This document shows positions 1-64,000 of a stretch of 64,000 nucleotides of DNA, in pieces. A model generated the notes under the pieces. It searched no databases. It had not been told where the DNA came from and worked only from the letters and a program-made list of their open reading frames with translations. Source of the stretch: a virus. Both the position numbers and the translations under genes were made by a program. The stretch is taken from positions 46,651 through 110,650 of the IMG/VR virus record IMGVR_UViG_3300012347_000193, one strand, 5' to 3'. The number at the start of each line of letters is the position of its first letter. Within the stretch, counting starts at the first letter, position 1.

Positions 1-2
1 GT

Positions 3-2456
3 GAATACACCGAATGGAAAAAAGTAGAAAGCATTTATGCAAGCTCGTCTCCTGAACGAAACAAACAAGTATTCAGTGTTGCGTCAAGATACAATGACCA
101 AGTAACTTATAGCTTTGGAGACGGTGTGTTTTCTGATATGCCTATCGGTAACTTCGTATCTTACGTTCGTTCAAGTAATTCGTTGACGTATGTAATTGAT
201 CCTAGCGAAATGCAAGGAACTACTGTTTCATTAAGTTATGTTAGTAAGAACGGAAGAACCGAGACTCTTACAATGACGTTTGAATTACCATTACCAGTAG
301 CAACTGCACAAGCACGTGAGTCTTTGGTGAATATCAAACAACGTGCTCCTCAACGTTACTACTCTCAAAACCGTATGGTTAACGGAGAAGACTATAACAA
401 CTTCCCCTTCACTCTGTACAGTTCAATTATTAAGAGCAAAGCTATCAACCGCTCAAGTGTAGGTGTTAGCCGTAACTATGACTTACTTGATCCTAGCGCA
501 AAGTATTCAAGCACTAACGATTTTGCAGACGACGGTGGTTTATACTTAGACAGAAATGATGATTTTGTAGTGTTTACTGCCAACACTACAAATGACGTTG
601 TTAAATTCTTAACAGAGTCATTAGCTACTCTATTGGGTGGTCATCGTGCATATCAATTCTATACACAAGCATACACACGCTTTTTAGTAGATGCAGATTC
701 AGGTGACGGTACAACATACTGGAATCAGTCTTCATTCAATTCATCAAACAGTACAGGTTACTTTTATAATACGAGTGGCTCACCTATGCCAGTAGGATTG
801 GTAACTTCAACTAATATCAAGTATTTTACTGAAGGAGCTATGGTTAAGTTCATTGCACCAGCAGGAAAATACTTCACTAAGAATAACAAATTGATATCAG
901 GACTTCCTGGACCTAGCGACATAACAAGTATCTGGACTAGTGTGGCAAAGATTGACGGAGAAGGTAACAACAACGGTTTAGGCAATCTAGCTTCCGGAGA
1001 TGGACCTATTGCTTTGACAAATTTTATACCCGACGGTGCAGTTTTATCCACTGTAATCCCATCGTTCACAAACGTGTTTAGCTCAGAGCTAATTCAAGAA
1101 ATTGTTAATAAGATTCTGTTATCACAAAACTTCTCGTTAGTATTCAATAATACATTACTAGCAAATCAAGAAAGATGGAGCACATCTACTTACGATTCTA
1201 CTGAATATTTTGTTAGATTCAGAAGTTTGGGATATGGTAAATACGTTGTATCATCTAGAGCAGTTGCTTTCTATTTTGGTAGTGTGTCAGATGTACGTTT
1301 TACATTTGACAGAGACAAGGTTATCTTCGATCCATCATCTGGGCAAGTAATGCAAGATAGCATTACATTGTTAAAAACAAACGCACAACCAGGAACTAGT
1401 AACTACCCACTATCAACTGATATAAAATTAAATGTGAAGGGTCAGTCAATGGAAGCCGACGGTTATGTTGACGACTTCAGTGTTGAAGTTAGTTCTGCTG
1501 ATTTAGCTAGTCCAGGGACATACAAAGATCCTGACTTCTTTACCCAAGTTACTGGATACCAGTTCAATACTAAAAATCTAACGCACTTTACTTTCTTTAA
1601 GATTGTGACAGACTCAAACCAACTTACTCGTGTTGAAATGGTTCCGTTGGGTGATGTTGTACAAAATTACGGAACACAAGCAGATATCGCAATTATTAAG
1701 TATGAGTACCCTGTTGGTCAAGTGTTCTATGCTGTTTTAGAAGACAAGTTCTACCAATCAGTAAATGACACGACTTCGGCAAATATTGTCAATCTTGAGT
1801 TACTATCAAACTATACAGTTAAGATAGGTCGTCAAGGTTTGTTCTTTCAATACAAACATATTTCAAGCGAAACAACTAGAATTGATCCAGCAACCACTAA
1901 CATTATTGACTTGTATTTGCTATCATCTTCATACAATACACAATATCAAAATTGGTTACGTGACACAACTGGTTCAGTTGAAGAGCCAAAGAAGCCTACG
2001 CTTGCAGAGCTATCACAATCTTATAGCAAGATTAACGACTATAAAATGTTGACAGATAGTTTGGTATTAAATAGTGTAAGATTCAAACCGTTGTTTGGAT
2101 CTAAAGCAGAACCAACATTACGTGCCACAATCAAAGTGATTAAATCAAGTTCCACCAATGCAAGCGATAGCGAGATCCGCTCTGCTATCCTTACTGAAAT
2201 GAACAACTATTTCAATATAGATAACTGGGACTTTGGCGATAAATTTTACTTCAGTGAATTGAGTGCTTACCTACACTCATCGCTTGGTGATTTAATTAGT
2301 TCTGCGGTCTTGGTTCCCAACGACCCATCACTAGCATTTGGTGACTTGTATGAAATTTCAAGCGCACCCTATGAGATTTTTGTAAACGCCGCACAGGCAT
2401 CGGATATCGTTGTAATCTCTGCACTTACCCCGTCAGAACTACAACCAGCAGGTTAA
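3..2456 (+). CDS. Baseplate wedge subunit (T4 gp6-like), 5'-truncated by the window edge
   Basis: The frame is open from nt 3 (EYTEWKKVES...FGDGVFSDMP). It has gp6-type motifs FGDGxF, 'ESLVNIKQRAP..Y..QNRMVNGEDY' and a C-terminal 'YFNIDNWDFGDKFYFSEL'. Confidence 0.8.
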   Translation, partial: EYTEWKKVESIYASSSPERNKQVFSVASRYNDQVTYSFGDGVFSDMPIGNFVSYVRSSNSLTYVIDPSEMQGTTVSLSYVSKNGRTETLTMTFELPLPVATAQARESLVNIKQRAPQRYYSQNRMVNGEDYNNFPFTLYSSIIKSKAINRSSVGVSRNYDLLDPSAKYSSTNDFADDGGLYLDRNDDFVVFTANTTNDVVKFLTESLATLLGGHRAYQFYTQAYTRFLVDADSGDGTTYWNQSSFNSSNSTGYFYNTSGSPMPVGLVTSTNIKYFTEGAMVKFIAPAGKYFTKNNKLISGLPGPSDITSIWTSVAKIDGEGNNNGLGNLASGDGPIALTNFIPDGAVLSTVIPSFTNVFSSELIQEIVNKILLSQNFSLVFNNTLLANQERWSTSTYDSTEYFVRFRSLGYGKYVVSSRAVAFYFGSVSDVRFTFDRDKVIFDPSSGQVMQDSITLLKTNAQPGTSNYPLSTDIKLNVKGQSMEADGYVDDFSVEVSSADLASPGTYKDPDFFTQVTGYQFNTKNLTHFTFFKIVTDSNQLTRVEMVPLGDVVQNYGTQADIAIIKYEYPVGQVFYAVLEDKFYQSVNDTTSANIVNLELLSNYTVKIGRQGLFFQYKHISSETTRIDPATTNIIDLYLLSSSYNTQYQNWLRDTTGSVEEPKKPTLAELSQSYSKINDYKMLTDSLVLNSVRFKPLFGSKAEPTLRATIKVIKSSSTNASDSEIRSAILTEMNNYFNIDNWDFGDKFYFSELSAYLHSSLGDLISSAVLVPNDPSLAFGDLYEISSAPYEIFVNAAQASDIVVISALTPSELQPAG

Positions 2457-2472
2457 TATATAGGTATAACTA

Positions 2473-5400
2473 ATGACATCTAGAATTAGAACACTTGATT
2501 TCTTACCAGAAATCTTTAAAACAAAGCCAAACGAACAATTCCTTTCTGCAACGTTAGATACGCTAACGCAGCAACCTAAAGTAGAAAAGTTGCAAGGGTT
2601 TATCGGTAATAAATTTGGCTATGGGGTAAACTCAAAGGATAGTTACATTAACGAACCAACAAAGAGTCGTAATAACTATCAATTAGAACCAGCTGTAATT
2701 TTTAAAAAGAAAGACACAGACGTTCCGTTAGACTTATTGACTTACTCTGGATTAAACGATGCGCTCCGCTTAGCCGGTAGTAACCTACCTGAACACTCTC
2801 TGTATTCGAATCAATTCTATTCATGGGACAGTTTCACTGACCTTGACAAACTAGTAAACTACAGCCAATACTATTGGTTGCCTACAGGTCCTGACCCAGT
2901 TACTGTAACCAACTTGAAGTTATCTACTACTGTGAGCTACACTGTCACTTCTCTTCCACTCTCTTATTCATTGAGCGCAAAGTCACAACTAGTAGGAGAC
3001 TACAATCCTAAGCTCACGTTAGTGCGCGGTGGTGTGTACTATTTCAATGTGGATCAAACTACTCCCTTCTATATTCAAACGTCACCTGATATTTCAGGGA
3101 AACTAACTTCGAACCCAAGCATTAGTACAAGAGACATTTTTGGATTAACTAACAATGGTGCTACTACTGGAACAATTAAGTTCGTAGTACCACAGCTTAA
3201 TGAACAGTCTGATTGGGAACTGACTTTTGGTTTAAATGCAGACCTGACGACTGCAATGAGTTTGTCTGATATTGAGGCGAAACCGGTAGGCTCCGTGAGC
3301 ATCGACGGCGTAACTGATTTAGAAGGTAAGACAATTCTATTTAGGTCAAACACTCCTGGCACTAGAGCTAATCTAGTGTCATTATATGATGAAAATGATA
3401 TCGGATTCGATGGTACTGAGTTCGACCCTACTACCGAGACACAATTAAACAATCAACTATATACGGTGACGTATGTAGGAGATAATACTAACGGATTCTT
3501 TATCAACCTAGTTGAAGCAGATTCTCTTCCAATCAACAAGTTAATCAAAATTCAATTTGGTGATGAATTCAATGGAAGAAGTTTTGTTAAAAATGCATTC
3601 GGTGAAATTTTACTAGTGCCACCAGTGACAGCTAACACTGACACTTACTACTATGTCGATGGAGTAAATCCCGATAAGTATGGTGAAATCGAAATCGTAG
3701 ATAGCATCGATAGTAGTTTTGTAAACGTTGAGCAAATTCTAGGTAAGAAAACGTACACTAGCGCCAACGGCATCACATTCACTAATGGACTGTGTGTTCA
3801 ATTTGCCGGTAATACTTTCCCAGCAGAATACACTAGAGGTTCGTACATCGTTGAGGGTGTCGGTGACAGCATCAACTTAATTTTGCTCTCTGAACTTCTT
3901 GTACCTGAGATATTTTCATATCAAGTATCGTCACCGTTCGATGCTCAATACTTTGACACTTACTCGTTTGGCGAGACCTTCTTGTACCCTAAGGACAAAG
4001 ACTATATTACAATTTCACGTAATGCAAAAAATAAAAATGCATGGAGCAGAAGTAATCGTTGGTTCCACGTTGATGTTTTAAAGGCTACTCTTGAATATAA
4101 TCCTGACGCAGTTATTGTGTCGGAAGCTCTAGGTAATCCTGAAAAGATGGCAAAGCGTCCAATCATTGAATTCTATCCAAACCTACGCTTGATGAATTCT
4201 GGAGTCTCGTCAAAGAATAATGTATCTTATATTAATTTTACTGAATCTCAGGCATTGTTCACGGCTGCAGGTACTTCTGACTTTGTTCCAGATGGTTCTA
4301 CTAGTTACTTGTATGATGGCGCGACAATAATTTTTGCTGCCGATGCGGATTTAGCAGTGCGTTCTACGGTATACAAGATTCAAGTATCAGAAACGGTAAA
4401 TACTGAAGTAATCTCAATCATCTCGTTATCCGGTTCATTGACAAATGCTGATGGTAGCAAAGATGTAACATATCAAGTCTCTCCACAGACTAAATCGCTT
4501 CCTGCAAATAAATTGCTCTCTGTGTATGGAAATGAGAATGCATCGTTTAATGGCACATTCAGAATTGTTTCAACGACCGCAACCACTATTACGTTGCGAT
4601 ACCCTACTGGAACATCGGGTACTTGGGATGAAATTAGTCCAACATATTTAAAAACTAATTTAGAAACTACGTTGACTGAGGATTCTACAGTAAACTACCT
4701 AGACCAAGTAGCAATTATATCTGGTTCAACTTACGGTGGAAAAACTTTTTACTTCGACGGATCAAATTGGGTCTTAGCACAGCAAAAAGACAGAATTAAT
4801 CAACCACCGTTATTTGACTTGTTTGATAATAACAATCATAGCCTTTCTGATACCAACTTTTATCCTGCTAGTGATTTTGAAGGTTGCACGTTGTTCGAAT
4901 ATGCAATTGGTTCAGGAGTCAATGATACTGAATTAAACTTCCCTATCAAATATAACTCAGTGGAGAATATTGGTGACATTGTTTTTAACAACTCACTTAA
5001 CACACAGAAATTTCATTATGTACTAGGTAACGACTCAATCGAATCATCAGTTAGTATTGGGTATGCACACATTAGTACTTTTGAAAATGAGTTTACCCGA
5101 CATTTAGGTTGGCAAACTGCAATTGAAGAAAGTTTTCAATATCAAGTCTTCAATATGCAATATACTGGCATACCGTTTACACCTACATTCATTTGTGATG
5201 TTCCGGTAAAAACTACGACAGCGTGGACTCCTATTGTAGTCTATGTTGACAATGCACGTATTGCTGACACTGAGTATACTGTTTCAGTTAGCGGTGACAT
5301 GACTACTATTAAACTAGTCAACTATCCGGTTATTGGTACTATGGTTGATATCATGTTGCTAAGTGATACCCCTAGTAAAATCGGGTACTACCAAACACCT

Positions 5401-8400
5401 ATCAACTTAGACCATAATCCATATAACTCACAAATTGAGACTTTAAGTTTAGGTGACATTCGTGGTCACTATAAGAGCATGTTCAACAATGCACCAAGTG
5501 TAACTGGTACAGCGTTTGGTCCTAACAATTTCCGTGATTCAGGTAATCTTATCCCTTATGGAACTCGCATTATTCAAAATAGTGCCCCACTAACATTGCC
5601 AGCTTCATTCTTGCGTAACAATGATTACAATTTCTTTGAAGCACTAACGTTCAATAGTATTGAGTATATCAAGTACAAAGCAACAATGATTAATGCATTG
5701 GACAATAATGATTTCTCATATATTACTAGTGATGCTGCGTTGTTAGATGAAGTTATATCTATCATCACTGAACCTAAGACAGAAACAAGTCCCTTCTTTT
5801 GGAGTGACATGCTTCCATCTAAAAACATCACACAGTCAAAGACGTACTCGTTCAAGACCGTGCTCGATACTTCAATCTTCCAATTGTTGAAAGTTTATGA
5901 TTATAACAATGCAAACTACAATAGCGTATTAGTATACCTAACTAGAAAAACTGGTTCAGTAGTTAGCACCAAACAATTGATTAACGGAATCGACTACATA
6001 ATTTCTGCGGAAGTAGCAGAGTTAACAGTACTAACTGATTTGATCCCAGGTGATAAAATTGTCATCAACGAATATGCACAGACGTTTGGTAACTTCGTGC
6101 CTAACACACCGACTAAGTTGGGATTATACCCTTCGTTTGTTCCTGAACTAATATTAGATAGTAGTTACTTAACACCTACATACTTCATCAAAGGACATGA
6201 TGGTTCTTATTCTAAGTTGTACGGTAATGTTGTCAATGGATACATGACTGACGCACGTGACAGATTAGTATTCGAATTTGAATCTCGTATCTATAACAAC
6301 TTAAAAGTATTGAATAAGACTATCTCGTTGAAGCGAGAGGATATTGTTCCTGGTTATTTTAGAAGTAACCAAACACAAGTAAACTCATTCAATGAAGCAT
6401 ACGAAACTCAACTATTAAATTGGGTAGGATTAAATCGAATCGATTTGAATTCACAGTTCTATGACGCTACCAATGAGTTTACTTGGAACTACCGTGGATC
6501 TAAATTTAAGTTAGACAAAACATCCCTGTCGCAAGGTAACTGGAGAGGAATTTACTTGTGGTTGTATGATACTGCTACTCCTAATGCAACTCCTTGGGAA
6601 ATGTTAGGTTTGTCAAACAAGCCTTCTTGGTGGGATACGCATTACGGTGCAGCTCCTTATACGTCTGATAACTTAATAATGTGGACTGATATCGCTAATG
6701 GCTACGTATGGAATAACGGTGAGCCCTACACATCTGAAAACTTAAAGAGACCGGGCTTATTGGAAATTTTACCAGTAGACTCTGCTGGTAAATTGATTTC
6801 TCCGTTCACTAGTTGTGTGGCTACCTACGATGCAAACACATTCAACACAATGTGGGAGCCGCTTGACATGGGACCAGCAGAATACTCATATATCAAGAGT
6901 AGTTCTTGGCCCTTTGACATGGTTCGTATGATGGTACTAACTAAGCCGGCTAAATTCTTTAACTTAAACGTTGACTTAGATTTCTATCAATACAGTAGTG
7001 AATTCAATCAATATCTAGTTGGTGAGAGAATGCGTACACCTCCTACTGGAATTAAAATTTACGGTACTGATGAAACAACTTCAGCACATAGTTATATCAA
7101 CTGGATAGTTGACTACTCTACACAGTTTGGTGTAGTTGGATCAGATGAAATCAAATCTATTTTCTCAAACACAGATGTTAGATTAGTTTACAAGGCTGCA
7201 GGATTCACTAGTAAAGATATGATTAAATTCTTTACAGAGAATAGTTCTTCTTCGTCAACTAAAGCATCGTTGATTCCTGAAGACAGCTACAGCGTTTTGT
7301 TATATAACAATCAGCCAACAGACACTATCATCTACAGCTCAATCGTTGTGCAAAAAACTTTGGCTGGATATAAAGTATACGGAAACAAACAGTCAAAGGC
7401 ATACTTTACAGTTAGAACTCCTATATCTGGGTTGTATGAACCAGTAACAGTTAACGGTAAAACAGTTCAAATTGCAAAATCATATTCTCAGCAACAGATG
7501 AATGTTCCTTACGGTTTCGAGTTCAACACCATTGAACGATTGTTAGAATTTGTTAAAGGTTACGGTTTGTATCTTGAAAGTCAAGGTATGATTTTTGATG
7601 ACATTGAAAATTCGCTAGAATTATCTTGGGATCAAATGTTAGCTGAAGTATTGTATTGGACTCAGTCTGGTTGGGAAGTAGGAAGCACAGTAAGTATTAA
7701 CCCTGCAGCTAACATCCTTCGTATTGATACCGGCAACGCATTAGTTCAACCATTGACTCTAAGTAAGCAAAACTTTGTATTGAATCAGAACTTACTTCCA
7801 ATCGCACTTAATGACTTATCAATCCACAGAGTAGGAACTGAGCTAAGTATCAAGGCTTTAAATTCAGGTGATGCACTTAGTTTCTTTGTAGGAAATGTAA
7901 GCTCTATCGAGCACGTGATTGTATTCGATAATACAACTATATTCGGAGACTTGATTTTTGATATCGTAACCGGACTAAGACAGCAGAGATTGTTTGTCAA
8001 GGGAACTAAAACAGCAGAGTGGAACGGCACACTAGATGCTGCTGGATTTATTATGTCTCTTGATTCTATTACTGACTGGATACCTAATCAGAAATATAGT
8101 AAAGGCACTGTTGTTAAATTCAAGAGCGAGTATTGGATGGCAAACGTGTCAATCGTACAACCTAAAAACACATTTGACTACTCTGAGTGGTTAAAGACTA
8201 CATATGAAATGGTTCAGCAAAGAATGTTACCTAACCAAAGCACTCGCTCGGCAGAAGCTGCTTTGTACTACAACAAAAATACTGCTAACCTAGCAAATGA
8301 TGCTGACTTGTTAAGTTTCTCATTGATTGGATACAGACCAAGAGATTATTTAGATAGTGCAGACTTGGATGACTCCTCACAGGTTAATTTGTTCAGTAAC

Positions 8401-11400
8401 TTCATCGAAGGCAAGGGAACAAATCAGACAGTTAGTGGTTTGAACGGAATCACATTGAAAGATGATTCAGTTAATTATACTGTCCATGAAAATTGGGCTA
8501 TTAAAACATCTGAGTTCGGTGGCGTACTAAATCATAACTACCTACAATTCACACTAGATGAAAGTAAACTAGTTGGAAATCCTTCCGTAGTCAGCATCAT
8601 TGAAGCAGACGCAGTTGAAGGTGCGCAACAACAAGTATCGATGCACAATCTTACAAACTACGGTAGAACCTTAGCATCTAACAACATTTTACCTCAAGTT
8701 GATCCAGATTCAATTGACTACTTACCTAGCGCTGGATATGTAAACTTAGATGATGTCATCGAAATCGGATATAGAATCAACGACTTTAGTGATGCGGCGA
8801 TAACCGGTGTCTACAAGAATGATTATCTATGGGTAGCTAATAAAAACAGCACTTGGGATGTTTACACACCGGTGTCATCTGGTGCACTAGTTACTAGTGT
8901 AGTTAACAACTTAAACGATACTGTTGCTGTTATTTTTGATAAACCACATGCATTACTAGAAGGTCAGTCATTGGGCATTCTAAACTTTGATTCCCGTATA
9001 GACGGATATCACACAGTAGATTCAGTTACTAGTTTGACCAGCATCGTAATTTCAATCACCTTGTCGGCAGCAGTTACGAACATCAATGGTTCAGGATTAG
9101 TCTTCTTGCTACAAAGTCAACGTGTAAGCACACCTAGAGACATACCAAATCTACCGCTACTTAACACAGAGTACGATTCAACTAAAGTATGGGTCGACCA
9201 AGGTAAAGACGGGGGTTGGAAAGTATTCGAAAAGACTAACAACTATGAACTTACTGATATTGAAAAAGAATTTCCAAATTCTTCTACAGGTACTGCGGTT
9301 GCATACGTACACGGTGTAGGATACCTTACAGGAGATCCAGCGACTGGTGAATTGTCAGTCTATGACACTATCAATGACGACGGAAGATATTACGAAAAAG
9401 CTAAGATTAGCAAACCAAATACAACCTTTGGTCAAGTTATCGAACATAACACTGACGTAATTCTTGTTGCTGCTCCTAGTGACACTACAAGTCAGATTTT
9501 TGTTTATCGTAACGCATCTAGTGAAGGCATCACTAGACCGGTGTTTGAACAAGTATTATCAGTATCAGGCGGTAAAGCAGGTACTGCACTTGCGATTTCA
9601 GGTGACAGTAACTATATCTATGTTAATGCAATTGACACTGATGCTGAAGGCGAAGCTCTACTAATGTTCTCATTAGATGCAAACTTATTGAAAACTGGTA
9701 CAGGCATGACAACTGTATCTGACATTGCATTGTACTCAAAGACTTTTGTAGTTTCAGGAGACCAACGTGCTGCTATACAAGATGGTCAACGCATCTCTTT
9801 CATTACATCGTACTCATTAATTTCTACTATATCTGATACATTTAACTATCTAGTTACTAACGCATTCGATGGTACTAATTCTTCATTCAAGTTATCAGGT
9901 GACAAGAGAAGTCTATTAGGCAACGGCGATGTTGTTTCGTTTGGTAACTCAGGTGTCGATAAAAACAGATTGTACAATATCACATTGACTGGATATGACC
10001 CAACGTCAAATAAAACTACATTCTATGTAGAACAGCAACCTATATTCTGGGAAGACCCTGTGTTTGTTCCTCCTGTCGCAGGAACAAATGTATACAAGGT
10101 GTCATTTGCTACTGACGCGGTTTACACTGTAGCTACCGGAGCATACAATACTCAAACACAGCAGACAACATTCTATATAACATCTGAGTTTAATCAAAGT
10201 ATTGCAAGCGGTGCACAGGTTTACGTCGCCTCAATGAACTACGAGTTAGTTCAATTGTTTAACCCTTCACAAAGCTGGGTGTTCGGTGATGAGTATGCGG
10301 CAAGTATTGCTACTAACTATGATGGTAGTAAGATATTCGTCGGAGCTCCGAAGCACGACCAAAGTGCATCACAACAGTCTACTGGATTGATGTATGCATA
10401 CGACCGACTATTCCAGAATTTTGAAATTCAACGTGACCAAAAGCCAGGGGCAATTTATGTTGTTAGATTACCTTGGTACCCTGCGATTTCATCTAAGGTA
10501 TACTTGAATGGAAAGCTATTAGCATCTAACAAGTACACTCTAATTTTGAACGCAATCATATTTGGACCTATCGGTATTCTTGCCGGAGACATTATTAAAG
10601 TAAGTAGCGACAATTTAGTATTGACTGGTACGTTTGTCAATGGTAATCCTAGTGACTTACGTTCTGGACAAATGTTTGGCTACGCACTTGATTGTAACAG
10701 AGAAGGTAGTGAGATAATTGTAAGTGCTCCTTATGCAGTTACTTCGGATAATAAAGAAGGAGCGGTCTACCGCTTCACTGACCAAGGTAAACGTTACGGT
10801 ACTTGGGTTGGAGTTACGTCTGCTGCATTAGTAGAACCTACTCAAATCTTATTGAACGGATACAGAGCTAATTTGTTTAACGTGTTTGCTTTAAAATCAA
10901 CTGTCACGAATGATTCAGCAGTTGGCGCAACATCTCATTCAGTATTTGTAAACCCAGCAGAAGCAGCATTAATGCCACCGTCAGGTTTGATTGGATTCAG
11001 AAAGATAGTATCCGGTGACACATATAACATTGCGTATCGCAGTGTTGATGCTACTACCGGAGAAATTAAATTTGCATACGCTGATGCAAACGATACTTCT
11101 TCTGATTACTTCAACCCACAAGTTTACGACTCTGTGCAGGGTGCATGGGTATCTACTACTGTAACTCTTACAACCGATGACACTCAGATATATGCTCCTC
11201 TAGGAAGTGCAAGAAACATCGCTGATGCAATCGTTAAAGCGAACATAACTAATGTTTTTGCTTACTCGACTGAAGACAATCGTTTGGTAATTCGTTTACG
11301 TGATATGTCATTAGCTCCTAACATGAACAAACTATCTGTAGGTGTGTTCAATGGTAATTATTGGACTATGCTAGGCATGCTACCGTATCCAATTGCTCAG

Positions 11401-14400
11401 ACTATCACACCACCGCATGACGTTGCTCAAACAATGTTTGGTGCAGCATTAAAATTTAATGAAGCTAACTCTTTCGTAGTTGGAGCACCGACTGCTAAAC
11501 GTTTACTACCTACTAAGTTTGACTTCAGCAACGATAAAAACGTACACAATGATACGGTGTTCGATAATAACTTGACTGGATGGGAAGATAGTTTTGACGA
11601 AGCTGGCGCAGTGTACATGTACGATTATATTGATTCATATGATGAATCATTGGACAACATCGGAAAATATATATACTCTCAGCCTTGTACAGATTTAGTG
11701 TCTGACTATGGTGTTAGACCTATGTTTGGTTTTGCAGTAGACTTCAACAACTATAACGTTGTAGTAGGAGCACCTAAATTCAAAACATCAACAGTAGGTG
11801 GTAAGGCAGTAATCTTTAGAAATTACGCTAAGGAACCAAACTGGAAACTATTCAGAGAGGCTGACCAAGTAGTTGATATTCATAAAATCAACAAGGTGCA
11901 TTTGTTTAACAATGTAACAGATGTTACTAACATGGCTCTCGACTATATTGATCCTCTACAGGGCAAGTTACTTGGTGTTGTCATTGAAAACTTAGACCAT
12001 ACTTCACCTGTAGATCCTGCATCATACAATAGTTCTGCGTCAACATCTAACAAAGTATCTTGGAACAGTGCTCAATTAGGTAAGTTGTGGTTTGATACTA
12101 GTAACGTTCGTTTCTTAAACTACCATCAAAATGATGTAGCATACAACAGTAAATATTGGGGTCAAGTTTTCCCAGGAAGTGATGTTGCAGTGTACACTTG
12201 GATAGAAAGTTCAGTGCCTCCGGCTAGCTATACTGGTAACGGAACTCCGTTCGAACTAGAAAGTTATTCAGTCACATTCACTACGGATTCCACTGACACA
12301 TTGGTACCTAAATATTATTTCTGGGTACGTGACACTAATATATTGAACACCAAATACGGAAAGACTCTTTCGGATCAAATCATTGCTCGTTACATCGAGA
12401 CACCTAAAGAATCCGGAGTTGCATTCTTAGCACCATTACGTGCAAACACATTTGGATTGTATAATTCATACGATTACATCAATAACACATCTACTAATAT
12501 CCATATAGGATTTAGCACAACTACAAATGACGTTTCAGGTCATAGTGAATTCAAGCTAATTAGAACCGACTTCACAGAAGACTTCTTGCCTGGTTTCGTT
12601 GATATCAGAAAAGGATTCACTGAGCCAACTAGCTTGTACGAAAAATATATTGATAGTTTTGCTGGTGCAGATAGTTCAGGTGCAGTAGTACCGGATCCAA
12701 CTTTACCGTTGCTAATGCAAACTGGTATCAGTGTTCGTCCTAGACAGAGCATGTTTGTTAACCGTTTGAGTGCGTTAGAAAATTATCTAACATACATCAA
12801 TTCAGTATTAATTAATTATCCTATATTAGAGACTAGCCATGCTACCTTCTTGTATTCAGCGACTAATGAATTTGACACTACTGCGTATTGGGATGCAGTG
12901 TACTGGTGGGCAGAGGGATATTCTGCTACTACTCGTGCCAATCTTGAAGTATCAGTTTATGACGACTTATATTCAGTTACTGCAAAAGAAAATCTAATAG
13001 TAGGAGTTTCTGCGAATGCTGTAGGAAAACGTGAGGTATATATTTACCAAAGCGGTACATGGAATAGAATTGGTCTAGAACAAGGCACCGTTCAATTCTC
13101 CTACAAATTATGGGACTACACAGCGAACAAAGTAGGCTTTGGTAATGAGTTCTTTGATACATCATTGTTTGATGCTTATCCATCGAACGAGACTAGAAAC
13201 ATCATTCGAGCTATTAATGAGCAACTATTAGTGGGTGAACTATTTGAATATCGTAACAAGAGTTTAACTTTGATGTTTGAGTTTATTCAAAGCGAAAACG
13301 TTGAATTACATAATTACTTACCTTGGTTAAACAAGACACGTTTTGCCGATGTTAGTTATGATATCCGCACGTTGAAGCAAACTCCTAGATACAAGGTAGA
13401 TAACTCTCAGTTGCTAGAAGGTTACATCAATGAAGTGAAACCTTATAGTGTTGTAATCAAAGAATTCTTTGCAAAATATAATGTGATGGATACTGTTGCT
13501 AGTACTATTTCAGATTTTGATTTACCTTCATACTATGATACAGAGTTACAAAAGTTTGTGTCACCTCAAGTAGTATTTGGATCAACTGCTAGTCTAGATG
13601 AAAAAACTACAACTGATGCAATATGGAATGACTTTAAGTACTCAAATTGGAAAGACAACTTGGGTATGTTAATTAAAGGTGGCGAAACACGTTTAGTATC
13701 TTTCTTGAAAAAGTATGTCAGCTTAACATCGACCGACCTTGAAGTTGAGAATGCCTACACGTTGCCAGTTGAAGGTATCTTAAAAATTAATTCGGAACAA
13801 ATTGCATACAATAGAATAGACCGAGTTACTGGGAAATTAGAAGGCGTTACTAGAGGAGTTAACGGAACAAGTACCGCAGTATACCTTACTGGAACCCCTG
13901 TCTATATGGACACACCGGATGTCACAGTGTTGGATTCAGGTAGAGATTATGAATTTCCTCCTACTGTTACAGCATACATCAATACTACTGAATACCCTGC
14001 ACCTCGCAGAGAAGCAGTATTAGAAGCAGTTATGAATAATGACCGAATGGTTGGTGTTAATGTAATTGACCCGGGTGAAGGGTATATAGTTGCTCCTGAA
14101 ATTAAAATTTCAAGCAGCGTTGAGTATGTTTTTGACAACTTCGATTCATCCCAAGATGGTGCTACTAATTTTGTTGACCGCGAAAACAGTCAACTTCGTA
14201 CAACAGTTGCCAACGTACTAGAAACAGGTGACACTGTACTAGTTACTAATAACTCATCTTCATCAGTGCTAATACCTAATGGTTACTATTACGCACAAGT
14301 AGTGAAGAACACGTACGGTACTACTATTACCTTCTTCGATACTTTCCTTGAATCTTTCAATAGTTTAAATCCTATCAGATTCAATACGGGTGTAGTTACT

Positions 14401-17400
14401 TCTGGTTTCTCACTAACAGTGGGTATTGCAGCAAGAGCAATTGCAAATACTGATACATCAGGTGTTAGAAACATATCGACTACTCTTAAATTTGACAGAG
14501 TAAGTTATACTAGTAGAGTAAAGAATTGGCAACCATACAAGTTCTGGTCTTCTGCATACACTAGTATTGGTAATGACGCATCATCTTCGGTTGACAGTAG
14601 TACTAATACAATGTTGTCTAGTTTACAGGGCGTTGTACTACCAATTCAATATTTGGACCCAACTGAAGAATTCGCAGTAGTCACTGTTGATTACAGCTAT
14701 AGTAACATCTTACCAGGACAAGTAAATGAATCAATGTTGCAGTTCTACAAAGTAACCGGATCATACACTCCTGAGATTGTTGATGGTACTAATGGTAGAG
14801 CACACATTGAAATATACAGACCTAAATTTAGCAACGGTCAATTGTCTGAAGTATATACTATCAAGATTTTAGATGCAGGCTCAATCTATGCTAATGGTGA
14901 TACTATTAGAATACAAGGATCAGACTTGGGCGGCGAAGACGGTACCAATGATGCAACTATCTTAGTGAAGTTTGCAAATAAAGATACTGGTGCAATCCAA
15001 GTTGCTTCTATCTCAGGTCGTGCATCAGGCATCTTTGCAAAATATTATGTCAAAGCTATTGACAATACTAGACTGCAAATTTACTCAAACCCTACGTATA
15101 CTCGCAAAGTACCTAGAGCGTCATTCGTATGGGGTGGTGAATTAAATGCTACACAGAGCTTTGGTGCAGTAGGTAATGACTACGCATTCATGCCCGAGCC
15201 AATTGATGACGATTTCAGTGATTCGCATGATTCAGTTTCTTTAGTATCTTACGCTGGCGTAATTTGGGCGTGTACTCAGAGTAATGCTGATGCTGAATTT
15301 AACCCAGCAAAGTGGCAACCTCTGACAACTACAGACTTGTCATTAACTGCACTAGAAAGAATTGACGGATTCTATCAACCGGGTGTTGGAATGGTTCCAA
15401 AAGACCACCAACAATTATTGAAGGGTATCACTTATCCTAACCCAGTATATCTAGGTAACAAATTTGCTCCCGATGAAGCGCTTCCAATCGATGTGGTATT
15501 GAATGATAACCAGTTTATCAAGAGTACATCAAACATTAAAGGTGTTGTCTTTAACGGTGAGACATATGTTGCTGTTGCAGAGACTGAAAACTCAATCACA
15601 GTGTTGGTCAGAAACGAGAATTTAACTTGGGATCCTGTTCCGTTATCGTCTGAACGCAAAACAGTTACTGGTATTTCATATTCAAATGAAATGTATGTAA
15701 TCACAGTAGATGATGATGTGTGTCCAATGTATGTAAGTTTTGATTCTAAGAAATGGATTTCTACTTCTAAACAAACCTCATTCGACTCTTTAGATTATGA
15801 TGACGGGTTATTTGACACATCATCAATCACGATTGAATCATTGGGACTGTTGGCTGTTAACAGAGTAGGTAATAGATTCTTTGTTAATAATACAGCTATC
15901 TCAACATCAGAAGATGGCATGATTTGGAAAAAAGTACACACGTTAGGTAACAGAAAATACAGTATTATCAAAGATATCGCTTATGCTGAACTATCTGGAT
16001 TTACAGGCTATATTGCTGTCGGAGAAGGGTACATTGTAACATCAGGGGCAAATACTCCTGCCCCGGTAGTAGAACTATCATCTAAAATCTTAATCAGTGC
16101 TGATGGATCAACATGGGAAGAAGTGTTGCCGGTGACTAGTGCATTTATACCAGTCGCTGTTGCAACAAATGATGATGTGATAGTTATTGTTTGTAGAGAT
16201 GGAAAGATATTTACAAGTGCTTCTCCTACTTCATGGGCAGAGTCAGTAATTCTTGGTGATGATGTGACTGAGAATCTAATTGATGTAGCATTTGGTAACA
16301 ATATGTTTGTTGCTATAGGTGAAGTTAATGCTGATGGCAATAGTGTAATTCTAATGTCATCTGATGGATTAACATGGACACAACAAACTAATGAGTTGAT
16401 TGCAACTACTGCGTTGCATCACGTATACTTCGACGGCAGTAATTTCATCATCAGTGGAGACCTTGGCACATTGATACAGAGTACAAACGGCGTAAACTGG
16501 GAGAATATCTTAGTTGTACGAAGCGAAGACCCGGTATACACCGTTAAGGGTAGTGACTTCTTGTTTGGTTATGGTCCAGAAGAATTAGTAGCGGGTGTAA
16601 TCTCTGACAAACTTTCAATGAAAGTTAATACTGCCCCTGGTGCATATTGGAATCGCTCTGGTGCAGAAGAAATTTGGTACTATGCATCTGGATTTGGAAT
16701 GAATCAGCAGTACTACACTGTTGATGGTCAACAGACTGTTAATTTTGATGGGCTAGCTGCAAATGGTATCGGGATGTCAGTATTCTTAGCTAATGTCGAT
16801 GGAACAATGCAACGTTTGTATGAGGATAGAACTTATCCTAATATGGATTATACATACAATGTCAACTGGAACTCTAAAGTTATTACATTTAATGATGTAG
16901 ATTTAATCGGAGCTTCTGTCTTTGTTGAAGTGTATGAATTTGGAAACGCTGTAGAGAAGGCTCGCTCAAGTACTGATGCTCAGCCTCTTGTGCTTGATAG
17001 TTCTACTGGTCATAGTTCAATCTATACTGGTTTAGATTATGTAGCTTCTCCAGTAGATCCTGTGATATTTGCATACACTCCGACAACAGGCATGAAACAA
17101 CTTGTACTTGGTGAAGATTTTAATATCGCAATAGAAGACGGTAAGTTGAAACTCGCCCTCACAGAGGCATATAATCAAGAAACTGATTATGTTGTCTATA
17201 CTATTCCTCGTACAGGTAAGAACCCTGATAATGTCGATGAACATTATGTATCTTTCCCAGAAACTCAATTCTTTGTTAGCGGTGGTTCAGATTTTGTAAT
17301 TGACCTTGATGTTTCACTACATAATATCCCTAACGCAATTGTAGAACTAAATGGTTCACGCTTGGTATACGAGACTGATTATGTTATTGAGTTTGTAATT

Positions 17401-18420
17401 GATGAAGTTACTAACACATACTCTACTAAACCCGTGCTAACACTTGCCGGGGATGCGACAGCTCCTGGAACATTATTAGCAGTAACTATGTTTAATGGTA
17501 CTTCTCGTCAATACTTAACGACTGCAAGTGAAGTCTTAGATACTGATGCGTCAGAATTTATAGTATCGCTACCTGCACCGTCAGTACCGTTCCCGATGGC
17601 TCCGATGACTTACACAAACGGAAAACGTATGTGGGTAACAGTCAATGGTAATAGAATTGATCCGACATTAGTTTCAGTTACAGGAACTACTGCGACAATT
17701 CTACATCCAGTCGAAGCTGGTGACATTGTAGTGGCAACAGCTATGGTATCAAGTGCATCACCGAACGAGTCTAGCTTTAGATTCGAGATGGATAAGAATT
17801 CAAACATGAAGGTATATCGTACTAATGCCGAAGACACCTCTTGGCTAACTGAAGATATTAACCCAACTGATGAAATCATCAGTGTACGTGATGCTAGATA
17901 TTTGGTTAGCTTGCATTCTACAATTTCTGTAGTACAGGAAACTATCAACGGAGAGTTGTTTGCATACTTAAACGCAACGTTCCCTGACATATCAAAGGTA
18001 ACAGTGTATGACACAACCTTAGCTGAATCAGTACCGCAAGCAAACGTATTGACAAAATTAGTCAACGGCATCCCTGCAGTAGTGTTTACAGACTTTGTGC
18101 AAGTTGGTGATAACCTAGAACTTACAGTTTATCAAGGTGACGTATTAGAAATCAACGGTGAGAAGATTCACTTTACTGATATTGACTTGGATACTAATGT
18201 GATTTCAGGCATTACACGCGGCGCTTATGGAACACAAGTAGCAATTCAGCACCCTAAATATAGCAGAGTGTTCAGTCTAAGCCAGGGTAAGATGATGGAT
18301 CCATCATTATATCGCAGAACCTGGACTGATACTACCATCTATCAAACACATACATGGGATGTTCCGTTGCAGTTAAGCAATAATCCAGCAGCTAACTTCT
18401 TGAAACTCAACAATATATAA
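2473..18420 (+). CDS. Giant (5315 aa) virion structural protein, probably baseplate or tail-associated
   Basis: An uninterrupted 15.9 kb ORF directly after the gp6-like gene. It is beta-rich, with FG-GAP-like propeller repeats (FG.A......VVGAP), 'S.DG..W' BNR-like repeats and recurrent acidic 'FD...FD' motifs. Confidence 0.75.
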   Translation: MTSRIRTLDFLPEIFKTKPNEQFLSATLDTLTQQPKVEKLQGFIGNKFGYGVNSKDSYINEPTKSRNNYQLEPAVIFKKKDTDVPLDLLTYSGLNDALRLAGSNLPEHSLYSNQFYSWDSFTDLDKLVNYSQYYWLPTGPDPVTVTNLKLSTTVSYTVTSLPLSYSLSAKSQLVGDYNPKLTLVRGGVYYFNVDQTTPFYIQTSPDISGKLTSNPSISTRDIFGLTNNGATTGTIKFVVPQLNEQSDWELTFGLNADLTTAMSLSDIEAKPVGSVSIDGVTDLEGKTILFRSNTPGTRANLVSLYDENDIGFDGTEFDPTTETQLNNQLYTVTYVGDNTNGFFINLVEADSLPINKLIKIQFGDEFNGRSFVKNAFGEILLVPPVTANTDTYYYVDGVNPDKYGEIEIVDSIDSSFVNVEQILGKKTYTSANGITFTNGLCVQFAGNTFPAEYTRGSYIVEGVGDSINLILLSELLVPEIFSYQVSSPFDAQYFDTYSFGETFLYPKDKDYITISRNAKNKNAWSRSNRWFHVDVLKATLEYNPDAVIVSEALGNPEKMAKRPIIEFYPNLRLMNSGVSSKNNVSYINFTESQALFTAAGTSDFVPDGSTSYLYDGATIIFAADADLAVRSTVYKIQVSETVNTEVISIISLSGSLTNADGSKDVTYQVSPQTKSLPANKLLSVYGNENASFNGTFRIVSTTATTITLRYPTGTSGTWDEISPTYLKTNLETTLTEDSTVNYLDQVAIISGSTYGGKTFYFDGSNWVLAQQKDRINQPPLFDLFDNNNHSLSDTNFYPASDFEGCTLFEYAIGSGVNDTELNFPIKYNSVENIGDIVFNNSLNTQKFHYVLGNDSIESSVSIGYAHISTFENEFTRHLGWQTAIEESFQYQVFNMQYTGIPFTPTFICDVPVKTTTAWTPIVVYVDNARIADTEYTVSVSGDMTTIKLVNYPVIGTMVDIMLLSDTPSKIGYYQTPINLDHNPYNSQIETLSLGDIRGHYKSMFNNAPSVTGTAFGPNNFRDSGNLIPYGTRIIQNSAPLTLPASFLRNNDYNFFEALTFNSIEYIKYKATMINALDNNDFSYITSDAALLDEVISIITEPKTETSPFFWSDMLPSKNITQSKTYSFKTVLDTSIFQLLKVYDYNNANYNSVLVYLTRKTGSVVSTKQLINGIDYIISAEVAELTVLTDLIPGDKIVINEYAQTFGNFVPNTPTKLGLYPSFVPELILDSSYLTPTYFIKGHDGSYSKLYGNVVNGYMTDARDRLVFEFESRIYNNLKVLNKTISLKREDIVPGYFRSNQTQVNSFNEAYETQLLNWVGLNRIDLNSQFYDATNEFTWNYRGSKFKLDKTSLSQGNWRGIYLWLYDTATPNATPWEMLGLSNKPSWWDTHYGAAPYTSDNLIMWTDIANGYVWNNGEPYTSENLKRPGLLEILPVDSAGKLISPFTSCVATYDANTFNTMWEPLDMGPAEYSYIKSSSWPFDMVRMMVLTKPAKFFNLNVDLDFYQYSSEFNQYLVGERMRTPPTGIKIYGTDETTSAHSYINWIVDYSTQFGVVGSDEIKSIFSNTDVRLVYKAAGFTSKDMIKFFTENSSSSSTKASLIPEDSYSVLLYNNQPTDTIIYSSIVVQKTLAGYKVYGNKQSKAYFTVRTPISGLYEPVTVNGKTVQIAKSYSQQQMNVPYGFEFNTIERLLEFVKGYGLYLESQGMIFDDIENSLELSWDQMLAEVLYWTQSGWEVGSTVSINPAANILRIDTGNALVQPLTLSKQNFVLNQNLLPIALNDLSIHRVGTELSIKALNSGDALSFFVGNVSSIEHVIVFDNTTIFGDLIFDIVTGLRQQRLFVKGTKTAEWNGTLDAAGFIMSLDSITDWIPNQKYSKGTVVKFKSEYWMANVSIVQPKNTFDYSEWLKTTYEMVQQRMLPNQSTRSAEAALYYNKNTANLANDADLLSFSLIGYRPRDYLDSADLDDSSQVNLFSNFIEGKGTNQTVSGLNGITLKDDSVNYTVHENWAIKTSEFGGVLNHNYLQFTLDESKLVGNPSVVSIIEADAVEGAQQQVSMHNLTNYGRTLASNNILPQVDPDSIDYLPSAGYVNLDDVIEIGYRINDFSDAAITGVYKNDYLWVANKNSTWDVYTPVSSGALVTSVVNNLNDTVAVIFDKPHALLEGQSLGILNFDSRIDGYHTVDSVTSLTSIVISITLSAAVTNINGSGLVFLLQSQRVSTPRDIPNLPLLNTEYDSTKVWVDQGKDGGWKVFEKTNNYELTDIEKEFPNSSTGTAVAYVHGVGYLTGDPATGELSVYDTINDDGRYYEKAKISKPNTTFGQVIEHNTDVILVAAPSDTTSQIFVYRNASSEGITRPVFEQVLSVSGGKAGTALAISGDSNYIYVNAIDTDAEGEALLMFSLDANLLKTGTGMTTVSDIALYSKTFVVSGDQRAAIQDGQRISFITSYSLISTISDTFNYLVTNAFDGTNSSFKLSGDKRSLLGNGDVVSFGNSGVDKNRLYNITLTGYDPTSNKTTFYVEQQPIFWEDPVFVPPVAGTNVYKVSFATDAVYTVATGAYNTQTQQTTFYITSEFNQSIASGAQVYVASMNYELVQLFNPSQSWVFGDEYAASIATNYDGSKIFVGAPKHDQSASQQSTGLMYAYDRLFQNFEIQRDQKPGAIYVVRLPWYPAISSKVYLNGKLLASNKYTLILNAIIFGPIGILAGDIIKVSSDNLVLTGTFVNGNPSDLRSGQMFGYALDCNREGSEIIVSAPYAVTSDNKEGAVYRFTDQGKRYGTWVGVTSAALVEPTQILLNGYRANLFNVFALKSTVTNDSAVGATSHSVFVNPAEAALMPPSGLIGFRKIVSGDTYNIAYRSVDATTGEIKFAYADANDTSSDYFNPQVYDSVQGAWVSTTVTLTTDDTQIYAPLGSARNIADAIVKANITNVFAYSTEDNRLVIRLRDMSLAPNMNKLSVGVFNGNYWTMLGMLPYPIAQTITPPHDVAQTMFGAALKFNEANSFVVGAPTAKRLLPTKFDFSNDKNVHNDTVFDNNLTGWEDSFDEAGAVYMYDYIDSYDESLDNIGKYIYSQPCTDLVSDYGVRPMFGFAVDFNNYNVVVGAPKFKTSTVGGKAVIFRNYAKEPNWKLFREADQVVDIHKINKVHLFNNVTDVTNMALDYIDPLQGKLLGVVIENLDHTSPVDPASYNSSASTSNKVSWNSAQLGKLWFDTSNVRFLNYHQNDVAYNSKYWGQVFPGSDVAVYTWIESSVPPASYTGNGTPFELESYSVTFTTDSTDTLVPKYYFWVRDTNILNTKYGKTLSDQIIARYIETPKESGVAFLAPLRANTFGLYNSYDYINNTSTNIHIGFSTTTNDVSGHSEFKLIRTDFTEDFLPGFVDIRKGFTEPTSLYEKYIDSFAGADSSGAVVPDPTLPLLMQTGISVRPRQSMFVNRLSALENYLTYINSVLINYPILETSHATFLYSATNEFDTTAYWDAVYWWAEGYSATTRANLEVSVYDDLYSVTAKENLIVGVSANAVGKREVYIYQSGTWNRIGLEQGTVQFSYKLWDYTANKVGFGNEFFDTSLFDAYPSNETRNIIRAINEQLLVGELFEYRNKSLTLMFEFIQSENVELHNYLPWLNKTRFADVSYDIRTLKQTPRYKVDNSQLLEGYINEVKPYSVVIKEFFAKYNVMDTVASTISDFDLPSYYDTELQKFVSPQVVFGSTASLDEKTTTDAIWNDFKYSNWKDNLGMLIKGGETRLVSFLKKYVSLTSTDLEVENAYTLPVEGILKINSEQIAYNRIDRVTGKLEGVTRGVNGTSTAVYLTGTPVYMDTPDVTVLDSGRDYEFPPTVTAYINTTEYPAPRREAVLEAVMNNDRMVGVNVIDPGEGYIVAPEIKISSSVEYVFDNFDSSQDGATNFVDRENSQLRTTVANVLETGDTVLVTNNSSSSVLIPNGYYYAQVVKNTYGTTITFFDTFLESFNSLNPIRFNTGVVTSGFSLTVGIAARAIANTDTSGVRNISTTLKFDRVSYTSRVKNWQPYKFWSSAYTSIGNDASSSVDSSTNTMLSSLQGVVLPIQYLDPTEEFAVVTVDYSYSNILPGQVNESMLQFYKVTGSYTPEIVDGTNGRAHIEIYRPKFSNGQLSEVYTIKILDAGSIYANGDTIRIQGSDLGGEDGTNDATILVKFANKDTGAIQVASISGRASGIFAKYYVKAIDNTRLQIYSNPTYTRKVPRASFVWGGELNATQSFGAVGNDYAFMPEPIDDDFSDSHDSVSLVSYAGVIWACTQSNADAEFNPAKWQPLTTTDLSLTALERIDGFYQPGVGMVPKDHQQLLKGITYPNPVYLGNKFAPDEALPIDVVLNDNQFIKSTSNIKGVVFNGETYVAVAETENSITVLVRNENLTWDPVPLSSERKTVTGISYSNEMYVITVDDDVCPMYVSFDSKKWISTSKQTSFDSLDYDDGLFDTSSITIESLGLLAVNRVGNRFFVNNTAISTSEDGMIWKKVHTLGNRKYSIIKDIAYAELSGFTGYIAVGEGYIVTSGANTPAPVVELSSKILISADGSTWEEVLPVTSAFIPVAVATNDDVIVIVCRDGKIFTSASPTSWAESVILGDDVTENLIDVAFGNNMFVAIGEVNADGNSVILMSSDGLTWTQQTNELIATTALHHVYFDGSNFIISGDLGTLIQSTNGVNWENILVVRSEDPVYTVKGSDFLFGYGPEELVAGVISDKLSMKVNTAPGAYWNRSGAEEIWYYASGFGMNQQYYTVDGQQTVNFDGLAANGIGMSVFLANVDGTMQRLYEDRTYPNMDYTYNVNWNSKVITFNDVDLIGASVFVEVYEFGNAVEKARSSTDAQPLVLDSSTGHSSIYTGLDYVASPVDPVIFAYTPTTGMKQLVLGEDFNIAIEDGKLKLALTEAYNQETDYVVYTIPRTGKNPDNVDEHYVSFPETQFFVSGGSDFVIDLDVSLHNIPNAIVELNGSRLVYETDYVIEFVIDEVTNTYSTKPVLTLAGDATAPGTLLAVTMFNGTSRQYLTTASEVLDTDASEFIVSLPAPSVPFPMAPMTYTNGKRMWVTVNGNRIDPTLVSVTGTTATILHPVEAGDIVVATAMVSSASPNESSFRFEMDKNSNMKVYRTNAEDTSWLTEDINPTDEIISVRDARYLVSLHSTISVVQETINGELFAYLNATFPDISKVTVYDTTLAESVPQANVLTKLVNGIPAVVFTDFVQVGDNLELTVYQGDVLEINGEKIHFTDIDLDTNVISGITRGAYGTQVAIQHPKYSRVFSLSQGKMMDPSLYRRTWTDTTIYQTHTWDVPLQLSNNPAANFLKLNNI

Positions 18421-18424
18421 GAGA

Positions 18425-18430
18425 TAAATA
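18425..18430 (+). promoter_or_regulatory. Late-promoter-like TAAATA motif (representative copy)
   Basis: TAAATA recurs just upstream of genes on + (18425, 19211, 21404, 21432, 27289, 40311, 41296, 42118) and on - (48454-59, 50262-67, 53223-28). It resembles the T4 late promoter TATAAATA. Confidence 0.6.
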
Positions 18431-18437
18431 TACTATT

Positions 18438-18587
18438 ATGAGCGATAAACCAGAAGAAAATCAAAATCCTAAAACAGTTGAACCGTCTAAAGTAGACGAG
18501 TTCAACGGGGTTTATTTTAGTTCAAGCGTGAAGATTCACGACCCTGACACTCAGGAAGTGTTAGTACATATACGAGGCGACAATTAA
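18438..18587 (+). CDS. 49-aa protein (MSDKPEENQ...KIHDPDTQEVLVHIRGDN), absent from the ORF track
   Basis: ATG lies 7 nt after TAAATA, and the stop overlaps the next ATG (TAATG). It shares KIHDPxTxEVLV with the next protein. Confidence 0.75.
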   Translation: MSDKPEENQNPKTVEPSKVDEFNGVYFSSSVKIHDPDTQEVLVHIRGDN

Positions 18588-19207
18588 TGACACAAGTTCT
18601 AATCCCTGTGCAAATCGAGGGCTTTTTAAAGATTCACGACCCAGTTACTGGGGAAGTTTTAGTAGATAAAAAGAACGCAATCCACTACGAAAACATGAGT
18701 ATTGCACTAGCTAATGCACTAAGTAATCGAGGTACCGGCGCAATTTATAAAATGGCTTTCGGTAATGGTGGTTCTAGTATTGACCAAACTGGTGTCATCA
18801 CGTACTTACCACCGAACACAACTGGTTCTAGCGCAGCTTTATATAACCAGACATTCGCTAAGATTGTCGATGATACAAACATTAGCAATATCAACCCATC
18901 ACGTAACAAAATGACAATTAGCCACCCATTAGGAAAGGTTTACACTGACATTGTAGTTAACTGTTTGCTTGACTACAGTGAACCGGCAGGTCAGATGGCT
19001 TTTGATAATGGGACACAAACTCAGTCTCCGTTTGTTTTTGACGAATTGGGACTACTTAGCTTTGATGGAGTAACTAGCGCCGGGGAAGAAATGACAAAAA
19101 TGCTAACGCATGTTATCTTTCACCCGGTTCAAAAATCATTAAACAGACAGATTCAAGTTGATTATACCGTCAGAATCCAGTCATTGACTAACTTGATTAC
19201 AGGTTAA
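18587..19207 (+). CDS. Virion structural protein (baseplate or tail region)
   Basis: 206 aa in the structural operon, with motifs NAIHYENMS, FDELGL and 'LTHVIFHPVQKSLNR'. Confidence 0.6.
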   Translation: MTQVLIPVQIEGFLKIHDPVTGEVLVDKKNAIHYENMSIALANALSNRGTGAIYKMAFGNGGSSIDQTGVITYLPPNTTGSSAALYNQTFAKIVDDTNISNINPSRNKMTISHPLGKVYTDIVVNCLLDYSEPAGQMAFDNGTQTQSPFVFDELGLLSFDGVTSAGEEMTKMLTHVIFHPVQKSLNRQIQVDYTVRIQSLTNLITG

Positions 19208-19237
19208 AGATAAATATAAGAATAACGGAGCAATTTC

Positions 19238-20461
19238 ATGGCATATACGATTAAAAGAAGTGATACAACTACATTAACTACGATCCAAGATGGAACACTT
19301 AATGCAAACGCAACATCACTAAGTTTACCAGGACGCAATTACGCAGGTTACGGAAACGTAATTGATACTAACTTTGTGCGCCTACTAGAAAACTTTGCAT
19401 CAGATACCCCTCCTGCTAACCCAATTAAGGGTCAGTTGTGGTTCGATAAGACAGACTCAAAGTTAAAAGTTCTAACTGACGAGACACGTACTGCTCGTTC
19501 TGATTGGACTGTACTCACTGCTTCTAACTCAGTGGGTGATACTGCTGTTGGTAATTTGACAGTTTCTGACGCTATTATTTCTAACACAATCACATGTAAC
19601 TCTGCTACTGTTTCTCAAAACATTATCATTCAAGGTAACGCTACTATCGGAAGTAACATTACTGCTTCTTTGGCTAACGTTGCAACGGCAAATATCGGAA
19701 CTACCCGTACTAGAGCTATTACTACTGGTAACCCTTCAACTTCGGGAACATTAGACGGTTCTTGGACTGTATCTGCTACTGGTAATGCATTCAATATCAC
19801 ATCAGGTAACATCGCACTAGGTTCATCTCAGTCGATTCGTTGCGACAACTACTTAGATTCTACTGGTAATCCTTGGGTTCCTTCAGGCACGTACACTAAT
19901 GCTAACGTAGCAGAATACTTGACTGGTTCTAATCCGGGCGTTACAAAGTTCATTGGTAACATCTTCCCTGGAATTGTAACTACATCAAACATCACTACTG
20001 GTGGCAACACAGTTTCTGGTAATATTACTGGTAACTGGTCATTGACTGCTGGCTCACGTTTATTAGCAACATACTCTGCTGACATTGCAGAACGTTATGC
20101 GGCTGATGCAGCTTATTCAGTAGGTACTGTTCTTGAAATCGGTGGCGAGTTTGAAGTAACTGCTGCTAAAGAAGATGCAAGTTCAGCAATCTTTGGTGTC
20201 GTTTCAAATACATACGCACACTTGTTGAATTCTGCTGCTGGTTCCGATGAGACTCATCCACCGGTAGCATTAGTTGGTCGTGTAGCAGTTCGTGTTGTTG
20301 GACCAGTTAAGAAGGGTGAGCGTTTAGTTTCTGCTGGCAATGGTCTTGCACGTGCAGGTAAACTTGAAGAACTAACTGCTTTTAACGTAGTGGGTCGCTC
20401 TCTAGTAAATAAGACAGACGACGGCGAAGGTGTTATTGAAGCTGCCGTAAGTATCAAATAA
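19238..20461 (+). CDS. Tail fibre-like protein with C-terminal intramolecular chaperone / autocleavage domain
   Basis: N-terminal 'MAYTI...GYG....NFVRLLENFA...P.NP..GQLWFD' followed by an N/T/G-rich shaft. The C-terminus reads 'ADIAERY...GVVS...VALVGRV.VRV.GPVKKGERLVS'. Confidence 0.7.
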   Translation: MAYTIKRSDTTTLTTIQDGTLNANATSLSLPGRNYAGYGNVIDTNFVRLLENFASDTPPANPIKGQLWFDKTDSKLKVLTDETRTARSDWTVLTASNSVGDTAVGNLTVSDAIISNTITCNSATVSQNIIIQGNATIGSNITASLANVATANIGTTRTRAITTGNPSTSGTLDGSWTVSATGNAFNITSGNIALGSSQSIRCDNYLDSTGNPWVPSGTYTNANVAEYLTGSNPGVTKFIGNIFPGIVTTSNITTGGNTVSGNITGNWSLTAGSRLLATYSADIAERYAADAAYSVGTVLEIGGEFEVTAAKEDASSAIFGVVSNTYAHLLNSAAGSDETHPPVALVGRVAVRVVGPVKKGERLVSAGNGLARAGKLEELTAFNVVGRSLVNKTDDGEGVIEAAVSIK

Positions 20462-20470
20462 GAGGCAACT

Positions 20471-21403
20471 ATGACATATCAACAATACGGGCAAGTTCAG
20501 GCATCTGATTTTAACACTCTGGTTAATAATTTCAATGCCGTATATGGTCCAGGATCAGGCAACTCGGGTTACGGAATGACTCCTTTAAGTCAAGTAGCTG
20601 TGGGAAGCAACGTATCGTATGCTGATTGGGCTAACCTAATTAACGCAATTTATAGCGTTGACAGGCATCAAAGCCCGTCTACTGCTATTACTGCAATCTC
20701 TGCACCCTCAGCTGGTGATTCAGTCAAATATCTATCAGAAATTACCTCAAACATTACTACTATTACTAACAATAGACTTAATGCATCGGTTCAGGGGTCT
20801 ACTTCTACGACTACTAAATCTTCTGCTTCGACTTGGTTGAATGCTATAACATTCACCACTAGAGTAACGTTCCCCTCAGCCGCAGCCGCACGTTATTTCT
20901 TTAACGGTGGCGGTCAGATTGCTATTTCAGCAAGTCACGGTACTAGTGGTTCTACTGGTATCAACAAACTGTTTTATGATATTGCTAATGCAATGGGAAC
21001 AGTCACGTTGAGCAGCGGGACAGCTAATATTGCTGGTTCTTCTTTTACTGGTGTTACTAAGACAGGTGGTTCTGGTAGTCTTGGTACTAACTTTACTATT
21101 AGTACTGGTACAGGATACCATGCATTAACAACAACTCCTACAGAAATTTTCAAACAAACAGCAGTGGGTGCAATTGCATTGTATGTAACATCATTTATCA
21201 AAATTTCAGCAAACGTTGATGCAACGGGTGGCGTAATCACTATTACTACTGTGTTTGATGAGAATTGGTCAGCCGGAACCGGACTAACAGTTTCTACTGG
21301 TACTACAGTTAACGCATCAATCAAACCTCCATCAGCTACCTATATCACTTCTGCTCCTTGGGGAACTCCGACAGTTGACACTACTGTAGCAACTGTAGCT
21401 TAA
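20471..21403 (+). CDS. Putative virion structural protein (T/S/G-rich)
   Basis: 310 aa, beta-rich, with the motif AARYFFNGGGQI. It follows the tail fibre gene. Confidence 0.55.
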   Translation: MTYQQYGQVQASDFNTLVNNFNAVYGPGSGNSGYGMTPLSQVAVGSNVSYADWANLINAIYSVDRHQSPSTAITAISAPSAGDSVKYLSEITSNITTITNNRLNASVQGSTSTTTKSSASTWLNAITFTTRVTFPSAAAARYFFNGGGQIAISASHGTSGSTGINKLFYDIANAMGTVTLSSGTANIAGSSFTGVTKTGGSGSLGTNFTISTGTGYHALTTTPTEIFKQTAVGAIALYVTSFIKISANVDATGGVITITTVFDENWSAGTGLTVSTGTTVNASIKPPSATYITSAPWGTPTVDTTVATVA

Positions 21404-21455
21404 TAAATATTTTGGGCAATTGGTATTCATTTAAATATTCTACGGAGTATATTAA

Positions 21456-21761
21456 ATGGATACCAAAACCATATTGAGCCAGGCTAAAGCTAGATTTAGT
21501 CACAACCAGAATAAAGAGTACTTGAAGTCTAAGTACAAAGGTAAGCTAATCTTTGCCCAACAAGGTGGAATGTGGACGGCATCTCCTGAGCTATTATCAC
21601 AATTAGCAAGTAGCACAGCTAAATCTCTAGTGTTGTTAGACAACTATGAGAACCCTATCAAAGTAGACCGTTTCGATTTGCTGACATTTGCTAACGACCT
21701 CTATCTGTCAGTAATGCATGAATGGCATGAAGAATATACTAAACTACAATCACTAAGATGA
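21456..21761 (+). CDS. Hypothetical protein, first gene of the glycan operon
   Basis: 101-aa ORF with a GGAG RBS and an ATGA overlap with the next gene. Confidence 0.7.
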   Translation: MDTKTILSQAKARFSHNQNKEYLKSKYKGKLIFAQQGGMWTASPELLSQLASSTAKSLVLLDNYENPIKVDRFDLLTFANDLYLSVMHEWHEEYTKLQSLR

Positions 21762-22531
21762 GAGGTGTTTTACTTTTTGCCTTTAATAATCCTACCACTG
21801 ATTATTACAAAATGGCAGTTGCAACAGCAAAGAGAATCGACTTCTTCTTAGACCTACCAGTGACTATTGTAACTGATTCACAACCAGAGAACCCAGAGTT
21901 CAACATTATTAACGTTAACGCTGAGACTAGCAACACTAAGGATAGTAACCCCTGGTATAATAAGGGTCGTTACAGGGCATATGAATTGTCCCCATATGAT
22001 GAAACAATCATTTTAGACACAGATTATCTAGTGAACAGCAGTCAATTATTAAAGTTATTCGATATCTATGATGGGTTCATGTGTCACGGATCAACGTTCT
22101 TTCTAACTGAAGGCACTGACGTAGAATATATTAGCGAACACAGTTTCAGAACACTATGGGCAACTGTGATTATCTTTGACAAGTCAGAGCGAAGCAAGCA
22201 TATATTTGAATGCTTGGAGATGGTACAGAACAACTACAGTCACTATATTAATCTCTATCACATAATGAGTCCAATGTATCGCAACGATTATGGAATCACA
22301 ATCGCTACCCGAATAGTTGATGGGCAACTAGATAACCCCGCTAACGTCATTCCCTGGGACTTGACACACGTTGGTAAAGATGTTATAGTGTATAGAGATA
22401 CGGGTGAGCTATTCAACACTGAATACACAATACTAAACACAAAAGGAAAACGACCTGAGTATATTAAAATTAAAGATATGGACTTTCATTGCATGAGCAA
22501 GACGACATATATGGAGCTAGTCGATGAGTAA
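21758..22531 (+). CDS. GT-A fold glycosyltransferase-like protein
   Basis: DxD motif in 'YELSPYDETIILDTD'; paralogue of the next gene. Confidence 0.65.
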   Translation: MRGVLLFAFNNPTTDYYKMAVATAKRIDFFLDLPVTIVTDSQPENPEFNIINVNAETSNTKDSNPWYNKGRYRAYELSPYDETIILDTDYLVNSSQLLKLFDIYDGFMCHGSTFFLTEGTDVEYISEHSFRTLWATVIIFDKSERSKHIFECLEMVQNNYSHYINLYHIMSPMYRNDYGITIATRIVDGQLDNPANVIPWDLTHVGKDVIVYRDTGELFNTEYTILNTKGKRPEYIKIKDMDFHCMSKTTYMELVDE

Positions 22532-23261
22532 AGGCTTCGTTATTATGGCACAGAACACCGACACGACCGACTACGTTGCATGTGCAGAACAACTAAAGAA
22601 CAGTATCCATCGTCATATGCCCGACGCCAATGTGACTATCATCACTGACTTACCTTATGGTAACTTGGGTGGCTTTCAGAATGATTGGCAAGTCTACGAA
22701 GCAAGCCCGTACGATTACACGATTAAGCTAGAAGCCGACATGGTCATGACAAAGAATGTTGACTATTGGTTCGATGTGCTGGCTATACAATCAGTGGTTG
22801 TCTGCGATACAATCAGAGACTACAAAGGTAACATCTCACCCGTAAAAGCGTACAGAGAGTTCACGCAAGTCAATAATCTGCCTGACGTATACAATGCCAT
22901 GACGTTCTTTAAGAAGTCAGAAGAAGCAAGACAGTTCTTTTTATTAGTGAGAGACATATTTGAACACTGGGACGACTACAAGGCAACACTAGTATGTGAT
23001 ACTGACGAAGAGGTAAGCACTGACTGGGTATACGCTATCGCTTGTCATATTATGGGTATAGAGAAGACGACATTGCCATATGATGACTTCAGTATGGTTC
23101 ATATGAAGCAACTGATTAACAACACTGCAACAGAAGATTGGACACAATCATTGGTGTATGAATTGAATGATTCGGTCAGAGTACAAACGATTCCTCAACT
23201 GTACCCATTTCATTACCATGTAAAGACGTTCGCTAAAGAACTAGAGAAGCATTATGGTTGA
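22524..23261 (+). CDS. GT-A fold glycosyltransferase-like protein
   Basis: 'YEASPYDYTIKLEAD' (ExD variant) and a C-terminal FHYH motif; paralogue of 21758-22531. Confidence 0.6.
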   Translation: MSKGFVIMAQNTDTTDYVACAEQLKNSIHRHMPDANVTIITDLPYGNLGGFQNDWQVYEASPYDYTIKLEADMVMTKNVDYWFDVLAIQSVVVCDTIRDYKGNISPVKAYREFTQVNNLPDVYNAMTFFKKSEEARQFFLLVRDIFEHWDDYKATLVCDTDEEVSTDWVYAIACHIMGIEKTTLPYDDFSMVHMKQLINNTATEDWTQSLVYELNDSVRVQTIPQLYPFHYHVKTFAKELEKHYG

Positions 23262-23538
23262 ATTCAGGCTTTATTATGATGACACAGGCAGAGCTTTATG
23301 TTATACTTGTGAGAATCTTGAGGGTAACTATTTGGTTATCGATGCCGACACATATCATCAATGTAGACCTGATGTTTACGTAGTCGATGGTAAGCTAATT
23401 AAGCGTGAGCAAGCAACAGTGATACAAAAATTAAAACCCTCAAACACTGGAGTAACTTGTAGTAGTGATGACATTACTATGATAGCTACTGAAGGGACAA
23501 CATGGGAACTAAAAACGAATGAGTACAGACATAATTGA
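23254..23538 (+). CDS. Hypothetical protein
   Basis: 94-aa ORF overlapping both neighbours in the operon. Confidence 0.65.
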   Translation: MVEFRLYYDDTGRALCYTCENLEGNYLVIDADTYHQCRPDVYVVDGKLIKREQATVIQKLKPSNTGVTCSSDDITMIATEGTTWELKTNEYRHN

Positions 23539-24466
23539 AGTACAGGACTTAGACTGCATCTATCTTAGCTATGATGAGCCACAAAAAGAAGAATTCTGGG
23601 TCAAGATTAAGAACATGGTACCCTGGGCCCGACGTGTCGACGGTGTTAAGGGCAGTGATGCGGCTCATAAAGCAGCCGCACAAGAATCTGATACTGAACG
23701 ATTTATTCTAATCGACGGTGACAACATGCCCGACATGAAGTTCTTTGATTTGACATTTGACTTCACTGGCAAAGATGAATCATACAAGAATGCACAATAC
23801 CGATGGAGAGCACGTAACGCTATCAACGGTTTGCAGTACGGCAACGGTGGTATGTCCAGCTGGACAAAAGACTATGTGATGAACATGAAGACACATGAGG
23901 CTAGTGATGGTAACAACACTACCACCGTTGACTTCTGCTTAGACTACGACAACAGTTTATACTGGAGTATGCACGATTGCTATTCGACCACTTACCCTAA
24001 TCAAAGTCCCTTTCAAGCATGGCGTGCAGGGTTTCGTGAAGGTGTAAAGATGTGCTTAGTCGGTGGGTTGACCCCGAGTATAAATGAGTTCAAACGCTCA
24101 GTACCTGGACGTAACTTCGACAATCTTACTATCTGGCACAACGTAGGTGCAGACGTAGAGAACGGCATCTGGGCTATTTACGGGGCAAGACTTGGAACAT
24201 ACATGACAATGTTACATGACTTTAATCCACAGCATGTTCAATGGTTCGATAATCTAGCTAAACTCTGGGAAGATTATAAGGACAGAGACCCTCATTATTC
24301 GTCAAAGTTCTTCGGTGAAGCGTTAAGTGATAAGCTAGACTTGCCAATGTGTACACTCTCAGCAGAGCAAAGTAAGTTCTTTAAACGTCACTGCGCAAAA
24401 GATAAACAAAATTTAGGTCCGTTAGTTAAAGAGATAGATATTATTAGAAAGTTAGAGGGCTGGTAA
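23519..24466 (+). CDS. Glycosyltransferase-like protein (GT-A like)
   Basis: Motifs 'DCIYLSYDEP', 'FILIDGDN' (DxD), 'NAINGLQYGNGG' and 'AWRAGFREGVK'. Homologous to the C-terminal domain of 34106-36244. Confidence 0.6.
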   Translation: MSTDIIEVQDLDCIYLSYDEPQKEEFWVKIKNMVPWARRVDGVKGSDAAHKAAAQESDTERFILIDGDNMPDMKFFDLTFDFTGKDESYKNAQYRWRARNAINGLQYGNGGMSSWTKDYVMNMKTHEASDGNNTTTVDFCLDYDNSLYWSMHDCYSTTYPNQSPFQAWRAGFREGVKMCLVGGLTPSINEFKRSVPGRNFDNLTIWHNVGADVENGIWAIYGARLGTYMTMLHDFNPQHVQWFDNLAKLWEDYKDRDPHYSSKFFGEALSDKLDLPMCTLSAEQSKFFKRHCAKDKQNLGPLVKEIDIIRKLEGW

Positions 24467-25848
24467 TGAACCACAATGAACGTGCTAAAAAAGTACAACA
24501 AGAGATAAATGATGTAAGCCCTAGCTTCTGTGTAGCTAAGTGGAAGCAAGTTACAATGCACTTGCAAAACGGACACACCCACTCGTGTCATCACCCGGGG
24601 ACTCACTATGTCTCTGTGAATGAGATTAAACGCAACCCAACAGCATTGCATAACAGTGAATTCAAAAAGACACTAAGAAAACAGATGCTTGAGGGTGTTA
24701 GACCAACTGAATGTGATTACTGCTGGCGAGTAGAAGATGCCGGTGAGATTTCCGACAGAACTTATAAAAGTTCAGACCCTTCATGGGCTTATGAACACAT
24801 TCAAGATATCGCAACTAGACCATGGGATGACAACATCGATCCTAGCTATGTTGAAGTTAGCTTTAGTAATGTATGTAACTTTAAGTGCAGTTATTGCAGT
24901 CCTAATATCTCTAGTCAATGGATGGAAGAAATCGAGCGTCATGGTGCATATCCAACATCGTCTAACTATAATGACTTGACATACTTACAGTCTAGAAATC
25001 AAATACCTATTCCGAATAGAGAAGAAAATCCCTACGTGGATGCTTTCTGGAACTGGTTCCCTGACATGTACAAGAGCTTGAAACACTTTAGAATTACTGG
25101 TGGCGAACCTCTATTGAGCAAAGATACCTTTAAGGTATTAGACTACATTATCGCAAATCCTAACCCAGACTTAGAAGTTTCTATTAATACTAATATGAAC
25201 CCGCCTAAGGAATTGTTTAACAGATTCTTAGAAAAGGTAAAGATTATTATCAACGAAAAGAAAGTAAAACGATTTAAATTGTTCACTAGTGCAGAAGCAC
25301 ATGGGAAACAAGCAGAGTATATCCGTCATGGCATGAACTATAATGAGTGGTTAGAGAACATCCATCATGCTTATAAAGAAATTCCGACGCTGCAATTTAC
25401 TATTATGAGCACTTACAATATTCTAAGTCTCACTACGTACATTCCTTTCTTGCAGGATATACTAGCTATCAAGAAACAATACGGTACTGCAACATATGAC
25501 CCTGTACTGCTAGATATTCCATACTTGCGATACCCGAGCCATCAAAGCATCTTTATCATGGAGCCATTACAATTAGAATTGATTAAGTCCCACTATGAAT
25601 TTATGTGCAATAACACAGAAGGTGCGGAGAAAAATCGAGGATTCCATGACTATGAGATTGAGAAACTAAAGCGCATATATAACACTGCTGTTAGTACACT
25701 GAATAACCAAGTTACTGACACTACACTTTATGCGAACCGCAAAGACTTTACTATATTTGTAGATGAACATGACAAGCGCAGAGGGACTAACTTTTTAGAA
25801 ACCTTCCCCGAATTAGAAGATTTTTATGAACTTAGTAAGGGAACTTAA
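24466..25848 (+). CDS. Radical SAM protein with N-terminal SPASM/twitch-like Cys cluster
   Basis: CNFKCSYC (CX3CX2C), TGGEPLL, and N-terminal FC...SCHH...ECDYCW. Confidence 0.9.
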   Translation: MNHNERAKKVQQEINDVSPSFCVAKWKQVTMHLQNGHTHSCHHPGTHYVSVNEIKRNPTALHNSEFKKTLRKQMLEGVRPTECDYCWRVEDAGEISDRTYKSSDPSWAYEHIQDIATRPWDDNIDPSYVEVSFSNVCNFKCSYCSPNISSQWMEEIERHGAYPTSSNYNDLTYLQSRNQIPIPNREENPYVDAFWNWFPDMYKSLKHFRITGGEPLLSKDTFKVLDYIIANPNPDLEVSINTNMNPPKELFNRFLEKVKIIINEKKVKRFKLFTSAEAHGKQAEYIRHGMNYNEWLENIHHAYKEIPTLQFTIMSTYNILSLTTYIPFLQDILAIKKQYGTATYDPVLLDIPYLRYPSHQSIFIMEPLQLELIKSHYEFMCNNTEGAEKNRGFHDYEIEKLKRIYNTAVSTLNNQVTDTTLYANRKDFTIFVDEHDKRRGTNFLETFPELEDFYELSKGT

Positions 25849-27291
25849 ATGACACAGCCTACAAAATATACTGTACCCTTTCTATATGATTATGTGTTCC
25901 CTAGTTACGTATTACCCAACGCACTGATTACAGAGATGGGTATCATTAACTACATGCATACCCTACATTCGAATAAAATAGAAAAAAATAGAGATTTTTT
26001 CGACAAGGTTGAGGGTTTTAAAGACCAGACCCCGGTAGTAGCACTATTCGGGGATGCATTTGGATCTTGGCCTAATAGCCTCTCAAGTTCTAATCTGTAT
26101 AGCCCTTGTTATTCAAACCATTTGGATGCAAAGATTGAATCTGTCTTTCTTGGTAAACCAAAAGGTGAAAACTCTCAGTTTAAACGTTATGTCTACTTAA
26201 TACGAATAACTCCGCATTTAGATATGTTTACGGGAGTAGCACCTATCGGAAGTAAGATGAACGGTGAGTATTTCTGGAAGCACATGTCAGCCGAAGCATT
26301 ACGTGACGCCCAACAAGGTACTGCTGTTATCTTATTAGACTATGGGCAAGAAAACTTTGTTGAGAGAGAAACGTATGTTAACTTACATAGAGGATTAGAA
26401 AATTCAGGAATACATAGTTCTAATATTATTTTAGCAATTAACAGTTTCAACGCAAAAGAAGTATACGAGTCTTGGTTTACACCCGAAGAACGTCAAATCG
26501 AAGTTTTTAATTGGCCCTTTGTTATCGTAAATTCAATCGAAGAATTTTTCAAGAACCCTAGCATCCGTGTTAGTCTTCAAGATTTCCAAGCATCACGTAA
26601 CACCCTGCGAGACAACCATTATTTATTGAAGATTCGCAGAGCAAGGGTCCATCGTCAGGCACTGTTATTTAAGTTAGCCTCGGAAGATTTATTGCAATAC
26701 GCAGACTGGTCGTGTTTGTCCCCGATAGAATTGAATCAATACGAGTTATTAGGTTTAACCCAGCGTTACAGATTCGAATTCAATGAATCAAAGATTAACG
26801 AATTATTGACACAGATACCTAAAACATTAAATCACGAAAGTGTATTAGATTATACACAGATTAGTGCATGGACAGATACTAACCCTGACGCACATATTTC
26901 ATCCTACTTCTACGTGTGTACAGAAACATATACTCACGGTGAGCATAAGTCTTTAACTGAAAAGGTCTTTAAGCCTATTGCTAACTTTCAACCATTCTTG
27001 TTCATGGCTTATCCCGGAGCACTCAAACTATTAAAGTCTTTGGGTTTTAAGACCTTTAGCCCGTTTATTGACGAAACATATGATGACGAACCGGACGAAG
27101 GTAAACGTTTGGGTATGATTTACCAAGAGATAGCTAGATTATCTACTATGAGCAAGGAAGAAATTCATAATTGGTATTGGTCAATGGAAGAAATTCTAAT
27201 ACATAATCAACGTCATTTATTAAGTCTCAGAGATGATGAGGGTCTTACTACCGGATTGATAAAATATCTACACACGAGGGTAACTCAATAA
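25849..27291 (+). CDS. Phage glycosyltransferase-like protein
   Basis: C-terminal 'ET...LTEKVFKPI...QPF...LKSLGFKTF..FIDE.YD' module, shared with 28455-29843. Confidence 0.5.
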   Translation: MTQPTKYTVPFLYDYVFPSYVLPNALITEMGIINYMHTLHSNKIEKNRDFFDKVEGFKDQTPVVALFGDAFGSWPNSLSSSNLYSPCYSNHLDAKIESVFLGKPKGENSQFKRYVYLIRITPHLDMFTGVAPIGSKMNGEYFWKHMSAEALRDAQQGTAVILLDYGQENFVERETYVNLHRGLENSGIHSSNIILAINSFNAKEVYESWFTPEERQIEVFNWPFVIVNSIEEFFKNPSIRVSLQDFQASRNTLRDNHYLLKIRRARVHRQALLFKLASEDLLQYADWSCLSPIELNQYELLGLTQRYRFEFNESKINELLTQIPKTLNHESVLDYTQISAWTDTNPDAHISSYFYVCTETYTHGEHKSLTEKVFKPIANFQPFLFMAYPGALKLLKSLGFKTFSPFIDETYDDEPDEGKRLGMIYQEIARLSTMSKEEIHNWYWSMEEILIHNQRHLLSLRDDEGLTTGLIKYLHTRVTQ

Positions 27292-27301
27292 ATATTTTGC
27301 T

Positions 27302-27847
27302 ATGAATTACAAAAACAACAGTTGGGACCATTTCGCTGTATCATACTTGAACACATTTGGCACTGACGTTCCGGTATATTCCCCCTCAGTATACCGTGAA
27401 TATCGCGGGGAAATCTTCACAACATATCACTCAACCCAGCACCCTGTAAGCAAGTTATTGCCCAATCAAGTTAACGTTCACGGAAGATTCTCAAAGTCAT
27501 ATAAGAATGTGCTCAGAGGACTACATTATGACAACAAGACTTGGAAACTAGTTCAAGCATTAGTAGGGGACATTTACTTAGTTGTATTAGATGTTAGAGA
27601 AGACAGTGCGACTTTCGGTAAATGGGAATCATATATCATCAGTGAAAAGACAAGAGACCAAGTATTAATCCCACCGGGGTTTGCTAACGGGCATTATGCT
27701 CTTACAGACTGTATCTTTCACTATAACTTATTCTACGAGGGCGACTACGTAGACGAGAATCAGCAGGGCGTTATTAAATGGAACGACACACGATTCAATA
27801 TCGAATGGCCTACAGATAAACCAACATTACAAAGACGAGACAGATGA
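27302..27847 (+). CDS. rmlC: dTDP-4-dehydrorhamnose 3,5-epimerase family (cupin)
   Basis: Motifs RG.F, S..NVLRGLH, KLV....G.I..V.LD.R..S.TFGKW, IPPGFANGH and I.WND. Confidence 0.85.
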   Translation: MNYKNNSWDHFAVSYLNTFGTDVPVYSPSVYREYRGEIFTTYHSTQHPVSKLLPNQVNVHGRFSKSYKNVLRGLHYDNKTWKLVQALVGDIYLVVLDVREDSATFGKWESYIISEKTRDQVLIPPGFANGHYALTDCIFHYNLFYEGDYVDENQQGVIKWNDTRFNIEWPTDKPTLQRRDR

Positions 27848-28470
27848 CTAACTTAGAACAATACCCTATCGTGCGTGAAGCACAATATACCAAAGATGAC
27901 TTGATTAATTTTGAGAATTTAATCGTAAGTCACTGGGAAAATGCTAAAATTAGAGGCCCAGTACATCTATCTAGTAACAATGAAGAACAACTAATTGAGA
28001 TATTCAAAAGAATTAAAACAACTGATTGGGTTTTTAGTACTTGGCGTAATCATTATCATGCTATGTTAAAAGGTATCGATCCTTCATATATTGAGAACGA
28101 GATATTAAAAGGTAAATCAATCAGTGTGTGTAATATTGACGAGAAGTTTTATAGTTCCGCAATCGTTGGCGGCACACTCTCTATTGCATTAGGAGTAGCA
28201 CAATCTATTAAATCTAAGGGTGGTACGGACAAAGTCTGGTGCTTCATCGGGGACATGAGTTTTGAATCAGGTCTTTTCTATGAAGTACACAAATACGCAC
28301 GTAACTTTGATTTGCCATTGTACTTTATTGTAGAAGACAATGATGTTTCTACGTACACACCCACTGTCGTTACTTGGGCAAAGAAACGTGAAATCCCTTC
28401 AGATGTGATTCATTATAACTACACAAGCAAATACCCTCACTACGGTACAGGTAAATGGATAATGTTTTGA
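27844..28470 (+). CDS. TPP-dependent dehydrogenase E1 alpha-like subunit (short)
   Basis: Motifs GPVHLS, STWRNHYH, SAIVGG and the TPP-binding motif GD...EDN. Confidence 0.85.
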   Translation: MTNLEQYPIVREAQYTKDDLINFENLIVSHWENAKIRGPVHLSSNNEEQLIEIFKRIKTTDWVFSTWRNHYHAMLKGIDPSYIENEILKGKSISVCNIDEKFYSSAIVGGTLSIALGVAQSIKSKGGTDKVWCFIGDMSFESGLFYEVHKYARNFDLPLYFIVEDNDVSTYTPTVVTWAKKREIPSDVIHYNYTSKYPHYGTGKWIMF

Positions 28471-29843
28471 AGTTAGTATATGATAACTGGATGCTTAATG
28501 GATTCCCGTTACCCAACGGTCGTCATCCTATTGTCAATCAACTAATTATTAGAGATAGTAGTGAAGCATGGCATATAGCACAAACTAACGTACAACAAAC
28601 AATTTCAGGTAATATTTACGCCTTTGACCACTCTAACTTTTGGACAAACGCTAAGAAACACCTATCAAGAGAAGATATTGTCAATCCTGCACAAGTAGAA
28701 GACAGTTCTTGTGTGTATATCTGGCCTATTGAGATTGTAACAACTATTAACTCAGTATATGAACCAATTGAGATGACAGTTGACGGGAACACTATTACTT
28801 ACACAATAGTTGATACAATGAGCCCGGAACTTCTCAAGCTAGTACAACAGGGCAAAGTCAAGATAATGATTAACTTGGCACATGATCCTTTAGATGATGG
28901 GTTCCACTTAATTAAAATTGAGACATATTTTAATCAGTATGGAATAAAAGGCAGTGACATTATATTTGTTCCTGGTAACGACCTACGCGGTGAACGAAAC
29001 AAGTACTTCCCTGAATGCACAATAAACATTGTACCATCAGTGATGATGATTACTAGACAGTTCGCAGCAATATCACAGGATTATCCCTCAGTAACCAGTC
29101 TGGGATATGTTTCAGATATCATGCGAGAAGAGGATTTAGATAGAAATCGAATAAGACCTAAGGTCTTTTTATGCTTCAATCGTAGTATGCGCCCACATAG
29201 ATATCTAATGGCTTACTATGCGTTGAAACTAGGCTTGCTACCTGATAGCATTTTCAGCTTTTTGAACCGTCATGGACAACGTGTTGGCGATATTAAGCAA
29301 ATGATTGAACGATACCATCCAGATGAAACTGATAGCAACATGTATGCACAGACTATCCATGACATGATTCCATATGAGTTAGATACCCAACATTTAACTC
29401 AGGATGAGCGTCAGGGCTTTAGTATTGCAAACAACCGCAAAGACTTGTACAATGACACTTACGTTCATATCACTATGGAAACTAGATTCATTTACGGTGA
29501 GACCCCGTTCATAAGTGAGAAAACATGGCGCCCCATTATTAATCTACAACCCTTCATATTCGTAGGGAACGTTCACTCACTGAAACTATTACAAGAACTT
29601 GGATTTAAGACGTTTGCACCCTTCATTGACGAATCATACGATGATGAAATGAACCCCGTGATTAGGTTCAATATGATTTATAAAGAGATAGAAAAGATTA
29701 AAAATCTACCAATAGAAGAACTACATAATTGGTACTATTCAATTACTGATATTCTTCTACATAACCAGAAACATATAGACACATTTGCATCAACTAATCC
29801 GTTTTTAGAAGTATTTGAAGAAATTAAGAAAGTATACACATGA
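28455..29843 (+). CDS. Phage glycosyltransferase-like protein
   Basis: 'FLCFNR..RPHR' and 'ET...FISEKTWRPI...QPF...LGFKTF'; paralogue of 25849-27291. Confidence 0.5.
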   Translation: MDNVLKLVYDNWMLNGFPLPNGRHPIVNQLIIRDSSEAWHIAQTNVQQTISGNIYAFDHSNFWTNAKKHLSREDIVNPAQVEDSSCVYIWPIEIVTTINSVYEPIEMTVDGNTITYTIVDTMSPELLKLVQQGKVKIMINLAHDPLDDGFHLIKIETYFNQYGIKGSDIIFVPGNDLRGERNKYFPECTINIVPSVMMITRQFAAISQDYPSVTSLGYVSDIMREEDLDRNRIRPKVFLCFNRSMRPHRYLMAYYALKLGLLPDSIFSFLNRHGQRVGDIKQMIERYHPDETDSNMYAQTIHDMIPYELDTQHLTQDERQGFSIANNRKDLYNDTYVHITMETRFIYGETPFISEKTWRPIINLQPFIFVGNVHSLKLLQELGFKTFAPFIDESYDDEMNPVIRFNMIYKEIEKIKNLPIEELHNWYYSITDILLHNQKHIDTFASTNPFLEVFEEIKKVYT

Positions 29844-30778
29844 TTAAAGTATTAATTACCGGGGGAGCAGGATATCTTGGCTCTACACTAGCAGAACATT
29901 TATTGAATAAGGGTTATTATGTCACAGTACTTGATAACCTAATGTTTAAACAACTGTCAGTATTACACCTATTCAAATACAACTGTTTTAAGTTTATTCA
30001 GGGTGATGTTAGAGATACTGAGAAGTTATTAGAGATAGTAACAGAGCATGACGTTATCATTCCCCTAGCTGCCATTGTGGGTATGCCTGCTTGTAAGGCT
30101 AATCCAGAACTAGCGGTAGATGTTAACTTTAAACACATTGATAACATTGTTAAAGTATTACGCAAAAATCAAAAAATAATACTACCCAATACTAACAGTC
30201 AGTACGGGTCATCGGACAAAGTTATCACAGAAGAATCACCCTTCAAGCCATTGTCACTGTATGCACAAACTAAGTGTGACGCAGAAGATAGCGTATTAAA
30301 GAATGGGAACGGGGTAGTTTTACGATTGGCAACAGTGTTCGGGGTCAGCCCACGAATGCGTCAGGACTTATTGGTCAATGACTTTGTGTATAAATCGGTC
30401 ACTGATGGGTATCTAGTTTTATTTGAGGCACACTTCAAACGCAACTATATACATGTACGAGACATTGCCCGCACCTTTGAATTTATGATAGAGAACTATG
30501 ATAAGTGCAAAGGACAAGCATTTAACGTAGGGCTATCAACTGCTAACTTGAGCAAACTTGAGTTAGCATTAAAGATTAAGGAATTTGTTCCAAACTTAGT
30601 TATTAAGCAAGACGAGTTTAAAGAAGACTTTGACAAACGAAACTACATCGTTTCCAATGAGAAACTTGAGAGTTTGGGTTGGAGACCTTACTATAGCTTA
30701 GACTATGGAATTAAGCAATTGATTGACGCTTATCCTTTAATCATAACACACAACAATAGAAATTTCACAAACTTATGA
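29840..30778 (+). CDS. NAD-dependent epimerase/dehydratase (extended SDR)
   Basis: TGGAGYLG, YxxxK (YAQTK), LRLATVFG and RNYIHVRD. Confidence 0.92.
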   Translation: MIKVLITGGAGYLGSTLAEHLLNKGYYVTVLDNLMFKQLSVLHLFKYNCFKFIQGDVRDTEKLLEIVTEHDVIIPLAAIVGMPACKANPELAVDVNFKHIDNIVKVLRKNQKIILPNTNSQYGSSDKVITEESPFKPLSLYAQTKCDAEDSVLKNGNGVVLRLATVFGVSPRMRQDLLVNDFVYKSVTDGYLVLFEAHFKRNYIHVRDIARTFEFMIENYDKCKGQAFNVGLSTANLSKLELALKIKEFVPNLVIKQDEFKEDFDKRNYIVSNEKLESLGWRPYYSLDYGIKQLIDAYPLIITHNNRNFTNL

Positions 30779-31218
30779 CACAACGCAGATATATCCAAAC
30801 ACTATCAGAATTAATTGACCGTCTATCAATCGTTCAATTAAAAGAAGTCTTTATTGTCGAGCATAAAAAAGAATACGCACAAGAAATTAGTGATATTGTA
30901 CATGATATTCAGTTAATCCTTGACGAGAATGATGGTAAAGTAACAGCAGAAACTATTCGTGCTATCATTGTTGTATCACAGATGAATCTACATATCTGGC
31001 ACAATGAATCAAACTACCGTCGTGGAATCAAAGACGGAAACAATCTTGAATTAACTCACGGATTGAACGGTATTCGTAACACTAGTAAGAACATTATCCA
31101 AGAGTGTGTCGGTGGACGCAAAGACTATAAAGTAGATTGCTTGGCGGCAGACTTTAATGGTTGGGAAGTCTCTTGGGGTCGTGACGTTACAGAAGATAAT
31201 AAGCCATCAGTACCATGA
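30775..31218 (+). CDS. Hypothetical helical protein (DUF4254-like)
   Basis: 'ELIDRLSIVQLK' and 'N..IWH.E...R' resemble small helical proteins found in glycan loci. Confidence 0.45.
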   Translation: MTQRRYIQTLSELIDRLSIVQLKEVFIVEHKKEYAQEISDIVHDIQLILDENDGKVTAETIRAIIVVSQMNLHIWHNESNYRRGIKDGNNLELTHGLNGIRNTSKNIIQECVGGRKDYKVDCLAADFNGWEVSWGRDVTEDNKPSVP

Positions 31219-31751
31219 GTCAACCACAACTTTCCCCATATAAAGACGCATTAACAGATGCAATGACTAAACTAGCACAAGATGACAATGTTGTGTTTGT
31301 GGGTCAGCAGATTGTATATGCGGGTAACCCAATGAGTACTACACTTACCAACGTTCCTAAGGACAAAATGATTGAACTTCCTGTATTAGAAGAAGTACAG
31401 ATGGGCATGACTTTGGGGTTAGCAATGGAAGGCAAGACTGTAGTATCATTCTACCCACGTTGGGACTTTATTGTTTCAGCTACTAATCAACTGGTCAATC
31501 ACGTTGACAAGTACGAGATTATGACGGGCAAACGCGCCAATATCTTAGTACGATTGGGTAAGGGCTCAGATAACCCACTAGACCCGGGACCTCAGCACAA
31601 GAACAATTACTTCACTGAGTTTAGTTCTATGTGTCCTAATATTACCTTCCATGACATGCACAAACCCGCAGATATCGCCAAGGCTTACGAAGAAGCTAGT
31701 AAAGGTGGTGTGCATGTGTTAGTAGAATATCCTGAATTATATTACGTTTAA
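31215..31751 (+). CDS. TPP-dependent E1 beta / transketolase pyrimidine-binding subunit (short)
   Basis: 'A...LA.D..VVFVGQ', 'IELPVLEE..MG...GLA..G', 'NQLVNH' and 'GPQH'. Confidence 0.85.
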   Translation: MSQPQLSPYKDALTDAMTKLAQDDNVVFVGQQIVYAGNPMSTTLTNVPKDKMIELPVLEEVQMGMTLGLAMEGKTVVSFYPRWDFIVSATNQLVNHVDKYEIMTGKRANILVRLGKGSDNPLDPGPQHKNNYFTEFSSMCPNITFHDMHKPADIAKAYEEASKGGVHVLVEYPELYYV

Positions 31752-32528
31752 ATGGACGATTTTAAAAAATATAAAAGATTCTTTGCATTCGGGTGTAGCT
31801 TCACAAACTATCATTGGCCAACATGGGCTGATATTATCGGTGCAGAGATTCCTGAATATTATAACTACGGAAACCCCGGTTCTGGTAACACATACATATT
31901 TTCAAGTATAGTAGAAGCAAACATTAGACACAAGTTTACTAAAGATGATTTGATTATTGTAATGTGGTCTAGCTTAGACCGTGAAGATAGATATATTGAC
32001 GATTGCTGGCAAGCAAAGGGCAGTGTGTTCCGTTCACTTGACAACTTCTACGACAAAGATTTTGTTATGAAATATGTAGATTCTAGGGGTTTCTTTATCA
32101 GAGATGCCACTATGATTTCAGCTACATGTGAGATGTTAAAAGAAATAGACTACCATTTTCTAAGCATGGTTCCAATTAATAACGCAGAGTTCAAGGAGAA
32201 AGAAAAGACGGAAGATTATCTACAAGTCTTTTTTGAAGAAGGCTTGACTCAAGTTAAACCCAGCGTTTGGGAAACTGTTTATAACTGTGACTGGACGCAA
32301 CATAGTATTGTGAAATATTTGGATAAAAAGGGTAAGGAACAGAATGATTTGCACCCTACTCCCATGCTGCACTTATTATATCTGCAACGCACATTTCCTA
32401 AAATTAATATAAAGTCAGAGACTGTAGAGTACTTAGAGGAACAAGAAAAAATAATATATTCTGAGAAGTACTTTGACCGCACTAAGTACTCTTTCACTAA
32501 TACAAGAAAAAAGCACAACAGAATATGA
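31752..32528 (+). CDS. SGNH/GDSL-like hydrolase or acyltransferase
   Basis: FGCSFT, G.GN and a C-terminal DLHP motif. Confidence 0.55.
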   Translation: MDDFKKYKRFFAFGCSFTNYHWPTWADIIGAEIPEYYNYGNPGSGNTYIFSSIVEANIRHKFTKDDLIIVMWSSLDREDRYIDDCWQAKGSVFRSLDNFYDKDFVMKYVDSRGFFIRDATMISATCEMLKEIDYHFLSMVPINNAEFKEKEKTEDYLQVFFEEGLTQVKPSVWETVYNCDWTQHSIVKYLDKKGKEQNDLHPTPMLHLLYLQRTFPKINIKSETVEYLEEQEKIIYSEKYFDRTKYSFTNTRKKHNRI

Positions 32529-32626
32529 TTGATTTTATTAAAAAGTTAATTGACCGTATTAAACGAGAATACAAGTATCGCAAACGGTTAAAAGAAATGA
32601 AAAAACGAGACCCGTTTATCTACTGA
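32525..32626 (+). CDS. 33-aa basic peptide MIDFIKKLIDRIKREYKYRKRLKEMKKRDPFIY, absent from the ORF track
   Basis: Exactly fills the gap: ATGA overlap upstream and 1 nt before the carbamoyltransferase ATG. Confidence 0.7.
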   Translation: MIDFIKKLIDRIKREYKYRKRLKEMKKRDPFIY

Positions 32627-32627
32627 T

Positions 32628-34109
32628 ATGAATTATGTGGGAATTAGCTGCGGGTTCCACGATGCCGCCGTTACAGTTATAAATGATTTGGGTACAGTTA
32701 AGTTCTCGGGGCACAGTGAACGATACAGTAAGATTAAGCACGACAAAGACCTATGCGTTGATTTAATTAACGATGCAATGAGTTATGTGTACGGACAACA
32801 CGAACTACACTATTACGAAAAGCCTTTATTAAAGTATCTTAGACAAGTACGTGCAGGAGAGAATCCTAAATTAAGTAATCTATCAGTCAACAATATTATT
32901 GGTTCAACGAATGTAGAACTCTTGGGTGATAAGAAGATTCACACACATAGTCATCATTTAAGTCATGCGGCAGCAGGATTTCAAACAAGTCCCTTTGATG
33001 ATGCAACCGTTGTAGTTATTGACGCTATTGGCGAGTTTGAGACTATTACTATATGGGACGCAGTATATGTGAATGGTGTAGCACAATATAAAAAGTTATG
33101 GAAACAAACATACCCGGACAGTATTGGGTTATTGTATAGTGCTATGACTAAACGGGTAGGACTAAAGCCACTAGACGAAGAATACATTCTTATGGGCATG
33201 GCTGCATATGGTGAGCCCAAACACTATACTAGTTTACATTTAGATATGCTAGAATCTACTAGCGAAATAGAGTTTAAGCAGAATCTGCATGTTGGAGTGT
33301 CAGAAGATTATCTATTAAATGCTGATAACATGGATATTGCAGCCAGTACGCAATTACTTACTGAGCATTTAATTAAGAATGTAATGCGTAAAGCAAGAAT
33401 GCTAGGCAGCAGTAAAAATCTTGTATATGGTGGCGGTGTAGCATTAAACTGTTTAGCTAATAGATTATTAGGGGAATACTTTGAACAAATATGGATTATG
33501 CCTAATCCCGGTGATGCTGGTAGTAGCCTTGGTGCTGCCGCTTTGGGTTATGGGGGTAGAATTAACTTCAACAGTAGTTATTTGGGGCATCTTATTCCTG
33601 GCAGTTATCCTGTTAATGATATACTTGATGAGTTACTTACTAAGTCTATTGTGGGAGTGGCAAGCGGACGTGCCGAATGTGGCCCTCGTGCCTTGGGGAA
33701 CCGTAGTCTCTTGGGCGATCCAAGAGGGATACATATTAAGGAAAAAGTAAATGCAATTAAAAGACGACAACAATTCAGACCCTTTGCGCCAGTTATTCTG
33801 GAAGAATTGGTGCATGAGTATTTTATTATGCCTGATAATTGGGATAGTAGTCGGTATATGCAAGTCATCGCTACTTGCAGGTATCCTGAGTTATTTCCTG
33901 CTATCGTTCATCACGACGGCACTAGTCGTGTCCAGACTGTGCCTAAAGACGGCTCAGGAATCAGAGAGCTCCTTGAAAAGTGGTACATAATGACTGAATG
34001 TCCTATGTTACTTAATACAAGTCTAAACATTCGCGGAGAGCCAATGGTTAACGATAGAAGTGATGCAGATAGATTTGAAGAATTATATAACGTAAAGGTT
34101 TGTACATGA
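32628..34109 (+). CDS. Carbamoyltransferase (NodU/CmcH family)
   Basis: HDAA, ERY..IKHD, HHLSHAA, DAIGE, GGVALNC, GDAG, GPRALGNRS, FRPFAP, DGTSRVQTV and LNTSLN. Confidence 0.95.
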   Translation: MNYVGISCGFHDAAVTVINDLGTVKFSGHSERYSKIKHDKDLCVDLINDAMSYVYGQHELHYYEKPLLKYLRQVRAGENPKLSNLSVNNIIGSTNVELLGDKKIHTHSHHLSHAAAGFQTSPFDDATVVVIDAIGEFETITIWDAVYVNGVAQYKKLWKQTYPDSIGLLYSAMTKRVGLKPLDEEYILMGMAAYGEPKHYTSLHLDMLESTSEIEFKQNLHVGVSEDYLLNADNMDIAASTQLLTEHLIKNVMRKARMLGSSKNLVYGGGVALNCLANRLLGEYFEQIWIMPNPGDAGSSLGAAALGYGGRINFNSSYLGHLIPGSYPVNDILDELLTKSIVGVASGRAECGPRALGNRSLLGDPRGIHIKEKVNAIKRRQQFRPFAPVILEELVHEYFIMPDNWDSSRYMQVIATCRYPELFPAIVHHDGTSRVQTVPKDGSGIRELLEKWYIMTECPMLLNTSLNIRGEPMVNDRSDADRFEELYNVKVCT

Positions 34110-36244
34110 TTGACATTGACCGACGAATCGAATTATTCAAGCAAGGTTATTGGGAAACTCCTGGGGGGTTAGACACAAGTAACTTTGATTTTGATTGGCG
34201 CCCTGAACCATGGGATAGACCGTTTATTCATCAATTTGGTACACAGCATCAAAAGACAGGTGGACCAAGATTTGTGATTCCAGAAGCAGAAGGAATCAAA
34301 CATCACAGTCATCAACATGCTATTAAGTTACCTGATCCAGCTAATAGATGCTGGAGACCGTTGTTAGCAAATTGCACAATTGATTATAGCTGGCATCCTG
34401 ACGAGACAGAAGAACCCTACATATATATTTTCGGTAGTCAATGGTACCCTGCTGAGATTATGAAAACGTTTCAGTACAGAATGCCGGGAGCAACTGAAAA
34501 GAAATATGTTAGCAATATAACTGCTACATTATTACCCAACAAAGACCGATGGGAAATACCCGAAGATATTAGTGATGACTTTGATTATAGCTGGGTCCCG
34601 CATCCGTTCGACCCTCCTGAATATAATTATCAATTTGGTACACAGCATCAAAAGACAGGTGGTCCTAAGTTTATTAGACAAGGTGCGACTAGCGTAAAAT
34701 ACGTATCAGACTTAGTTGCAACTAAACTACCTAATAGAAATAAGCGTAACTGGAGACCGTTATTACCTAACATCGGCGATGAAAGTTTTGATTGGTCTTG
34801 GCATCCAGATGATACTGTGCCACCTAGCACATATGTATTTGCAAACCAACATCACGCACATCAGCCTACACTATTGTATAGAGTACCGGAAGCTACTGAA
34901 AAGACATTGATGCCACAGGTAGTTAAACTTCTACCTAAGCCTGATAACTTTGAAGTCTTAGTAGAAGACGATATTGAGTTTGATTTTAGTTGGTTGCCTG
35001 ACCCTAACGAACCACCTATGAATTTTGTGTTCGGAAATCAATGGTATGATAGTGTAACGATGCCTACAGTCAAGTTCATTAACAATGAAACTAGTGTTGT
35101 AAAGTACATGGACGATATTGTAGCAACTATCAAATCTAATCCTAGAAAGTTCAGAGTAATTGAACCAGTAAGTGATTTTGATTATAGTTGGAGACCCGAC
35201 CCTAACGAGCCTGCATATAACTATATCTTTGGTAATGAGTATCACTCAGCAGAGTTTATGCCAACATTGATGTATAGAGTTAAAGGTGCAACGGAAACCA
35301 AGTACTTAGATACAGTTAAACCTACTCTAGCAATAGAGAAAGTATCATTCGAAGACAGTATATTTGATGCTGTAATGGAACACGACTTTCAAACCAAGTA
35401 CGTTCATTTTCAGAATACAAATCATCCGTTAGATTATAAGATGGCTATCCCTAAGTACGATCCTGAGCGTGAGTATGTACACTTGTATGAAGATTGTGCA
35501 ATCGTACCTAATGGCATTAAATCGCATTTGTTTGATAAGTTAACAGACTATCCATATGTAGTAACAGATAAGTTGATGGGTTACGTTAAGCCGCTGGATA
35601 TTATCTTTATCAGTAACGGAGAAAGTTGTGCAGAAGACAATTACAATCACTTAGTAAGTCTAAACTTACCTAATCGCATTGTAAGAGTATCTAACGTTAA
35701 TGGACGTGTGGCTAGTCAATATGCGGCTGCAAATGCTAGTGAGTCTCCTTGGTACTTCTTGATTAATGCTAAACTTAAAGTTAGTGAAGACTTTGATTTC
35801 AATTGGCAACCTAATATCATGCAGACACGTAAGCACTATATCTTTAGAGCACGTAATCCTATCAATGGGTTAGAGTACGGTCACATGGCAATGGTAGCCA
35901 ACAACAAGAAACTAACACTAGCAACTAAGGGCTTGGGTCTTGACTTTACTATGGAAAGCCCGCATGAAGTAGTGAATATTCTGTCAGGAACCGCAGTATT
36001 CACTAGTGCATGGGATGCATGGCGTACAGCGTTTAGAGAGATGATTAAACTATGTTGCAACGATGACCAAGAATCTATTGATAGAGGCTCAGCTTGGATC
36101 AATAAGGGTGAGGGCGAGTTCGGTGAATATAGCAAGAATGGTGCAAGAGATGCAGTTGACTATTATACTCATGTCGGTGGTGACTTCGACAAGCTAAAAC
36201 TAAGCTATGACTGGGCCTGGCTATACGATAGATTTGCTAAATAG
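34106..36244 (+). CDS. Repeat protein with C-terminal glycosyltransferase-like domain
   Basis: Six roughly 66-aa units with FD(F/Y)SWxPDPxEPxYxYxFGxQ, then a domain homologous to 23519-24466. Start reassigned to the ATGA overlap at 34106. Confidence 0.7.
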   Translation: MIDIDRRIELFKQGYWETPGGLDTSNFDFDWRPEPWDRPFIHQFGTQHQKTGGPRFVIPEAEGIKHHSHQHAIKLPDPANRCWRPLLANCTIDYSWHPDETEEPYIYIFGSQWYPAEIMKTFQYRMPGATEKKYVSNITATLLPNKDRWEIPEDISDDFDYSWVPHPFDPPEYNYQFGTQHQKTGGPKFIRQGATSVKYVSDLVATKLPNRNKRNWRPLLPNIGDESFDWSWHPDDTVPPSTYVFANQHHAHQPTLLYRVPEATEKTLMPQVVKLLPKPDNFEVLVEDDIEFDFSWLPDPNEPPMNFVFGNQWYDSVTMPTVKFINNETSVVKYMDDIVATIKSNPRKFRVIEPVSDFDYSWRPDPNEPAYNYIFGNEYHSAEFMPTLMYRVKGATETKYLDTVKPTLAIEKVSFEDSIFDAVMEHDFQTKYVHFQNTNHPLDYKMAIPKYDPEREYVHLYEDCAIVPNGIKSHLFDKLTDYPYVVTDKLMGYVKPLDIIFISNGESCAEDNYNHLVSLNLPNRIVRVSNVNGRVASQYAAANASESPWYFLINAKLKVSEDFDFNWQPNIMQTRKHYIFRARNPINGLEYGHMAMVANNKKLTLATKGLGLDFTMESPHEVVNILSGTAVFTSAWDAWRTAFREMIKLCCNDDQESIDRGSAWINKGEGEFGEYSKNGARDAVDYYTHVGGDFDKLKLSYDWAWLYDRFAK
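34230..34662 (+). repeat. Identical 34-bp direct repeat inside the repeat protein
   Basis: ATCAATTTGGTACACAGCATCAAAAGACAGGTGG at 34230-34263 and 34629-34662 (QFGTQHQKTGG). Confidence 0.85.
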
Positions 36245-36247
36245 TAG

Positions 36248-36343
36248 ATGACTTACTTATTCTGGCTTGTTATTTTGGGCATTGTTGGTGGAGCAATCTA
36301 CTGGATCATGGACTGGAAAAAGCAGTTCCCTAACGGCGAATAA
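36248..36343 (+). CDS. 31-aa single-pass membrane peptide MTYLFWLVILGIVGGAIYWIMDWKKQFPNGE
   Basis: Clean hydrophobic helix followed by KK; fills the intergenic gap. Confidence 0.55.
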   Translation: MTYLFWLVILGIVGGAIYWIMDWKKQFPNGE

Positions 36344-36363
36344 GTGAGATAAGGATATAAACA

Positions 36364-38208
36364 ATGGCAGCAGGAATTACATTTAATGGTGGAGTAACAA
36401 TTACTGGTGGAATACTTCTGGGACCTACCCCAGACTCTATCGAAGTTGTTGCCACTGGCCCGTCAGCTCAAGATGGTTCATATGCATGGGGAGCCTCAGC
36501 AGGCAGCTTTGGAATAGTTAATAGTAACTATATCTCAGCTCTGTTCAATTTTGAGATGACTAATAACGACAGTAACGGATACACGTTCTTGTATGTAACA
36601 CCTGGTTCTTATTCTGGTTTCTCAGTTTCAAATAACGTAATCGATGGTGACTTACCATCTTACCCTAGAATATTCACAATCGGTGGCACTAATTATGAAT
36701 TTAGTGCCTACCCTTATGGGTACTTTGCTACAAGTGATGTAGCAGATTTAAAAAATAAAGTAGGTCAAGTAGTTAAAGTAATTTACAATCCTGCAGTGCA
36801 GGGCGCTGCGCCCACACCAAACACAATGTTGATTAAGTCATATTATAATCCATCAGGCATGGGTAACACTAGTTACGGTGCATCAGGATACTTTAACTAC
36901 ATGACGTTTGGTGGATTGTATAGTCAATATTTCAATGCTATTGTGTATAACACTAATACGGCTGATACTTTGATTTCATTACGTGAAGGAAATTATACTA
37001 CCTTTGCAGTAAACAGTAGCGGTGCAATCGATACTGACACAAATGGTTCAACAAGAAAGTTTACTTTCGATGGCGTAGAAGTTATTGGCACGTTTGCTTC
37101 TTCTGCATTTGCATATATTGCATCTGGTGATGCATTAAGTTTAATGTCAAAAGTAAATTCAACTATCACAATAGTGTATGATCCGGAAGCACAAGCCGGC
37201 GGTGGCGGTGGTGCAGCCGGCGAATTAGCATCAGGTACTATTACTGTCGGCGACCAGTTCGGTATGGTTTACGGTTGGCAAGCTGGGCAGTTCGGTGACT
37301 CAACCTTCTCAATGATGGGTCCGATTATAGCAATTAAATATGACTCTAGCTACCCTAGAACACAAATTAATTTCTTAACAGGAACTTATGGTAGCATAGT
37401 TATTGATTTTGACACAGTTGGCGGCGAAACTTCGGTTACTGTTGTAATCGATGGAATTACTGAAGTACTAACTATTGCAAGCGGAACTGCCCAAGCAACT
37501 GTAACAGGAGATCCATTCGGATTAGCTAACAAAGTTGGGCAAACTCTCAACGTGTCAGTAACACCCGGAATTCCGCAAGCCGGCTTTGTTGCAGGTAATG
37601 CATACACTATGAATAATGATTATAGCTCGTTAGGTATTACAATCAATGGTAGCACGAGCGAATATGAAATTCGAATAGTTTCATTTGCATGGTACAATAG
37701 TGCAGGCTACAATGAATTGCTTGCATTGACCACTGGATCTCAGTTCCAAGTACTTGCTAATCTTGACGCAGGCGGAACCGGAGACTCTCTGTTCACGTTA
37801 ACAAGTGGATTTGTTGACCAAGGCCCGTTCTATCAAGCAACTGCAACAGCATCAGTGGCACTCCAAACAAATGGAGTTACACCGGAAACTGTAACTTTAC
37901 CTGCAGCAGCCGCAGGCACTACTTATACATCAAGTAACTGGACTAGTGGAAGCTGGGAAGATATGGGAGGTTGGAGAGTATCTCTCAGCTTAGGCTCAAC
38001 TCCTGAATCATCTTTCTTAACTGCACTTAACGCATTAACTACTGGCGACACCATCGCTATAACAGACAACAATAACGTCACTGAGACTAGAACTATCACT
38101 AGCATATCGGGACAACCTTATTCTAGCTACAGTCAAGTAATCATTTACACAGATAGCGCACCTCCTGGTAATACATCATGGTGGACTATTGATAGTATAG
38201 CTATTTAA
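36364..38208 (+). CDS. Beta-rich putative virion or receptor-binding protein
   Basis: 614 aa with an AAGGA RBS. It is G/S/T/Y-rich with repeated '.L.NKVGQ...V.Y.P' domain ends. Confidence 0.55.
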   Translation: MAAGITFNGGVTITGGILLGPTPDSIEVVATGPSAQDGSYAWGASAGSFGIVNSNYISALFNFEMTNNDSNGYTFLYVTPGSYSGFSVSNNVIDGDLPSYPRIFTIGGTNYEFSAYPYGYFATSDVADLKNKVGQVVKVIYNPAVQGAAPTPNTMLIKSYYNPSGMGNTSYGASGYFNYMTFGGLYSQYFNAIVYNTNTADTLISLREGNYTTFAVNSSGAIDTDTNGSTRKFTFDGVEVIGTFASSAFAYIASGDALSLMSKVNSTITIVYDPEAQAGGGGGAAGELASGTITVGDQFGMVYGWQAGQFGDSTFSMMGPIIAIKYDSSYPRTQINFLTGTYGSIVIDFDTVGGETSVTVVIDGITEVLTIASGTAQATVTGDPFGLANKVGQTLNVSVTPGIPQAGFVAGNAYTMNNDYSSLGITINGSTSEYEIRIVSFAWYNSAGYNELLALTTGSQFQVLANLDAGGTGDSLFTLTSGFVDQGPFYQATATASVALQTNGVTPETVTLPAAAAGTTYTSSNWTSGSWEDMGGWRVSLSLGSTPESSFLTALNALTTGDTIAITDNNNVTETRTITSISGQPYSSYSQVIIYTDSAPPGNTSWWTIDSIAI

Positions 38209-38224
38209 AACGGGCAAGTTACTA

Positions 38225-38253
38225 TTGACACAATCGAAAGGTTGTGTTATAGT
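38225..38253 (+). promoter_or_regulatory. Sigma70-type promoter of the tmRNA
   Basis: TTGACA-17 nt-TATAGT, with a TG extension. Confidence 0.85.
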
Positions 38254-38259
38254 ATGAGT

Positions 38260-38600
38260 TATTGCTGTATGAAGCAAAGAGAAAAGTGTTCTGGACGCGG
38301 GTTCGAAACCCGCCAGGTCCACCATAAAGCATACTAGTCGGCGACTAAGCGTAATTAATGCGGTCTCTACGGAGTGAAAGGGTCAGTGGTTCGATTCCAC
38401 ATAGTGTGTTTTATAATGGGCCTGACTTGGATTCGACAGGGCAACAAGTAAATTAGTGGACAGCTCGGGAATGTGAAACCCGTAGGGTTGGGGGAACTCG
38501 GCCGCAGAAGCAAAAAACCATAAATGCAAACGATTCAGTTTACGCATTGGCTGCTTGATAAAAGCATCCTAGGGTAAGACATACCTCGTAACAGAAACTC
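38260..38600 (+). ncRNA. ssrA: Circularly permuted (two-piece) tmRNA; tag (A)ANDSVYALAA. Outer ends approximate.
   Basis: T-arm GCGGG-TTCGAAA-CCCGC plus CAGGTCC-A-CCA (38297-38324) precedes the 5' acceptor strand GGGCCTG...GGATTCGAC (38418 onward). The strands pair over 7 bp with G3:U70. Tag ORF 38526-38558 reads GCA AAC GAT TCA GTT TAC GCA TTG GCT GCT TGA. Confidence 0.95.
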
Positions 38601-38602
38601 AA

Positions 38603-38630
38603 GAAAAGGCTCTTCGGAGTCTTTTCCTTT
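38603..38630 (+). terminator. Intrinsic terminator after ssrA
   Basis: GAAAAGGCTC-TTCG-GAGTCTTTTC followed by CTTT. Confidence 0.8.
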
Positions 38631-38676
38631 GTCAACGTAATGTAAGGCAAAGGCGTTGTATATGTATGGAGCTAAT

Positions 38677-38811
38677 ATGCAACTAACAAAACCCAAAGAA
38701 CATTCTGACGATAAGCCTAGCAAGTATGAGACAATTTTTTTAATTAGAACTTGCTCACGAGGTTGCCCTAATTGCGACAAGAAACGCATAGGAACATGTC
38801 AGTGTAAGTAA
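38677..38811 (+). CDS. 44-aa Cys-rich peptide (…RTCSRGCPNCDKKRIGTCQCK)
   Basis: GGAG RBS; five Cys in the C-terminal half; absent from the ORF track. Confidence 0.5.
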   Translation: MQLTKPKEHSDDKPSKYETIFLIRTCSRGCPNCDKKRIGTCQCK

Positions 38812-38854
38812 CCTTTTTTGTTGCACTAGTCCTAGAATAATATATACTAGCACT

Positions 38855-39145
38855 ATGAGTAACGAAACAGCTAAATTTATCAACTCTCAACGCCGTCACA
38901 AAACGGACGTTCACATTGCTAGACAAGTGAAGATTGCCAGACAAAGTTTGACACACGACACTTCTAAAGTTGCTAAACAACCTCACCGTCTAGCAAAACG
39001 ACACGCTATGGATTGTGGCAGTCCAAAATGCTATCTATGCGGAAATCCCCGCAAGACCCATAAAGACAAACTAACCGTACAAGAGAAACGATTGTTTCAA
39101 GACTTGGAAAAAGTTACTGACAAGCACAGTAATGGGTTACTATAA
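38855..39145 (+). CDS. Basic hypothetical protein with CxxxxCxxC Zn-binding-like motif
   Basis: CGSPKCYLCGNPRK; preceded by TTGCAC-16 nt-TATACT (38821-38848). Confidence 0.7.
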   Translation: MSNETAKFINSQRRHKTDVHIARQVKIARQSLTHDTSKVAKQPHRLAKRHAMDCGSPKCYLCGNPRKTHKDKLTVQEKRLFQDLEKVTDKHSNGLL

Positions 39146-39254
39146 AAATATTTATAGAATTTTACCCAAACAAACTAGTGTTTACACTAACATTAGTGTA
39201 CACTACTGTTATCAAGATTATCTTGAAAATTAATAATACATAAAGGAAATTAAA

Positions 39255-39794
39255 ATGAAAACAGTCGGCGATAAGTTAGAAAAATTTGCAGTCACGGGTG
39301 TTAAGCCAGGACAACCAGAAGATGCATTCTTCGACATTACAGATGAAAGTTTCGCTGGTAAGTGGAAAGTAATTGTTTACTATCCAAAAGACTTTACATT
39401 CGTATGCCCTACAGAAATCGTAGCATACGACAAGTTGACTGGTGACTTTGCGGATCGTGACGCAGTATTGCTAACCGGTTCAACAGACAATGAGTTCTGT
39501 AAGGTCGCGTGGCAAAAGAGCCACAGTGATTTGATTAAAATCACCCACAACCAATTCGCTGATACACAGCGTGGCGAGTTGAGCTTGATTGAACAGTTGG
39601 GTGTATTCTACGCACCAGCTGGTGCAGCACTCCGTGCAACATTCATTGTTGACCCAGAGAACGTTATTCAACACGTGACTGTAAACAACTTGAACGTTGG
39701 TCGTAGCCCAGAAGAAACATTGCGTATTCTTGACGCATTGCAAACTGGTGAATTGTGTGCATGTAACCGTACAGTCGGTGGAGAGACACTATAA
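39255..39794 (+). CDS. ahpC: Peroxiredoxin AhpC
   Basis: YPKDFTFVCPTE, RATFIVDP, VGRS..E.LR.LDALQ and C-terminal CAC. Confidence 0.96.
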   Translation: MKTVGDKLEKFAVTGVKPGQPEDAFFDITDESFAGKWKVIVYYPKDFTFVCPTEIVAYDKLTGDFADRDAVLLTGSTDNEFCKVAWQKSHSDLIKITHNQFADTQRGELSLIEQLGVFYAPAGAALRATFIVDPENVIQHVTVNNLNVGRSPEETLRILDALQTGELCACNRTVGGETL

Positions 39795-40300
39795 TGGCAT
39801 TCATTGACGCAATTAAAGGTGCGTTGCCAGAATACGCAAAGGACACCAAGTTAAATCTTGACGCTGTTCTTTTGCGTAGTACATTGGATGCTGATGTTGC
39901 TATGGGTTGTGCCGTAGCTGCATTAGCTGCAACTGGTAACGGTAAGGTACTAGCAGTAATGTTAGCAGATGCTCCTGTTCACGCAGACAGCGCAATGACA
40001 GCCGCAAGCATTATGGCCCAGAACAACATTTGGTATCCCTATGTTGAAATGGCAGATGACCCTGCTCTCAAAGGATTGCCGGCACAGTTACGCATGAATG
40101 CTATTGCTAGTCACGGCGGAACTACTAAGTCAAACTTTGAAGCGTTTAGCTTGGCAGCTAGTATTGTTGGTAAATGTCACTTCTGTGTTAAAGCACACTA
40201 TGAAACATTGAAGCAAGAAGGCTACTCGGTGGAACAGCTTCGTGACATTGGTCGTATTGCCTCTGTAATGAACAGTGTTGCTAAGGTTTTGAATAGCTAA
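39794..40300 (+). CDS. ahpD: Alkyl hydroperoxide reductase AhpD
   Basis: LPEYAKD.KLNL, MA.NN.WY, LRMN and CHFCVKAH; TAATG-coupled to ahpC. Confidence 0.93.
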   Translation: MAFIDAIKGALPEYAKDTKLNLDAVLLRSTLDADVAMGCAVAALAATGNGKVLAVMLADAPVHADSAMTAASIMAQNNIWYPYVEMADDPALKGLPAQLRMNAIASHGGTTKSNFEAFSLAASIVGKCHFCVKAHYETLKQEGYSVEQLRDIGRIASVMNSVAKVLNS

Positions 40301-40334
40301 AATTTGCCCATAAATAGATGAAAGGAATCTATTT

Positions 40335-40436
40335 ATGTTCGCAATATTAACGTGTTTAGCCATAGTCATTGCAAGTTTTGCATTTTCGTGTATAATAGTA
40401 GGTACACAAGAGAAAGACGAAGATGACCCTGGCTGA
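40335..40436 (+). CDS. 33-aa membrane peptide MFAILTCLAIVIASFAFSCIIVGTQEKDEDDPG
   Basis: AAAGGA RBS, upstream TAAATA, and a hydrophobic helix with an acidic tail. Confidence 0.45.
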   Translation: MFAILTCLAIVIASFAFSCIIVGTQEKDEDDPG

Positions 40437-40818
40437 ATACTTTGACACAGTTTGCTATCACGGAACCTACAATTTAGGCGATAGAATATTGGGACGCTAT
40501 AAAGGCGTCCCCTTTATTGGCACTGTCGGTAACGATAACCAACTCAACCCCATCGACGGTCCTTTCTTGACAGTGCATCTTGATTTGCCCATTAAGATTG
40601 ATGAAGAAATAAAAAATGTTATAATTGTAAAACATCACGAAGTCAACAGACTGAAGGAGTATGCGTCTGAAGCTGAATGGATAGCGAAAGCCTCTAAAAC
40701 TTCTGGTAGTGGGTTCGATTCCCACCAGACGCACCAAAAACCCAAGAAGGTTGTGAAAGAAATATCTAAGAGAGAATCTTTACTAGACCGACTTAAAACA
40801 CTTAAAGGTAAAAAATAA
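40423..40818 (+). CDS. Hypothetical protein whose ORF runs through a tRNA
   Basis: 131 aa. The first ~80 aa look globular (PFIGTVGND...HLDLPI), and residues ~81-105 are the tRNA sequence. Confidence 0.65.
   Translation: MTLAEYFDTVCYHGTYNLGDRILGRYKGVPFIGTVGNDNQLNPIDGPFLTVHLDLPIKIDEEIKNVIIVKHHEVNRLKEYASEAEWIAKASKTSGSGFDSHQTHQKPKKVVKEISKRESLLDRLKTLKGKK
40663..40736 (+). tRNA. tRNA with CUA anticodon (amber-suppressor type, Arg-like body)
   Basis: Acceptor GCGTCTG/CAGACGC is perfect. D arm GCTG-AATGGA-TAGC, loop CT-CTA-AA (40692-98), T arm GTGGG-TTCGATT-CCCAC, then A and encoded CCA. The anticodon stem is weak (3 of 5 bp). Confidence 0.8.
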
Positions 40819-41043
40819 ATGGATATGGATAACGCAGCCGTCTTTTTAGCCGGTACAATTTTATATGCAATCGGGTTGATAATCATCTTGGCTGCAACTA
40901 TCATTGCTAATAACTTGATTCATAAGTTCTGGAAAAGTTTTGGATGGTCATTCATGCCTAATTACTGGACGCAAGAAACCACGAGATTCGCAACACCTGA
41001 AGAAGCAGCGAAGATTGCCCCTACATTAGACGAGAAAAAATGA
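40819..41043 (+). CDS. Small membrane protein
   Basis: 74 aa with one long hydrophobic helix. Confidence 0.7.
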   Translation: MDMDNAAVFLAGTILYAIGLIIILAATIIANNLIHKFWKSFGWSFMPNYWTQETTRFATPEEAAKIAPTLDEKK

Positions 41044-41348
41044 AGACTTGGTACTTACTTCCACCCTACACAGAAGCAGACATCGAGTGGCTTGCTAACT
41101 GTGGATTAGAAGTTGAAGTTGAAGTACCAGAACTTCTAGGATTGAATGACAGTGGGTGGTGTGACATGGCTACAGGCCATCACATCCTCTCAGACTATCA
41201 TAAAATCTATGTCAGAACTTATGATAGCAAACAAGAAATGTGGCTCTCGTTGAGATACGACGGTAGAGCAATTTTTAAGTATAACAACGAAGAACTAAAT
41301 AATATTGACACAACACAAGGAGATAAAAATGTCACAACAATAGATTGA
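41040..41348 (+). CDS. Hypothetical protein
   Basis: 102 aa with an ATGA overlap upstream. Confidence 0.6.
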   Translation: MKTWYLLPPYTEADIEWLANCGLEVEVEVPELLGLNDSGWCDMATGHHILSDYHKIYVRTYDSKQEMWLSLRYDGRAIFKYNNEELNNIDTTQGDKNVTTID

Positions 41349-41904
41349 ATACGCATGTAAAGACGTAGTGTTCCACTTTAACAAGGCACACTTACAAGAC
41401 GAGACCATTCCAATGTGGGTCTTAAAATCACATGGAGAAACCTTTTATGTTAATCATGTGGAATGCAATGTTCCATGGAGTACGAAAGAGACCCCAGATA
41501 ACCCAAGTACAAAAGGTAGTATCAAAGTCAAGAATGTATTATTGACGATTGATCCAGACAACAACGCAAACTTAACCAAGCTAACTGTTTTTGATAAAGT
41601 ACGATTACGCAACCAGAAGATGGGCATTACTCGTATCATGTTCTTGCCAAACTCTGACATTCATACTGCATTATTAGAGAACAAACTAAAGCATGGACCA
41701 ATGAAACGAATCACTGCACCTTGCACTACAGCATACATTGTGTGTGACTTGCTTGATAAAGCAGAGGCTACATTCGCTACATTGAAGTATGACACTTTCA
41801 GAGTACTACAACCCAATGACAGCTACTACCAACGTTATGACGAAGATAAAGACTACATCAGTCCTGACTACTCGGATAAAGACACCCCGTATGAGTACAG
41901 TTAA
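41329..41904 (+). CDS. Hypothetical protein with an in-frame TAG at codon 5 (readthrough or pseudogene)
   Basis: AGGAGA-5 nt-ATG TCA CAA CAA TAG ATT GAA TAC GCA TGT AAA GAC GTA GTG TTC CAC is in frame with the 178-aa ORF called from GTG 41368, which has no obvious RBS. Confidence 0.65.
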
Positions 41905-42100
41905 ACTTTTTGTACCTAATAGTGACTTCTCTGATGTGTGTAAACATGTCAGTGAGAGTGGGGTAAAGTATTACCCCATTCGTAGACACGGTGAAATGGT
42001 TGGTAGTCTATATCGTGCCGGGTATCTCTTTGAAATGGATAAGTATCACCCCATTGTGTCCTTTTTGATTCTCAAATTTGACCTAAAAGTTTCTGATTGA
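41891..42100 (+). CDS. Hypothetical protein (69 aa)
   Basis: Start reassigned to MSTVKLF to avoid a long overlap with the upstream gene. Confidence 0.55.
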   Translation: MSTVKLFVPNSDFSDVCKHVSESGVKYYPIRRHGEMVGSLYRAGYLFEMDKYHPIVSFLILKFDLKVSD

Positions 42101-42197
42101 GGGAGTTTGTGTTATAATAAATACATTACTAGATAGGCTAGTAATTCAACAGACTTTAACCAACATGCTCTTAGTCTGTGAGCAGTAAAAGGAAATT

Positions 42198-43004
42198 ATG
42201 ATGTACGCAAACAAGCTCGTGGCGAGCCTAAAAGCCAATGGTAAAATTCTCCGCGAATTCAAAGACAATGTTTATATTCCCTTCGGCAGCGAATATAGCT
42301 TCTTACTAAAAAACCTCAACACAAAACGAGCATTAGTCAATGTATTCATTGATGGTGAAGACATGACACCTGGTGGTCTTGTTCTCAATGCAGGTCAAGA
42401 AGTTGACTTGGAACGCTCAATCAAAAACGGCAATCTACGTGAAGGTAACAAGTTCAAGTTCATTGAACGTACTAGTGCAGTAGAGAAGCATCGTGGTATC
42501 AAACTAGAAGACGGATTGATTCGTATTGAGTTTCAGTTTGAATTGAATCACCCGATGCAATCGTTCTTTGATAACAATGCTAACAGTTGGGCGAAGAGTC
42601 CTATGCGTGGATTCACCGATATCACTTACGGTGTACCACAAGGCACCGGTTCAGCATGGTATGCTACTACAAATGCTTCCACTGACGCTAGATGTATCAG
42701 TGCGAGTGGCTCAACCTCTATGAACGTTTCAGCACAAGCACAATCAATGCCAGCTAACGATGTTGGCATCACTGTAGCAGGTAGCAAGAGTGAACAACGA
42801 TTCACTACAACTACAATGGGTGTGATGGAAACTGAAAAGCATTCTATCATCTTTATGTTGTTAGGTGAGACAGAAGACAACAAGCCTGTATTAGAACCCG
42901 TCAATGTCAAGATGAAGCCAAAGTGTACATCATGTGGTAAGCAAAACAAAGCAACTGCAAAGTATTGTTCGGAATGTGGCACACATTTAGAACTATTTGC
43001 TTAA
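42198..43004 (+). CDS. Hypothetical protein with C-terminal zinc ribbon
   Basis: CTSCG...YCSECG at the C-terminus; AAGGA RBS. Confidence 0.75.
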   Translation: MMYANKLVASLKANGKILREFKDNVYIPFGSEYSFLLKNLNTKRALVNVFIDGEDMTPGGLVLNAGQEVDLERSIKNGNLREGNKFKFIERTSAVEKHRGIKLEDGLIRIEFQFELNHPMQSFFDNNANSWAKSPMRGFTDITYGVPQGTGSAWYATTNASTDARCISASGSTSMNVSAQAQSMPANDVGITVAGSKSEQRFTTTTMGVMETEKHSIIFMLLGETEDNKPVLEPVNVKMKPKCTSCGKQNKATAKYCSECGTHLELFA

Positions 43005-43039
43005 TTGACTTATACCCTAAGTTGTGATATACTTGGGGT

Positions 43040-43294
43040 ATGCAAATAGAAAACTCTCTCGACTGGCAAGCTGTCCATTCTGAATTAAGAACTCAGATTG
43101 GGCAGCTTCCGTATAATCCCGATTTGCGTAGAATGTTGAACAACATCAGCAACATGGTATCAGAGTTAAGTTCTGCCGAAGTAGAATCAAGACGTATCAA
43201 TAAGCCAGAGTACAATAAACTAAAGGTCGATGCTATTAATAAAGCCATCGACCACTTAGAGAAACTATTGCTTATCGCAAAATTAATGAGTTAG
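43040..43294 (+). CDS. Hypothetical helical protein
   Basis: 84 aa; promoter TTGACT-17 nt-TATACT (43005-43033) lies 6 nt upstream of the ATG. Confidence 0.7.
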   Translation: MQIENSLDWQAVHSELRTQIGQLPYNPDLRRMLNNISNMVSELSSAEVESRRINKPEYNKLKVDAINKAIDHLEKLLLIAKLMS

Positions 43295-45069
43295 AATGTT
43301 CCGGTGTAAGTTGTCGGGAACTGTCTAACATCACCTGGCCAAATGATTCTGACTGCTCCATTTCCAGGAGGCGTCACTGTATCAGAAGTACTTGAACCTC
43401 CTCCGCTTCCCCCTCCGTATATTCCACCTACAGTACCCGACACTGATGCAGGATTTGGGTCTATTCCTCCGCTACCAGGACCGCCCTTACGACCATTCGC
43501 TGTGCTGCTTGCGCCACCAACACCGTCAGCGCCTTGACCTAGTAGACCGACTCCGCCACCACCTCCACCGTACACTGTAGTGTTAGTGTAGCCAGCTCCA
43601 CCACCACCGCCACCTCCACCTGCACCGTTTGCACCTGGCAATGTGCCATTACCGCCAGTAGCACCTGCGCCACCTGCTCCTGAATAGCCACCAGCACCAC
43701 CTCCACCACCACCTTTTGTAACTGTAGCACTGCCGCCTCTGCCACCAGCACCGCCTGTTCCAACTATAACGGTGCCTCCTAACGTAGCATTCGCAGTAGG
43801 GACTGAGCCACCGCCACCAGCCTTACATATCACTGTGCCATCGGATTTGGTTACTGCACTAAACCCACCGTCTACGTTGTATCTGCCGTACGCGCCTGCA
43901 ACAACTGTTAAAGATTGACCCGGTGTGACTGCATAATTATTTACGTAAGCTAAGGCACCGCCTCCACCGCCACGATATACTGTACTGTTTGTTAAAGAAC
44001 CTCGACCGCCACCACCGACTGCAACCATACTGATTGATGTGACACCTTCAGGTACTACCCAAGTAGATGTGCTGGAATTAGTAAATTCTACCTGCCCTGC
44101 ATTGTCGAGAGCATCAGCTATACCAGTAGAGGGATATAGTCTTGATAGTCCGGGATATATTATTCGCACCGCACCGCCACTACCAGCTGCGCCCGCAGCA
44201 GCACCGCTACCACCAGCACCACCGGCTCCTCCACCGTAGCTACCACCTATACCGGTATTAAACGGTGTGAGGTGAGCATCGCCACCGGCTCCTCCACCCG
44301 AGCCACCGAAACCTGCATTACCGGCTCCGGTGCCACCGGTTCCGCTTGCTCCCTCTCCGAAAATTCCGACACCACCACCGCCACCGCCACCTGGTCTAGT
44401 AGTTAAATTATATCCACCGTTACCGCCGTGACCCGCACCCCCTGTACCAGGTGAGCCTCCGTAGTTGTTGGCACTATTATAAATGTCTCCACCTTTGCCG
44501 CCTGCCCCTGAGTAGCCACCAGCTCCTCCACCAGCACCACCGGCCCCTGCTGCTTGCGCACCCCAATTATTGGATCTACCACTTGCACCACCGGCACCAC
44601 CACCACCGCTTGATGATAGTATTGAGCCACCTGCAACTGAATCGCCGTTAGTTGCGCCACCGGCACCACCACCTGCTCCGCATAATAAAGTTGCGCCACG
44701 CATTACTTTAGTATCACCACCGTTACCGCCGGTGCTTGTACCAGATGCTCCTGCTGTTCCACCAGAACCAACTATGACTGTTAGTGTTTCTCCGGCGGTG
44801 ACTGAAATAGAGTTGACATACGATAACGCACCACCGCCTCCACCTGCTCCACCGCGAGAACCAGTTCTACCACCGCTTCCACCACCAGCGCCGACAGTAA
44901 CAACACTAATCTCAGTGACATTAGATGGAACTGTCCAAGAATATGTTCCGGCAGAGGTATATGCTACCTGTCCAGTTAATGTTCCGGATGTTATTGAAGT
45001 TCTGGAAAGGATAGCTCCTGCGACAGAAACCCAAGAGAACCCGCTAGTCATTGATGAAAGTCTTGACAT
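43291..45069 (-). CDS. Glycine-rich tail fibre-type protein with two repeated domains
   Basis: Two units of 'W.VP..VT.IS.V.VG.GG...GGGGGAL.YVN...VT.G..LTV...GAVRII.PG'. Confidence 0.75.
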   Translation of the reverse strand: MSRLSSMTSGFSWVSVAGAILSRTSITSGTLTGQVAYTSAGTYSWTVPSNVTEISVVTVGAGGGSGGRTGSRGGAGGGGGALSYVNSISVTAGETLTVIVGSGGTAGASGTSTGGNGGDTKVMRGATLLCGAGGGAGGATNGDSVAGGSILSSSGGGGAGGASGRSNNWGAQAAGAGGAGGGAGGYSGAGGKGGDIYNSANNYGGSPGTGGAGHGGNGGYNLTTRPGGGGGGGVGIFGEGASGTGGTGAGNAGFGGSGGGAGGDAHLTPFNTGIGGSYGGGAGGAGGSGAAAGAAGSGGAVRIIYPGLSRLYPSTGIADALDNAGQVEFTNSSTSTWVVPEGVTSISMVAVGGGGRGSLTNSTVYRGGGGGALAYVNNYAVTPGQSLTVVAGAYGRYNVDGGFSAVTKSDGTVICKAGGGGSVPTANATLGGTVIVGTGGAGGRGGSATVTKGGGGGGAGGYSGAGGAGATGGNGTLPGANGAGGGGGGGGAGYTNTTVYGGGGGGVGLLGQGADGVGGASSTANGRKGGPGSGGIDPNPASVSGTVGGIYGGGSGGGSSTSDTVTPPGNGAVRIIWPGDVRQFPTTYTGTF

Positions 45070-45075
45070 ATTCCT

Positions 45076-48000
45076 TTAACCGTATGATGCTGATTGACCA
45101 AGAACAGTCCATGTTCCTGAACTGCTTCTAATTAGTGAGTAAGAAACAACATCAATTTTATTGCTTGAAGCAGTGGGAGCAGTAGAACTAATCCACTTAA
45201 TTGTTTGCGATGCACCTGCAATCTGAAAATCTGTTGGCAGATATCCAGTAGCCCCTTGAGTTACTATAAATGTTACTATAGTTGTTCTATTAGTTGTAGT
45301 GGGGACGTTAATTAAATTTATTGACCATGATGCTGTCGTAGTCACATCAAACACTGACCCGGTAGTTAAGTCATATTCTTTGAGACCCGACGGGGATGAT
45401 GAAAGTGTAACATCTTGTGTTGCCTGAAACGTAACGAACCCTGTAGTGAAATTAGTATTTCCTGCAACGTTTAACCCAGTCAGCATACCAACACTAGTGA
45501 TATTGGGTTGTGCTGATGATGTGACGGTTTCGGCAACTAATGCGTTAGCGACTTGACCTGATACATTAGCACCTGCTACTGAATTAGCAGTTGTTGCGTA
45601 AGTAACTGCACCTGATACGTTTGCTCCAGCTACTGCGTTAGCGATTGCGGCATAGCTTACTTGACCGGTTACGTTAGCACCCTGAATGTTACTTAGATTG
45701 TTACCGGCACCTATGAAGTAATTAGCTGTGATTTCGTTCACGCCAGTGATAGAACCGCCTGATCCTGATCCTGCGACAATTTTTGTAGTAACTGTTAAGT
45801 TGCCTGAGATTTCGGCACCTGAACTAGAAACTGATAACACATTTGCAACACCTGCTACGCTTGTTGTAACTTCACCGCCTGATGTGCTAACGCTTACATT
45901 ACTTGTTCCGTTGCTAATGATTGAGGATGTACCACCTGCTACTGATGCCCAAGAAAGAGTGCCGCTGCCATCGGTTCTTAAATACTGACCTGACGTGCCC
46001 CCTGCAATATGTAAGTTACCTACACTACCTAAAGTGACGTTCGCAGTTGTCGTAAAGTTAACGACACCGGTTGCATTACTTACAGTCAATCCAGTTAATG
46101 AACCTACACTGGTGATATTAGGTTGCGCATTTGTGTAAACAGTACTAGCAACTAATGCATTAGCTACTTGTCCTGAAATGTTTGCACCTGGCAAGCTAGT
46201 TAACAAGCTACCATCTGCACTGATTTTATGACTAAAGGTAAACGAGTTAGTGCTGTTGATATACAACATATTTGCACTAGCGCCGTTGATAATGATACCG
46301 GCACCGTTTGCTAATGTAGAGCTTGATGCGTCATTTGCTAATACTAATGCCAAGTCATCAACTTGTACTATAGTGGAATTAATAGAAGTTACTGTACCGT
46401 TAACAGTCAAGTTCCCACCGACTACTAAGTTTCCATTAATGCCTAAGTTAGTTAATGTGCCAACTGATGTAATGTTAGGTTGAGCGTTAGTGTAAACCGT
46501 ACCCGCTACCAATGCGTTAGCTACTTGGCCTGATACATTTGCACCTGCAACACTGTTAGCAGTCACCGCAGTTGTTGCTACTAAAGCGTTAGCTACTTGA
46601 CCCGATACGTTAGCGCCGGCTACACTGTTGGCTGTTGTTGCGTAAGTTGCTAATCCAACTGCACCTGTTATATTTGCACCCTGAATGTTGCTTAGATTGT
46701 TACCGGAGCCTGAAAAATAATTCGCAGTTACTAAGTTGCCTAAGTCGGCGTTACTAGTGATTAGCTTGTTGTTAGCGTAATCAAACACTAAGCTACCACT
46801 TGCCCCAAAATCCCCTGCATAATTAAATTGAATTTGAGTATCTGCACCTGCTACTGTACTAGTGCCACCACCGCCACCGGTCGTAGCTGTAATCCAAGAC
46901 AACTGACCTGCACCATCCGTAGACAATACTTGTCCTGAGATGCCTCCCGTGATATGAATATTACTGACGACACCTAAATTAACGTTACTTGCTCCTGCAA
47001 GATTAACTACTCCAGTGCTAACTAATCCAGTAAGAGTGCCAACACTCGTAATGTTGGATTGGGTAGCATCAGTTACAGTATTAGCGGTACTGATGATAGT
47101 GGGCTTGTTAGTTAAATCAGTATAACTACCGCTGAATAGAGTTGGCTTATTAGCTAATGATGAATACTCTCCGTCGAACAGTGTAGGCTTGTTAGTTAAA
47201 TCAGTATAACTACCGCTGAATAACGCCGGCTTATTGGCTAACGATGCATACTCCCCATCGAATAACGCAGGGGTATTACTTAAATCGGTGTAGTCACCCG
47301 AGATTGCTACTGCTGCCAAGTCACTAGTATCTGCTTTATTGGCAAGACTGTTAGTTATTGTAGTTGTGAAAGAAGCGTCATTGCCTAACGCATTCGCAAG
47401 TTCATTTAAAGTGTTTAATACTGCAGGAGCACCACCAACTAAGTCGCTGACTGCACTATCAACGTATAAGGTAGAAGCAAAGTACGTGTCAGGGTGACCA
47501 TTCAATGAAACAGCATTCACATTAGTAACTGAGCTACCGTTACCTGCCAAGAACGTAGCTGATAATGTACGTGAAGTCTTGTTAAATGTTAAGTTACCGT
47601 CTCCGGCAGTTGTACCGTTATCGTTAAATTGAATTTGCGTATTACTACCTGCAGGATCACTGACACCGCTAGTACTAACCCCAGTCAATTGACTACCGTC
47701 ACCAAAGAAACGTGTAGCAGTGATGTTGCCGTTGACTGTTAACCCGGTCAGTGTACCTACACTAGTGATGTTGGGTTGAGCGTTAGTAAACACTGTACCG
47801 GACATGTGAGAACTAGGCACTTCACCGTATATGTTTGCCGCTCTAATATTACCTATCATGTAGCCATCACCCTGCAAGAATGATGCTTTTAATACATTTG
47901 TAGTTCGGTTGAAGGTTAGATTAGAACTAGCACCTAGATTACCGTTGTTATTGAATTGAATTTGAGTGTTACTACCTGCAGTCGTCTGTCCGCCTGTCAG

Positions 48001-48432
48001 ATAAGTAGTAACCTCAATAACCTCACCGTTTAATGGTGTACCCGTAAAAGTAACTACATTACCAGAAAGATTGAAGGCTGCACTTTGCTGTAAGATACCA
48101 TCAATGTTGATAATAACGTGGTCAACGTCAGTGGGTATGGAAGTCAATGTGAACTGAGTAGCGGTTCCGTCTCCGACAAAAGAGTCTCTACTGATTCCAG
48201 TGAACCCGTTAACAATTTGAATTCCACCACCAGTATTTTCTACCCAAGATAGATTACCACTACCGTCTGTGCTTAAAATATGCCCGTCAGACCCACCGTC
48301 AATTGTGATATTTGACGCAGGTCCTAAATTAGTTAAACCTGAAACGTCTAAGTTGCCGGTAACATTGGCATTAGCAAAGGTAAATGTTGCACTGGTATTT
48401 ACACTGTTTGGTTCTAATTTTGTGAATGCCAT
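45076..48432 (-). CDS. Long tail fibre protein
   Basis: 1118 aa with repeats AQPNITSVG.L, ANSVAGANVSG, GSNTQIQFN and LFSGSYTDLTNKPT. The C-terminal domain is shared with 51911-53194. Confidence 0.75.
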   Translation of the reverse strand: MAFTKLEPNSVNTSATFTFANANVTGNLDVSGLTNLGPASNITIDGGSDGHILSTDGSGNLSWVENTGGGIQIVNGFTGISRDSFVGDGTATQFTLTSIPTDVDHVIINIDGILQQSAAFNLSGNVVTFTGTPLNGEVIEVTTYLTGGQTTAGSNTQIQFNNNGNLGASSNLTFNRTTNVLKASFLQGDGYMIGNIRAANIYGEVPSSHMSGTVFTNAQPNITSVGTLTGLTVNGNITATRFFGDGSQLTGVSTSGVSDPAGSNTQIQFNDNGTTAGDGNLTFNKTSRTLSATFLAGNGSSVTNVNAVSLNGHPDTYFASTLYVDSAVSDLVGGAPAVLNTLNELANALGNDASFTTTITNSLANKADTSDLAAVAISGDYTDLSNTPALFDGEYASLANKPALFSGSYTDLTNKPTLFDGEYSSLANKPTLFSGSYTDLTNKPTIISTANTVTDATQSNITSVGTLTGLVSTGVVNLAGASNVNLGVVSNIHITGGISGQVLSTDGAGQLSWITATTGGGGGTSTVAGADTQIQFNYAGDFGASGSLVFDYANNKLITSNADLGNLVTANYFSGSGNNLSNIQGANITGAVGLATYATTANSVAGANVSGQVANALVATTAVTANSVAGANVSGQVANALVAGTVYTNAQPNITSVGTLTNLGINGNLVVGGNLTVNGTVTSINSTIVQVDDLALVLANDASSSTLANGAGIIINGASANMLYINSTNSFTFSHKISADGSLLTSLPGANISGQVANALVASTVYTNAQPNITSVGSLTGLTVSNATGVVNFTTTANVTLGSVGNLHIAGGTSGQYLRTDGSGTLSWASVAGGTSSIISNGTSNVSVSTSGGEVTTSVAGVANVLSVSSSGAEISGNLTVTTKIVAGSGSGGSITGVNEITANYFIGAGNNLSNIQGANVTGQVSYAAIANAVAGANVSGAVTYATTANSVAGANVSGQVANALVAETVTSSAQPNITSVGMLTGLNVAGNTNFTTGFVTFQATQDVTLSSSPSGLKEYDLTTGSVFDVTTTASWSINLINVPTTTNRTTIVTFIVTQGATGYLPTDFQIAGASQTIKWISSTAPTASSNKIDVVSYSLIRSSSGTWTVLGQSASYG
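47102..47222. repeat. 84-bp-period intragenic duplication
   Basis: Identical 37-mers at 47102-47138 and 47186-47222. Confidence 0.8.
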
Positions 48433-48489
48433 TCTTTTTCCCTGTTTATTATGTATTTAGTCAAAAATGAACTAAACACCTACAGGGAG

Positions 48490-49659
48490 TTAGATGAACC
48501 AAGTAATGATGCTGTATCTAGTACCGCTAGTCACTGGCATAATCTCATGAGGGTACATGAAATTGCTAGGAAACATGATAATCGACCCCTTTTTCACATT
48601 GTAGGTCTTTTCTCTATTCCAGAATGCCCACTCGCCGCCTTCGTAATCGTTATTCAATGCGATACTACATGATACTGCTCTTGGTTGTTGCATGAAACTA
48701 TCAGTATGTTCGACATAAAACCCGCCTGTTTTGTATCTAAGCAAGTCATATCCGGTATCTTGCTGGATCATTGCCAGTGGAAATTTCTTATTATACTCGT
48801 TGATAGCCTTGTTGGTGCAGTTAAAGATTTTAGTATCAAGTTCTTTTCTTACTTCATAGTTTCTGTCAATAACTTCAGCTATGCTTATACCTATAATATC
48901 ATTGTTTCGAACATCTTTGTTTGAAGTTCCGGATGATATAGTTGATGGATACCAATCGTTACCGTCTCTATACTCGTTGAGAATCTGGTCACAAAGTTCT
49001 TCAGGAACTGCATTCTCTAATACCACTACATAGTCTTCGATGTTTCTACTGAATGTAGTAACCTCAGGTTCTGATACCTGAATAGTTGCAGATGGCTCGT
49101 CTTGAATTAGTTTAGTGTTTTCTTTATCTCTGTTATCAAAAAATGCAAAGTTTCTGTCTCCTCGGCTTCTAACATAATGTAAGAAAACCTGAACATATTT
49201 AGAGCCTTCAAATTTATCTCGCCAGTGGTCTGCCTCGCAACCTAAGTACATCATCGCATCACCTGAATTAAGACTTAATCTTGCTTCTTCTCCGTTTGGC
49301 TTTGTGATACAAATAGGCCAGTCACTGTCACCTGCTAAATGCAACGTCAGACTAATTTCACATGCGTCACGGTCTTTGTGATGCTTCAAATCACTTCCTT
49401 CTTTATACACTCTAGCATATGAGTAAGTTGGTAGAACCGTCTCCCCTAAAAATTTACTGACTTCAGGTGTCTTCTCGCAAAGCAATTCTAAAAAGTCAAT
49501 ATAGTTATACGCAGTGTGAGAGTTTTCTGCTTGCCCATCACCTTCTAAATTATTTGACACACAAAAATTTAGAAATTTATTAGCAAGTTCTCTAGCCCTA
49601 TCAGTTGAGATAAAATTAGGAATGTATATGAAATTGTTGTCTACTAGTTGTTGATTCAT
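48490..49659 (-). CDS. Tandem two-domain 2OG-Fe(II) oxygenase (prolyl hydroxylase-like)
   Basis: Domain 1 has HKDR...HWR...QVFLHY. Domain 2 has HTD...YEGGE...FPSNFMYPHE..PV..G.RYS. Confidence 0.88.
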   Translation of the reverse strand: MNQQLVDNNFIYIPNFISTDRARELANKFLNFCVSNNLEGDGQAENSHTAYNYIDFLELLCEKTPEVSKFLGETVLPTYSYARVYKEGSDLKHHKDRDACEISLTLHLAGDSDWPICITKPNGEEARLSLNSGDAMMYLGCEADHWRDKFEGSKYVQVFLHYVRSRGDRNFAFFDNRDKENTKLIQDEPSATIQVSEPEVTTFSRNIEDYVVVLENAVPEELCDQILNEYRDGNDWYPSTISSGTSNKDVRNNDIIGISIAEVIDRNYEVRKELDTKIFNCTNKAINEYNKKFPLAMIQQDTGYDLLRYKTGGFYVEHTDSFMQQPRAVSCSIALNNDYEGGEWAFWNREKTYNVKKGSIIMFPSNFMYPHEIMPVTSGTRYSIITWFI

Positions 49660-49940
49660 TTTATAATGTTGATAGTCGTTGATTCTGATTCAGGTGGGTA
49701 TAACTTATATGCAGTCTCCCACAGTGCTAATGCTTTGTGTGCCCATTCAGGAAGTTCAGTGATGATTTGATTATGTCTAGTGTCTCTGAATTCTAATTGA
49801 CCCTCACCGTTTAGCCAATGTAGTGCGTGAATGTCTTCTGGTATGCCGCAAGTATGTAAATCTAAATTGATGTAAGTCCATTCATCTAAGTAGACTGCAT
49901 TATCGTCAACTAGGATAGTGATTCGATTACTCTGAACCAT
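49656..49940 (-). CDS. Hypothetical protein (tail fibre-associated), 94 aa
   Basis: Start reassigned to MVQSNRIT; motif 'IHALHW..GEGQLE'. Confidence 0.6.
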   Translation of the reverse strand: MVQSNRITILVDDNAVYLDEWTYINLDLHTCGIPEDIHALHWLNGEGQLEFRDTRHNQIITELPEWAHKALALWETAYKLYPPESESTTINIIK

Positions 49941-50241
49941 TGTCGAGAGTCCTCGGTAGCTTGGTAAAATCATTGGTCGCAGCAGCAAGCAAGATTTGTT
50001 GTGAAGCCTCGTTTGACTTAACCATTTCGTTTCTGAAACTTTCAACGGCTGCGCCTGTTTGTCGTTGTTGCCCTGAGTTCTCAATCAATAACATAGGTAA
50101 CATTGCGATTGCACAGTTCCACTCATCGACACGATTTCCAGTATTCATGTCGTAACCTTCAATCTTCATAAACCATGCACAGTCTAACCCTATGCATTCT
50201 TTTTTAAGAAGCGGGCAAAGATTCTTTCTTTTTAATTCCAT
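49927..50241 (-). CDS. Cys-containing phage protein
   Basis: CPLLKKECIGLDCAWF...CAIA.LP.LLIENS...AAVESFRNEMV; GAGG RBS. Confidence 0.7.
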   Translation of the reverse strand: MELKRKNLCPLLKKECIGLDCAWFMKIEGYDMNTGNRVDEWNCAIAMLPMLLIENSGQQRQTGAAVESFRNEMVKSNEASQQILLAAATNDFTKLPRTLDNGSE

Positions 50242-50293
50242 AGTAAACCTCGTTTATCAAGTATTTAATAACTTGATATAGAGTTACTAAATT

Positions 50294-50797
50294 TTAGTCT
50301 TTAATGCAGATTATCGAGTCAACGTATTTCACACTAAAGTCAGCGCTGGAACTTGATGAAAAGTCAACTTTAAGAGTACCTGATAGTGTGTGAGTATGTC
50401 CAGTGCCGACACCGGCTGAACCAGACTGTCCAGTGCTAGGGGCTCCAAACCATCCAGTGATAGTACTAGGAGAAGTGGGACCCGCGGTGTACGGATATCC
50501 ACTGTTAGGAGAATTAATCGGGGTTCCAACAGAACCTGAGAAAGGATGCGTGTGTGCAGGTATATCCATCTGAGCCGAATTAACCGTAACTGTACTTGCG
50601 GATGCCGGATAAGTAACTGAACCTGCTGTCCTAGTTGATGTGAAAAAATCAGTAAAGTCTACTGTGCCACCAGATCCAAATGTACTAGTAGTTATAATCC
50701 TAAGAGTGTGGTTATATGAGTTACTGTCTTTAGTCCAACCAGTAGGCGAGGTTGTATGTTTAAAAAATGTTCTAGTTCCTGAAGGAAATGCTGCCAT
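50294..50797 (-). CDS. Short tail-collar-like fibre protein (paralogue 3)
   Basis: PSGT...F....PTGWTK, PAHTH, HTH and VKYVD. Confidence 0.7.
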   Translation of the reverse strand: MAAFPSGTRTFFKHTTSPTGWTKDSNSYNHTLRIITTSTFGSGGTVDFTDFFTSTRTAGSVTYPASASTVTVNSAQMDIPAHTHPFSGSVGTPINSPNSGYPYTAGPTSPSTITGWFGAPSTGQSGSAGVGTGHTHTLSGTLKVDFSSSSSADFSVKYVDSIICIKD

Positions 50798-50803
50798 AGT
50801 CGT

Positions 50804-51307
50804 TTAGTCCCTCGTAGCTATTATTGCATCAATGTATTTAACTGTCAAACCAACAGACAGAGTAACACCGGGCGTAGCACTAAATGCCAGTGGGTGTGTA
50901 TGTGCTGCTGGCGCAGGAGAGCCTGTGCTTCCTGAAGTAGTCCCAGTTGGAATTGGTGAGATGCCTGCTCTTCCTGACGCAGCACCCCCGGGATATTGTC
51001 TTAGAGAAGAAGACGTATATGAAATATATCCTGATGTGAATGTGTGAGTATGAGAAGCTAACTCGCCGACTGCCGGGTTAACTGATAGAGCGGATCCTGT
51101 TGGGTTAGTAATAGTACTAGCCCAAGTCCAGCTTTTTTGTGCTGCCTGTCCCACCGTTGTGGTCCACCCTGACGCAGATGTATTATCTGATCCTGCAATA
51201 TTTGTAACACGTAGCCCATAGTCATCATATGTTAAATCTCGTGTCCAACCAACTGGCGACCAAGATTGTATGAAAAGAGTTGTTGAACCTGAAGGAATTG
51301 AAGCCAT
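50804..51307 (-). CDS. Short tail-collar-like fibre protein (paralogue 2)
   Basis: IPSGS...F.Q...PVGWTR, SHTH, HTH and VKYIDAIIATRD. Confidence 0.7.
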   Translation of the reverse strand: MASIPSGSTTLFIQSWSPVGWTRDLTYDDYGLRVTNIAGSDNTSASGWTTTVGQAAQKSWTWASTITNPTGSALSVNPAVGELASHTHTFTSGYISYTSSSLRQYPGGAASGRAGISPIPTGTTSGSTGSPAPAAHTHPLAFSATPGVTLSVGLTVKYIDAIIATRD

Positions 51308-51311
51308 TTAA

Positions 51312-51905
51312 TTAATACCTCGTTGCCATGATTGCGTCAACATATTTAAGACTGAAATCTATGTCGGGGATAGTAACCGGAATAGACACACTACTTGCAG
51401 TGTGGCTGTGTCCCGATGAGCCTGATGCGATTCCAGTACTAACAGATGTTCCAGAAATTGGACTAGCATTACTGTAACTAGGTGCAAAAACGCTCGGAGT
51501 AGGTGGCGAGTTTGGTTGTTTAAAGTTCGCAAAGTATGTTGCAGCACCAGGGGGGTTACTTCTACCGCCCATCACGTGAGTATGTGCTGGCAACATTGCA
51601 GTCGTTACTGTAGTTGCACCCAATGAGACTGAGATTGGATAACTAGTTGAAACACTTGTTATCGGAGAAAACACTGAACTGAAGGGTGATCCAGTGCCTG
51701 TGGGCTTGAACAACCCGCTAGTTTTGTTAGTGATAGATAACGCAGAGTTATCCATTGAAGCGTTAGTTTCTTTAACCCAACCAACTGGCGCTGCTGCCTG
51801 CTGAAACAGCATAGTTGAGAATGAGTATTCAGGTTCATCTTTTGACGTAGATGTAACGCTAGTATAGCCAGCGAACCCACCGTTGACAGTATTAATACGT
51901 GACAT
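51312..51905 (-). CDS. Short tail-collar-like fibre protein (paralogue 1)
   Basis: FQQAAAPVGWVK, PAHTH, HSH and LKYVDAIMAT; start reassigned to MSRINT. Confidence 0.7.
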   Translation of the reverse strand: MSRINTVNGGFAGYTSVTSTSKDEPEYSFSTMLFQQAAAPVGWVKETNASMDNSALSITNKTSGLFKPTGTGSPFSSVFSPITSVSTSYPISVSLGATTVTTAMLPAHTHVMGGRSNPPGAATYFANFKQPNSPPTPSVFAPSYSNASPISGTSVSTGIASGSSGHSHTASSVSIPVTIPDIDFSLKYVDAIMATRY

Positions 51906-51910
51906 TTGAT

Positions 51911-53194
51911 TTATGAATAAGTTGAATAAGATCCGAGAACATGTGCCCAAGCAGCGCCTGTTCTGATTAAGCCAAACGAGAACACATCAACTGAATCAAC
52001 TTTGCCCGGGGGCGTTATACCACCAGGCCATTTAATAGGTAGAATAGTTCCGTCAATTTGTAAAACGTTTGGTATATAAGGAGTTGCACCTTGTACTACC
52101 ATTATAGTAACTATAATTGATTTAGCATCAGTAGTAGGCACGTTCTGAAAATTCACAGTCCAATTAGCACCTAGTGTGACACTAGGGTGATAAAAGGTTG
52201 CACCATTGTTCATGTTGTAATTAATAGTAGACGCTGCGACTGCTCCCATTGCATACACGGACTCTGTGGCTTGCGCGCAAGAGAACCATGAAGATATTGC
52301 TAAACTAGATAAAGTACCAACTGATGTAATGTTGGGTTGAGCATTAGTGTAAACTGTACCTGCAATCAAGCTGTTAGCCACTTGCCCTGTTATGTTAGCA
52401 CTGTTTAAATTAGTTAACGCACTACCGTTTCCGTAATGATTACCGGTTAAATTAGCACCGACTATATTTCCAGTAACTGCTAGACTAGTTAATGTACCAA
52501 CCGATGTAATACTAGGTTGTGCCGCAGTATATACCGTGCCTGCAACTAATGCGTTAGCTACTTGTCCGGTTACGTTAGCACCAGTGATAGAAGTTAGTAA
52601 TGCACCGTTCGCTGTAATAGGGTGACTAAATGTAAATGAGTTACTAATGTTATTATACAATAGATTAGCGGATGCACCGTTGATTGTAATGCCAGCGCCG
52701 TTGGCTGCTAAACTAGTGGTTGCATTGTTTGCTAGAACAACGTTCAAGTCGTTGATTGTCAATGTCGTTGAATTAAGAGTAGTAGTAGTTCCCGATACTG
52801 TTAAGTTACCAGAAACAGTTAGTGCGCCACTTATCAATGAATCACCGGCAACAGCTAAAGAACTTAACGTACCTACACTTGTTATGTTTGACTGGACGGC
52901 AGTGACAATATTACCGGTTAGATTTTTAACAACCACATTGTCAGTGGCTAATGTAGTTGTTGATTTGTTGAATGTTAGATTAGCGTTTGATCCAAATACG
53001 CCTGCATCATTAAACGCAATCTCTGTGTTGCTTCCTGTAGGATATGTAGTAAAGTCATATGCAACACCGTTAGCATGTAAAATGTTATCAGTTTTGACCG
53101 CATCCCCCGATACGTTTCCAGTGACGGCTAAATTAGCCATACTAAATTGAGCTGTAGCGGCGATGCCGGTGGGTTTTAAACGGGTTAGTGACAT
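51911..53194 (-). CDS. Tail fibre protein, paralogue of 45076-48432
   Basis: Shares ANALVAGTVYT.AQP.ITSVGTL repeats and the C-terminal 'NVPTT......T..V.QGAT.Y.P...QI.G....IKW' domain. Confidence 0.75.
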   Translation of the reverse strand: MSLTRLKPTGIAATAQFSMANLAVTGNVSGDAVKTDNILHANGVAYDFTTYPTGSNTEIAFNDAGVFGSNANLTFNKSTTTLATDNVVVKNLTGNIVTAVQSNITSVGTLSSLAVAGDSLISGALTVSGNLTVSGTTTTLNSTTLTINDLNVVLANNATTSLAANGAGITINGASANLLYNNISNSFTFSHPITANGALLTSITGANVTGQVANALVAGTVYTAAQPSITSVGTLTSLAVTGNIVGANLTGNHYGNGSALTNLNSANITGQVANSLIAGTVYTNAQPNITSVGTLSSLAISSWFSCAQATESVYAMGAVAASTINYNMNNGATFYHPSVTLGANWTVNFQNVPTTDAKSIIVTIMVVQGATPYIPNVLQIDGTILPIKWPGGITPPGKVDSVDVFSFGLIRTGAAWAHVLGSYSTYS

Positions 53195-53264
53195 TTATTG
53201 TTCCTGAAGTTGAATACTCTAGTATTTAGCTTAAAAACTTGAGAGAACTACCCAAAATAATTGT

Positions 53265-54041
53265 TTATCGCGGTGTGATGTTAGATTTTGGTATAATATT
53301 CATATCAAAAATCCAGCTATCTAATAACTCATTAGATATGTAATCGAAAGGTATCCAGCAATATCCGTTTAAGCCCCAGTCAGATCCGAAACTGTTTCTA
53401 GCTAGTAATATTCTCTTTTTCAAGTTATACCCTACAAAACACATAGCATGAGCACCTATGGGAGATTGTGTCTCGTATGCTTGTGGCATTCTAATGGTTG
53501 TATAATTATCGTATAAATCTTCAAACGATTCGTAAACCTTCATACTAAACACTACTGGATACTCTTTGTTAATAGCATCTAGGATATCATTTAAGTCTGA
53601 AATTCTATAGTAATTCTTGATAGTTCTATTTTTTGCATCTTCATAGCAGGGAATACTAGGAGTCATGGCAAATGACTCTACTAGATAGGGCCAAGCAGCT
53701 TCGCTACAAATACCAAATTTTTGCACAGCCTTGACTGCATCACGTAGATATGCCCCTCCATCTTGATTGATAGTGTTTTCTAGCGCACGTGCATTGTAGT
53801 AGACGAACAATCTACTAAGGTCCGTAAACTTATCAGGTGCTTCCTTATTCATCAGTAACTCATATGCGCCTACGACTGCCTGGCCTGTACAACTGCCCAA
53901 GTGGCCTTGATCCTCAATGGGACTAGCCCATTGTCTCAAGTCAACATACTCACGTAGAGGTAGTCTGGCAAAGGAGTAAGGCAAGTCTCTCCAATCACTT
54001 GGGTCTTGCCTTACATTATATTTTGCTTTGAGCAGTAGCAT
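53265..54041 (-). CDS. Papain-family (C1A) cysteine protease
   Basis: VDLR..., DQG.LGSC (Gln/Cys), SRLFVYYN, GAHAM..VGY (His) and RNSFG..WG..GY (Asn). Confidence 0.93.
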   Translation of the reverse strand: MLLLKAKYNVRQDPSDWRDLPYSFARLPLREYVDLRQWASPIEDQGHLGSCTGQAVVGAYELLMNKEAPDKFTDLSRLFVYYNARALENTINQDGGAYLRDAVKAVQKFGICSEAAWPYLVESFAMTPSIPCYEDAKNRTIKNYYRISDLNDILDAINKEYPVVFSMKVYESFEDLYDNYTTIRMPQAYETQSPIGAHAMCFVGYNLKKRILLARNSFGSDWGLNGYCWIPFDYISNELLDSWIFDMNIIPKSNITPR

Positions 54042-54331
54042 TAATCTTCAGCTTCTATCTTAACAATTTCAGGATAGTCTTCCATTTCAAGTACGTCACC
54101 TTCTTCTGATAAATCTACTAAATTTTCAGCAATAATATGTAGTTCAACATCTTGCCATGCGTCTTCTCTCGCCCATTCTAATAAACGAATCATCAAAGGT
54201 ACATTGAGTTTAATAACGTCTTCTTCATTTTCGTTCGGCTTAGTTAAAGTTCTTTTACGCATTGAAGCCGGCATTACGGCCGGGTCAGCAAAGTGTTCTT
54301 CGACAATTTTATGTGTGATTTTTTTATACAT
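54041..54331 (-). CDS. 96-aa acidic protein with N-terminal MYKKITHKIVEEHF tag
   Basis: Start reassigned to MYKKITH (AGGA RBS); core 'VPLMIRLLEWAREDA...LH'. Confidence 0.75.
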   Translation of the reverse strand: MYKKITHKIVEEHFADPAVMPASMRKRTLTKPNENEEDVIKLNVPLMIRLLEWAREDAWQDVELHIIAENLVDLSEEGDVLEMEDYPEIVKIEAED

Positions 54332-54342
54332 GGTATATCCTA

Positions 54343-54744
54343 TTATAGAATCAACCATTGTGTACCGTTGTACACAAATGTTAGTGAACCATACGGTGCA
54401 TTGATAACGGCAGTTGCGGCACCATCAATAGTACCAGCTGTTGGTGTGATAGTGATAGGAGTTGCAGGTGCAGCCAATCCTAATCCATCTTTGATTGTGA
54501 ATTCTTGACCTAGTACGCCAGCTGGCAATGTTACTGCCACAGCAACCGGACCCGGTACGGCTACATCAATTACGTTATCAGTTGCGGCTACTACTGTGAT
54601 AGGAGTCGCAACTGCGGTTCTGATATCAACTAATGCAGCACCGCTGGCACTGATTGTAATTGTATTAGCACCTGTACCTGTTGTTGGTGCTATCGTGATA
54701 CCTGTTCCTGCTAGGATTGAGGTTGGGTTATTTGTATATGACAT
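54343..54744 (-). CDS. Small beta-rich protein (family A)
   Basis: Domain 'VTLP.G..G....IKD..G.A....IT......IDG......IN..YGS....Y.GT.W'; strong RBS. Confidence 0.75.
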   Translation of the reverse strand: MSYTNNPTSILAGTGITIAPTTGTGANTITISASGAALVDIRTAVATPITVVAATDNVIDVAVPGPVAVAVTLPAGVLGQEFTIKDGLGLAAPATPITITPTAGTIDGAATAVINAPYGSLTFVYNGTQWLIL

Positions 54745-54777
54745 TTTATTTTTCCTTTAGTTAAATGTTTTGAAAGA

Positions 54778-55086
54778 TTATGATATAGTCTTCCAGTTTG
54801 TGCCATCATATACAACTTGTATATGACTGTATCCACCATTAAGAATAGCGAAGGAAACACCGTCTATGTTTTTTCCTCCGGCACTCGTAATAGTAATGGG
54901 ATTTGTTTTAGCCTGACCAGAATAGTCTTTGATGTATAATGCTCGTCTATTGTTATCGTCACCGTTGCCAGTTGCCGGTAATATAACAGATGCAGGCCCA
55001 GGTATGTCAACCATGATTACTTCGTCGGTATTTGCGACAGTATACGGTGTTGTTGTAACGATTCTTACTCTATATTCGATTGCCAT
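54778..55086 (-). CDS. Small beta-rich protein (family A)
   Basis: Same domain (YIKDYSG.A..NPITI...IDG...YDGTNW); AGGAG RBS. Confidence 0.75.
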   Translation of the reverse strand: MAIEYRVRIVTTTPYTVANTDEVIMVDIPGPASVILPATGNGDDNNRRALYIKDYSGQAKTNPITITSAGGKNIDGVSFAILNGGYSHIQVVYDGTNWKTIS

Positions 55087-55095
55087 GTTATCTCC

Positions 55096-55650
55096 TTAAC
55101 TGATTCTAGTTAGTGTGACCTTGACACTATTGCCAGTTGGTCTTGTTGGGGTTACTGCGGCTGGTAAAGCTGTGAGTGCAGCGGTGATATCAGCACTTGA
55201 CCAGCACAGTTGAATGAATCCCCCTGCTGGAATGTTCAAGGTAAAGTTACCCGATGTAAAAGTCAGTGCTAACGTGTTGACTAGTTCAATGTCTTGTCTT
55301 GAACCCACTACGTCTACTCCGTTTAGTCTAAGCCATATGCTAATGTCAGTAGTTCCACCAGAAGTCTTGGACAAAATAAGAGTGAACAGCTTTGTGTATG
55401 TGCCAGCATTTACTACAGTAATGTCTGTGCCACCTACCACACTAACGCCATTGGCAGGTCCAGTGACGTTGAATGTGGCAATATTAGTAGTACTGGCTAC
55501 TGGATTAGGCTGTGTAGTGCTGTCAGTAAAGAAACCGTAGTTCAACAAGCCAGTACTACCAGATATCACACCGTCAGTGACACTGATGCCAGCGCCTACT
55601 TTTACGATTCCGTAGTCTGTAGTTGATGATAGAGGTGCTTTGTATGACAT
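55096..55650 (-). CDS. C1q/TNF-like (BclA C-terminal-like) beta-sandwich protein
   Basis: 'YGFF.....Q.NP.....N..TFN....G....GGT.ITV...G.Y...F...IWLR.NG'; paralogue of 55660-56214. Confidence 0.55.
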   Translation of the reverse strand: MSYKAPLSSTTDYGIVKVGAGISVTDGVISGSTGLLNYGFFTDSTTQPNPVASTTNIATFNVTGPANGVSVVGGTDITVVNAGTYTKLFTLILSKTSGGTTDISIWLRLNGVDVVGSRQDIELVNTLALTFTSGNFTLNIPAGGFIQLCWSSADITAALTALPAAVTPTRPTGNSVKVTLTRIS

Positions 55651-55659
55651 TTTCTTTCC

Positions 55660-56214
55660 TTATAATTGTATGATAGTGCATCTTACACTAGGGGTTACCG
55701 GTCTCACCGGAGCTACCTGTGCTGGTACTGTTAATAAACGCATGGCAATGTCTGCACTGGACCATGCTATTTGAATCGTGTCGCCGGCTGTTAATGCCAA
55801 AGTAAAATTCCAACTTGCCACCAATACACCAACTGCACCAATGACAACACTCTGCGAATTTGTATCAGTATAGTTTACACCGTTGCGTTTAATCCAGAAA
55901 TCTATTAAGTCATCACCTGCATCAGTTTTATCTACCTGTGCAGTAAATTGTAAATTGTAGTTGGCAGTTTTACTAACTGTTATATTTGTTCCACCGACTA
56001 GCGTGATACCAACATTGACAGCGGCGTTGTTAAATGTAACAATATTTTGTGTGTTGGCCACAGGATTGGTCTGTGTAACTGTGCTGTAGAAATACGCTTG
56101 GTCCAACAGTCCTATAGGCACAACATTGAGCACTCCGTTGGTCACAGTTAGATTTGTACCCGGTGTTGTTATACCTGGAGTAGAGTTAGTAGCCAATGGT
56201 TCTTTATAGCTCAA
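55660..56214 (-). CDS. C1q/TNF-like (BclA C-terminal-like) beta-sandwich protein
   Basis: TTG start, MSYKxPL N-terminus shared with its neighbour, and 'YNLQF.AQ...FWIKRNG...L.LTAGD.IQIAW'. Confidence 0.55.
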   Translation of the reverse strand: MSYKEPLATNSTPGITTPGTNLTVTNGVLNVVPIGLLDQAYFYSTVTQTNPVANTQNIVTFNNAAVNVGITLVGGTNITVSKTANYNLQFTAQVDKTDAGDDLIDFWIKRNGVNYTDTNSQSVVIGAVGVLVASWNFTLALTAGDTIQIAWSSADIAMRLLTVPAQVAPVRPVTPSVRCTIIQL

Positions 56215-56215
56215 G

Positions 56216-57373
56216 TTACACCTGTTGTAAAGTTAATGTTCTTGTATTGACAGTTAGTGTACCTGTTATAGCAGTTGCCCTAGCAGTAACAATATCACCT
56301 ATCACTAATGCTACAGGTCCTGTTGTTGTTATACTAGCTGATGTAATTGTTGTTGGACCTGATACTGTGACTAACGTGCCTGGAATCAATACACCATTCT
56401 TGTAAATGCCAAAGTTAGCACTAACTGGTCCCGCAGCTAAACTTCCTGGAATGTATACGTTGCCGTTTACAATTGTAGGTAGACCGTAGCCAGTAATCAA
56501 TCCTAAGTTGGTTCCAATATTACCATTAATTACACTTGTCCCTGTATTTGCTACCGCACCGCTGTTAGTGAACAGTGCAAAGTTTTCTAGTACACCTAAT
56601 ATGATAGGAGTCGTAGTAGCGCCAGGCTCGGTCACGATGTTTGTATCAGTCGTCACTGCCCCGAGTGTAGATAATAATCTGCCATTTAATATACCACCAT
56701 TGCCAATGCCAGCAGCACCGGCTACTGCTAGTGCTGTGCCTGCAAATACTGTGTTAGCACCCAGTGCTGTCGCACCTTGGCTTACCCAGAATACGTTTTC
56801 TGCACTGGCACCATTGGTCAATACTACTTGACTTGCGGCTACACTGGTCAATGCGCCAGCGACACGGACAACAAACAATGCGTCAGGATCGCCGCCGCCG
56901 TCTAGTGTCAAGATACCTTGAATAGCAGCAGGTGTAACAACATCGTACACTCCTGGTAGTAATGTTTCCCCGTTACCAAACACGGCACCGTGTAGTACTC
57001 CACCTGGTAATGCTGCTAACTGTGCAGCAAGTGCAGTGGTTGCGGCTGCGGCTGCAGCCGTGATATCAATAAGGTCCCCGACAATACCGTAGTCTGCACC
57101 AAATGTTGCTACAAAGTTTCCATTGATTGGACTAACTAATGTCATGCCGGTAAGTGGTGTTAGACCAGTGCCAGCAAGAATTGTTTGCGGAGTTGTGCTA
57201 GTAACTGTCAACCGTAGTAGATTCGTACCAATCATGGAGTTGGTATTAACTATGCCACCTCTACGGTTGTTGCTTGCAAGTTGTGTTGCTCGTACCGCCG
57301 GTACTTGTTTACGTAAGTTGATTCCAGGACGTAATGGTCCTTGGGGAAAGTTTGCTGAAAATATACCTAACAT
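56216..57373 (-). CDS. Ice-binding-like (DUF3494) domain protein, 385 aa
   Basis: 'TLLPGVY...LTLDGGGDPDALFV...VVLTNGASAENVFW....ATLG....F.GT...GRLLS..GAVT'; start reassigned to MLGIFS (AAGGAG RBS). Confidence 0.85.
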   Translation of the reverse strand: MLGIFSANFPQGPLRPGINLRKQVPAVRATQLASNNRRGGIVNTNSMIGTNLLRLTVTSTTPQTILAGTGLTPLTGMTLVSPINGNFVATFGADYGIVGDLIDITAAAAAATTALAAQLAALPGGVLHGAVFGNGETLLPGVYDVVTPAAIQGILTLDGGGDPDALFVVRVAGALTSVAASQVVLTNGASAENVFWVSQGATALGANTVFAGTALAVAGAAGIGNGGILNGRLLSTLGAVTTDTNIVTEPGATTTPIILGVLENFALFTNSGAVANTGTSVINGNIGTNLGLITGYGLPTIVNGNVYIPGSLAAGPVSANFGIYKNGVLIPGTLVTVSGPTTITSASITTTGPVALVIGDIVTARATAITGTLTVNTRTLTLQQV

Positions 57374-57410
57374 TTTAGTGCTCCTTGTTTCTAAAAATTT
57401 GTCATTGTTG

Positions 57411-57896
57411 TTACACAATATTCCATTCTGTGCCGTCGAATAATACTGTAATACTGCCAAAATTTGTGTTAATAGTAGCAGTTGCGCTACCGTCAATTAA
57501 TTGTCCGCCTGTACCTTGTACTGTGATTGGATTAGTAGCAGCCAAGCCGCCACAATCCTTAATAATATAAACTGTTCCAAGTATGCCCGTAGGTAAAGTA
57601 ATAGTAACTGGTCCTACAGTTAATACACACAGGAAGTAATCAGTGGGTAATGCTGTGTATGTTGCGGTAACAACATCTGTTACTGCTACTGGACTTGGGT
57701 TACCGGCAGGCCCGGGTGGTCCAGGAGGTCCAGGCGGTCCCGCAGGACCAGTGCCCCCATTAGTAATAAACACATCGTTACCGGCTCCTCCAAATTGTGA
57801 TGCAACCGGATACAGTGCTCTCCTTACTAGTGGTCTTCTGATAATAGGACGGCGGCGTATTTGTGCAGTTAGTATTCCTAAATTGTTGAACATCAT
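57411..57896 (-). CDS. Collagen-like protein with family-A C-terminal domain
   Basis: Arg-rich N-terminus, GPAGPPGPPGPPGPAG, then 'ITLP.G..G..YIIKD...NPIT...IDG...FDGTEW'. Confidence 0.8.
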   Translation of the reverse strand: MMFNNLGILTAQIRRRPIIRRPLVRRALYPVASQFGGAGNDVFITNGGTGPAGPPGPPGPPGPAGNPSPVAVTDVVTATYTALPTDYFLCVLTVGPVTITLPTGILGTVYIIKDCGGLAATNPITVQGTGGQLIDGSATATINTNFGSITVLFDGTEWNIV

Positions 57897-58591
57897 TATG
57901 ACTTATCCTTCTCTTTTGCTAACCAGCCACTAAGTACAGTACGCAATAGTGAATGTTTTACCGGTGCAGGTTCTTCTTCTACTACGGGTTCTTGTGTTAC
58001 TGCAGGTTCTTCTTCTACTACGGGTTCTTGTGTTACTGCAGGTTCTTCTACTACTACAGGCTCTGCTATTGGAGCTGAGTTATCCAAGTTAATAGGTTCA
58101 TGAATGATAACAAAATCCCCACCTGATTGTACTACTCTAGTAATCGTAGGTACTGAAGGAGGCATCTCAGTTACACCACCGGTGTCAATCATACTTGTTT
58201 GTACAGGTAAATTGTATGCTGCCTGCAATTGCTCTGTTATTGAAGGTGTTATTGCATCCTGATATGACATAGGTGTTTCATCCTCAAGTATTACTTGAGG
58301 CGCAGTTGGTTCTGATATCTCTACGGGAGTGTTAGACTCACTTGCTGCAGGTTGATTTGATTTATTATAAAGCTCTAATGCTTTAGCAACAACCTCTTGC
58401 TCTGTTGGGAACAACTTTGCAGTAGGATATGGAATTAATACACCCTTAGTCTTCCATGCTATTTGACTTTCACGCAGCCATTGTTGATGGTGCGTCCCTC
58501 TCAATGCAAGATAATCTTGTATTAAGAGTTGCTTTGCAACTTGAAGTAATTCTTCTCGTTTTTTAAATTCATCTGAATTAATCTGGCTCAT
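57896..58591 (-). CDS. Hypothetical protein with helical N-terminal domain and P/E/V-rich tail
   Basis: 'REELLQ.AK..L...FPTEQEVV.KA..LY' followed by tandem EEEPAVTQEPVV. Confidence 0.7.
   Translation of the reverse strand: MSQINSDEFKKREELLQVAKQLLIQDYLALRGTHHQQWLRESQIAWKTKGVLIPYPTAKLFPTEQEVVAKALELYNKSNQPAASESNTPVEISEPTAPQVILEDETPMSYQDAITPSITEQLQAAYNLPVQTSMIDTGGVTEMPPSVPTITRVVQSGGDFVIIHEPINLDNSAPIAEPVVVEEPAVTQEPVVEEEPAVTQEPVVEEEPAPVKHSLLRTVLSGWLAKEKDKS
57965..58049. repeat. 36-bp tandem repeat (about 2.4 copies)
   Basis: TGCAGGTTCTTCTTCTACTACGGGTTCTTGTGTTAC at 57965 and 58001, with a partial copy at 58037. Confidence 0.9.
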
Positions 58592-58821
58592 AATGCTTTA
58601 CCTGCTAAATGTAATACCAATGCAAACGCACCACTCAACCCACCTGTAACAAACGATAATGCTGCTGCAAAAATCATTCGCTTATGTACCTTGTTCTGTT
58701 CAATAATTTCGTTTAGTTTATTCTCTAACGACTTATGGCGCTGGGCACACAGTGCTACGTGAGCCTCAAGGTTAGTAGATTCAATTGGCTTATCACCGGA
58801 AGAAACAGTAATCATTGACAT
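58588..58821 (-). CDS. Small coiled-coil protein with C-terminal transmembrane helix
   Basis: LEAHVALCAQRH..LE.KL followed by a hydrophobic C-terminus. Confidence 0.7.
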   Translation of the reverse strand: MSMITVSSGDKPIESTNLEAHVALCAQRHKSLENKLNEIIEQNKVHKRMIFAAALSFVTGGLSGAFALVLHLAGKAL

Positions 58822-58824
58822 ATA

Positions 58825-59529
58825 TTACTCGATAAATGATAGTGGGTACTGAGCAATAACTCCGCGACTTAACACATCTGCTAAACTTGGATAACCTTTG
58901 TTAACATGATTTGCAATACCGGTAATAACTAGTTTATTGATACCATCAATACTTTCTGCGTTCATAATAACATTGTTTGTGATACGTGCGTTGATGTTAT
59001 CAGTCCACAACTGCGTTAATGCGTGTAGCATTTCTTGTATCAACGATACAGGATACTGTCCTGGATTTAGCTTATTGAACAATTCAGCAAGTTGAGTAGT
59101 CTGTTCTGCCCACTTAATTTGCAAAGGCACAATGTCACCTTTTTTCTTTGACACTTCTACTACTTCGACTCCGGTTTCAAATATAGCATTCAACATTTTC
59201 CCGATATCACTACCGGCGCGAATGCCATAGTATGGTATAAAATAATCACCAATCATTGTTGCAGATTTAGTTAAACGTTCTTCTACACTAGGAGTTGTTG
59301 ATAAGTCAGCAACAGAGCTAACAGCATAGTTAACTAGACCCAAAGAATATTTCGTCCATAGGGTCCTGCTATCCATCCTGAAGACTAATGTTTTTTCATT
59401 CACTACAACAGAAGGTAGTGGACTTAGCGTAGCTTTAGTTGGTACCATACTGGCTTTTACTTCCGTAGGTAGTGCTAGTGGACTATCAAAGTGTTCTTCG
59501 ACTATATCGTGTGTTATCTTTTTATACAT
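58825..59529 (-). CDS. All-helical bundle protein with MYKKITHDIVEEHF tag
   Basis: Paralogue of 59531-60346 (W......S....; YG...; LA......N; AD..S.G.I). Confidence 0.75.
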   Translation of the reverse strand: MYKKITHDIVEEHFDSPLALPTEVKASMVPTKATLSPLPSVVVNEKTLVFRMDSRTLWTKYSLGLVNYAVSSVADLSTTPSVEERLTKSATMIGDYFIPYYGIRAGSDIGKMLNAIFETGVEVVEVSKKKGDIVPLQIKWAEQTTQLAELFNKLNPGQYPVSLIQEMLHALTQLWTDNINARITNNVIMNAESIDGINKLVITGIANHVNKGYPSLADVLSRGVIAQYPLSFIE

Positions 59530-59530
59530 T

Positions 59531-60346
59531 TTAACAACCCATATCGTCTAATGCATCGTACATTTCATTTTCTATTTTCTTTGCTGTGTAGTCAATTATT
59601 CCCGATGAGAACACATCAGCAAAACTAGGATTACCATTTTCTTGCTTTACTACTAAAATGTTGTATGCTCCGTCGGCAGCAATGTCCCCTGCTTCCCATT
59701 CTCTTTTCATGCGTGAGATTGCTTGCATGATATATAAATTTTCTACTTGAGTGAGGATATCTACTACTGCGGTAGAAGGCCACAATGCGTTTGCGCTTTC
59801 TAAGAAGTCACCTAGTGATTTTGTAGCATCAGCAAGAATCTTCATAGTGTCAGTTGTGTCTTTGTCATTCTTAACTTGTACAATCACGTCGGCTAATGCC
59901 AACGCAACATTAGTTAACAATGTTTTAAATTGTGTAGCTGCTTCTGTACCATAGCACTCTGAAACAATGCTAGTGATATTATCAATGTCAGCAACTAGTT
60001 TAGTTTTCAATGATTCTGTATCTGTACTACCTGATGTGATACTAACTACAAGACTGCGAATTCTCCAAGCTAATTGAGACCAGTAACTTGTACTATCTTT
60101 TTCGATTTGACTTAAAGATGAATCGTCATATACTTTGATCCAACTTTTACTTTTTGCATCATATCTGTTATTTGATTGTGATTTAGATTTTGCGGTATGA
60201 TATACAATCTCACCGGTGACAGGGTCTACGACTCCTCCCATGTTTTTAGCAGTCTTTGATTTTCTTTCAATCTTTGCTTTTAATTCTGCGGCGATAGGGT
60301 GCGCAAAGTGTTCTTCTACGATGTGGTGTGTGATTTTTTTGTACAT
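59531..60346 (-). CDS. All-helical bundle protein with MYKKITHHIVEEHF tag
   Basis: Paralogue of 58825-59529; AAGGA RBS. Confidence 0.75.
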   Translation of the reverse strand: MYKKITHHIVEEHFAHPIAAELKAKIERKSKTAKNMGGVVDPVTGEIVYHTAKSKSQSNNRYDAKSKSWIKVYDDSSLSQIEKDSTSYWSQLAWRIRSLVVSITSGSTDTESLKTKLVADIDNITSIVSECYGTEAATQFKTLLTNVALALADVIVQVKNDKDTTDTMKILADATKSLGDFLESANALWPSTAVVDILTQVENLYIMQAISRMKREWEAGDIAADGAYNILVVKQENGNPSFADVFSSGIIDYTAKKIENEMYDALDDMGC

Positions 60347-60355
60347 GATTGTTCC

Positions 60356-60562
60356 TTACCAAACTACTGTTGGTGTTGATGTTTGATTGACACCGAACAT
60401 ATTGCCGGTGTTTACTAAATTTTGATTGGAGATTGCACTGCCAATGACATTTGAACTAGAGTAGTTGCCATAGCCATAGGGAATGCCATAACTATAGTTT
60501 GGATAGGCATATGGAAAGAAGTAGCTGCTTCTGTAGTTGGGGTATAAGTAACCATAAAACAT
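60356..60562 (-). CDS. 68-aa Tyr/Pro/Gly-rich protein with shared C-terminal motif
   Basis: YPNY repeats followed by SAISNQNLVNTG...QTSTP; strong RBS AAAGGAAAATAAAAAATG. Confidence 0.75.
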   Translation of the reverse strand: MFYGYLYPNYRSSYFFPYAYPNYSYGIPYGYGNYSSSNVIGSAISNQNLVNTGNMFGVNQTSTPTVVW

Positions 60563-60577
60563 TTTTTATTTTCCTTT

Positions 60578-60611
60578 AAAAAACGTGAGCCAACCTTTTG
60601 AGTCGGCCCAC
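60578..60611 (-). terminator. Intrinsic terminator or attenuator inside the module
   Basis: Minus strand: GTGGGCCGAC-TCAAAAG-GTTGGCTCAC-GTTTTTT. Confidence 0.7.
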
Positions 60612-60638
60612 TATCTTAACGTTTAGTCGTAAGTTGGA

Positions 60639-60836
60639 TTAATAGTAACCATAGCCGCCTAAGCCGCCATACCCACCGTAACCACCATACAAACCATATC
60701 CGGGATACCCGAAGCCATAGCCATAGAAAGGTGACGCTATACCGCCCATATAGGGATAACCTATACCAGCGCCTAGATAACCTCTACCAAGACCAAGACC
60801 ACCGTAGCCCATATAACCATAATTGGATCTAAACAT
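60639..60836 (-). CDS. 65-aa Gly/Tyr-rich protein
   Basis: AAGGAGG RBS; (GY/GG/YG)n composition with almost no charged residues. Confidence 0.8.
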   Translation of the reverse strand: MFRSNYGYMGYGGLGLGRGYLGAGIGYPYMGGIASPFYGYGFGYPGYGLYGGYGGYGGLGGYGYY

Positions 60837-60858
60837 ATAGATACCTCCTTATAGTTAA

Positions 60859-61413
60859 TTAATTGATGCTAGTTGGTGTTGAAGTTTGTGTTGTACCAGT
60901 CATTGTTCCAGTATTAACTAGACCTTGACTAGAGATAGCACTGTTCAACGAGTTCAAAGCACTGTTTGTACTTGCAGATTGGAATGCAGAAACTGCACCG
61001 CCGTAAGCAAGACCTAAACCACCGTACTGAACACCTAAGCCACTGTATGCAACGTTGGTATTAATCAATGCTGTGTTCAAGTTTTGTGTATTCAATGCGT
61101 TGACTAGACCGCGTGTCAATTCGCCTTGTTCCATTACTGCACGTGTTGTGGCAGCTGCGGTTTGAGCGACTACTGCATCTGTGCGGGCAGCAGCCAACAT
61201 TGTTTGCAATGTACCGTTAGATACTTCTTGCTTCAAGTCAGCCAATGCTGATGCATCGTGTAATGCAACTTGCATAGCGCGGTTGTTGATGTCGTTTGTT
61301 TGTGCGACTTGTAGTTTGTAGTTTTCGAATACACTATCAGAAACTTTTTCTCTTAAACTTGCAGTTTCACGTGAAAGATGAAAGAACGGGTCAGTTGTTA
61401 AAAAATCAGCCAT
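60859..61413 (-). CDS. 184-aa Ala/Thr/Asn-rich helical protein (paralogue B)
   Basis: Aligns end to end with 61602-62162; strong RBS. Confidence 0.85.
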   Translation of the reverse strand: MADFLTTDPFFHLSRETASLREKVSDSVFENYKLQVAQTNDINNRAMQVALHDASALADLKQEVSNGTLQTMLAAARTDAVVAQTAAATTRAVMEQGELTRGLVNALNTQNLNTALINTNVAYSGLGVQYGGLGLAYGGAVSAFQSASTNSALNSLNSAISSQGLVNTGTMTGTTQTSTPTSIN

Positions 61414-61457
61414 TTTATTTTTTCCTTATAATAAGCCGGGACATTACATCCCTGAAA

Positions 61458-61557
61458 TGCTGAACGATAGAACCTATTTCTATCACAGCATATAATTACT
61501 TAAACGAAAAAATGACTGTTTCCATATGCTACAAGTATTGCATGTACTTCAGTACGG
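61458..61557 (-). promoter_or_regulatory. Conserved upstream element, copy 1 (operator, TAAGTA, 5' hairpin)
   Basis: Same motifs and spacing as 62185-62283. Confidence 0.6.
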
Positions 61558-61558
61558 T

Positions 61559-61583
61559 AAAAAACCTGCCGAAGCAGGTTTTT
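61559..61583. terminator. Bidirectional-type intrinsic terminator after paralogue A
   Basis: AAAAAACCTGC-CGAA-GCAGGTTTTT (TTCG loop on the minus strand). Confidence 0.85.
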
Positions 61584-61601
61584 ATATTGCAAGTTTCAAT
61601 A

Positions 61602-62162
61602 TTAATTGATACTTTGTGGATTACTAGTTTGCGTAGTGTTTGCAATGTTGCCCGTATTTATCAAGCGTTGATTTGAGATAGCACTGTCTAAAGCATTAAT
61701 AGCACTATTTGTTGATGCGATTTGTGTTGCATTTACTGCACCACTATACGCAAGACCCATACCACCGTACAATGTGTTCAAGCCACTGTATGCGACATTG
61801 GTGTTAATCAAACCTGTATTCAAGTTTTGTGTATTCAATGCGTTAACTAGACCACGTGTCATCTCACCGTTCTCCATTACTGCACGAGTAGTTTCAGCAG
61901 CAGTTCTGCCGATTACTGCATCAGTACGAGCGGCAGCTAACATTGTTTCTAATGTGCCTTTGCTTACAGCGCCTTTTAAATCAGCTAATGCTGATGTGTT
62001 GCGCAATGCTACTTGCATACCGCGATTGTTAATGTCGTTTGTTTGTGCGACTTGTAGTTTGTAGTTTTCGAAAATACTATCAGATACTTTTTCTCTTAGA
62101 CTTGCGTTTTCACGTGAAAGATGAAAGAAAGGATCGGTTGCTAGTGTTGAAATTTCAGCCAT
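61602..62162 (-). CDS. 186-aa Ala/Thr/Asn-rich helical protein (paralogue A)
   Basis: TDPFFHLSRE.ASLREKVSDS.FENYKLQVAQTNDINNR is shared with paralogue B. Confidence 0.85.
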   Translation of the reverse strand: MAEISTLATDPFFHLSRENASLREKVSDSIFENYKLQVAQTNDINNRGMQVALRNTSALADLKGAVSKGTLETMLAAARTDAVIGRTAAETTRAVMENGEMTRGLVNALNTQNLNTGLINTNVAYSGLNTLYGGMGLAYSGAVNATQIASTNSAINALDSAISNQRLINTGNIANTTQTSNPQSIN

Positions 62163-62184
62163 TTTATTTTTCCTTAAGGTTTTG

Positions 62185-62283
62185 ATACTTCATATAGAAC
62201 CCATTTCTATTGTAGTATATTATTACTTAAAAGAAAAACACTTTCAAAATTACGTAGCATTTACTAGCCTGTACTTGAGAACT
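62185..62283 (-). promoter_or_regulatory. Conserved upstream element, copy 2
   Basis: Same motifs and spacing as 61458-61557. Confidence 0.6.
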
Positions 62284-62296
62284 ACGGCTAAAGGAA

Positions 62297-62321
62297 ATCC
62301 TATATGAGACCCATATAGGAT
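62297..62321 (-). terminator. Hairpin directly after the luxR-like gene
   Basis: ATCCTATATG-AGACC-CATATAGGAT. Confidence 0.55.
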
Positions 62322-62324
62322 ATT

Positions 62325-63137
62325 TTATTTTGAGAACATTGCCAGTTGAGTGCGATTCTTTACATTAAACTTTTCGAGCAGCTTGCCTACATGTAGTTTC
62401 ACAGTGCTTTCAGTGATGTTTAGAATTTTTGCAATTGTTTTATTGCTTGCACCACGCTCTTGAATGAGCTTGAGAATCTCACCTTGCCTGGGAGTCAATG
62501 TGATTTCACTGTTATGTTTGATTTTAGTAGGGCTACCGGGCAAGTTATCTAAGATATGCTTCGGCCAGTAAGGAATGCTATTAGATAGTGCATTGATGCT
62601 TTTATTAACGTCATCAATTGAGTAGTCCACACCATCTAGCAGAACTCCTTGGCATTGAGTTCTTTGTAACTCTTTGATAAGACTTCTGGGTGTATCTTTC
62701 TTGATAACAATGCCTATCCTTAGGTCATCTTTACATGGCATAAATTTTGTAATAGTTGTCAATGCATCCATAAACTCTATCGCGGAACTTCCCGGAGGTC
62801 TAGCTAACATGTCAACGTGAATTGCCAACAAGGTCACTTTGCTTGCACTCTCTTGCAGTGCATTGGCAAGTTCAGCCCATGTACTAGGCATTGTCCACGT
62901 AAAATTAAAGTCTTCCTTAATTCTACCCGTACATTTGGGAGTACTACTATGGTCTTCTCTAAAGTAAATAACGTTTGGTTTGAGTTCTATGTTCATATCA
63001 GTACTTACAGAGTCATCTACTTCCGCATCAAATACAACAGTATAGGCTGTACTACAGTCTGGCAGTAATGAAGTTGACACAGAAAAAAATGTGTCTGGTA
63101 GTGTGCGGAAATTAATCTTCTCGGATGAGTTTATCAT
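62325..63137 (-). CDS. LuxR/NarL-family HTH transcriptional regulator with degenerate receiver-like domain
   Basis: C-terminal LTPRQ.EIL.LI..G.SNK.IA..L.ITESTVK.HV..LL.KF.V.NRTQL. Confidence 0.9.
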   Translation of the reverse strand: MINSSEKINFRTLPDTFFSVSTSLLPDCSTAYTVVFDAEVDDSVSTDMNIELKPNVIYFREDHSSTPKCTGRIKEDFNFTWTMPSTWAELANALQESASKVTLLAIHVDMLARPPGSSAIEFMDALTTITKFMPCKDDLRIGIVIKKDTPRSLIKELQRTQCQGVLLDGVDYSIDDVNKSINALSNSIPYWPKHILDNLPGSPTKIKHNSEITLTPRQGEILKLIQERGASNKTIAKILNITESTVKLHVGKLLEKFNVKNRTQLAMFSK

Positions 63138-63310
63138 TTTTGTAACTTTCTTTCTATTATTGTAAGATACCTTCGAGTTGCCGTCTGTTCGGTATCGAAC
63201 ATACTATTAGTTATTCGTTATCATGCCTATAAAAAAAATAAATGTCAATTTGACATGGATACCTTAGTAGTAAATTAGTTCTAGAACTAAAGTACTACCT
63301 TTAAAATCAG

Positions 63311-63339
63311 TTGACAATAAATCACTTTCCTGCTATACT
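63311..63339 (+). promoter_or_regulatory. Sigma70-type promoter
   Basis: TTGACA-17 nt-TATACT, with a TG extension. Confidence 0.85.
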
Positions 63340-63344
63340 ACGTT

Positions 63345-63809
63345 ATGGAAATCGAAATTGTAACTCGTTCAGTCAAGCGCAAGTTTGTACTTGAAAATGC
63401 AACCAAGTTCTTGCGTAAAGAACTAAAATTGGAGAAAAGCAAATATGCGTTAACAGTTTACAATGCACCCGGATTGCGCAAGCGTGAAGGGTTTAATGGT
63501 ATCTGCTCAAAAGTAGGAGACCGCGAAATCGTCATTATCGTTGACGGTGGTTTGGGAGAGTGTGACCTCATTCAGTGTATTGCACACGAAATGGTTCACG
63601 CCAAACAAATCGCAAAAGGTCAACTACAACTCGACACCAAAAATCGTCAAACATGGTTGGGTCAACGGGTGTCCAAAGAGTATCACGAACGTCCTTGGGA
63701 ACAAGAAGCGTTCGCACGTGAAAGAATCTTGGCTTATCGTGCAATGTCATTCTGTCAAAAAGAAATGACAAAACGGGCAAACAAAGTTCTAAAACAGTTT
63801 GACAAATAA
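63345..63809 (+). CDS. Zn metallopeptidase-like protein (HExxH)
   Basis: IAHEMVHAKQ...Y..RPWE.EA. Confidence 0.8.
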   Translation: MEIEIVTRSVKRKFVLENATKFLRKELKLEKSKYALTVYNAPGLRKREGFNGICSKVGDREIVIIVDGGLGECDLIQCIAHEMVHAKQIAKGQLQLDTKNRQTWLGQRVSKEYHERPWEQEAFARERILAYRAMSFCQKEMTKRANKVLKQFDK

Positions 63810-63827
63810 TCCAATCTGTAATATACT
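63799..63827 (+). promoter_or_regulatory. Sigma70-type promoter
   Basis: TTGACA-17 nt-TATACT. Confidence 0.8.
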
Positions 63828-63870
63828 ACGTATTCTGAATTAATCAACGACATAATCAACAGGAGTTAAA

Positions 63871-64000
63871 ATGTCAAAATCTAGTGCTGTTAGCGACAAT
63901 CACACAATCACTGCTACGCAGGCTGCTCGTTCACTCAAGCAGGCAATGAAAGCAAAACGTCCCGTATTCTTGTGGGGCCCTCCCGGTATCGGTAAGTCTG
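63871..64000 (+). CDS. AAA+ ATPase (MoxR-like), 3'-truncated by the window edge
   Basis: AGGAG RBS; MSKSSAVSDNHT...RPVFLWGPPGIGKS (Walker A). Confidence 0.8.
   Translation, partial: MSKSSAVSDNHTITATQAARSLKQAMKAKRPVFLWGPPGIGKS

Follow-up and report, generated by a model that had tools for sequence, protein, structure and literature searches.

A regulated late-gene island of an uncultured huge T4-type phage most likely encodes virion appendages and packaged proteins

Analysis of a 64,000-nucleotide stretch of viral DNA (the window, to which all positions refer) led us to a 10-kb block of 17 genes that is conserved as a late-gene island in an uncultured lineage of huge freshwater myoviruses of the T4 type; its most likely products are an extra set of virion appendages together with packaged proteins, and not a shell resembling a spore coat. 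Specifically, we favor the reading, with a probability of roughly 0.45, that the block encodes accessory parts of the virion, made late and regulated by an activator of its own.

The island, its genome and its control signals

The phage is uncultured and has a genome of ~345 kb, which we consider to be of the T4 type because it encodes gp23 (E 7e-98), gp20 (E 1e-102) and a gp21-type Peptidase_S77 (E 1e-28). The closest cultured capsids are those of Vibrio phage 2.275.O, PA5oct, a Sinorhizobium jumbo phage and large E. coli jumbo phages, the last two of which we take to group with Atu_ph07 and RaK2; the genome appears nearest to the PA5oct/RaK2/Atu_ph07 jumbo group.

All 17 ORFs of a preliminary description of this DNA were found at positions 53265–63137 on the minus strand, the strand of every module feature given below unless otherwise stated; starts were revised for only two (the acidic protein and the DUF3494 gene). 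From 60562 down to 53265, intergenic gaps are 0–33 nt, or the genes overlap, and no internal late-promoter motif was found. The synteny search in huge phages that had been proposed recovered the module-type gene order in no fewer than eight further huge-phage contigs of IMG/VR, one of them distant (G005, 233 kb); the order is the same in loci L002–L010, L012 and L052, all from other IMG/VR contigs, a repetition that places the block beyond chance. The succession of regulator, rod, (bundle), fibres, bundle and protease is preserved even where the proteins are only 25–45% identical, including in G005, which encodes a regulator, a rod-like protein with the C-terminal peptide described below, gp10-like fibres, a tagged bundle and a protease. 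Its rod-like protein is a distant one that was missed by direct search and was detected with hhalign (E 2.7e-6); neither C1q-like genes nor a membrane-anchor gene were found there. A regulator homologue heads the module in L002–L009 and L052, and the protease closes it in L002–L006, L010 and L052. G003 (90 kb, 85% complete) retains nothing of the module but the collagen, C1q-like and beta genes, which adjoin a fibre gene; L012 lacks tag, protease and regulator, both in the locus and in its 97.7-kb fragment; and the protease gene is absent from L008/G001. The island in the window likewise adjoins same-strand fibre genes. For three of the module's protein families no relatives are known, and none of its products has a secretion signal.

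The LuxR-type regulator previously placed at the head of the module (62325–63137, 270 aa) was confirmed as a LuxR/NarL/CsgD-type HTH protein by Pfam GerE (E 1.2e-16, residues 213–268), by the NarL HTH in PDB (E 3.5e-10) and by partial NCBIfam matches to CsgD/NarL, while its N-terminal 200 aa matched no family. The intergenic region separating it from a 154-aa HExxH ORF (63138–63344) does hold divergent sigma-70-like sequences, one for each of the two genes, which are consensus matches only: TTGACA-17-TATACT at 63311–63339 on the plus strand (11/12) and TTGACA-17-CATGAT at 63248–63220 on the minus strand (10/12). At the left edge, the promoter-like motif noted earlier is also present: the late-promoter-like CTAAATAC (53222–53229), which opens the next unit, a 427-aa fibre gene, and is repeated ahead of two further fibre genes at 50241 and 48432.

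Within the module, a special promoter is confined to the rod genes. The control region of rod gene A (62163–62283) contains a GTAC element (62271–62275), TAAGTA (62224–62229), a 5' hairpin (62194–62210) and a strong ribosome site; that of rod gene B (61414–61556) contains GTAC (61544–61548), TAAGTA (61497–61502) and a 5' hairpin (61467–61483; -12.4 kcal/mol, z -3.55). The same GTAC element, TAAGTA (46 nt apart) and hairpin precede rod homologues in other LuxR-bearing loci. Since the only fragment without a LuxR gene has the canonical TATAAATA ahead of its rod genes, we regard these as late genes. A palindrome upstream of the rod paralogues was considered as a conserved operator and rejected; it is instead a structure-conserved RNA hairpin. 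As claimed earlier, near-identical strong ribosome sites, AAGGAAAAATAAA-ATG, occur at four genes, those for the two rod paralogues, the 68-aa micro-protein and the 133-aa beta protein, and an intrinsic-terminator-like hairpin (60585–60611; 11 pairs, 6 G-C, then GTTTTTT) lies between the two micro-protein genes. We suggest that the LuxR/CsgD-type protein would switch on the rod-gene promoters via the GTAC element, ~46 nt upstream of the TAAGTA late-type element, and that hairpin and ribosome site would then raise rod-gene output. Conserved gene order and rod-gene promoters together bear out the proposal of a linked, separately promoted unit.

Short fibre-type proteins from standard phage parts

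The module encodes several short fibre-type proteins assembled from standard phage parts, namely a gp10-like adaptor, a short collagen stalk and C1q/TNF-like knobs, with fibre-type N-terminal peptides shuffled among these fibre heads. The 161-aa protein at 57411–57896 combines a basic N-terminus, seven G-X-Y triplets and a gp10-like C-terminal domain; it falls into PHROG baseplate and tail-fibre families, and tblastn matches it to baseplate proteins of Atu_ph07, SCTP-2 and a Haloarcula virus. The (GPP)n collagen of the earlier description amounts to these seven triplets only and falls short of Pfam Collagen. Two small beta proteins share the gp10-like domain: one of 102 aa (54778–55086; Pfam T4_gp9_10_N E 1.1e-4, below cut-off) and one of 133 aa (54343–54744), which carries a fibre-type N-terminal peptide and is 72–86% identical to its counterparts in L004, L010, L011 and L013. 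The A4 profile matched residues 70–144 of T4 gp10 in PDB (E 1.8e-5), and tblastn of the domain reached a 'T4 gp9/gp10-like baseplate protein'. The three beta domains also match tailspike N-terminal domains in PDB and, more weakly, 9f4a, a 'baseplate wedge tail fiber connector' (E 0.066). Judged by these matches, both beta proteins are homologous to the N-terminal adaptor domain of the T4 baseplate protein gp10, as is the collagen protein in its C-terminal half, which contradicts the statement that the block holds no canonical T4-type virion gene.

Knob protein A (55660–56214, 184 aa, TTG start) begins with the fibre-type peptide M-S-Y-K-x-P-L; knob protein B (55096–55650, 184 aa) is 40% identical to it, and in L008 and L012 the N-terminal 30 residues of B reappear in fusion with gp10-like domains. 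In Acinetobacter and Limnohabitans phages, larger proteins have the C1q-like domain as their C-terminus; in phiAC-1, the gene for such a protein directly follows the capsid gene. The knob proteins seem to resemble distal domains carried by structural proteins of small phages. Domains of the C1q type have reportedly been discussed as receptor-binding domains in the fibres of contractile injection systems.

The DUF3494 gene (56216–57373) was correctly recognized (Pfam DUF3494/Ice_binding E 3.6e-30) and encodes an ice-binding-like beta-solenoid protein; its start is most likely 57373 (385 aa), not the overlapping TTG at 57496, and the match to NCBIfam IBP_CFB (E 3.2e-11) is far below cut-off. It is an insertion specific to this genome: related loci hold no real homologue, the sole match covering 30 residues (L052, E 0.009), and the suggested cold or ice adaptation thereby loses its basis. 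The remaining genes of this stretch encode a 231-aa protein (57896–58591) with a conserved N-terminal 100 aa, a domain kept in all related loci, a Pro/Glu/Val-rich linker and an amphipathic C-terminus, and a 77-aa protein (58588–58821) with a coiled coil at its N-terminus and a membrane anchor at its C-terminus. Fibre cassettes do not usually include a dedicated regulator, a membrane-anchored protein, a PEVK-like protein or a cytoplasmic papain-like protease, which counts against the virion-accessory reading.

Rod proteins, tagged proteins and the protease

Rod proteins A (61602–62162, 186 aa) and B (60859–61413, 184 aa) are paralogues with 78% identity (alignment A1), in which a long helix is followed by a Gly/Tyr-rich tail. 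An AlphaFold2 model of B predicts a single helix for residues 9–136 (pLDDT >90), ~19 nm long, and a disordered tail for residues 137–184. The family comprises 773 proteins that collapse to only 27 clusters at 50% identity, and conservation is strong (77–93% identity among the best 120 matches listed); it has no Pfam or PDB relative. Adjacent genes encode a 65-aa micro-protein (60639–60836; 40% Gly, 25% Tyr; AAGGAGG ribosome site), with counterparts by composition in L003, L008 and L012, and a Tyr/Pro/Asn-rich 68-aa micro-protein (60356–60562; 18% Tyr). A C-terminal peptide common to several genes had been described; it is real, and within the 110-kb record this peptide, N-T-G...Q-T-S-x-P, is specific to the two rod paralogues and the 68-aa protein. 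No relatives of the rod and Gly/Tyr proteins were found among known virion proteins, nor any cultured phage carrying the rod or tag families, and both results count against the virion-accessory reading. Rods and micro-proteins may co-assemble into a filament or matrix, and the shared peptide might conceivably dock them to one shared partner, for which the gp10-like sockets are a candidate.

The shared N-terminal peptide, M-Y-K-K-I-x-H-x-I-x-E-E-H, proved equally real, and in the 110-kb record is restricted to three acidic proteins (pI 4.5–5.8): two helical-bundle proteins of 271 aa (59531–60346, tag at residues 1–14, in alignment A3) and 234 aa (58825–59529), and a 96-aa protein (54041–54331, pI 4.5), whose gene is translationally coupled to that of the protease and which begins with the tag once its start is moved to the internal ATG at 54331. 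When 120 homologues were aligned with a loose pattern, 87 of them shared H7, I9, E11, E12 and H13 without exception; the remaining 33 depart from this within the stretch that the pattern covers, chiefly at position 6 among the 15 listed, and positions 8 and 10 are free to vary. The tag is portable, occurring on unrelated protein bodies, and is disordered (region 1–31) in the AlphaFold2 model of the 234-aa protein (pLDDT 86, pTM 0.79), which has a helical bundle at residues 40–234. This fold has no significant PDB match, and all 438 family members are without names. The single [LI]-x-E site of the 271-aa protein lies in the tag; in the capsid protein of this genome all four such sites fall within residues 1–43, and 19 are present in the scaffold.

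The module ends with a papain-family (C1A) cysteine protease (53265–54041, 258 aa), recognized as such earlier and confirmed by Pfam Peptidase_C1 (E 1.9e-15); the active-site Gln, Cys, His and Asn are readable, and neither prodomain nor signal peptide was found in the sequence. The tag may act as a T4-like targeting strand by which acidic helical-bundle proteins and other small ones enter the prohead; there, it would be cut after I-x-E by the gp21-type protease. Alternatively, it could serve as a docking plug. The papain-like protease might free or trim tagged components. Portable terminal peptides, ribosome sites and the rod-helix model support the earlier impression of highly expressed, self-associating structural proteins, which is what the products look like.

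Competing explanations and known systems

It is rather unlikely that the island consists of three independent cassettes joined only by the usual late-gene synteny: one for short fibres (collagen, C1q-like and gp10-like proteins), one for internal proteins in the style of T4 (tagged proteins and protease), and one of rod and Gly/Tyr genes under LuxR control with a separate, possibly host-directed role. Subsets do occur apart, as the fibre genes alone in G003 and the incomplete sets in G005, L012 and L008/G001 illustrate, and both the restriction of the special promoter to the rod genes and the terminator after the Gly/Tyr gene are as expected from such a composite; however, the relative order survives at 25–45% protein identity, G005 included, across closely spaced or overlapping genes with no late-promoter motif from 60562 to 53265.

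Distinctly improbable is the structure proposed in the preliminary description, an exosporium- or coat-like layer or matrix outside the standard virion plan, around particles or in the infected cell, in which coiled-coil rods cross-linked by Gly/Tyr proteins would bear a nap of collagen and C1q knobs and tagged cargo, and which the protease would mature or dissolve. The micro-protein compositions, the well-conserved rods, the very strong expression signals and the dedicated CsgD-like regulator are suggestive of it, and the lack of secretion signals implies that assembly would be cytoplasmic. However, the exosporium proteins ExsF and BxpB, although among the few PDB matches of the C1q-like profile, are not significant (E 0.03–0.46), which leaves the claimed exosporium likeness unsupported; the gp10-like domains indicate ordinary baseplate or fibre attachment; DUF3494 is not conserved; the sole host hint is Bacteroidota (Chitinophagales MAG contigs), not a spore former; and we know of no earlier case of a phage whose particles are coated or occluded. 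Highly improbable, finally, is a LuxR-timed host-envelope or lysis module acting through the tail-anchored membrane protein, the PEVK-like protein and a papain-like peptidase on the envelope. The 77-aa protein has an XhlA-like layout, yet its Pfam match (E 0.0014) is below cut-off and is seen for this member alone among five of its family, and the protein is absent from G005 and L012; one protease tblastn match overlaps a gene whose annotation in Alicyclobacillus phage MMB025 is endolysin, whereas C1A peptidases are, to our knowledge, not known as cell-wall hydrolases; and rods, fibres and tags would be left unexplained.

Ordinary virion-appendage parts explain more of the module's genes than a coat or occlusion body does. 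The preliminary description is supported as regards a conserved, separately promoted, structural-looking unit, and unsupported as regards the BclA plan, the ice basis and the absence of T4 genes. BclA joins collagen to a C1q-like head; here, the C1q-like proteins lack collagen and the triplets are fused to a gp10-like domain. Two further points of comparison count against virion accessory parts: internal proteins of T4 are basic, whereas the tagged proteins are acidic, and conservation runs past the proposed tag cut (E-H-F-D-H-P). Hairy tails or capsids are known among relatives of the PA5oct/RaK2/Atu_ph07 group (PMC5259590, PMC13282480). In T4, the capsid-targeting sequence comprises 10 residues ending in I-A-E, its processing requires residues 8 and 10, and gp21 cleaves after L/I-X-E (PMC8442874, PMC9026906); the tag described here resembles it in closing with I-x-E, the gp21 cleavage motif.

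The gene block and its phage

The 17 co-oriented minus-strand ORFs at window 53265-63137, which run from a LuxR-type regulator to a C1A protease, are all present as set out in the preliminary description, and its identification of the LuxR HTH, the DUF3494 protein and the C1A peptidase was confirmed by Pfam in each case. Of the terminal peptides that it had noticed, each is confined within the 110 kb to three proteins: the N-terminal tag (M-Y-K-K-I-x-H-x-I-x-E-E-H) on the 271- and 234-aa helical bundles and the 96-aa acidic protein, and the C-terminal peptide (N-T-G...Q-T-S-x-P) on the helical rod proteins A and B (186 and 184 aa) and a 68-aa Tyr/Pro protein. An A-rich Shine-Dalgarno region is nearly the same at all four of the genes said to have a near-identical ribosome-binding site. 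Two starts were corrected, that of the acidic protein to 54331 and that of the DUF3494 gene, most probably, to 57373.

Using tblastn of the module proteins against IMG/VR loci that had been retrieved with two of those proteins, we found conserved synteny. The related loci L002-L010 share one gene order: regulator, rod(s), Gly/Tyr or Tyr/Pro micro-protein, tagged bundle(s), membrane-anchored protein and PEV protein (P/E/V-rich, 231 aa in the window), followed by the collagen-gp10 protein, C1q-like and gp10-like proteins, a tagged protein and the C1A protease. The distant locus L012 retains the rods (40-46% identical), the micro-proteins, an untagged bundle, fibres and the PEV protein; tag, protease and regulator were not found at this locus, and the latter two are missing from the whole 97.7-kb fragment as well. 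Contig G005 (233 kb) retains the regulator in two copies, four gp10-like proteins, a tagged bundle and the protease, together with a 254-aa rod-like protein in which the C-terminal peptide is present (hhalign probability 88.6%, E 2.7e-6). We conclude that the block is a genuine unit, conserved and with regulation of its own; the rod, tagged-bundle and PEV families, the two portable peptides and the regulator-promoter pair are family-level novelties.

The DUF3494 protein (105.6 bits against a Pfam cut-off of 28.7), previously counted as part of the module, was found in none of the related loci surveyed, which marks its gene as a local insertion outside the conserved module. The C1A protease (Peptidase_C1, E 1.9e-15, 58 bits against a cut-off of 20.7) has its catalytic Gln, Cys, His and Asn in the motifs D-Q-G, G-S-C-T-G, G-A-H-A and R-N-S-F-G of the translation. 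Assignment of the 77-aa protein to XhlA (PF10779) was rejected, the score being 19.2 bits against a cut-off of 34.7, with one of five family members matching.

The window is the final 64 kb of a 110,650-bp IMG/VR record that CheckV estimates to be 32% complete, which would make the whole genome roughly 345 kb. Among its genes are those for a major capsid protein of the T4 type (Pfam Gp23, E 7e-98), a portal protein (E 1e-102) and a prohead protease of the gp21 type (Peptidase_S77, E 1e-28). By capsid protein, the nearest cultured relatives are Vibrio phage 2.275.O (68%) and PA5oct (66%), followed by a 469-kb Sinorhizobium phage and E. coli jumbo phages of ~350 kb, both of which group with Atu_ph07 and RaK2. 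These three genes and the capsid kinship place the phage in the jumbo T4-superfamily group, which includes phages with hairy tails or capsids (PMC5259590, PMC13282480). Bacterial-genome matches of module proteins are confined to rod homologues on two short contigs of an uncultured Chitinophagales MAG (L050, GTDB contig CAZXGO010000088.1; L051, CAZXGO010000223.1). These contigs probably come from phage themselves, and they are the sole, weak hint at a Chitinophagales host.

Elsewhere in the window, a single ORF of 5315 aa occupies 2473-18420 (plus strand); ahead of it is an ORF of 776-817 aa that is cut by the start of the window. A plus-strand run of sugar-modification genes (21758-36244) includes a radical SAM protein, a dTDP-4-dehydrorhamnose 3,5-epimerase-like protein, a nucleotide-sugar epimerase, a Nol-like carbamoyltransferase and a split pair matching PHROG 34187. 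On the other side of the block, on the plus strand, lie an ORF of 154 aa that matches no family and has an H-E-M-V-H motif (63345-63809) and the first part of a Walker-A (G-P-P-G-I-G-K-S) protein, which is cut by the end of the window (63871-63999).

Regulator and promoters

The C-terminal HTH of the regulator matches PF00196 (GerE, E 1.2e-16) and is of the NarL/CsgD/VpsT type, while searches of Pfam, NCBIfam and PDB sequences gave no receiver or autoinducer-binding match in the N-terminal 200 residues, and no match of any kind before residue 164. The closest known counterparts are LuxR-family regulators of the CsgD/VpsT/NarL type that have an atypical N-terminal domain. Besides the HTH type, the regulator has in common with CsgD the position of its gene, directly upstream of predicted fibrous-product genes, as csgD lies upstream of the curli genes; it differs in that its N-terminal 200 residues resemble no known domain. 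A second LuxR-type HTH, encoded within G005 (L052:4102-5190, plus strand), is fused to a 300-aa N-terminal part that starts with a signal-peptide-like hydrophobic stretch.

The region right of the LuxR gene contains divergent sigma-70-like matches, in agreement with the promoter proposed there. Upstream of each rod gene stand, in order, a GTAC-containing element, TAAGTA 46 nt further on, a hairpin and a strong ribosome site. This layout recurs in L003, L004 and L008, where the spacing is 46-55 nt, and in G005, where it is 46 nt; L002 retains TAAGTA and the hairpin, but none of its sequence scored as an AGTAC core. The hairpins in these leaders vary in sequence by locus and always fold (z <= -2.7 in five of nine leaders); since they persist at the same place while the sequence varies, we regard them as a 5' RNA stem-loop and not as an operator. 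A perfect palindrome upstream of both rod genes, ATAGAA-N5-TTCTAT, was rejected as the LuxR operator, as other loci change the sequence and keep the hairpin position. A further, terminator-like hairpin lies 3' of the Gly/Tyr gene.

In L012, whose fragment contains no LuxR gene, the rod genes are preceded by the canonical T4 late promoter TATAAATA. No canonical TATAAATA late promoter was found inside the island, and the full motif has only three occurrences in 110 kb. The TAAATA promoter proposed to the left of the block proved to be part of a recurring motif, (C/T)TAAATAC, which lies on the minus strand at window 53229, 50268 and 48460, 25-40 nt before three fibre-cluster genes: the next gene downstream of the block and two further fibre genes. 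This motif looks like the phage's own version of the T4 late promoter. Compared across loci, these arrangements suggest late expression of the rod genes from a weakened late-type promoter that the LuxR-type protein would activate, with the GTAC element as its putative binding site; the co-variation of regulator and promoter type is drawn from few genomes. Such a link would constitute a phage activator layer over T4-type late transcription, and it offers a testable case.

Rods, micro-proteins and tagged proteins

Rod protein B, modelled with AlphaFold2 from a 22-sequence alignment, is predicted to form one helix of ~19 nm (residues 9-136, pLDDT >90), followed by a Gly/Tyr-rich tail that is predicted to be disordered and ends in the shared C-terminal peptide. 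One adjoining micro-protein consists of 40% Gly and 25% Tyr and the other contains 18% Tyr; counterparts by composition occur in other loci. Membership of the rod proteins in a known family was rejected, as no relative was found in Pfam, PHROG, PDB sequences or cultured phages. A protein-atlas search returned solely their own unnamed phage clusters, and fold searches would be uninformative for what is predicted to be a single long helix. In a large protein collection, the rod family has 773 members that fall into just 27 clusters at 50% identity and the tag family has 438; all of these members are without names, on contigs of up to 337-367 kb.

A profile search gave 120 homologues, which were aligned by a loose pattern; 87 of them have the tag in the form M-Y-K-K-I-x-H-x-I-x-E-E-H-[FY]. 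Residues H7, I9, E11, E12 and H13 never vary among these 87, and the 15 listed of the other 33 retain them too, whereas positions 8 and 10 are free. The tag is also found on bodies of 55-176 aa that are unrelated to the bundles and are acidic, His-rich or poly-Thr, including a 62-aa His-rich peptide (L045:8092-8130, minus strand) and a 55-aa poly-Thr peptide (L028:945-1112, plus strand). In the model of the 234-aa bundle (58825-59529, minus strand; pLDDT 86, pTM 0.79) the tag is disordered. A known fold was rejected for this bundle: the best Foldseek match in the PDB has E 0.12, a wide VIA-align search gave no Z value above 8.9, a level that the tool rates as background where helical bundles are compared, a PDB-sequence profile search was not significant, and the atlas gave unnamed clusters only. 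In a viral model library it matched its own family, a Tupanvirus ORFan and a 209-aa Bodo saltans virus 'glycosyl transferase' (TM 0.72/0.80, rmsd 2.6, E 1.5e-5).

T4 internal proteins carry a 10-residue capsid-targeting sequence, MKTYQEFIAE, that is removed by gp21 cutting after L/I-X-E and in which residues 8 and 10 are required for processing (PMC8442874, PMC9026906). As in IPI-IPIII of T4, otherwise unrelated island proteins share a 10-11-residue N-terminal peptide ending in I-x-E, and their genes lie in a variable multi-gene locus of a phage with a gp21-type protease. However, the island tag has no sequence similarity to the T4 peptide, the island bodies are acidic whereas those of T4 are basic, and the tagged genes are linked to a papain-like protease and fibre genes. 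All four [LI]-x-E sites of the capsid protein fall within its first 43 residues, the scaffold has 19 such sites, and the single site of the 271-aa tagged protein is the one in the tag. Because of this placement, the tag would fit, by analogy, a capsid-targeting sequence cut by the prohead protease. Conservation that extends beyond the putative cut (E-H-F-D-H-P) counts against capsid targeting, as does the acidity, and a docking beta-strand with an alternating conserved face (H, I, E, H) fits equally well. If the tag works like the T4 sequence, the principle would extend to the PA5oct/RaK2 supergroup, and very large capsids could be loaded with proteins, inside or on the surface, by means of a natural handle.

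Fibre modules, possible roles and known systems

Three island proteins, namely the small beta proteins and the 161-aa collagen protein in its C-terminus, have significant similarity to the T4 gp9/gp10 N-terminal domain. Compared with the PDB, a profile of these sequences (A4) matches residues 70-144 of the T4 gp10 N-terminal domain (E 1.8e-5), tailspike N-terminal domains and, more weakly, the baseplate wedge tail fiber connector (E 0.066). A single gp10-like sequence reaches E 1.1e-4 with PF07880 (T4 gp9/gp10 N-terminal; PDB 2FL8/5HX2), under the gathering cut-off, and the domain matches a PHROG baseplate family at E 8.6e-7. By tblastn it was also detected in SCTP-2, in Atu_ph07, where a tail-fibre gene adjoins it, and in proteins of Haloarcula virus named 'T4 gp9/gp10-like baseplate proteins'. 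The two C1q-like proteins (184 aa each) have tblastn matches in small phages of Acinetobacter and Limnohabitans, where the similar part is the C-terminus of a larger protein, some of these proteins being labelled C1q- or cerebellin-like by depositors. Depending on the locus, an N-terminal peptide M-S-Y-K-x-P-L is joined to a C1q-like or a gp10-like head, a form of module shuffling that is known from phage fibres.

Two further groups of genes lie in the neighbouring fibre cluster, both on the minus strand. Between two fibre genes with similar C-terminal domains are three small paralogues (50294-51950; 167, 167 and 212 aa) that all end in K-Y-[VI]-D-[AS]-I-[IM] plus a few variable residues and contain H-T-H-[TPV] motifs; a Pfam search gave no match. 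A 389-aa protein (48490-49659) carries at its C-terminus a prolyl-hydroxylase-type domain of the 2OG-Fe(II) oxygenases (PF13640, E 7.5e-18). It was rejected as a module member, being absent within 10 kb of the module in every related locus.

We favour, at a probability of roughly 45%, the interpretation that the island encodes accessory virion parts, that is, short fibres and a rod-Gly/Tyr assembly, with the tagged proteins packaged like T4 internal proteins or docked. The preliminary description had proposed an exosporium- or spore-coat-like assembly with BclA-like heads. In the exosporium nap of Bacillus, BclA (collagen plus a C1q-like C-terminal domain) is anchored on ExsFA/BxpB, and the island shares with this nap a short collagen-like stretch, C1q/TNF-like domains faintly similar to ExsF/BxpB, N-terminal targeting peptides and a protease close by. 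However, collagen and C1q-like domain are on separate island proteins, and no chain combines a targeting region, a long G-X-Y run and a C1q-like C-terminus: the sole G-X-Y run is in the 161-aa protein, and neither C1q-like protein has one. That run bears out the predicted (GPP)n stretch, but it comprises seven triplets only and does not reach Pfam Collagen. The ExsF/BxpB similarity is not significant (A2 profile of the C1q-like proteins against PDB sequences, E 0.03-0.46), and the island belongs to a T4-type phage whose host is probably no spore former. The recognisable parts are ordinary phage fibre and baseplate-adaptor modules and not exosporium proteins, and we consider a coat-like assembly quite unlikely.

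The island might instead, with a lower probability than the favoured interpretation, be three loosely associated cassettes. G003, a 90-kb phage (85% complete), has only the collagen, C1q-like and gp10-like genes of the module, beside a fibre gene. An unlikely but more far-reaching proposal is a novel structural material that would give a huge phage a programmable 'hair' or nap. In keratin-like fashion, the high-Gly/Tyr micro-proteins would cross-link or embed coiled-coil rods that are hetero-oligomeric, gp10-like sockets would anchor the material on the particle, collagen and C1q knobs would be displayed, and exchangeable cargo would be loaded via the portable N-terminal strand; a CsgD-like activator would turn the material on and the papain-like protease would trim it. 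If rods and Gly/Tyr proteins do form filaments, they would be a virion material of a new kind. Many conserved genes of huge phages have no known role, and this island is widespread in metagenomes. It brings a regulator-promoter pair of its own and two portable targeting peptides together with recognisable fibre adaptors and three families that have no known relatives.

Keratin intermediate filaments are paired with high-glycine/tyrosine keratin-associated proteins, and the island similarly has two long-helix paralogues with Gly/Tyr tails beside Gly/Tyr-rich proteins of 65-68 aa; the rods have no homology to keratin, and the likeness is an analogy of predicted helix and composition. Like T4 gp10 and the branched tailspike systems (of the CBA120/G7C type in the case of the PDB tailspike entries matched), the island combines small modules with exchangeable ends. 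It differs in being without enzymatic tailspike bodies and in that its gp10-like domain has little else beside it (102-161 aa) or comes after a collagen stretch of seven triplets.

Follow-up and report, generated by a model that had tools for sequence, protein, structure and literature searches.

An N-terminal peptide common to unrelated phage proteins

Why would a phage place the same short peptide at the start of proteins of unrelated types? The question is raised by a stretch of 64,000 nucleotides, hereafter the window, which belongs to a 110-kb fragment from the genome (approximately 350 kb) of an uncultured jumbo phage with T4-type head genes. Three minus-strand open reading frames (ORFs) in the window, starting at 60346, 59529 and 54331, open with MYKKITHxIVEEHF and have a proline at position 17 (Table 1). 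Targeting peptides that are both short and portable are seldom met and have practical value; those of T4 and of encapsulation systems became loading tools for foreign proteins. The motif described here was not found in any paper.

The first-pass annotation had claimed that the three proteins share 13 of the 14 tag residues plus Pro17, and both the ORFs and a pattern search bear this out. The back-translated tag pattern occurs at exactly these three sites in the window (0.05 expected from shuffles) and at no further site in the rest of the 110-kb record. Pairwise comparison agrees with the annotation on the carriers as well, namely two paralogous helical bundles and an unrelated acidic domain: the 271-aa protein is a distant paralogue of the 234-aa protein within one helical-bundle family (23% identity, E 9e-12), and the tag is the sole part that the 96-aa protein has in common with them. 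For the gene of the latter, the start at 54331 is preferred to an ATG further upstream, at 54358, since the tag is where 15 of 17 homologues begin. An AGGA lies upstream of the ATG at 54358.

Table 1 Features of the tagged genes and their neighbours in the window
Feature	Position	Strand	Remarks
Tag copy 1	60296..60346	-	Residues 1-17 of the 271-aa protein
Tag copy 2	59479..59529	-	Residues 1-17 of the 234-aa protein
Tag copy 3	54281..54331	-	Residues 1-17 of the 96-aa protein
LuxR-type regulator	62325..63137	-	Heads the cassette that holds all tagged genes
Tagged helical-bundle protein, 271 aa	59531..60346	-	Subfamily that adjoins the C1 peptidase in most related cassettes
Tagged helical-bundle protein, 234 aa	58825..59529	-	Homology and AlphaFold model
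Tail-anchored membrane protein, 77 aa	58588..58821	-	Weak XhlA/holin likeness; its gene follows the tagged 234-aa gene directly
Tagged 96-aa protein	54041..54331	-	ORF
Acidic domain of the 96-aa protein	54053..54235	-	Approximately residues 33-93; widespread unnamed phage domain
C1 (papain-family, xylellain-like) cysteine peptidase	53265..54041	-	PF00112

Conservation acts on the peptide

The annotation had also proposed that selection acts on the peptide, as its DNA varies synonymously. The three window copies differ in their codons at seven positions (Y2, K4, I5, H7, I9, V10, and P17), and across 134 distinct tagged genes on other contigs every synonymous codon is in use, near-evenly, at every tag position. 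This codon freedom places the conservation at the level of the peptide. An explanation by a 5' element of RNA or DNA in the translation start region, or by recent gene conversion among paralogues, is thus largely refuted and highly improbable. In its favor are the start codon included in all copies and the first four codons (M-Y-K-K/R), which are retained also by genes whose tag is otherwise deleted. Nevertheless, the ribosome-binding regions upstream of tagged genes differ, the tag is conserved between proteins with 20-25% or no identity, and internal copies persist in gene fusions.

A portable module outside any shared fold

In a pattern search of viral and metagenome contigs, 166 of 175 matches lay at a protein N-terminus, where only M-Y-K-K/R preceded the match, and the cargo behind them was of unrelated types. 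Two matches in bacterial genomes were both internal and out of context, and were therefore taken as chance. At least five unrelated cargo types carry the tag in related phages; the carriers comprise helical bundles of two subfamilies, a four-cysteine domain, the acidic domain, a His-rich peptide, and one other. Twelve of the 14 positions are fixed across proteins without other similarity. In relatives, the tag may be deleted, swapped for another N-terminal module, or found internally after gene fusion, with one tag per polypeptide even in fusions.

If the peptide were an integral strand of a fold common to all carriers, such behavior would not be expected. The AlphaFold model of the 234-aa protein has a disordered stretch (residues 1-40) followed by a confident helix bundle (residues 45-234), and the tag is disordered in both models examined. 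Together with the unrelated cargo and its loss, replacement, or relocation in relatives, this rules out the tag as part of a shared fold. The core idea of the annotation, a self-contained portable N-terminal module, holds, and the tag is a real address or pro-peptide. The proposed targeting or sorting role is upheld to that extent, and the partner of the tag would be either the cassette's own papain-type protease or the T4-type head protease. A Sec/Tat signal peptide was rejected, as the tag is charged and polar (K, K, H, E, E, H) and has no hydrophobic stretch before the folded domain.

The cargo itself gives few functional clues. For the helical bundle, Foldseek returned nothing significant from the PDB, VIA-align gave only generic helix-bundle rows (Z ≤9), and the matches in BFVD were confined to uncharacterised phage and giant-virus proteins. 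The cysteine spacing of the four-cysteine domain resembles HiPIP in our own reading, with PF01355 of Pfam matching 1 of 16 members (E 0.26) and an Atlas lead (0.86) to a cluster with 12% HiPIP; its model (pLDDT 64) had no structural match. Many other proteins contain the acidic domain but no tag, and the domain is present in more than 2,000 protein clusters, with no Pfam or PHROG name and no Atlas match. In a 735-kb phage, only a few kb separate a homologue from genes for head closure and the portal, an observation too weak to use.

A single accessory cassette carries the tag

All tagged genes, one to three per record in five records, lie inside a conserved cassette that encodes a LuxR regulator, Tyr-rich peptides, knobbed fibre proteins, and a xylellain-like C1 peptidase, and that is present in many uncultured freshwater jumbo phages. 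Cultured relatives whose capsid protein is 64-68% identical have neither the cassette nor the tag. No match to a tag profile was present in Vibrio phage 2.275.O, in Burkholderia phage FLC9, or in two huge uncultured phages, and a tblastn search with the 271-aa and 234-aa proteins had no match among 50,697 phage records. In FLC9 and a 595-kb phage, the C1 peptidase occurs as a stand-alone gene, a setting that gives no clue to its role.

The peptidase of the window matches PF00112 (E 1.9e-15), with only a sub-threshold Pfam match to C39_2 (E 0.0014). It has the catalytic motifs, and neither a long prodomain nor a signal peptide precedes them. In the window, the start of its gene shares one base with the stop of the tagged 96-aa gene; likewise, 40 distinct tagged genes lie directly upstream of the C1 peptidase, often overlapping it. 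We took a census of 27 full cassettes, anchored on an unrelated cassette gene. The tag was present in 19 of 19 peptidase-bearing cassettes (perfect in 18) and in four of eight peptidase-less ones, where it was perfect only in one lineage (two loci, L171 and L201), a co-occurrence that rests on few independent evolutionary events. The distant cassettes L202-L204 have kept the helical proteins and have neither tag nor peptidase. Furthermore, the tag copy adjoining the peptidase is the best conserved, and the other helical subfamily often has a degraded or replaced N-terminus.

Given these associations, we tentatively favor a reading in which the tag is coupled to the cassette's own C1 peptidase, as a docking peptide or pro-peptide; we consider this quite possible, if short of probable. 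The tag, approximately 14-17 residues long, would be unstructured alone and would probably become an amphipathic helix once bound, with a flexible linker after it. Two or three otherwise unrelated cassette proteins would be tagged so that one common partner recognises all of them, and that partner would most likely be the xylellain-like C1 peptidase. The enzyme might recognise the tag and remove it by a cut close to the invariant E-E-H-F core, where Phe14 might serve as P2; alternatively, the tag might hold the peptidase in check. Either way, the peptidase would set the moment at which the tagged proteins are released or assembled. The papain family prefers a hydrophobic residue at P2, and the restriction of position 14 to F, Y, L, W, or H, next to a freely varying position 15, fits this preference. 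The V-E-E-H-F kept by internal tags also speaks for this reading. Against it, the commonest residue at position 15, Asp, would be unusual at P1 of a papain-type enzyme. Also against it are three lineages (L167, L171/L201, and L199) that keep tags with no peptidase in their cassettes or the rest of their records, which are fragments covering 9-32% of the genome, as well as L180/L022, in which no tagged gene lies directly upstream of the peptidase.

Possible capsid targeting or docking to a cassette product

A second reading, proposed in the annotation by analogy with T4, is a capsid-targeting sequence that docks proteins on the prohead core and is cut after Glu11 by the S77 protease at I-x-E, the cargo staying in the head or being expelled with the core. 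The equipment is at hand, as the record encodes a gp21-type S77 protease (PF03420, 100 bits), a gp23-type capsid protein (PF07068, 328 bits), a scaffold, and a portal. The N-terminal tags have I9 and E11 without exception but V, I, T, F, M, K, or R at position 10, which is exactly I-x-E. The motif is short and common. The putative maturation site of the capsid protein, placed by alignment with T4 gp23, is L-S-E. Moreover, no second N-terminus is shared by non-paralogues in the available 110 kb.

Nevertheless, the tag occurs only within one accessory cassette with its own regulator, and it is missing from Vibrio phage 2.275.O despite a capsid protein 68% identical, and from the three other large phages searched. 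Conservation runs past the putative cut (E12-H13-F14 to P17), unlike in T4, and internal tags in fusions of the Cys domain and the acidic domain keep V-E-E-H-F while I9 is lost to S, T, or M. With a median pI of 5.8, the cargo ranges from acidic to neutral, unlike the basic internal proteins of T4; outgroup cassettes hold helical proteins without any tag, and the cassette has no T4 late-promoter consensus. The T4 analogy is strengthened by the protease, the capsid protein, and I-x-E, and weakened by the confinement to the cassette and the absence from cultured head-gene relatives; overall we regard capsid targeting as unlikely. Recognition by the C1A protease is at least as likely, because the tag is confined to a cassette with its own peptidase, is absent from those relatives, and tracks the peptidase.

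A third reading is that of an uncleaved docking helix, similar to an encapsulation peptide, which tethers proteins to a cassette product (the 77-aa membrane anchor, a 231-aa acidic protein, or the knobbed fibres). On a helical wheel, the freely varying positions 8 and 15, seven apart, would lie on one face of a predicted helix and Y2, I5, I9, and H13 on the opposite one, a periodicity read from the variability pattern only, as the tag and linker are disordered in the models. The restriction to one tag per polypeptide fits such docking, and so does the fusion of cargo domains to each other in some phages, which suggests that they probably act at one place. In 19 distinct cases, the membrane-anchor gene follows a tagged gene of the 234-aa type, making its product a candidate docking partner. 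However, no partner was seen to co-vary with the tag, which hardly varies, and the tags of one cassette change independently of one another. Most candidate partners are only 30-40% identical between cassettes, in contrast to the near-invariant peptide. We consider this docking quite doubtful.

Comparison with known systems

The tag marks a set of proteins without assigned function, and its partner would reveal what the cassette builds. It would also tell whether phages time the assembly of accessory structures by a leader-plus-protease logic. Since the acidic domain is so widespread, whatever is found out about its role here would have wide bearing. The tag and the C1 peptidase might form a previously unrecognised address-and-maturase pair, in which one peptide labels several unrelated building blocks and its removal by the dedicated papain-type enzyme triggers their co-assembly into an accessory structure, or the tag might be a new, sequence-unrelated capsid-targeting sequence of T4-like jumbo phages; we hold this joint proposal to be somewhat unlikely. 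If either part of it were true, the peptide could be transferred as it stands to other proteins in order to recruit them.

Staphopain and staphostatin are an operon-coupled pair of cysteine protease and inhibitor. The likeness lies in the translational coupling of a small neighbour gene to a cytoplasmic papain-fold peptidase that has no long prodomain. Here, in contrast, the neighbour lies upstream and its fold varies, the tag alone being constant; that the tagged neighbour might inhibit the peptidase is pure conjecture. Double-glycine leaders with their C39 peptidase also have several genes with a common leader clustered with a cysteine peptidase, and the C39-like match, if weak, points the same way. 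However, the enzyme here is of the C1/xylellain type, the cargo consists of folded proteins with 60-270 aa and not of small peptides, the tag has no Gly-Gly, and the cassette has no ABC transporter. Like the cargo-loading peptides of microcompartments and encapsulins, the tag is a peptide of approximately 15-20 residues on diverse cargo, with a linker that is disordered in the models and a putative helical amphipathic periodicity. Encapsulin peptides are mostly C-terminal, whereas the tag is N-terminal; among the cassette genes scanned with Pfam and PHROGs, no BMC-shell or encapsulin family was found, and there is no HK97-type shell other than that of the phage's own capsid.

With regard to T4, the tag has no evident likeness to the T4 peptide beyond M...I-x-E. 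T4 internal proteins carry N-terminal targeting propeptides of 10-19 residues that are cut at L/I-X-E and are portable to foreign proteins (PMC9026906; PMC3012670). The tag has this N-terminal position and a length within the 10-19 residues given in PMC9026906, and genes for both a gp21-type prohead protease and a scaffolding core are present in the phage. Like the gp21-processed targeting sequences of IPI, IPII, IPIII, and Alt, it is a short N-terminal peptide on unrelated proteins, portable between cargo, with I-x-E at a similar distance from Met1. Unlike them, it is found in one accessory cassette only, is conserved for at least five residues past the putative cut, has acidic cargo, and belongs to genes linked to a cysteine peptidase. 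It is also more strictly conserved than either the T4 capsid-targeting sequence or encapsulation peptides.

A shared N-terminal peptide on unrelated proteins

Three minus-strand ORFs in the window, encoding proteins of 271, 234 and 96 aa, have a common start (M-Y-K-K-I-T-H-x-I-V-E-E-H-F, two variable residues and Pro17), hereafter the tag. The back-translated tag pattern matched the window at exactly three sites, compared with a mean of 0.05 in shuffled sequence, and no fourth copy was found with it in the remainder of the 110,650-bp record. The 271-aa and 234-aa proteins are distant paralogues (23% identity), and the tag is their sole similarity to the 96-aa protein. All-against-all comparison of N-termini revealed no other N-terminus common to non-paralogues in the whole record. 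The ORF, pattern and paralogy comparisons thus bear out the first-pass annotation, which had described the same peptide on three proteins of two unrelated types.

Pattern scans of this genome and of viral databases, as proposed there, returned the three window sites and 19-23 viral contigs, together with 115 metagenome contigs; the sources were mostly freshwater. Most matches (166 of 175) lay at the very N-terminus, i.e., with only M-Y-K-K/R ahead. Two matches in bacterial genomes, internal and out of context, were taken as chance. A short unrelated ORF that begins M-I-T-H-I-I-V-E-E-H-F-L, present on viral contigs L027 and L030, recurred in five pattern matches that lack the M-Y-K-K start; it may reflect coincidence or represent a distinct small gene. 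No match to the motif was found in the literature searched.

A logo built from homologue sets gathered independently of the tag read M1 Y2 K3 K/R4 I/V5 T/S6 H7 x8 I9 V10 E11 E12 H13 F14 d15 h16 P17, with E11 and E12 invariant, position 8 free and position 10 occupied by V, I, T, F, M, K or R. The three window copies differ synonymously at 7 of 17 codons, and among 134 distinct genes each position uses all synonymous codons (for I5, ATT in 55, ATC in 52 and ATA in 27). Selection therefore acts at the level of the peptide, as had been claimed.

Coordinates of features in the window and in related sequences (L, related contigs; P, homologous proteins; G000, the whole genome record)
Feature	Location	Strand	Description
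Tagged ORF, 271 aa	window 59531-60346	-	starts with tag
Tagged ORF, 234 aa	window 58825-59529	-	starts with tag
Tagged ORF, 96 aa	window 54041-54331	-	starts with tag
Acidic domain	window 54053-54235	-	core V-P-L-M-I-R-L-L-E-W-A-R-E-D-A
Tyr-rich protein, 68 aa	window 60356-60562	-	uncharged shared tail
Two 184/186-aa proteins	window 60859-61413, 61602-62162	-	uncharged shared tail
Elements of about 40 nt	window 61470-61505, 62195-62235	-	one before each 184/186-aa gene
Hairpin with T-run	window 61565-61590		3' of upstream 184/186-aa gene
380-aa tagged protein	L055 1790-2929		tag and first part of Cys-rich domain, then low complexity
Alternative-module form	L160 9001-9741		canonical tags elsewhere in cassette
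Fusions among tagged cargo	L028 1259-1771; P0139, P0143, P0147; P0153; L183 11596-12429
Four-Cys tagged cargo	L014 3288-3569, L019 6243-6518, L029 1151-1411 and 25 more
Acidic domain, 735-kb phage LR756501	L004 7305-8186
Capsid-adjacent paralogues	G000 21972-22791		outside window

The tag as a module and its cargo

Among 113 distinct complete tagged proteins, 83 were helical bundles (207-261 aa), 28 carried a four-Cys domain of about 60 residues, one was a His-rich 62-mer and one was of another kind. The four-Cys domain, the commonest small cargo, has four invariant Cys (C-x2-C-x9-C-x12-C, then A-W-T), a spacing that seems to resemble that of high-potential iron-sulfur proteins. In the 380-aa tagged protein of contig L055, a long Asn/Thr/Gln/Lys-rich region replaces the four Cys. 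Of 17 close homologues of the acidic domain in the window 96-aa protein, nearly all bear the tag. The domain is very widespread in phages and has no Pfam or PHROG name; with E<=1e-3 it matches 2,224 cluster representatives, and with E<=1e-10 it matches 1,490. The matched proteins range from 72 to 659 aa, and the domain lies at their N-terminus, in the middle or at the C-terminus.

AlphaFold, run on the 234-aa protein with a 25-sequence alignment, gave residues 1-40 a pLDDT below 50 and the helix bundle (45-234) a pLDDT of 95-98; residues 1-16 of the Cys-rich cargo model were likewise unstructured. No convincing solved structural relative of the bundle was found, and its structural neighbours were uncharacterised phage and giant-virus proteins only. 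Among the 120 homologues nearest to the 234-aa protein (P0002-P0120), about 65 have a different, longer N-terminal module in place of the tag. Some members retain only tag residues 1-4, joined straight to the domain. The alternative module comprises 35-50 residues, with an M-Y-I/L-R/K start, a Pro-rich stretch, a hydrophobic strand and a conserved D-P-D-Q-P; one cassette with it (contig L160) has canonical tags on a Cys-rich and a second helical protein. At least five natural fusions of Cys-rich and acidic domains hold the tag internally, with V-E-E-H-F intact and H7 and I9 changed, and one joins tag, acidic domain and helical bundle. Each polypeptide carries one tag. Replacement, truncation and internal position in fusions indicate a modular tag. 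One outcome that the first-pass annotation had named as refuting its reading, a peptide forming an integral strand of one common fold, is ruled out by this modularity and by the disordered residues in the models. The tag is real, a portable N-terminal module under strong selection that belongs to one cassette.

A further fusion type joins acidic domain and helical bundle with the tag deleted. The natural fusions among cargo types suggest that the cargo proteins act together. An uncleaved helix docking onto another cassette protein is also compatible with the data, as a rather unlikely role for the tag. In its favour, free positions 8 and 15 lie a heptad apart, opposite a Y2-I5-I9-H13 face, and cargo domains are fused together in some phages.

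Association with a C1 peptidase

Every tagged gene sits within one conserved cassette, with one to three tags per record. Its order is a LuxR-type regulator, one or two 185-aa helical proteins, Gly/Tyr-rich and Tyr-rich micro-proteins, tagged helical bundle(s), a 77-aa tail-anchored membrane protein, an acidic protein (130-260 aa), several collagen-like or knobbed fibre proteins, an optional small tagged protein, a tagged helical bundle and a C1 peptidase. The elements of about 40 nt before the paralogous 184/186-aa genes (T-T-T-A-A-G-T-A-A-T..A-T-A-G-A-A-N5-T-T-C-T-A-T, with an internal palindrome) are likely to serve the cassette as promoter and LuxR operator. A second shared peptide, an uncharged C-terminal tail of about 27 residues (..S-A-I-S-x-Q-x-L-V-N-T-G..Q-T-S-T-P..), is carried by three window proteins.

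The peptidase belongs to the papain family (PF00112, E 1.9e-15) and has neither a signal peptide nor a long prodomain. Among solved structures its nearest relative is 3OIS (E 9.5e-38), an entry that bears just the title 'Cysteine protease' and that we take to be Xylella xylellain. Directly upstream of the peptidase lie 40 distinct tagged genes, overlapping it in many cases; in the window the overlap is one base, between the 96-aa gene's stop and the start of the peptidase. The best-conserved tag copy adjoins the peptidase; in the other helical subfamily, the tag is frequently found degraded or replaced.

We gathered cassettes via the gene for the 186-aa protein, an unrelated member of the cassette, and scored the 27 that extended far enough. 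All 19 with the peptidase had at least one tag, perfect in 18. Of the eight lacking it, four had no tag (one ingroup cassette with tags deleted, and three distant ones that retain the helical proteins) and four were tagged, in three lineages, with a perfect tag in one lineage only. No C1 peptidase was found elsewhere in the records of peptidase-less cassettes, which are 9-32% genome fragments. Tag and peptidase thus occur together, although a cassette may retain the tag without encoding the peptidase; this co-occurrence rests on a small number of independent evolutionary events. From the earlier idea of a targeting or sorting peptide, the portable, N-terminal, selected module stands. Among candidate partners the C1 peptidase is tentatively rated highest, and the tag might be coupled to it as leader or regulator; other explanations beyond the three considered here make up the remainder.

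Head genes and comparison with T4

The window covers the rightmost 64 kb of an IMG/VR record judged about 32% complete, and the phage is therefore about 350 kb. Outside the window, the record has several head genes of T4 type. They encode a major capsid protein of the Gp23 type (PF07068, 328 bits), an S77 prohead protease of the gp21 type (PF03420, 100 bits), a portal and a coiled-coil scaffold protein. With Vibrio phage 2.275.O the capsid protein shares 68% identity, with Pseudomonas phage PA5oct 66% and with the Serratia BF and Erwinia group 64%. The tag profile had no match in four large phages, 2.275.O among them, and 50,697 deposited phage records held no homologues of the tagged helical proteins. 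Just 3' of the major capsid gene lies a pair of small paralogues of about 113 and 122 aa, each beginning M-A-F-T-N-K-L-H-G, whose products may be head decoration proteins.

It is somewhat unlikely that the tag directs proteins into the capsid and is cut there by the gp21-type protease. The tag is limited to one accessory cassette, which has its own regulator and, in place of a T4 late promoter, a shared element resembling an operator; it is absent from cultured relatives with similar head genes, such as 2.275.O. Moreover, strong conservation continues past the supposed cut, internal tags lose I9, and the cargo is acidic. In favour of such a role, the phage encodes the protease, and in the tag I9 and E11 are invariant and flank a variable position; T4 internal proteins carry N-terminal capsid-targeting propeptides of 10-19 residues, which gp21 cuts at L/I-X-E (PMC9026906; PMC3012670).

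Follow-up and report, generated by a model that had tools for sequence, protein, structure and literature searches.

Amyloid signalling pairs, represented by HET-s/NWD2 in fungi and by the BASS motifs of Bell-domain/NLR gene pairs in bacteria, are formed by the products of two genes that carry a common motif (bioRxiv 10.1101/2020.01.06.895854). The curli subunits CsgA and CsgB, the minor of which is the less expressed, share a S/Q/N/G-rich strand-turn-strand unit, and the curlin repeat follows the tandem pattern S-x5-Q-x-G-x-G-N-x-A-x3-Q, present in five copies behind a Sec signal. In T4 the internal proteins carry an N-terminal capsid targeting sequence of about 10 aa, which is removed by gp21 according to the cleavage rule L/I-X-E (PMC9026906). 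T4 fibritin comprises a long helix with the heptad period of 3.5 followed by the terminal foldon, and fibre registration domains such as this are expected to make position-equivalent contacts around a symmetry axis. More distant parallels are offered by the Reb proteins of R-bodies, which are paralogous small helical major subunits accompanied by small accessory proteins, and by keratin, in which helical rods with Gly/Tyr ends are combined with separate high-Gly/Tyr keratin-associated matrix proteins. The comparison of the cassette described below with Reb proteins and keratin is one of functional analogy and not of homology.

The locus lies in a window of 64,000 nucleotides that spans positions 46,651 to 110,650 of the IMG/VR record IMGVR_UViG_3300012347_000193. 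Pfam searches of the record proteins identified a gp23-type major capsid protein (PF07068 at 2.2e-99) and a gp21-type prohead protease (PF03420 at 5.1e-30), which mark the source genome, judging from its gene content, as a fragment of a T4-type phage. The record comprises 110,650 bases with a CheckV completeness of 32%, and homologues of the long protein A described below occur on contigs of up to 337 kb; the full genome is probably about 340 kb in size, which is that of a jumbo phage. Four ORFs on the minus strand between positions 60356 and 62162 encode two long paralogous subunits (A and B), a Gly/Tyr-rich protein (GY) and a Tyr-rich micro-protein (Table 1).

Table 1. Coordinates in the window of the cassette genes, their tail motifs and the associated expression signals
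Feature	Position	Strand	Evidence or remark
LuxR/GerE-type regulator, head of the cassette	62325..63137	-	Pfam GerE 1.2e-16; same position in L004, L005
Promoter-like box TTTAAGTAAT upstream of A, followed by a hairpin leader	62217..62231	-	
Long subunit A, 186 aa	61602..62162	-	ORF; at least 731 homologues
Gly/Tyr segment of A, residues 125-141	61740..61790	-	Y132, G136 and Y139 invariant in A1
27-aa C-terminal tail motif of A	61605..61685	-	Tail HMM 65.7 bits
Terminator-like hairpin with T-run after A	61559..61583	-	Direct reading
Promoter-like box TTTAAGTAAT upstream of B, same as for A	61490..61504	-	
Long subunit B, 184 aa, 78% identical to A	60859..61413	-	ORF
27-aa C-terminal tail motif of B	60862..60942	-	Tail HMM 66.6 bits
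GY protein, 65 aa, Gly/Tyr-rich, without tail motif	60639..60836	-	ORF
Terminator-like hairpin, 11-bp stem, with T-run between the GY and micro-protein genes	60578..60611	-	
Tyr-rich micro-protein, 68 aa	60356..60562	-	ORF
27-aa C-terminal tail motif of the micro-protein	60359..60439	-	tblastn, tail HMM, shuffles
Two MYKKITHxIVEEHF-tagged helical-bundle paralogues, directly downstream of the micro-protein	58825..60346	-	

A and B are each composed of a charged N-half and a nearly uncharged polar C-half. The N-half of A (100 aa) contains 24 charged residues and 32% N/Q/S/T/G and forms a charged amphipathic helix at about residues 11-100, whereas its C-half (86 aa, residues 101-186) contains only 3 charged residues and 56% N/Q/S/T/G. 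The corresponding figures for B are 21 charged residues and 31% in the N-half (98 aa) and a single charged residue and 59% in the C-half (86 aa), and by composition the whole C-half of both proteins appears prion-like. An AF2 model of A, calculated for a single chain with an alignment of 30 sequences, consists of one long helix at residues 11-164 whose pLDDT exceeds 90 over about residues 30-120 before falling steadily, while residues 165-186 are modelled as a low-confidence coil with a pLDDT of about 50. The hydrophobic period is 3.6-3.67 with little power at 3.5, and A is therefore not a canonical heptad coiled coil. Direct reading of the N-termini of A and B revealed no signal peptide. Tripeptides of the form [LIV]-x-E, considered as prohead-protease sites in A and B, occur at about chance frequency and are not consistently conserved.

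The GY gene begins 22 nt after B and is preceded by a strong AAGGAGG ribosome site. Its family is characterised by the conserved core RGYLxAGIGYPY and lacks the tail. The micro-protein is made up of a conserved head, YxYPxYRS, a variable middle rich in Tyr, Gly and Pro, and the tail motif ending in Trp; among 120 database members the head motif is present in 90. Searches of Pfam, NCBIfam, PHROGs and PDB sequences with A, B, GY and the micro-protein gave nothing usable, and the sole family matches were weak ones to PHROGs of unassigned function and to GldL at E=0.53. A and B match neither RebB nor any other Pfam family at E <= 0.1, and the ESM Atlas returned only their own family and generic helical look-alikes with TM <=0.52. 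Another candidate, P0138 (1112 aa), proved to be a repetitive, unrelated protein.

An earlier examination of the letters and ORFs, hereafter the sequence-only reading, had proposed that the two long proteins and the micro-protein end in one common motif, and the three C-termini that it quoted are borne out by the ORF translations. The motif is an uncharged stretch of about 27 residues. A tblastn search with A against its own genome retrieves the micro-protein tail at E=4e-5, and a tail HMM made from long-protein tails only assigns the micro-protein 45.6 bits (E=4e-13 against the six-frame translation of the 110-kb record), whereas the best score reached by 2000 shuffled versions of the last 32 residues of the micro-protein is 16.3 bits. 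The similarity between the micro-protein tail and the long tails is not a product of chance or composition. The motif is absent from every other frame of the 110-kb record, which leaves three carriers.

The conservation of the motif in homologues, on which the proposal had hinged, was found throughout the family, where the tail is among the best-conserved parts down to relatives that are only 31-39% identical. Long and micro tails share the skeleton N..S....Q...NTG...G..Q...PT.I, and the residues flanking this skeleton differ between the two classes and are conserved within each of them. The last residue is Trp in 114 of 120 micro-proteins but variable in the long proteins. The tail contains no Glu and is rich in Thr, Ser and Pro near its end. 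The description of the micro-protein as otherwise unrelated to the long proteins holds only in part: the AVQSAN stretch found ahead of the motif in the long proteins is also kept in the micro-proteins of three loci (L041-L043), which suggests that the micro-protein may have arisen from the C-terminal part of a long paralogue through truncation, divergence and the gain of a new Tyr-rich head. A Gly/Tyr segment does precede the motif in both long proteins (residues 125-141 in A and 123-139 in B) as had been described, but the likeness of this segment to the GY protein did not survive the comparison of loci, as the YGGLGL match between B and GY is not conserved elsewhere and the resemblance is compositional.

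The TTTAAGTAAT box is located about 85-100 nt ahead of the start codons of A and B, and these are its only two intergenic occurrences in 110 kb, the other matches being situated inside long ORFs. Behind each box lies a hairpin that is retained from locus to locus with a variable sequence. In L045-L047, the most divergent clade, the place of the box before the long gene is taken by TATAAATA, the T4 late-promoter consensus, and this is again followed by a palindrome. B and GY constitute one unit that is closed by the terminator-like hairpin with the 11-bp stem; the micro-protein gene starts behind this terminator and is packed tightly with the genes downstream of it. From the boxes, the leaders and the placement of the terminators we infer that A, B and GY are the major products of the cassette and that the micro-protein is a minor product.

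The distribution of the cassette was surveyed by an IMG/VR scan that yielded 42 loci, and the tail HMM was applied to all 5340 ORFs of these loci. In nearly every locus that reaches far enough, the tail is present on one or two long proteins and on a single micro-protein, and no carriers beyond the long and micro classes were detected among the 5340 ORFs. The gene order is fixed and runs from the LuxR/GerE-type regulator through one or two long genes, GY and the micro-protein to the MYKKITHxIVEEHF helical bundle, and in 32 of 43 loci a member of the GY family separates the long genes from the micro-protein gene. The long family comprises at least 731 homologous metagenome clusters, all of them unnamed, which amount to 18 clusters at 50% clustering, and it is therefore abundant but phylogenetically narrow. 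The micro-protein family has at least 193 clusters in public data and varies in length from 55 to 87 aa. Fused forms were not seen among proteins of 428-2000 aa, a finding of little weight. Among the cultured phages of INPHARED, A has no match at either the DNA or the protein level and its 234-aa MYKKITH-tagged neighbour has none at the protein level, and in cellular genomes from 185,579 species a single match was obtained, on a 10-kb contig of a Chitinophagales MAG that is probably phage DNA. The clade that carries the cassette consists of widespread uncultured freshwater T4-type jumbo phages.

The new observation is that the tail co-varies between the long proteins and the micro-protein of the same genome. 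The tail occurs as the standard form with the NTG turn, a form with a longer loop, a form that starts with AFQSQ, a form that starts with SQLQ and has extra residues, and a Q-to-N form. The longer loop, IGxGAxGG, exceeds the NTG type by one residue and is found in eight distinct loci, and the Q-to-N site is the conserved position -13, i.e. 13 residues before the last invariant Gln. Long and micro tails carry the same variant in all 36 within-genome pairs, the variants of two loci (L046 and L047) having been assigned by direct reading where the automatic window had labelled both discordant. The mean identity between micro and long tails is 0.61 within a locus versus 0.43 between loci. At the residues common to both tails the codon identity is 0.47 within loci versus 0.42 between them, and the agreement therefore does not stem from recent gene conversion but is kept at the protein level.

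A maximum likelihood tree was calculated from the body of the long proteins with the last 40 residues removed. Although this tree is poorly resolved, with 8 of its 31 branches well supported, the tail variants are scattered over it, and the Q-to-N change must have arisen at least twice to agree with the branches that have good support. The micro-protein genes of one locus, L025, and its sister L016 are near-identical but for four adjacent codons that place Asn at position -13, and the long protein of L025 has Asn at the same position of its tail too. The 3' ends of the long genes and the micro-protein gene are linked within about 1.5 kb, and the exchange of segments or of the cassette by recombination could therefore account for some of the concordance.

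The genes downstream of the micro-protein encode a further terminal element. The MYKKITHxIVEEHF tag heads two or three proteins per genome and its sole freely varying position is the x of I-x-E. The tag fits the T4 capsid targeting pattern in being N-terminal and in its I-x-E end, and a gp21 homologue is present on the record. The 234-aa carrier of the tag yields a confident model with a pLDDT of 86.4 in which the first 31 residues are disordered, and a Foldseek search with its fold gave no PDB match at E <= 0.001. The VIA Z of this carrier is at most 8.8, which lies within the noise for helical bundles, and the fold provides no functional anchor. The micro-protein is probably co-transcribed with these head-targeted MYKKITH proteins, which hints at a connection of the cassette to the virion or the prohead.

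It is proposed that the tail is a protein-protein association element through which the long subunits and the micro-protein would bind one another directly, tail to tail, the most probable reading, to which we assign an even chance. The abundant A and B proteins, with their charged helical N-half and uncharged polar C-half, would bind the scarcer micro-protein via the tails, and equivalent tail positions would be in contact, either in an oligomer with pseudo-symmetry or in a stack of tails in register. As an adaptor, nucleator or cap, the micro-protein would contribute its Tyr/Pro/Gly head and its terminal Trp to the assembly, and its head could perhaps be directed towards the tail-less GY protein. 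The matched loop lengths and the changes at the same position are to be expected if equivalent tail positions touch, and the class-specific features, namely the terminal Trp and the flanking residues, point to non-equivalent roles of the two classes and so argue against one interchangeable tag. A complex prediction with residues 96-186 of A, residues 94-184 of B and the micro-protein, each with an alignment, gave a score of 0.00 against a mark of 0.32 and weighs neither in favour of binding nor against it. The sequence-only reading had held that major and minor subunits co-assemble through the motif, and the co-variation within genomes in the absence of recent conversion, together with the transcription signals, lends this claim indirect support. 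We infer the direct contact of the tails, the stoichiometry and a structural role related to the virion or its assembly.

Like T4 fibritin and its foldon, the long proteins belong to a T4-type phage and combine a long helix with a terminal element of about 27 aa that has a central turn. There is no sequence or Pfam similarity to fibritin, however, the hydrophobic period is 3.6-3.67 rather than the heptad, and fibritin has no separate micro-subunit that carries the same element.

Direct contact between the tails is not needed if the tail serves both classes as a docking or targeting tag by which they bind the same third component, for which the prohead core, the inside of the capsid, a membrane anchor or a fibre socket are candidates. 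The tail does lie at the terminus, behind a flexible stretch rich in Gly, and the proteins that carry it differ in their bodies, which makes it similar to the T4 capsid targeting sequence and to encapsulin cargo peptides as a short portable peptide at the terminus of different proteins of one particle. T4-type phages make use of portable tags (PMC9026906), the genes downstream of the cassette possess one of their own at the N-terminus that ends in the I-x-E of the gp21 pattern, and the gp21 homologue is encoded on the same record. Moreover, a receptor that co-evolves with its ligands would also give rise to co-variation, which is equally expected with one co-evolving third partner that binds both tails. 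However, the tail is C-terminal, 27 aa long and devoid of Glu, and thus of a Glu cleavage site, unlike the N-terminal targeting sequence of T4 of about 10 aa, which is removed by gp21 (PMC9026906). It occurs in two related families only and not on a wide range of cargo types, with three carriers in 110 kb and none but the long and micro-proteins among the 5340 ORFs, which argues against a simple interchangeable tag. The terminal Trp that is confined to the micro-protein would be unexpected for a single binding site, and no candidate receptor was found. A shared docking tag is therefore considered less likely than direct contact, though still a serious rival.

The direct association of the tails has a special case, in line with the β-arc polymerisation element of the sequence-only reading, in which the tails would form β-arcs that stack in register into a cross-β polymer resembling functional amyloid. 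The micro-protein would be its nucleator, comparable to CsgB beside the major subunit CsgA in curli or to a partner in an amyloid signalling pair. The uncharged N/Q/S/T/G-rich composition of the tail, its conserved central NTG or Gly-rich turn and its terminal Pro are compatible with such a structure, as is the prion-like composition of the C-half of A and B, and the change from Gln to Asn at the same position of both partners could reflect the demand of an Asn/Gln ladder. A symmetric oligomer, for example around a trimer axis, would explain this position-equivalent co-substitution equally well. The AF2 model, with a helix before the tail and a low-confidence coil for the tail itself, also speaks against a cross-β polymer, and no match to Pfam curlin, HeLo or another amyloid family and no NLR partner was obtained.

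In common with the HET-s/BASS pairs, a short, uncharged, N/Q/G-rich C-terminal motif is carried by a helical protein and by the product of a neighbouring collinear gene, and motifs of one gene cluster resemble each other more closely than motifs of different clusters do, the property by which amyloid signalling motifs are recognised (bioRxiv 10.1101/2020.01.06.895854). The second carrier is however a Tyr-rich protein of 55-87 aa that bears the motif C-terminally, in place of an NLR that bears it N-terminally, and the context is a T4-type phage cassette with signals for high expression rather than a cell-death switch. Bell, HeLo, NB-ARC and NACHT domains were not found by Pfam in A and B at E <= 0.1 or among 19 window proteins. 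The resemblance to curli lies in the major and minor subunits that share a S/Q/N/G-rich unit and in the probably lower expression of the minor one. Each protein of the cassette has only one such unit as opposed to the five repeats of curlins, its spacing is S-x4-Q-x3-NTG, and there is no signal peptide, no secretion gene and no Curlin_rpt match; the curlin repeat pattern with its Sec signal does not describe A or B. The amyloid version is accordingly judged improbable, and the same low standing is given to its elaboration as an in-register prion-like hetero-polymer in which the micro-protein would template or cap the helical subunits with GY as the matrix protein.

That the tail is recognised or modified by one enzyme common to both classes, for instance through O-glycosylation of its end by phage glycosyltransferases or through proteolytic processing, is very improbable, since, for all its Thr/Ser/Pro-rich end and the papain-like peptidase and 2OG-Fe(II) oxygenase that Pfam identifies near the cassette, nothing ties such enzymes to it, they lie outside the conserved neighbourhood in L004 and L005, and both the class-specific terminal Trp and the matched change in loop length would be left unexplained.

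Overall, two unnamed families of at least 731 long and at least 193 micro clusters form a fixed cassette, and their co-substituting paired tails would provide a natural example of a specificity-coded association between a micro-protein and a larger subunit. If the tail were a docking tag, the capsid-targeting sequence of T4 would be joined by a second system of portable tags. An assembly that proved to be cross-β or a matrix rich in Gly and Tyr would have no described counterpart among the materials of tailed phages, and should the prion-like hetero-polymer prove true, these phages would produce a material akin to functional amyloid or keratin, be it within the infected cell or on the virion.

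The Tyr-rich micro-protein, 68 aa long in the window, ends in the same tail as the long helical paralogues A and B. Its counterparts in the subclade of loci L041 and L043 are longer (86-87 aa) and retain AVQSAN, a stretch also present in the long proteins, which suggests that the micro-protein derives from the C-terminal part of one of the long paralogues. The Gly/Tyr-rich proteins of the cassette are 50-73 aa long and present in 32 of the 43 loci. Across them the RGYLxAGIGYPY core is invariant and several members carry paired Cys residues; they are a true family, beyond mere low complexity. A single cellular-genome match to the long protein was found among 185,579 species, on a 10.5-kb contig in a Chitinophagales MAG (CAZXGO010000088.1). 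This contig is probably a phage fragment binned into the MAG and offers at most a faint hint of the host.

A and B have a promoter-like box of their own, TTTAAGTAAT, after which comes a hairpin or palindrome whose sequence varies. The comparison covered the regions upstream of the long genes in L006-L047; in the most divergent clade, L045-L047, the box is replaced by TATAAATA and a palindrome. A candidate for the controlling factor is the LuxR/GerE-type regulator encoded next to them. The LuxR gene is divergently transcribed from that of a 154-aa protein, which carries a HEMVH motif, a zinc-metalloprotease-like signature, and has no Pfam match at E <= 0.01.

Features of the cassette region and its relatives
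Feature	Location	Strand
MYKKITHxIVEEHF tag, N-terminal	window 60305-60346	minus
MYKKITHxIVEEHF tag, N-terminal	window 59488-59529	minus
MYKKITHxIVEEHF tag, N-terminal	window 54290-54331	minus
TTTAAGTAAT box before A	window 62217-62231	minus
TTTAAGTAAT box before B	window 61490-61504	minus
Gly/Tyr-rich protein	window 60639-60836	minus
234-aa helical bundle	window 58825-59529	minus
77-aa protein	window 58588-58821	minus
154-aa HEMVH protein	window 63345-63809	plus
Longer micro-protein	L041:7781-8038	
Longer micro-protein	L043:7793-8053	

AF2 models the 234-aa helical bundle with confidence, and in BFVD the model matches a protein of Bodo saltans virus that carries the annotation glycosyl transferase (E=3e-5, TM 0.72, with an rmsd of 1.7 across 190 columns); three uncultured-phage proteins likewise match it, and the PDB yielded no convincing fold match. 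The gene directly following the MYKKITH proteins, a position conserved in L004 and L005, encodes a 77-aa protein whose N-terminal part is helical and whose C-terminal part contains a transmembrane segment. Its matches to holin (PHROG E=0.005) and to XhlA (Pfam E=0.0014) are weak.

In the window and in L006-L044, MYKKITHxIVEEHF stands at the N-terminus of two to three otherwise different proteins per genome, with M1, Y2, K3, K4, H7, E11, E12 and H13 invariant and the x of I-x-E variable. L/I-X-E is the cleavage rule of T4 gp21, and the tag agrees both with this rule and with the T4 capsid targeting sequence (PMC9026906). A gp21 homologue is encoded on the same record, and the MYKKITH-tagged proteins are probably prohead-targeted internal proteins.
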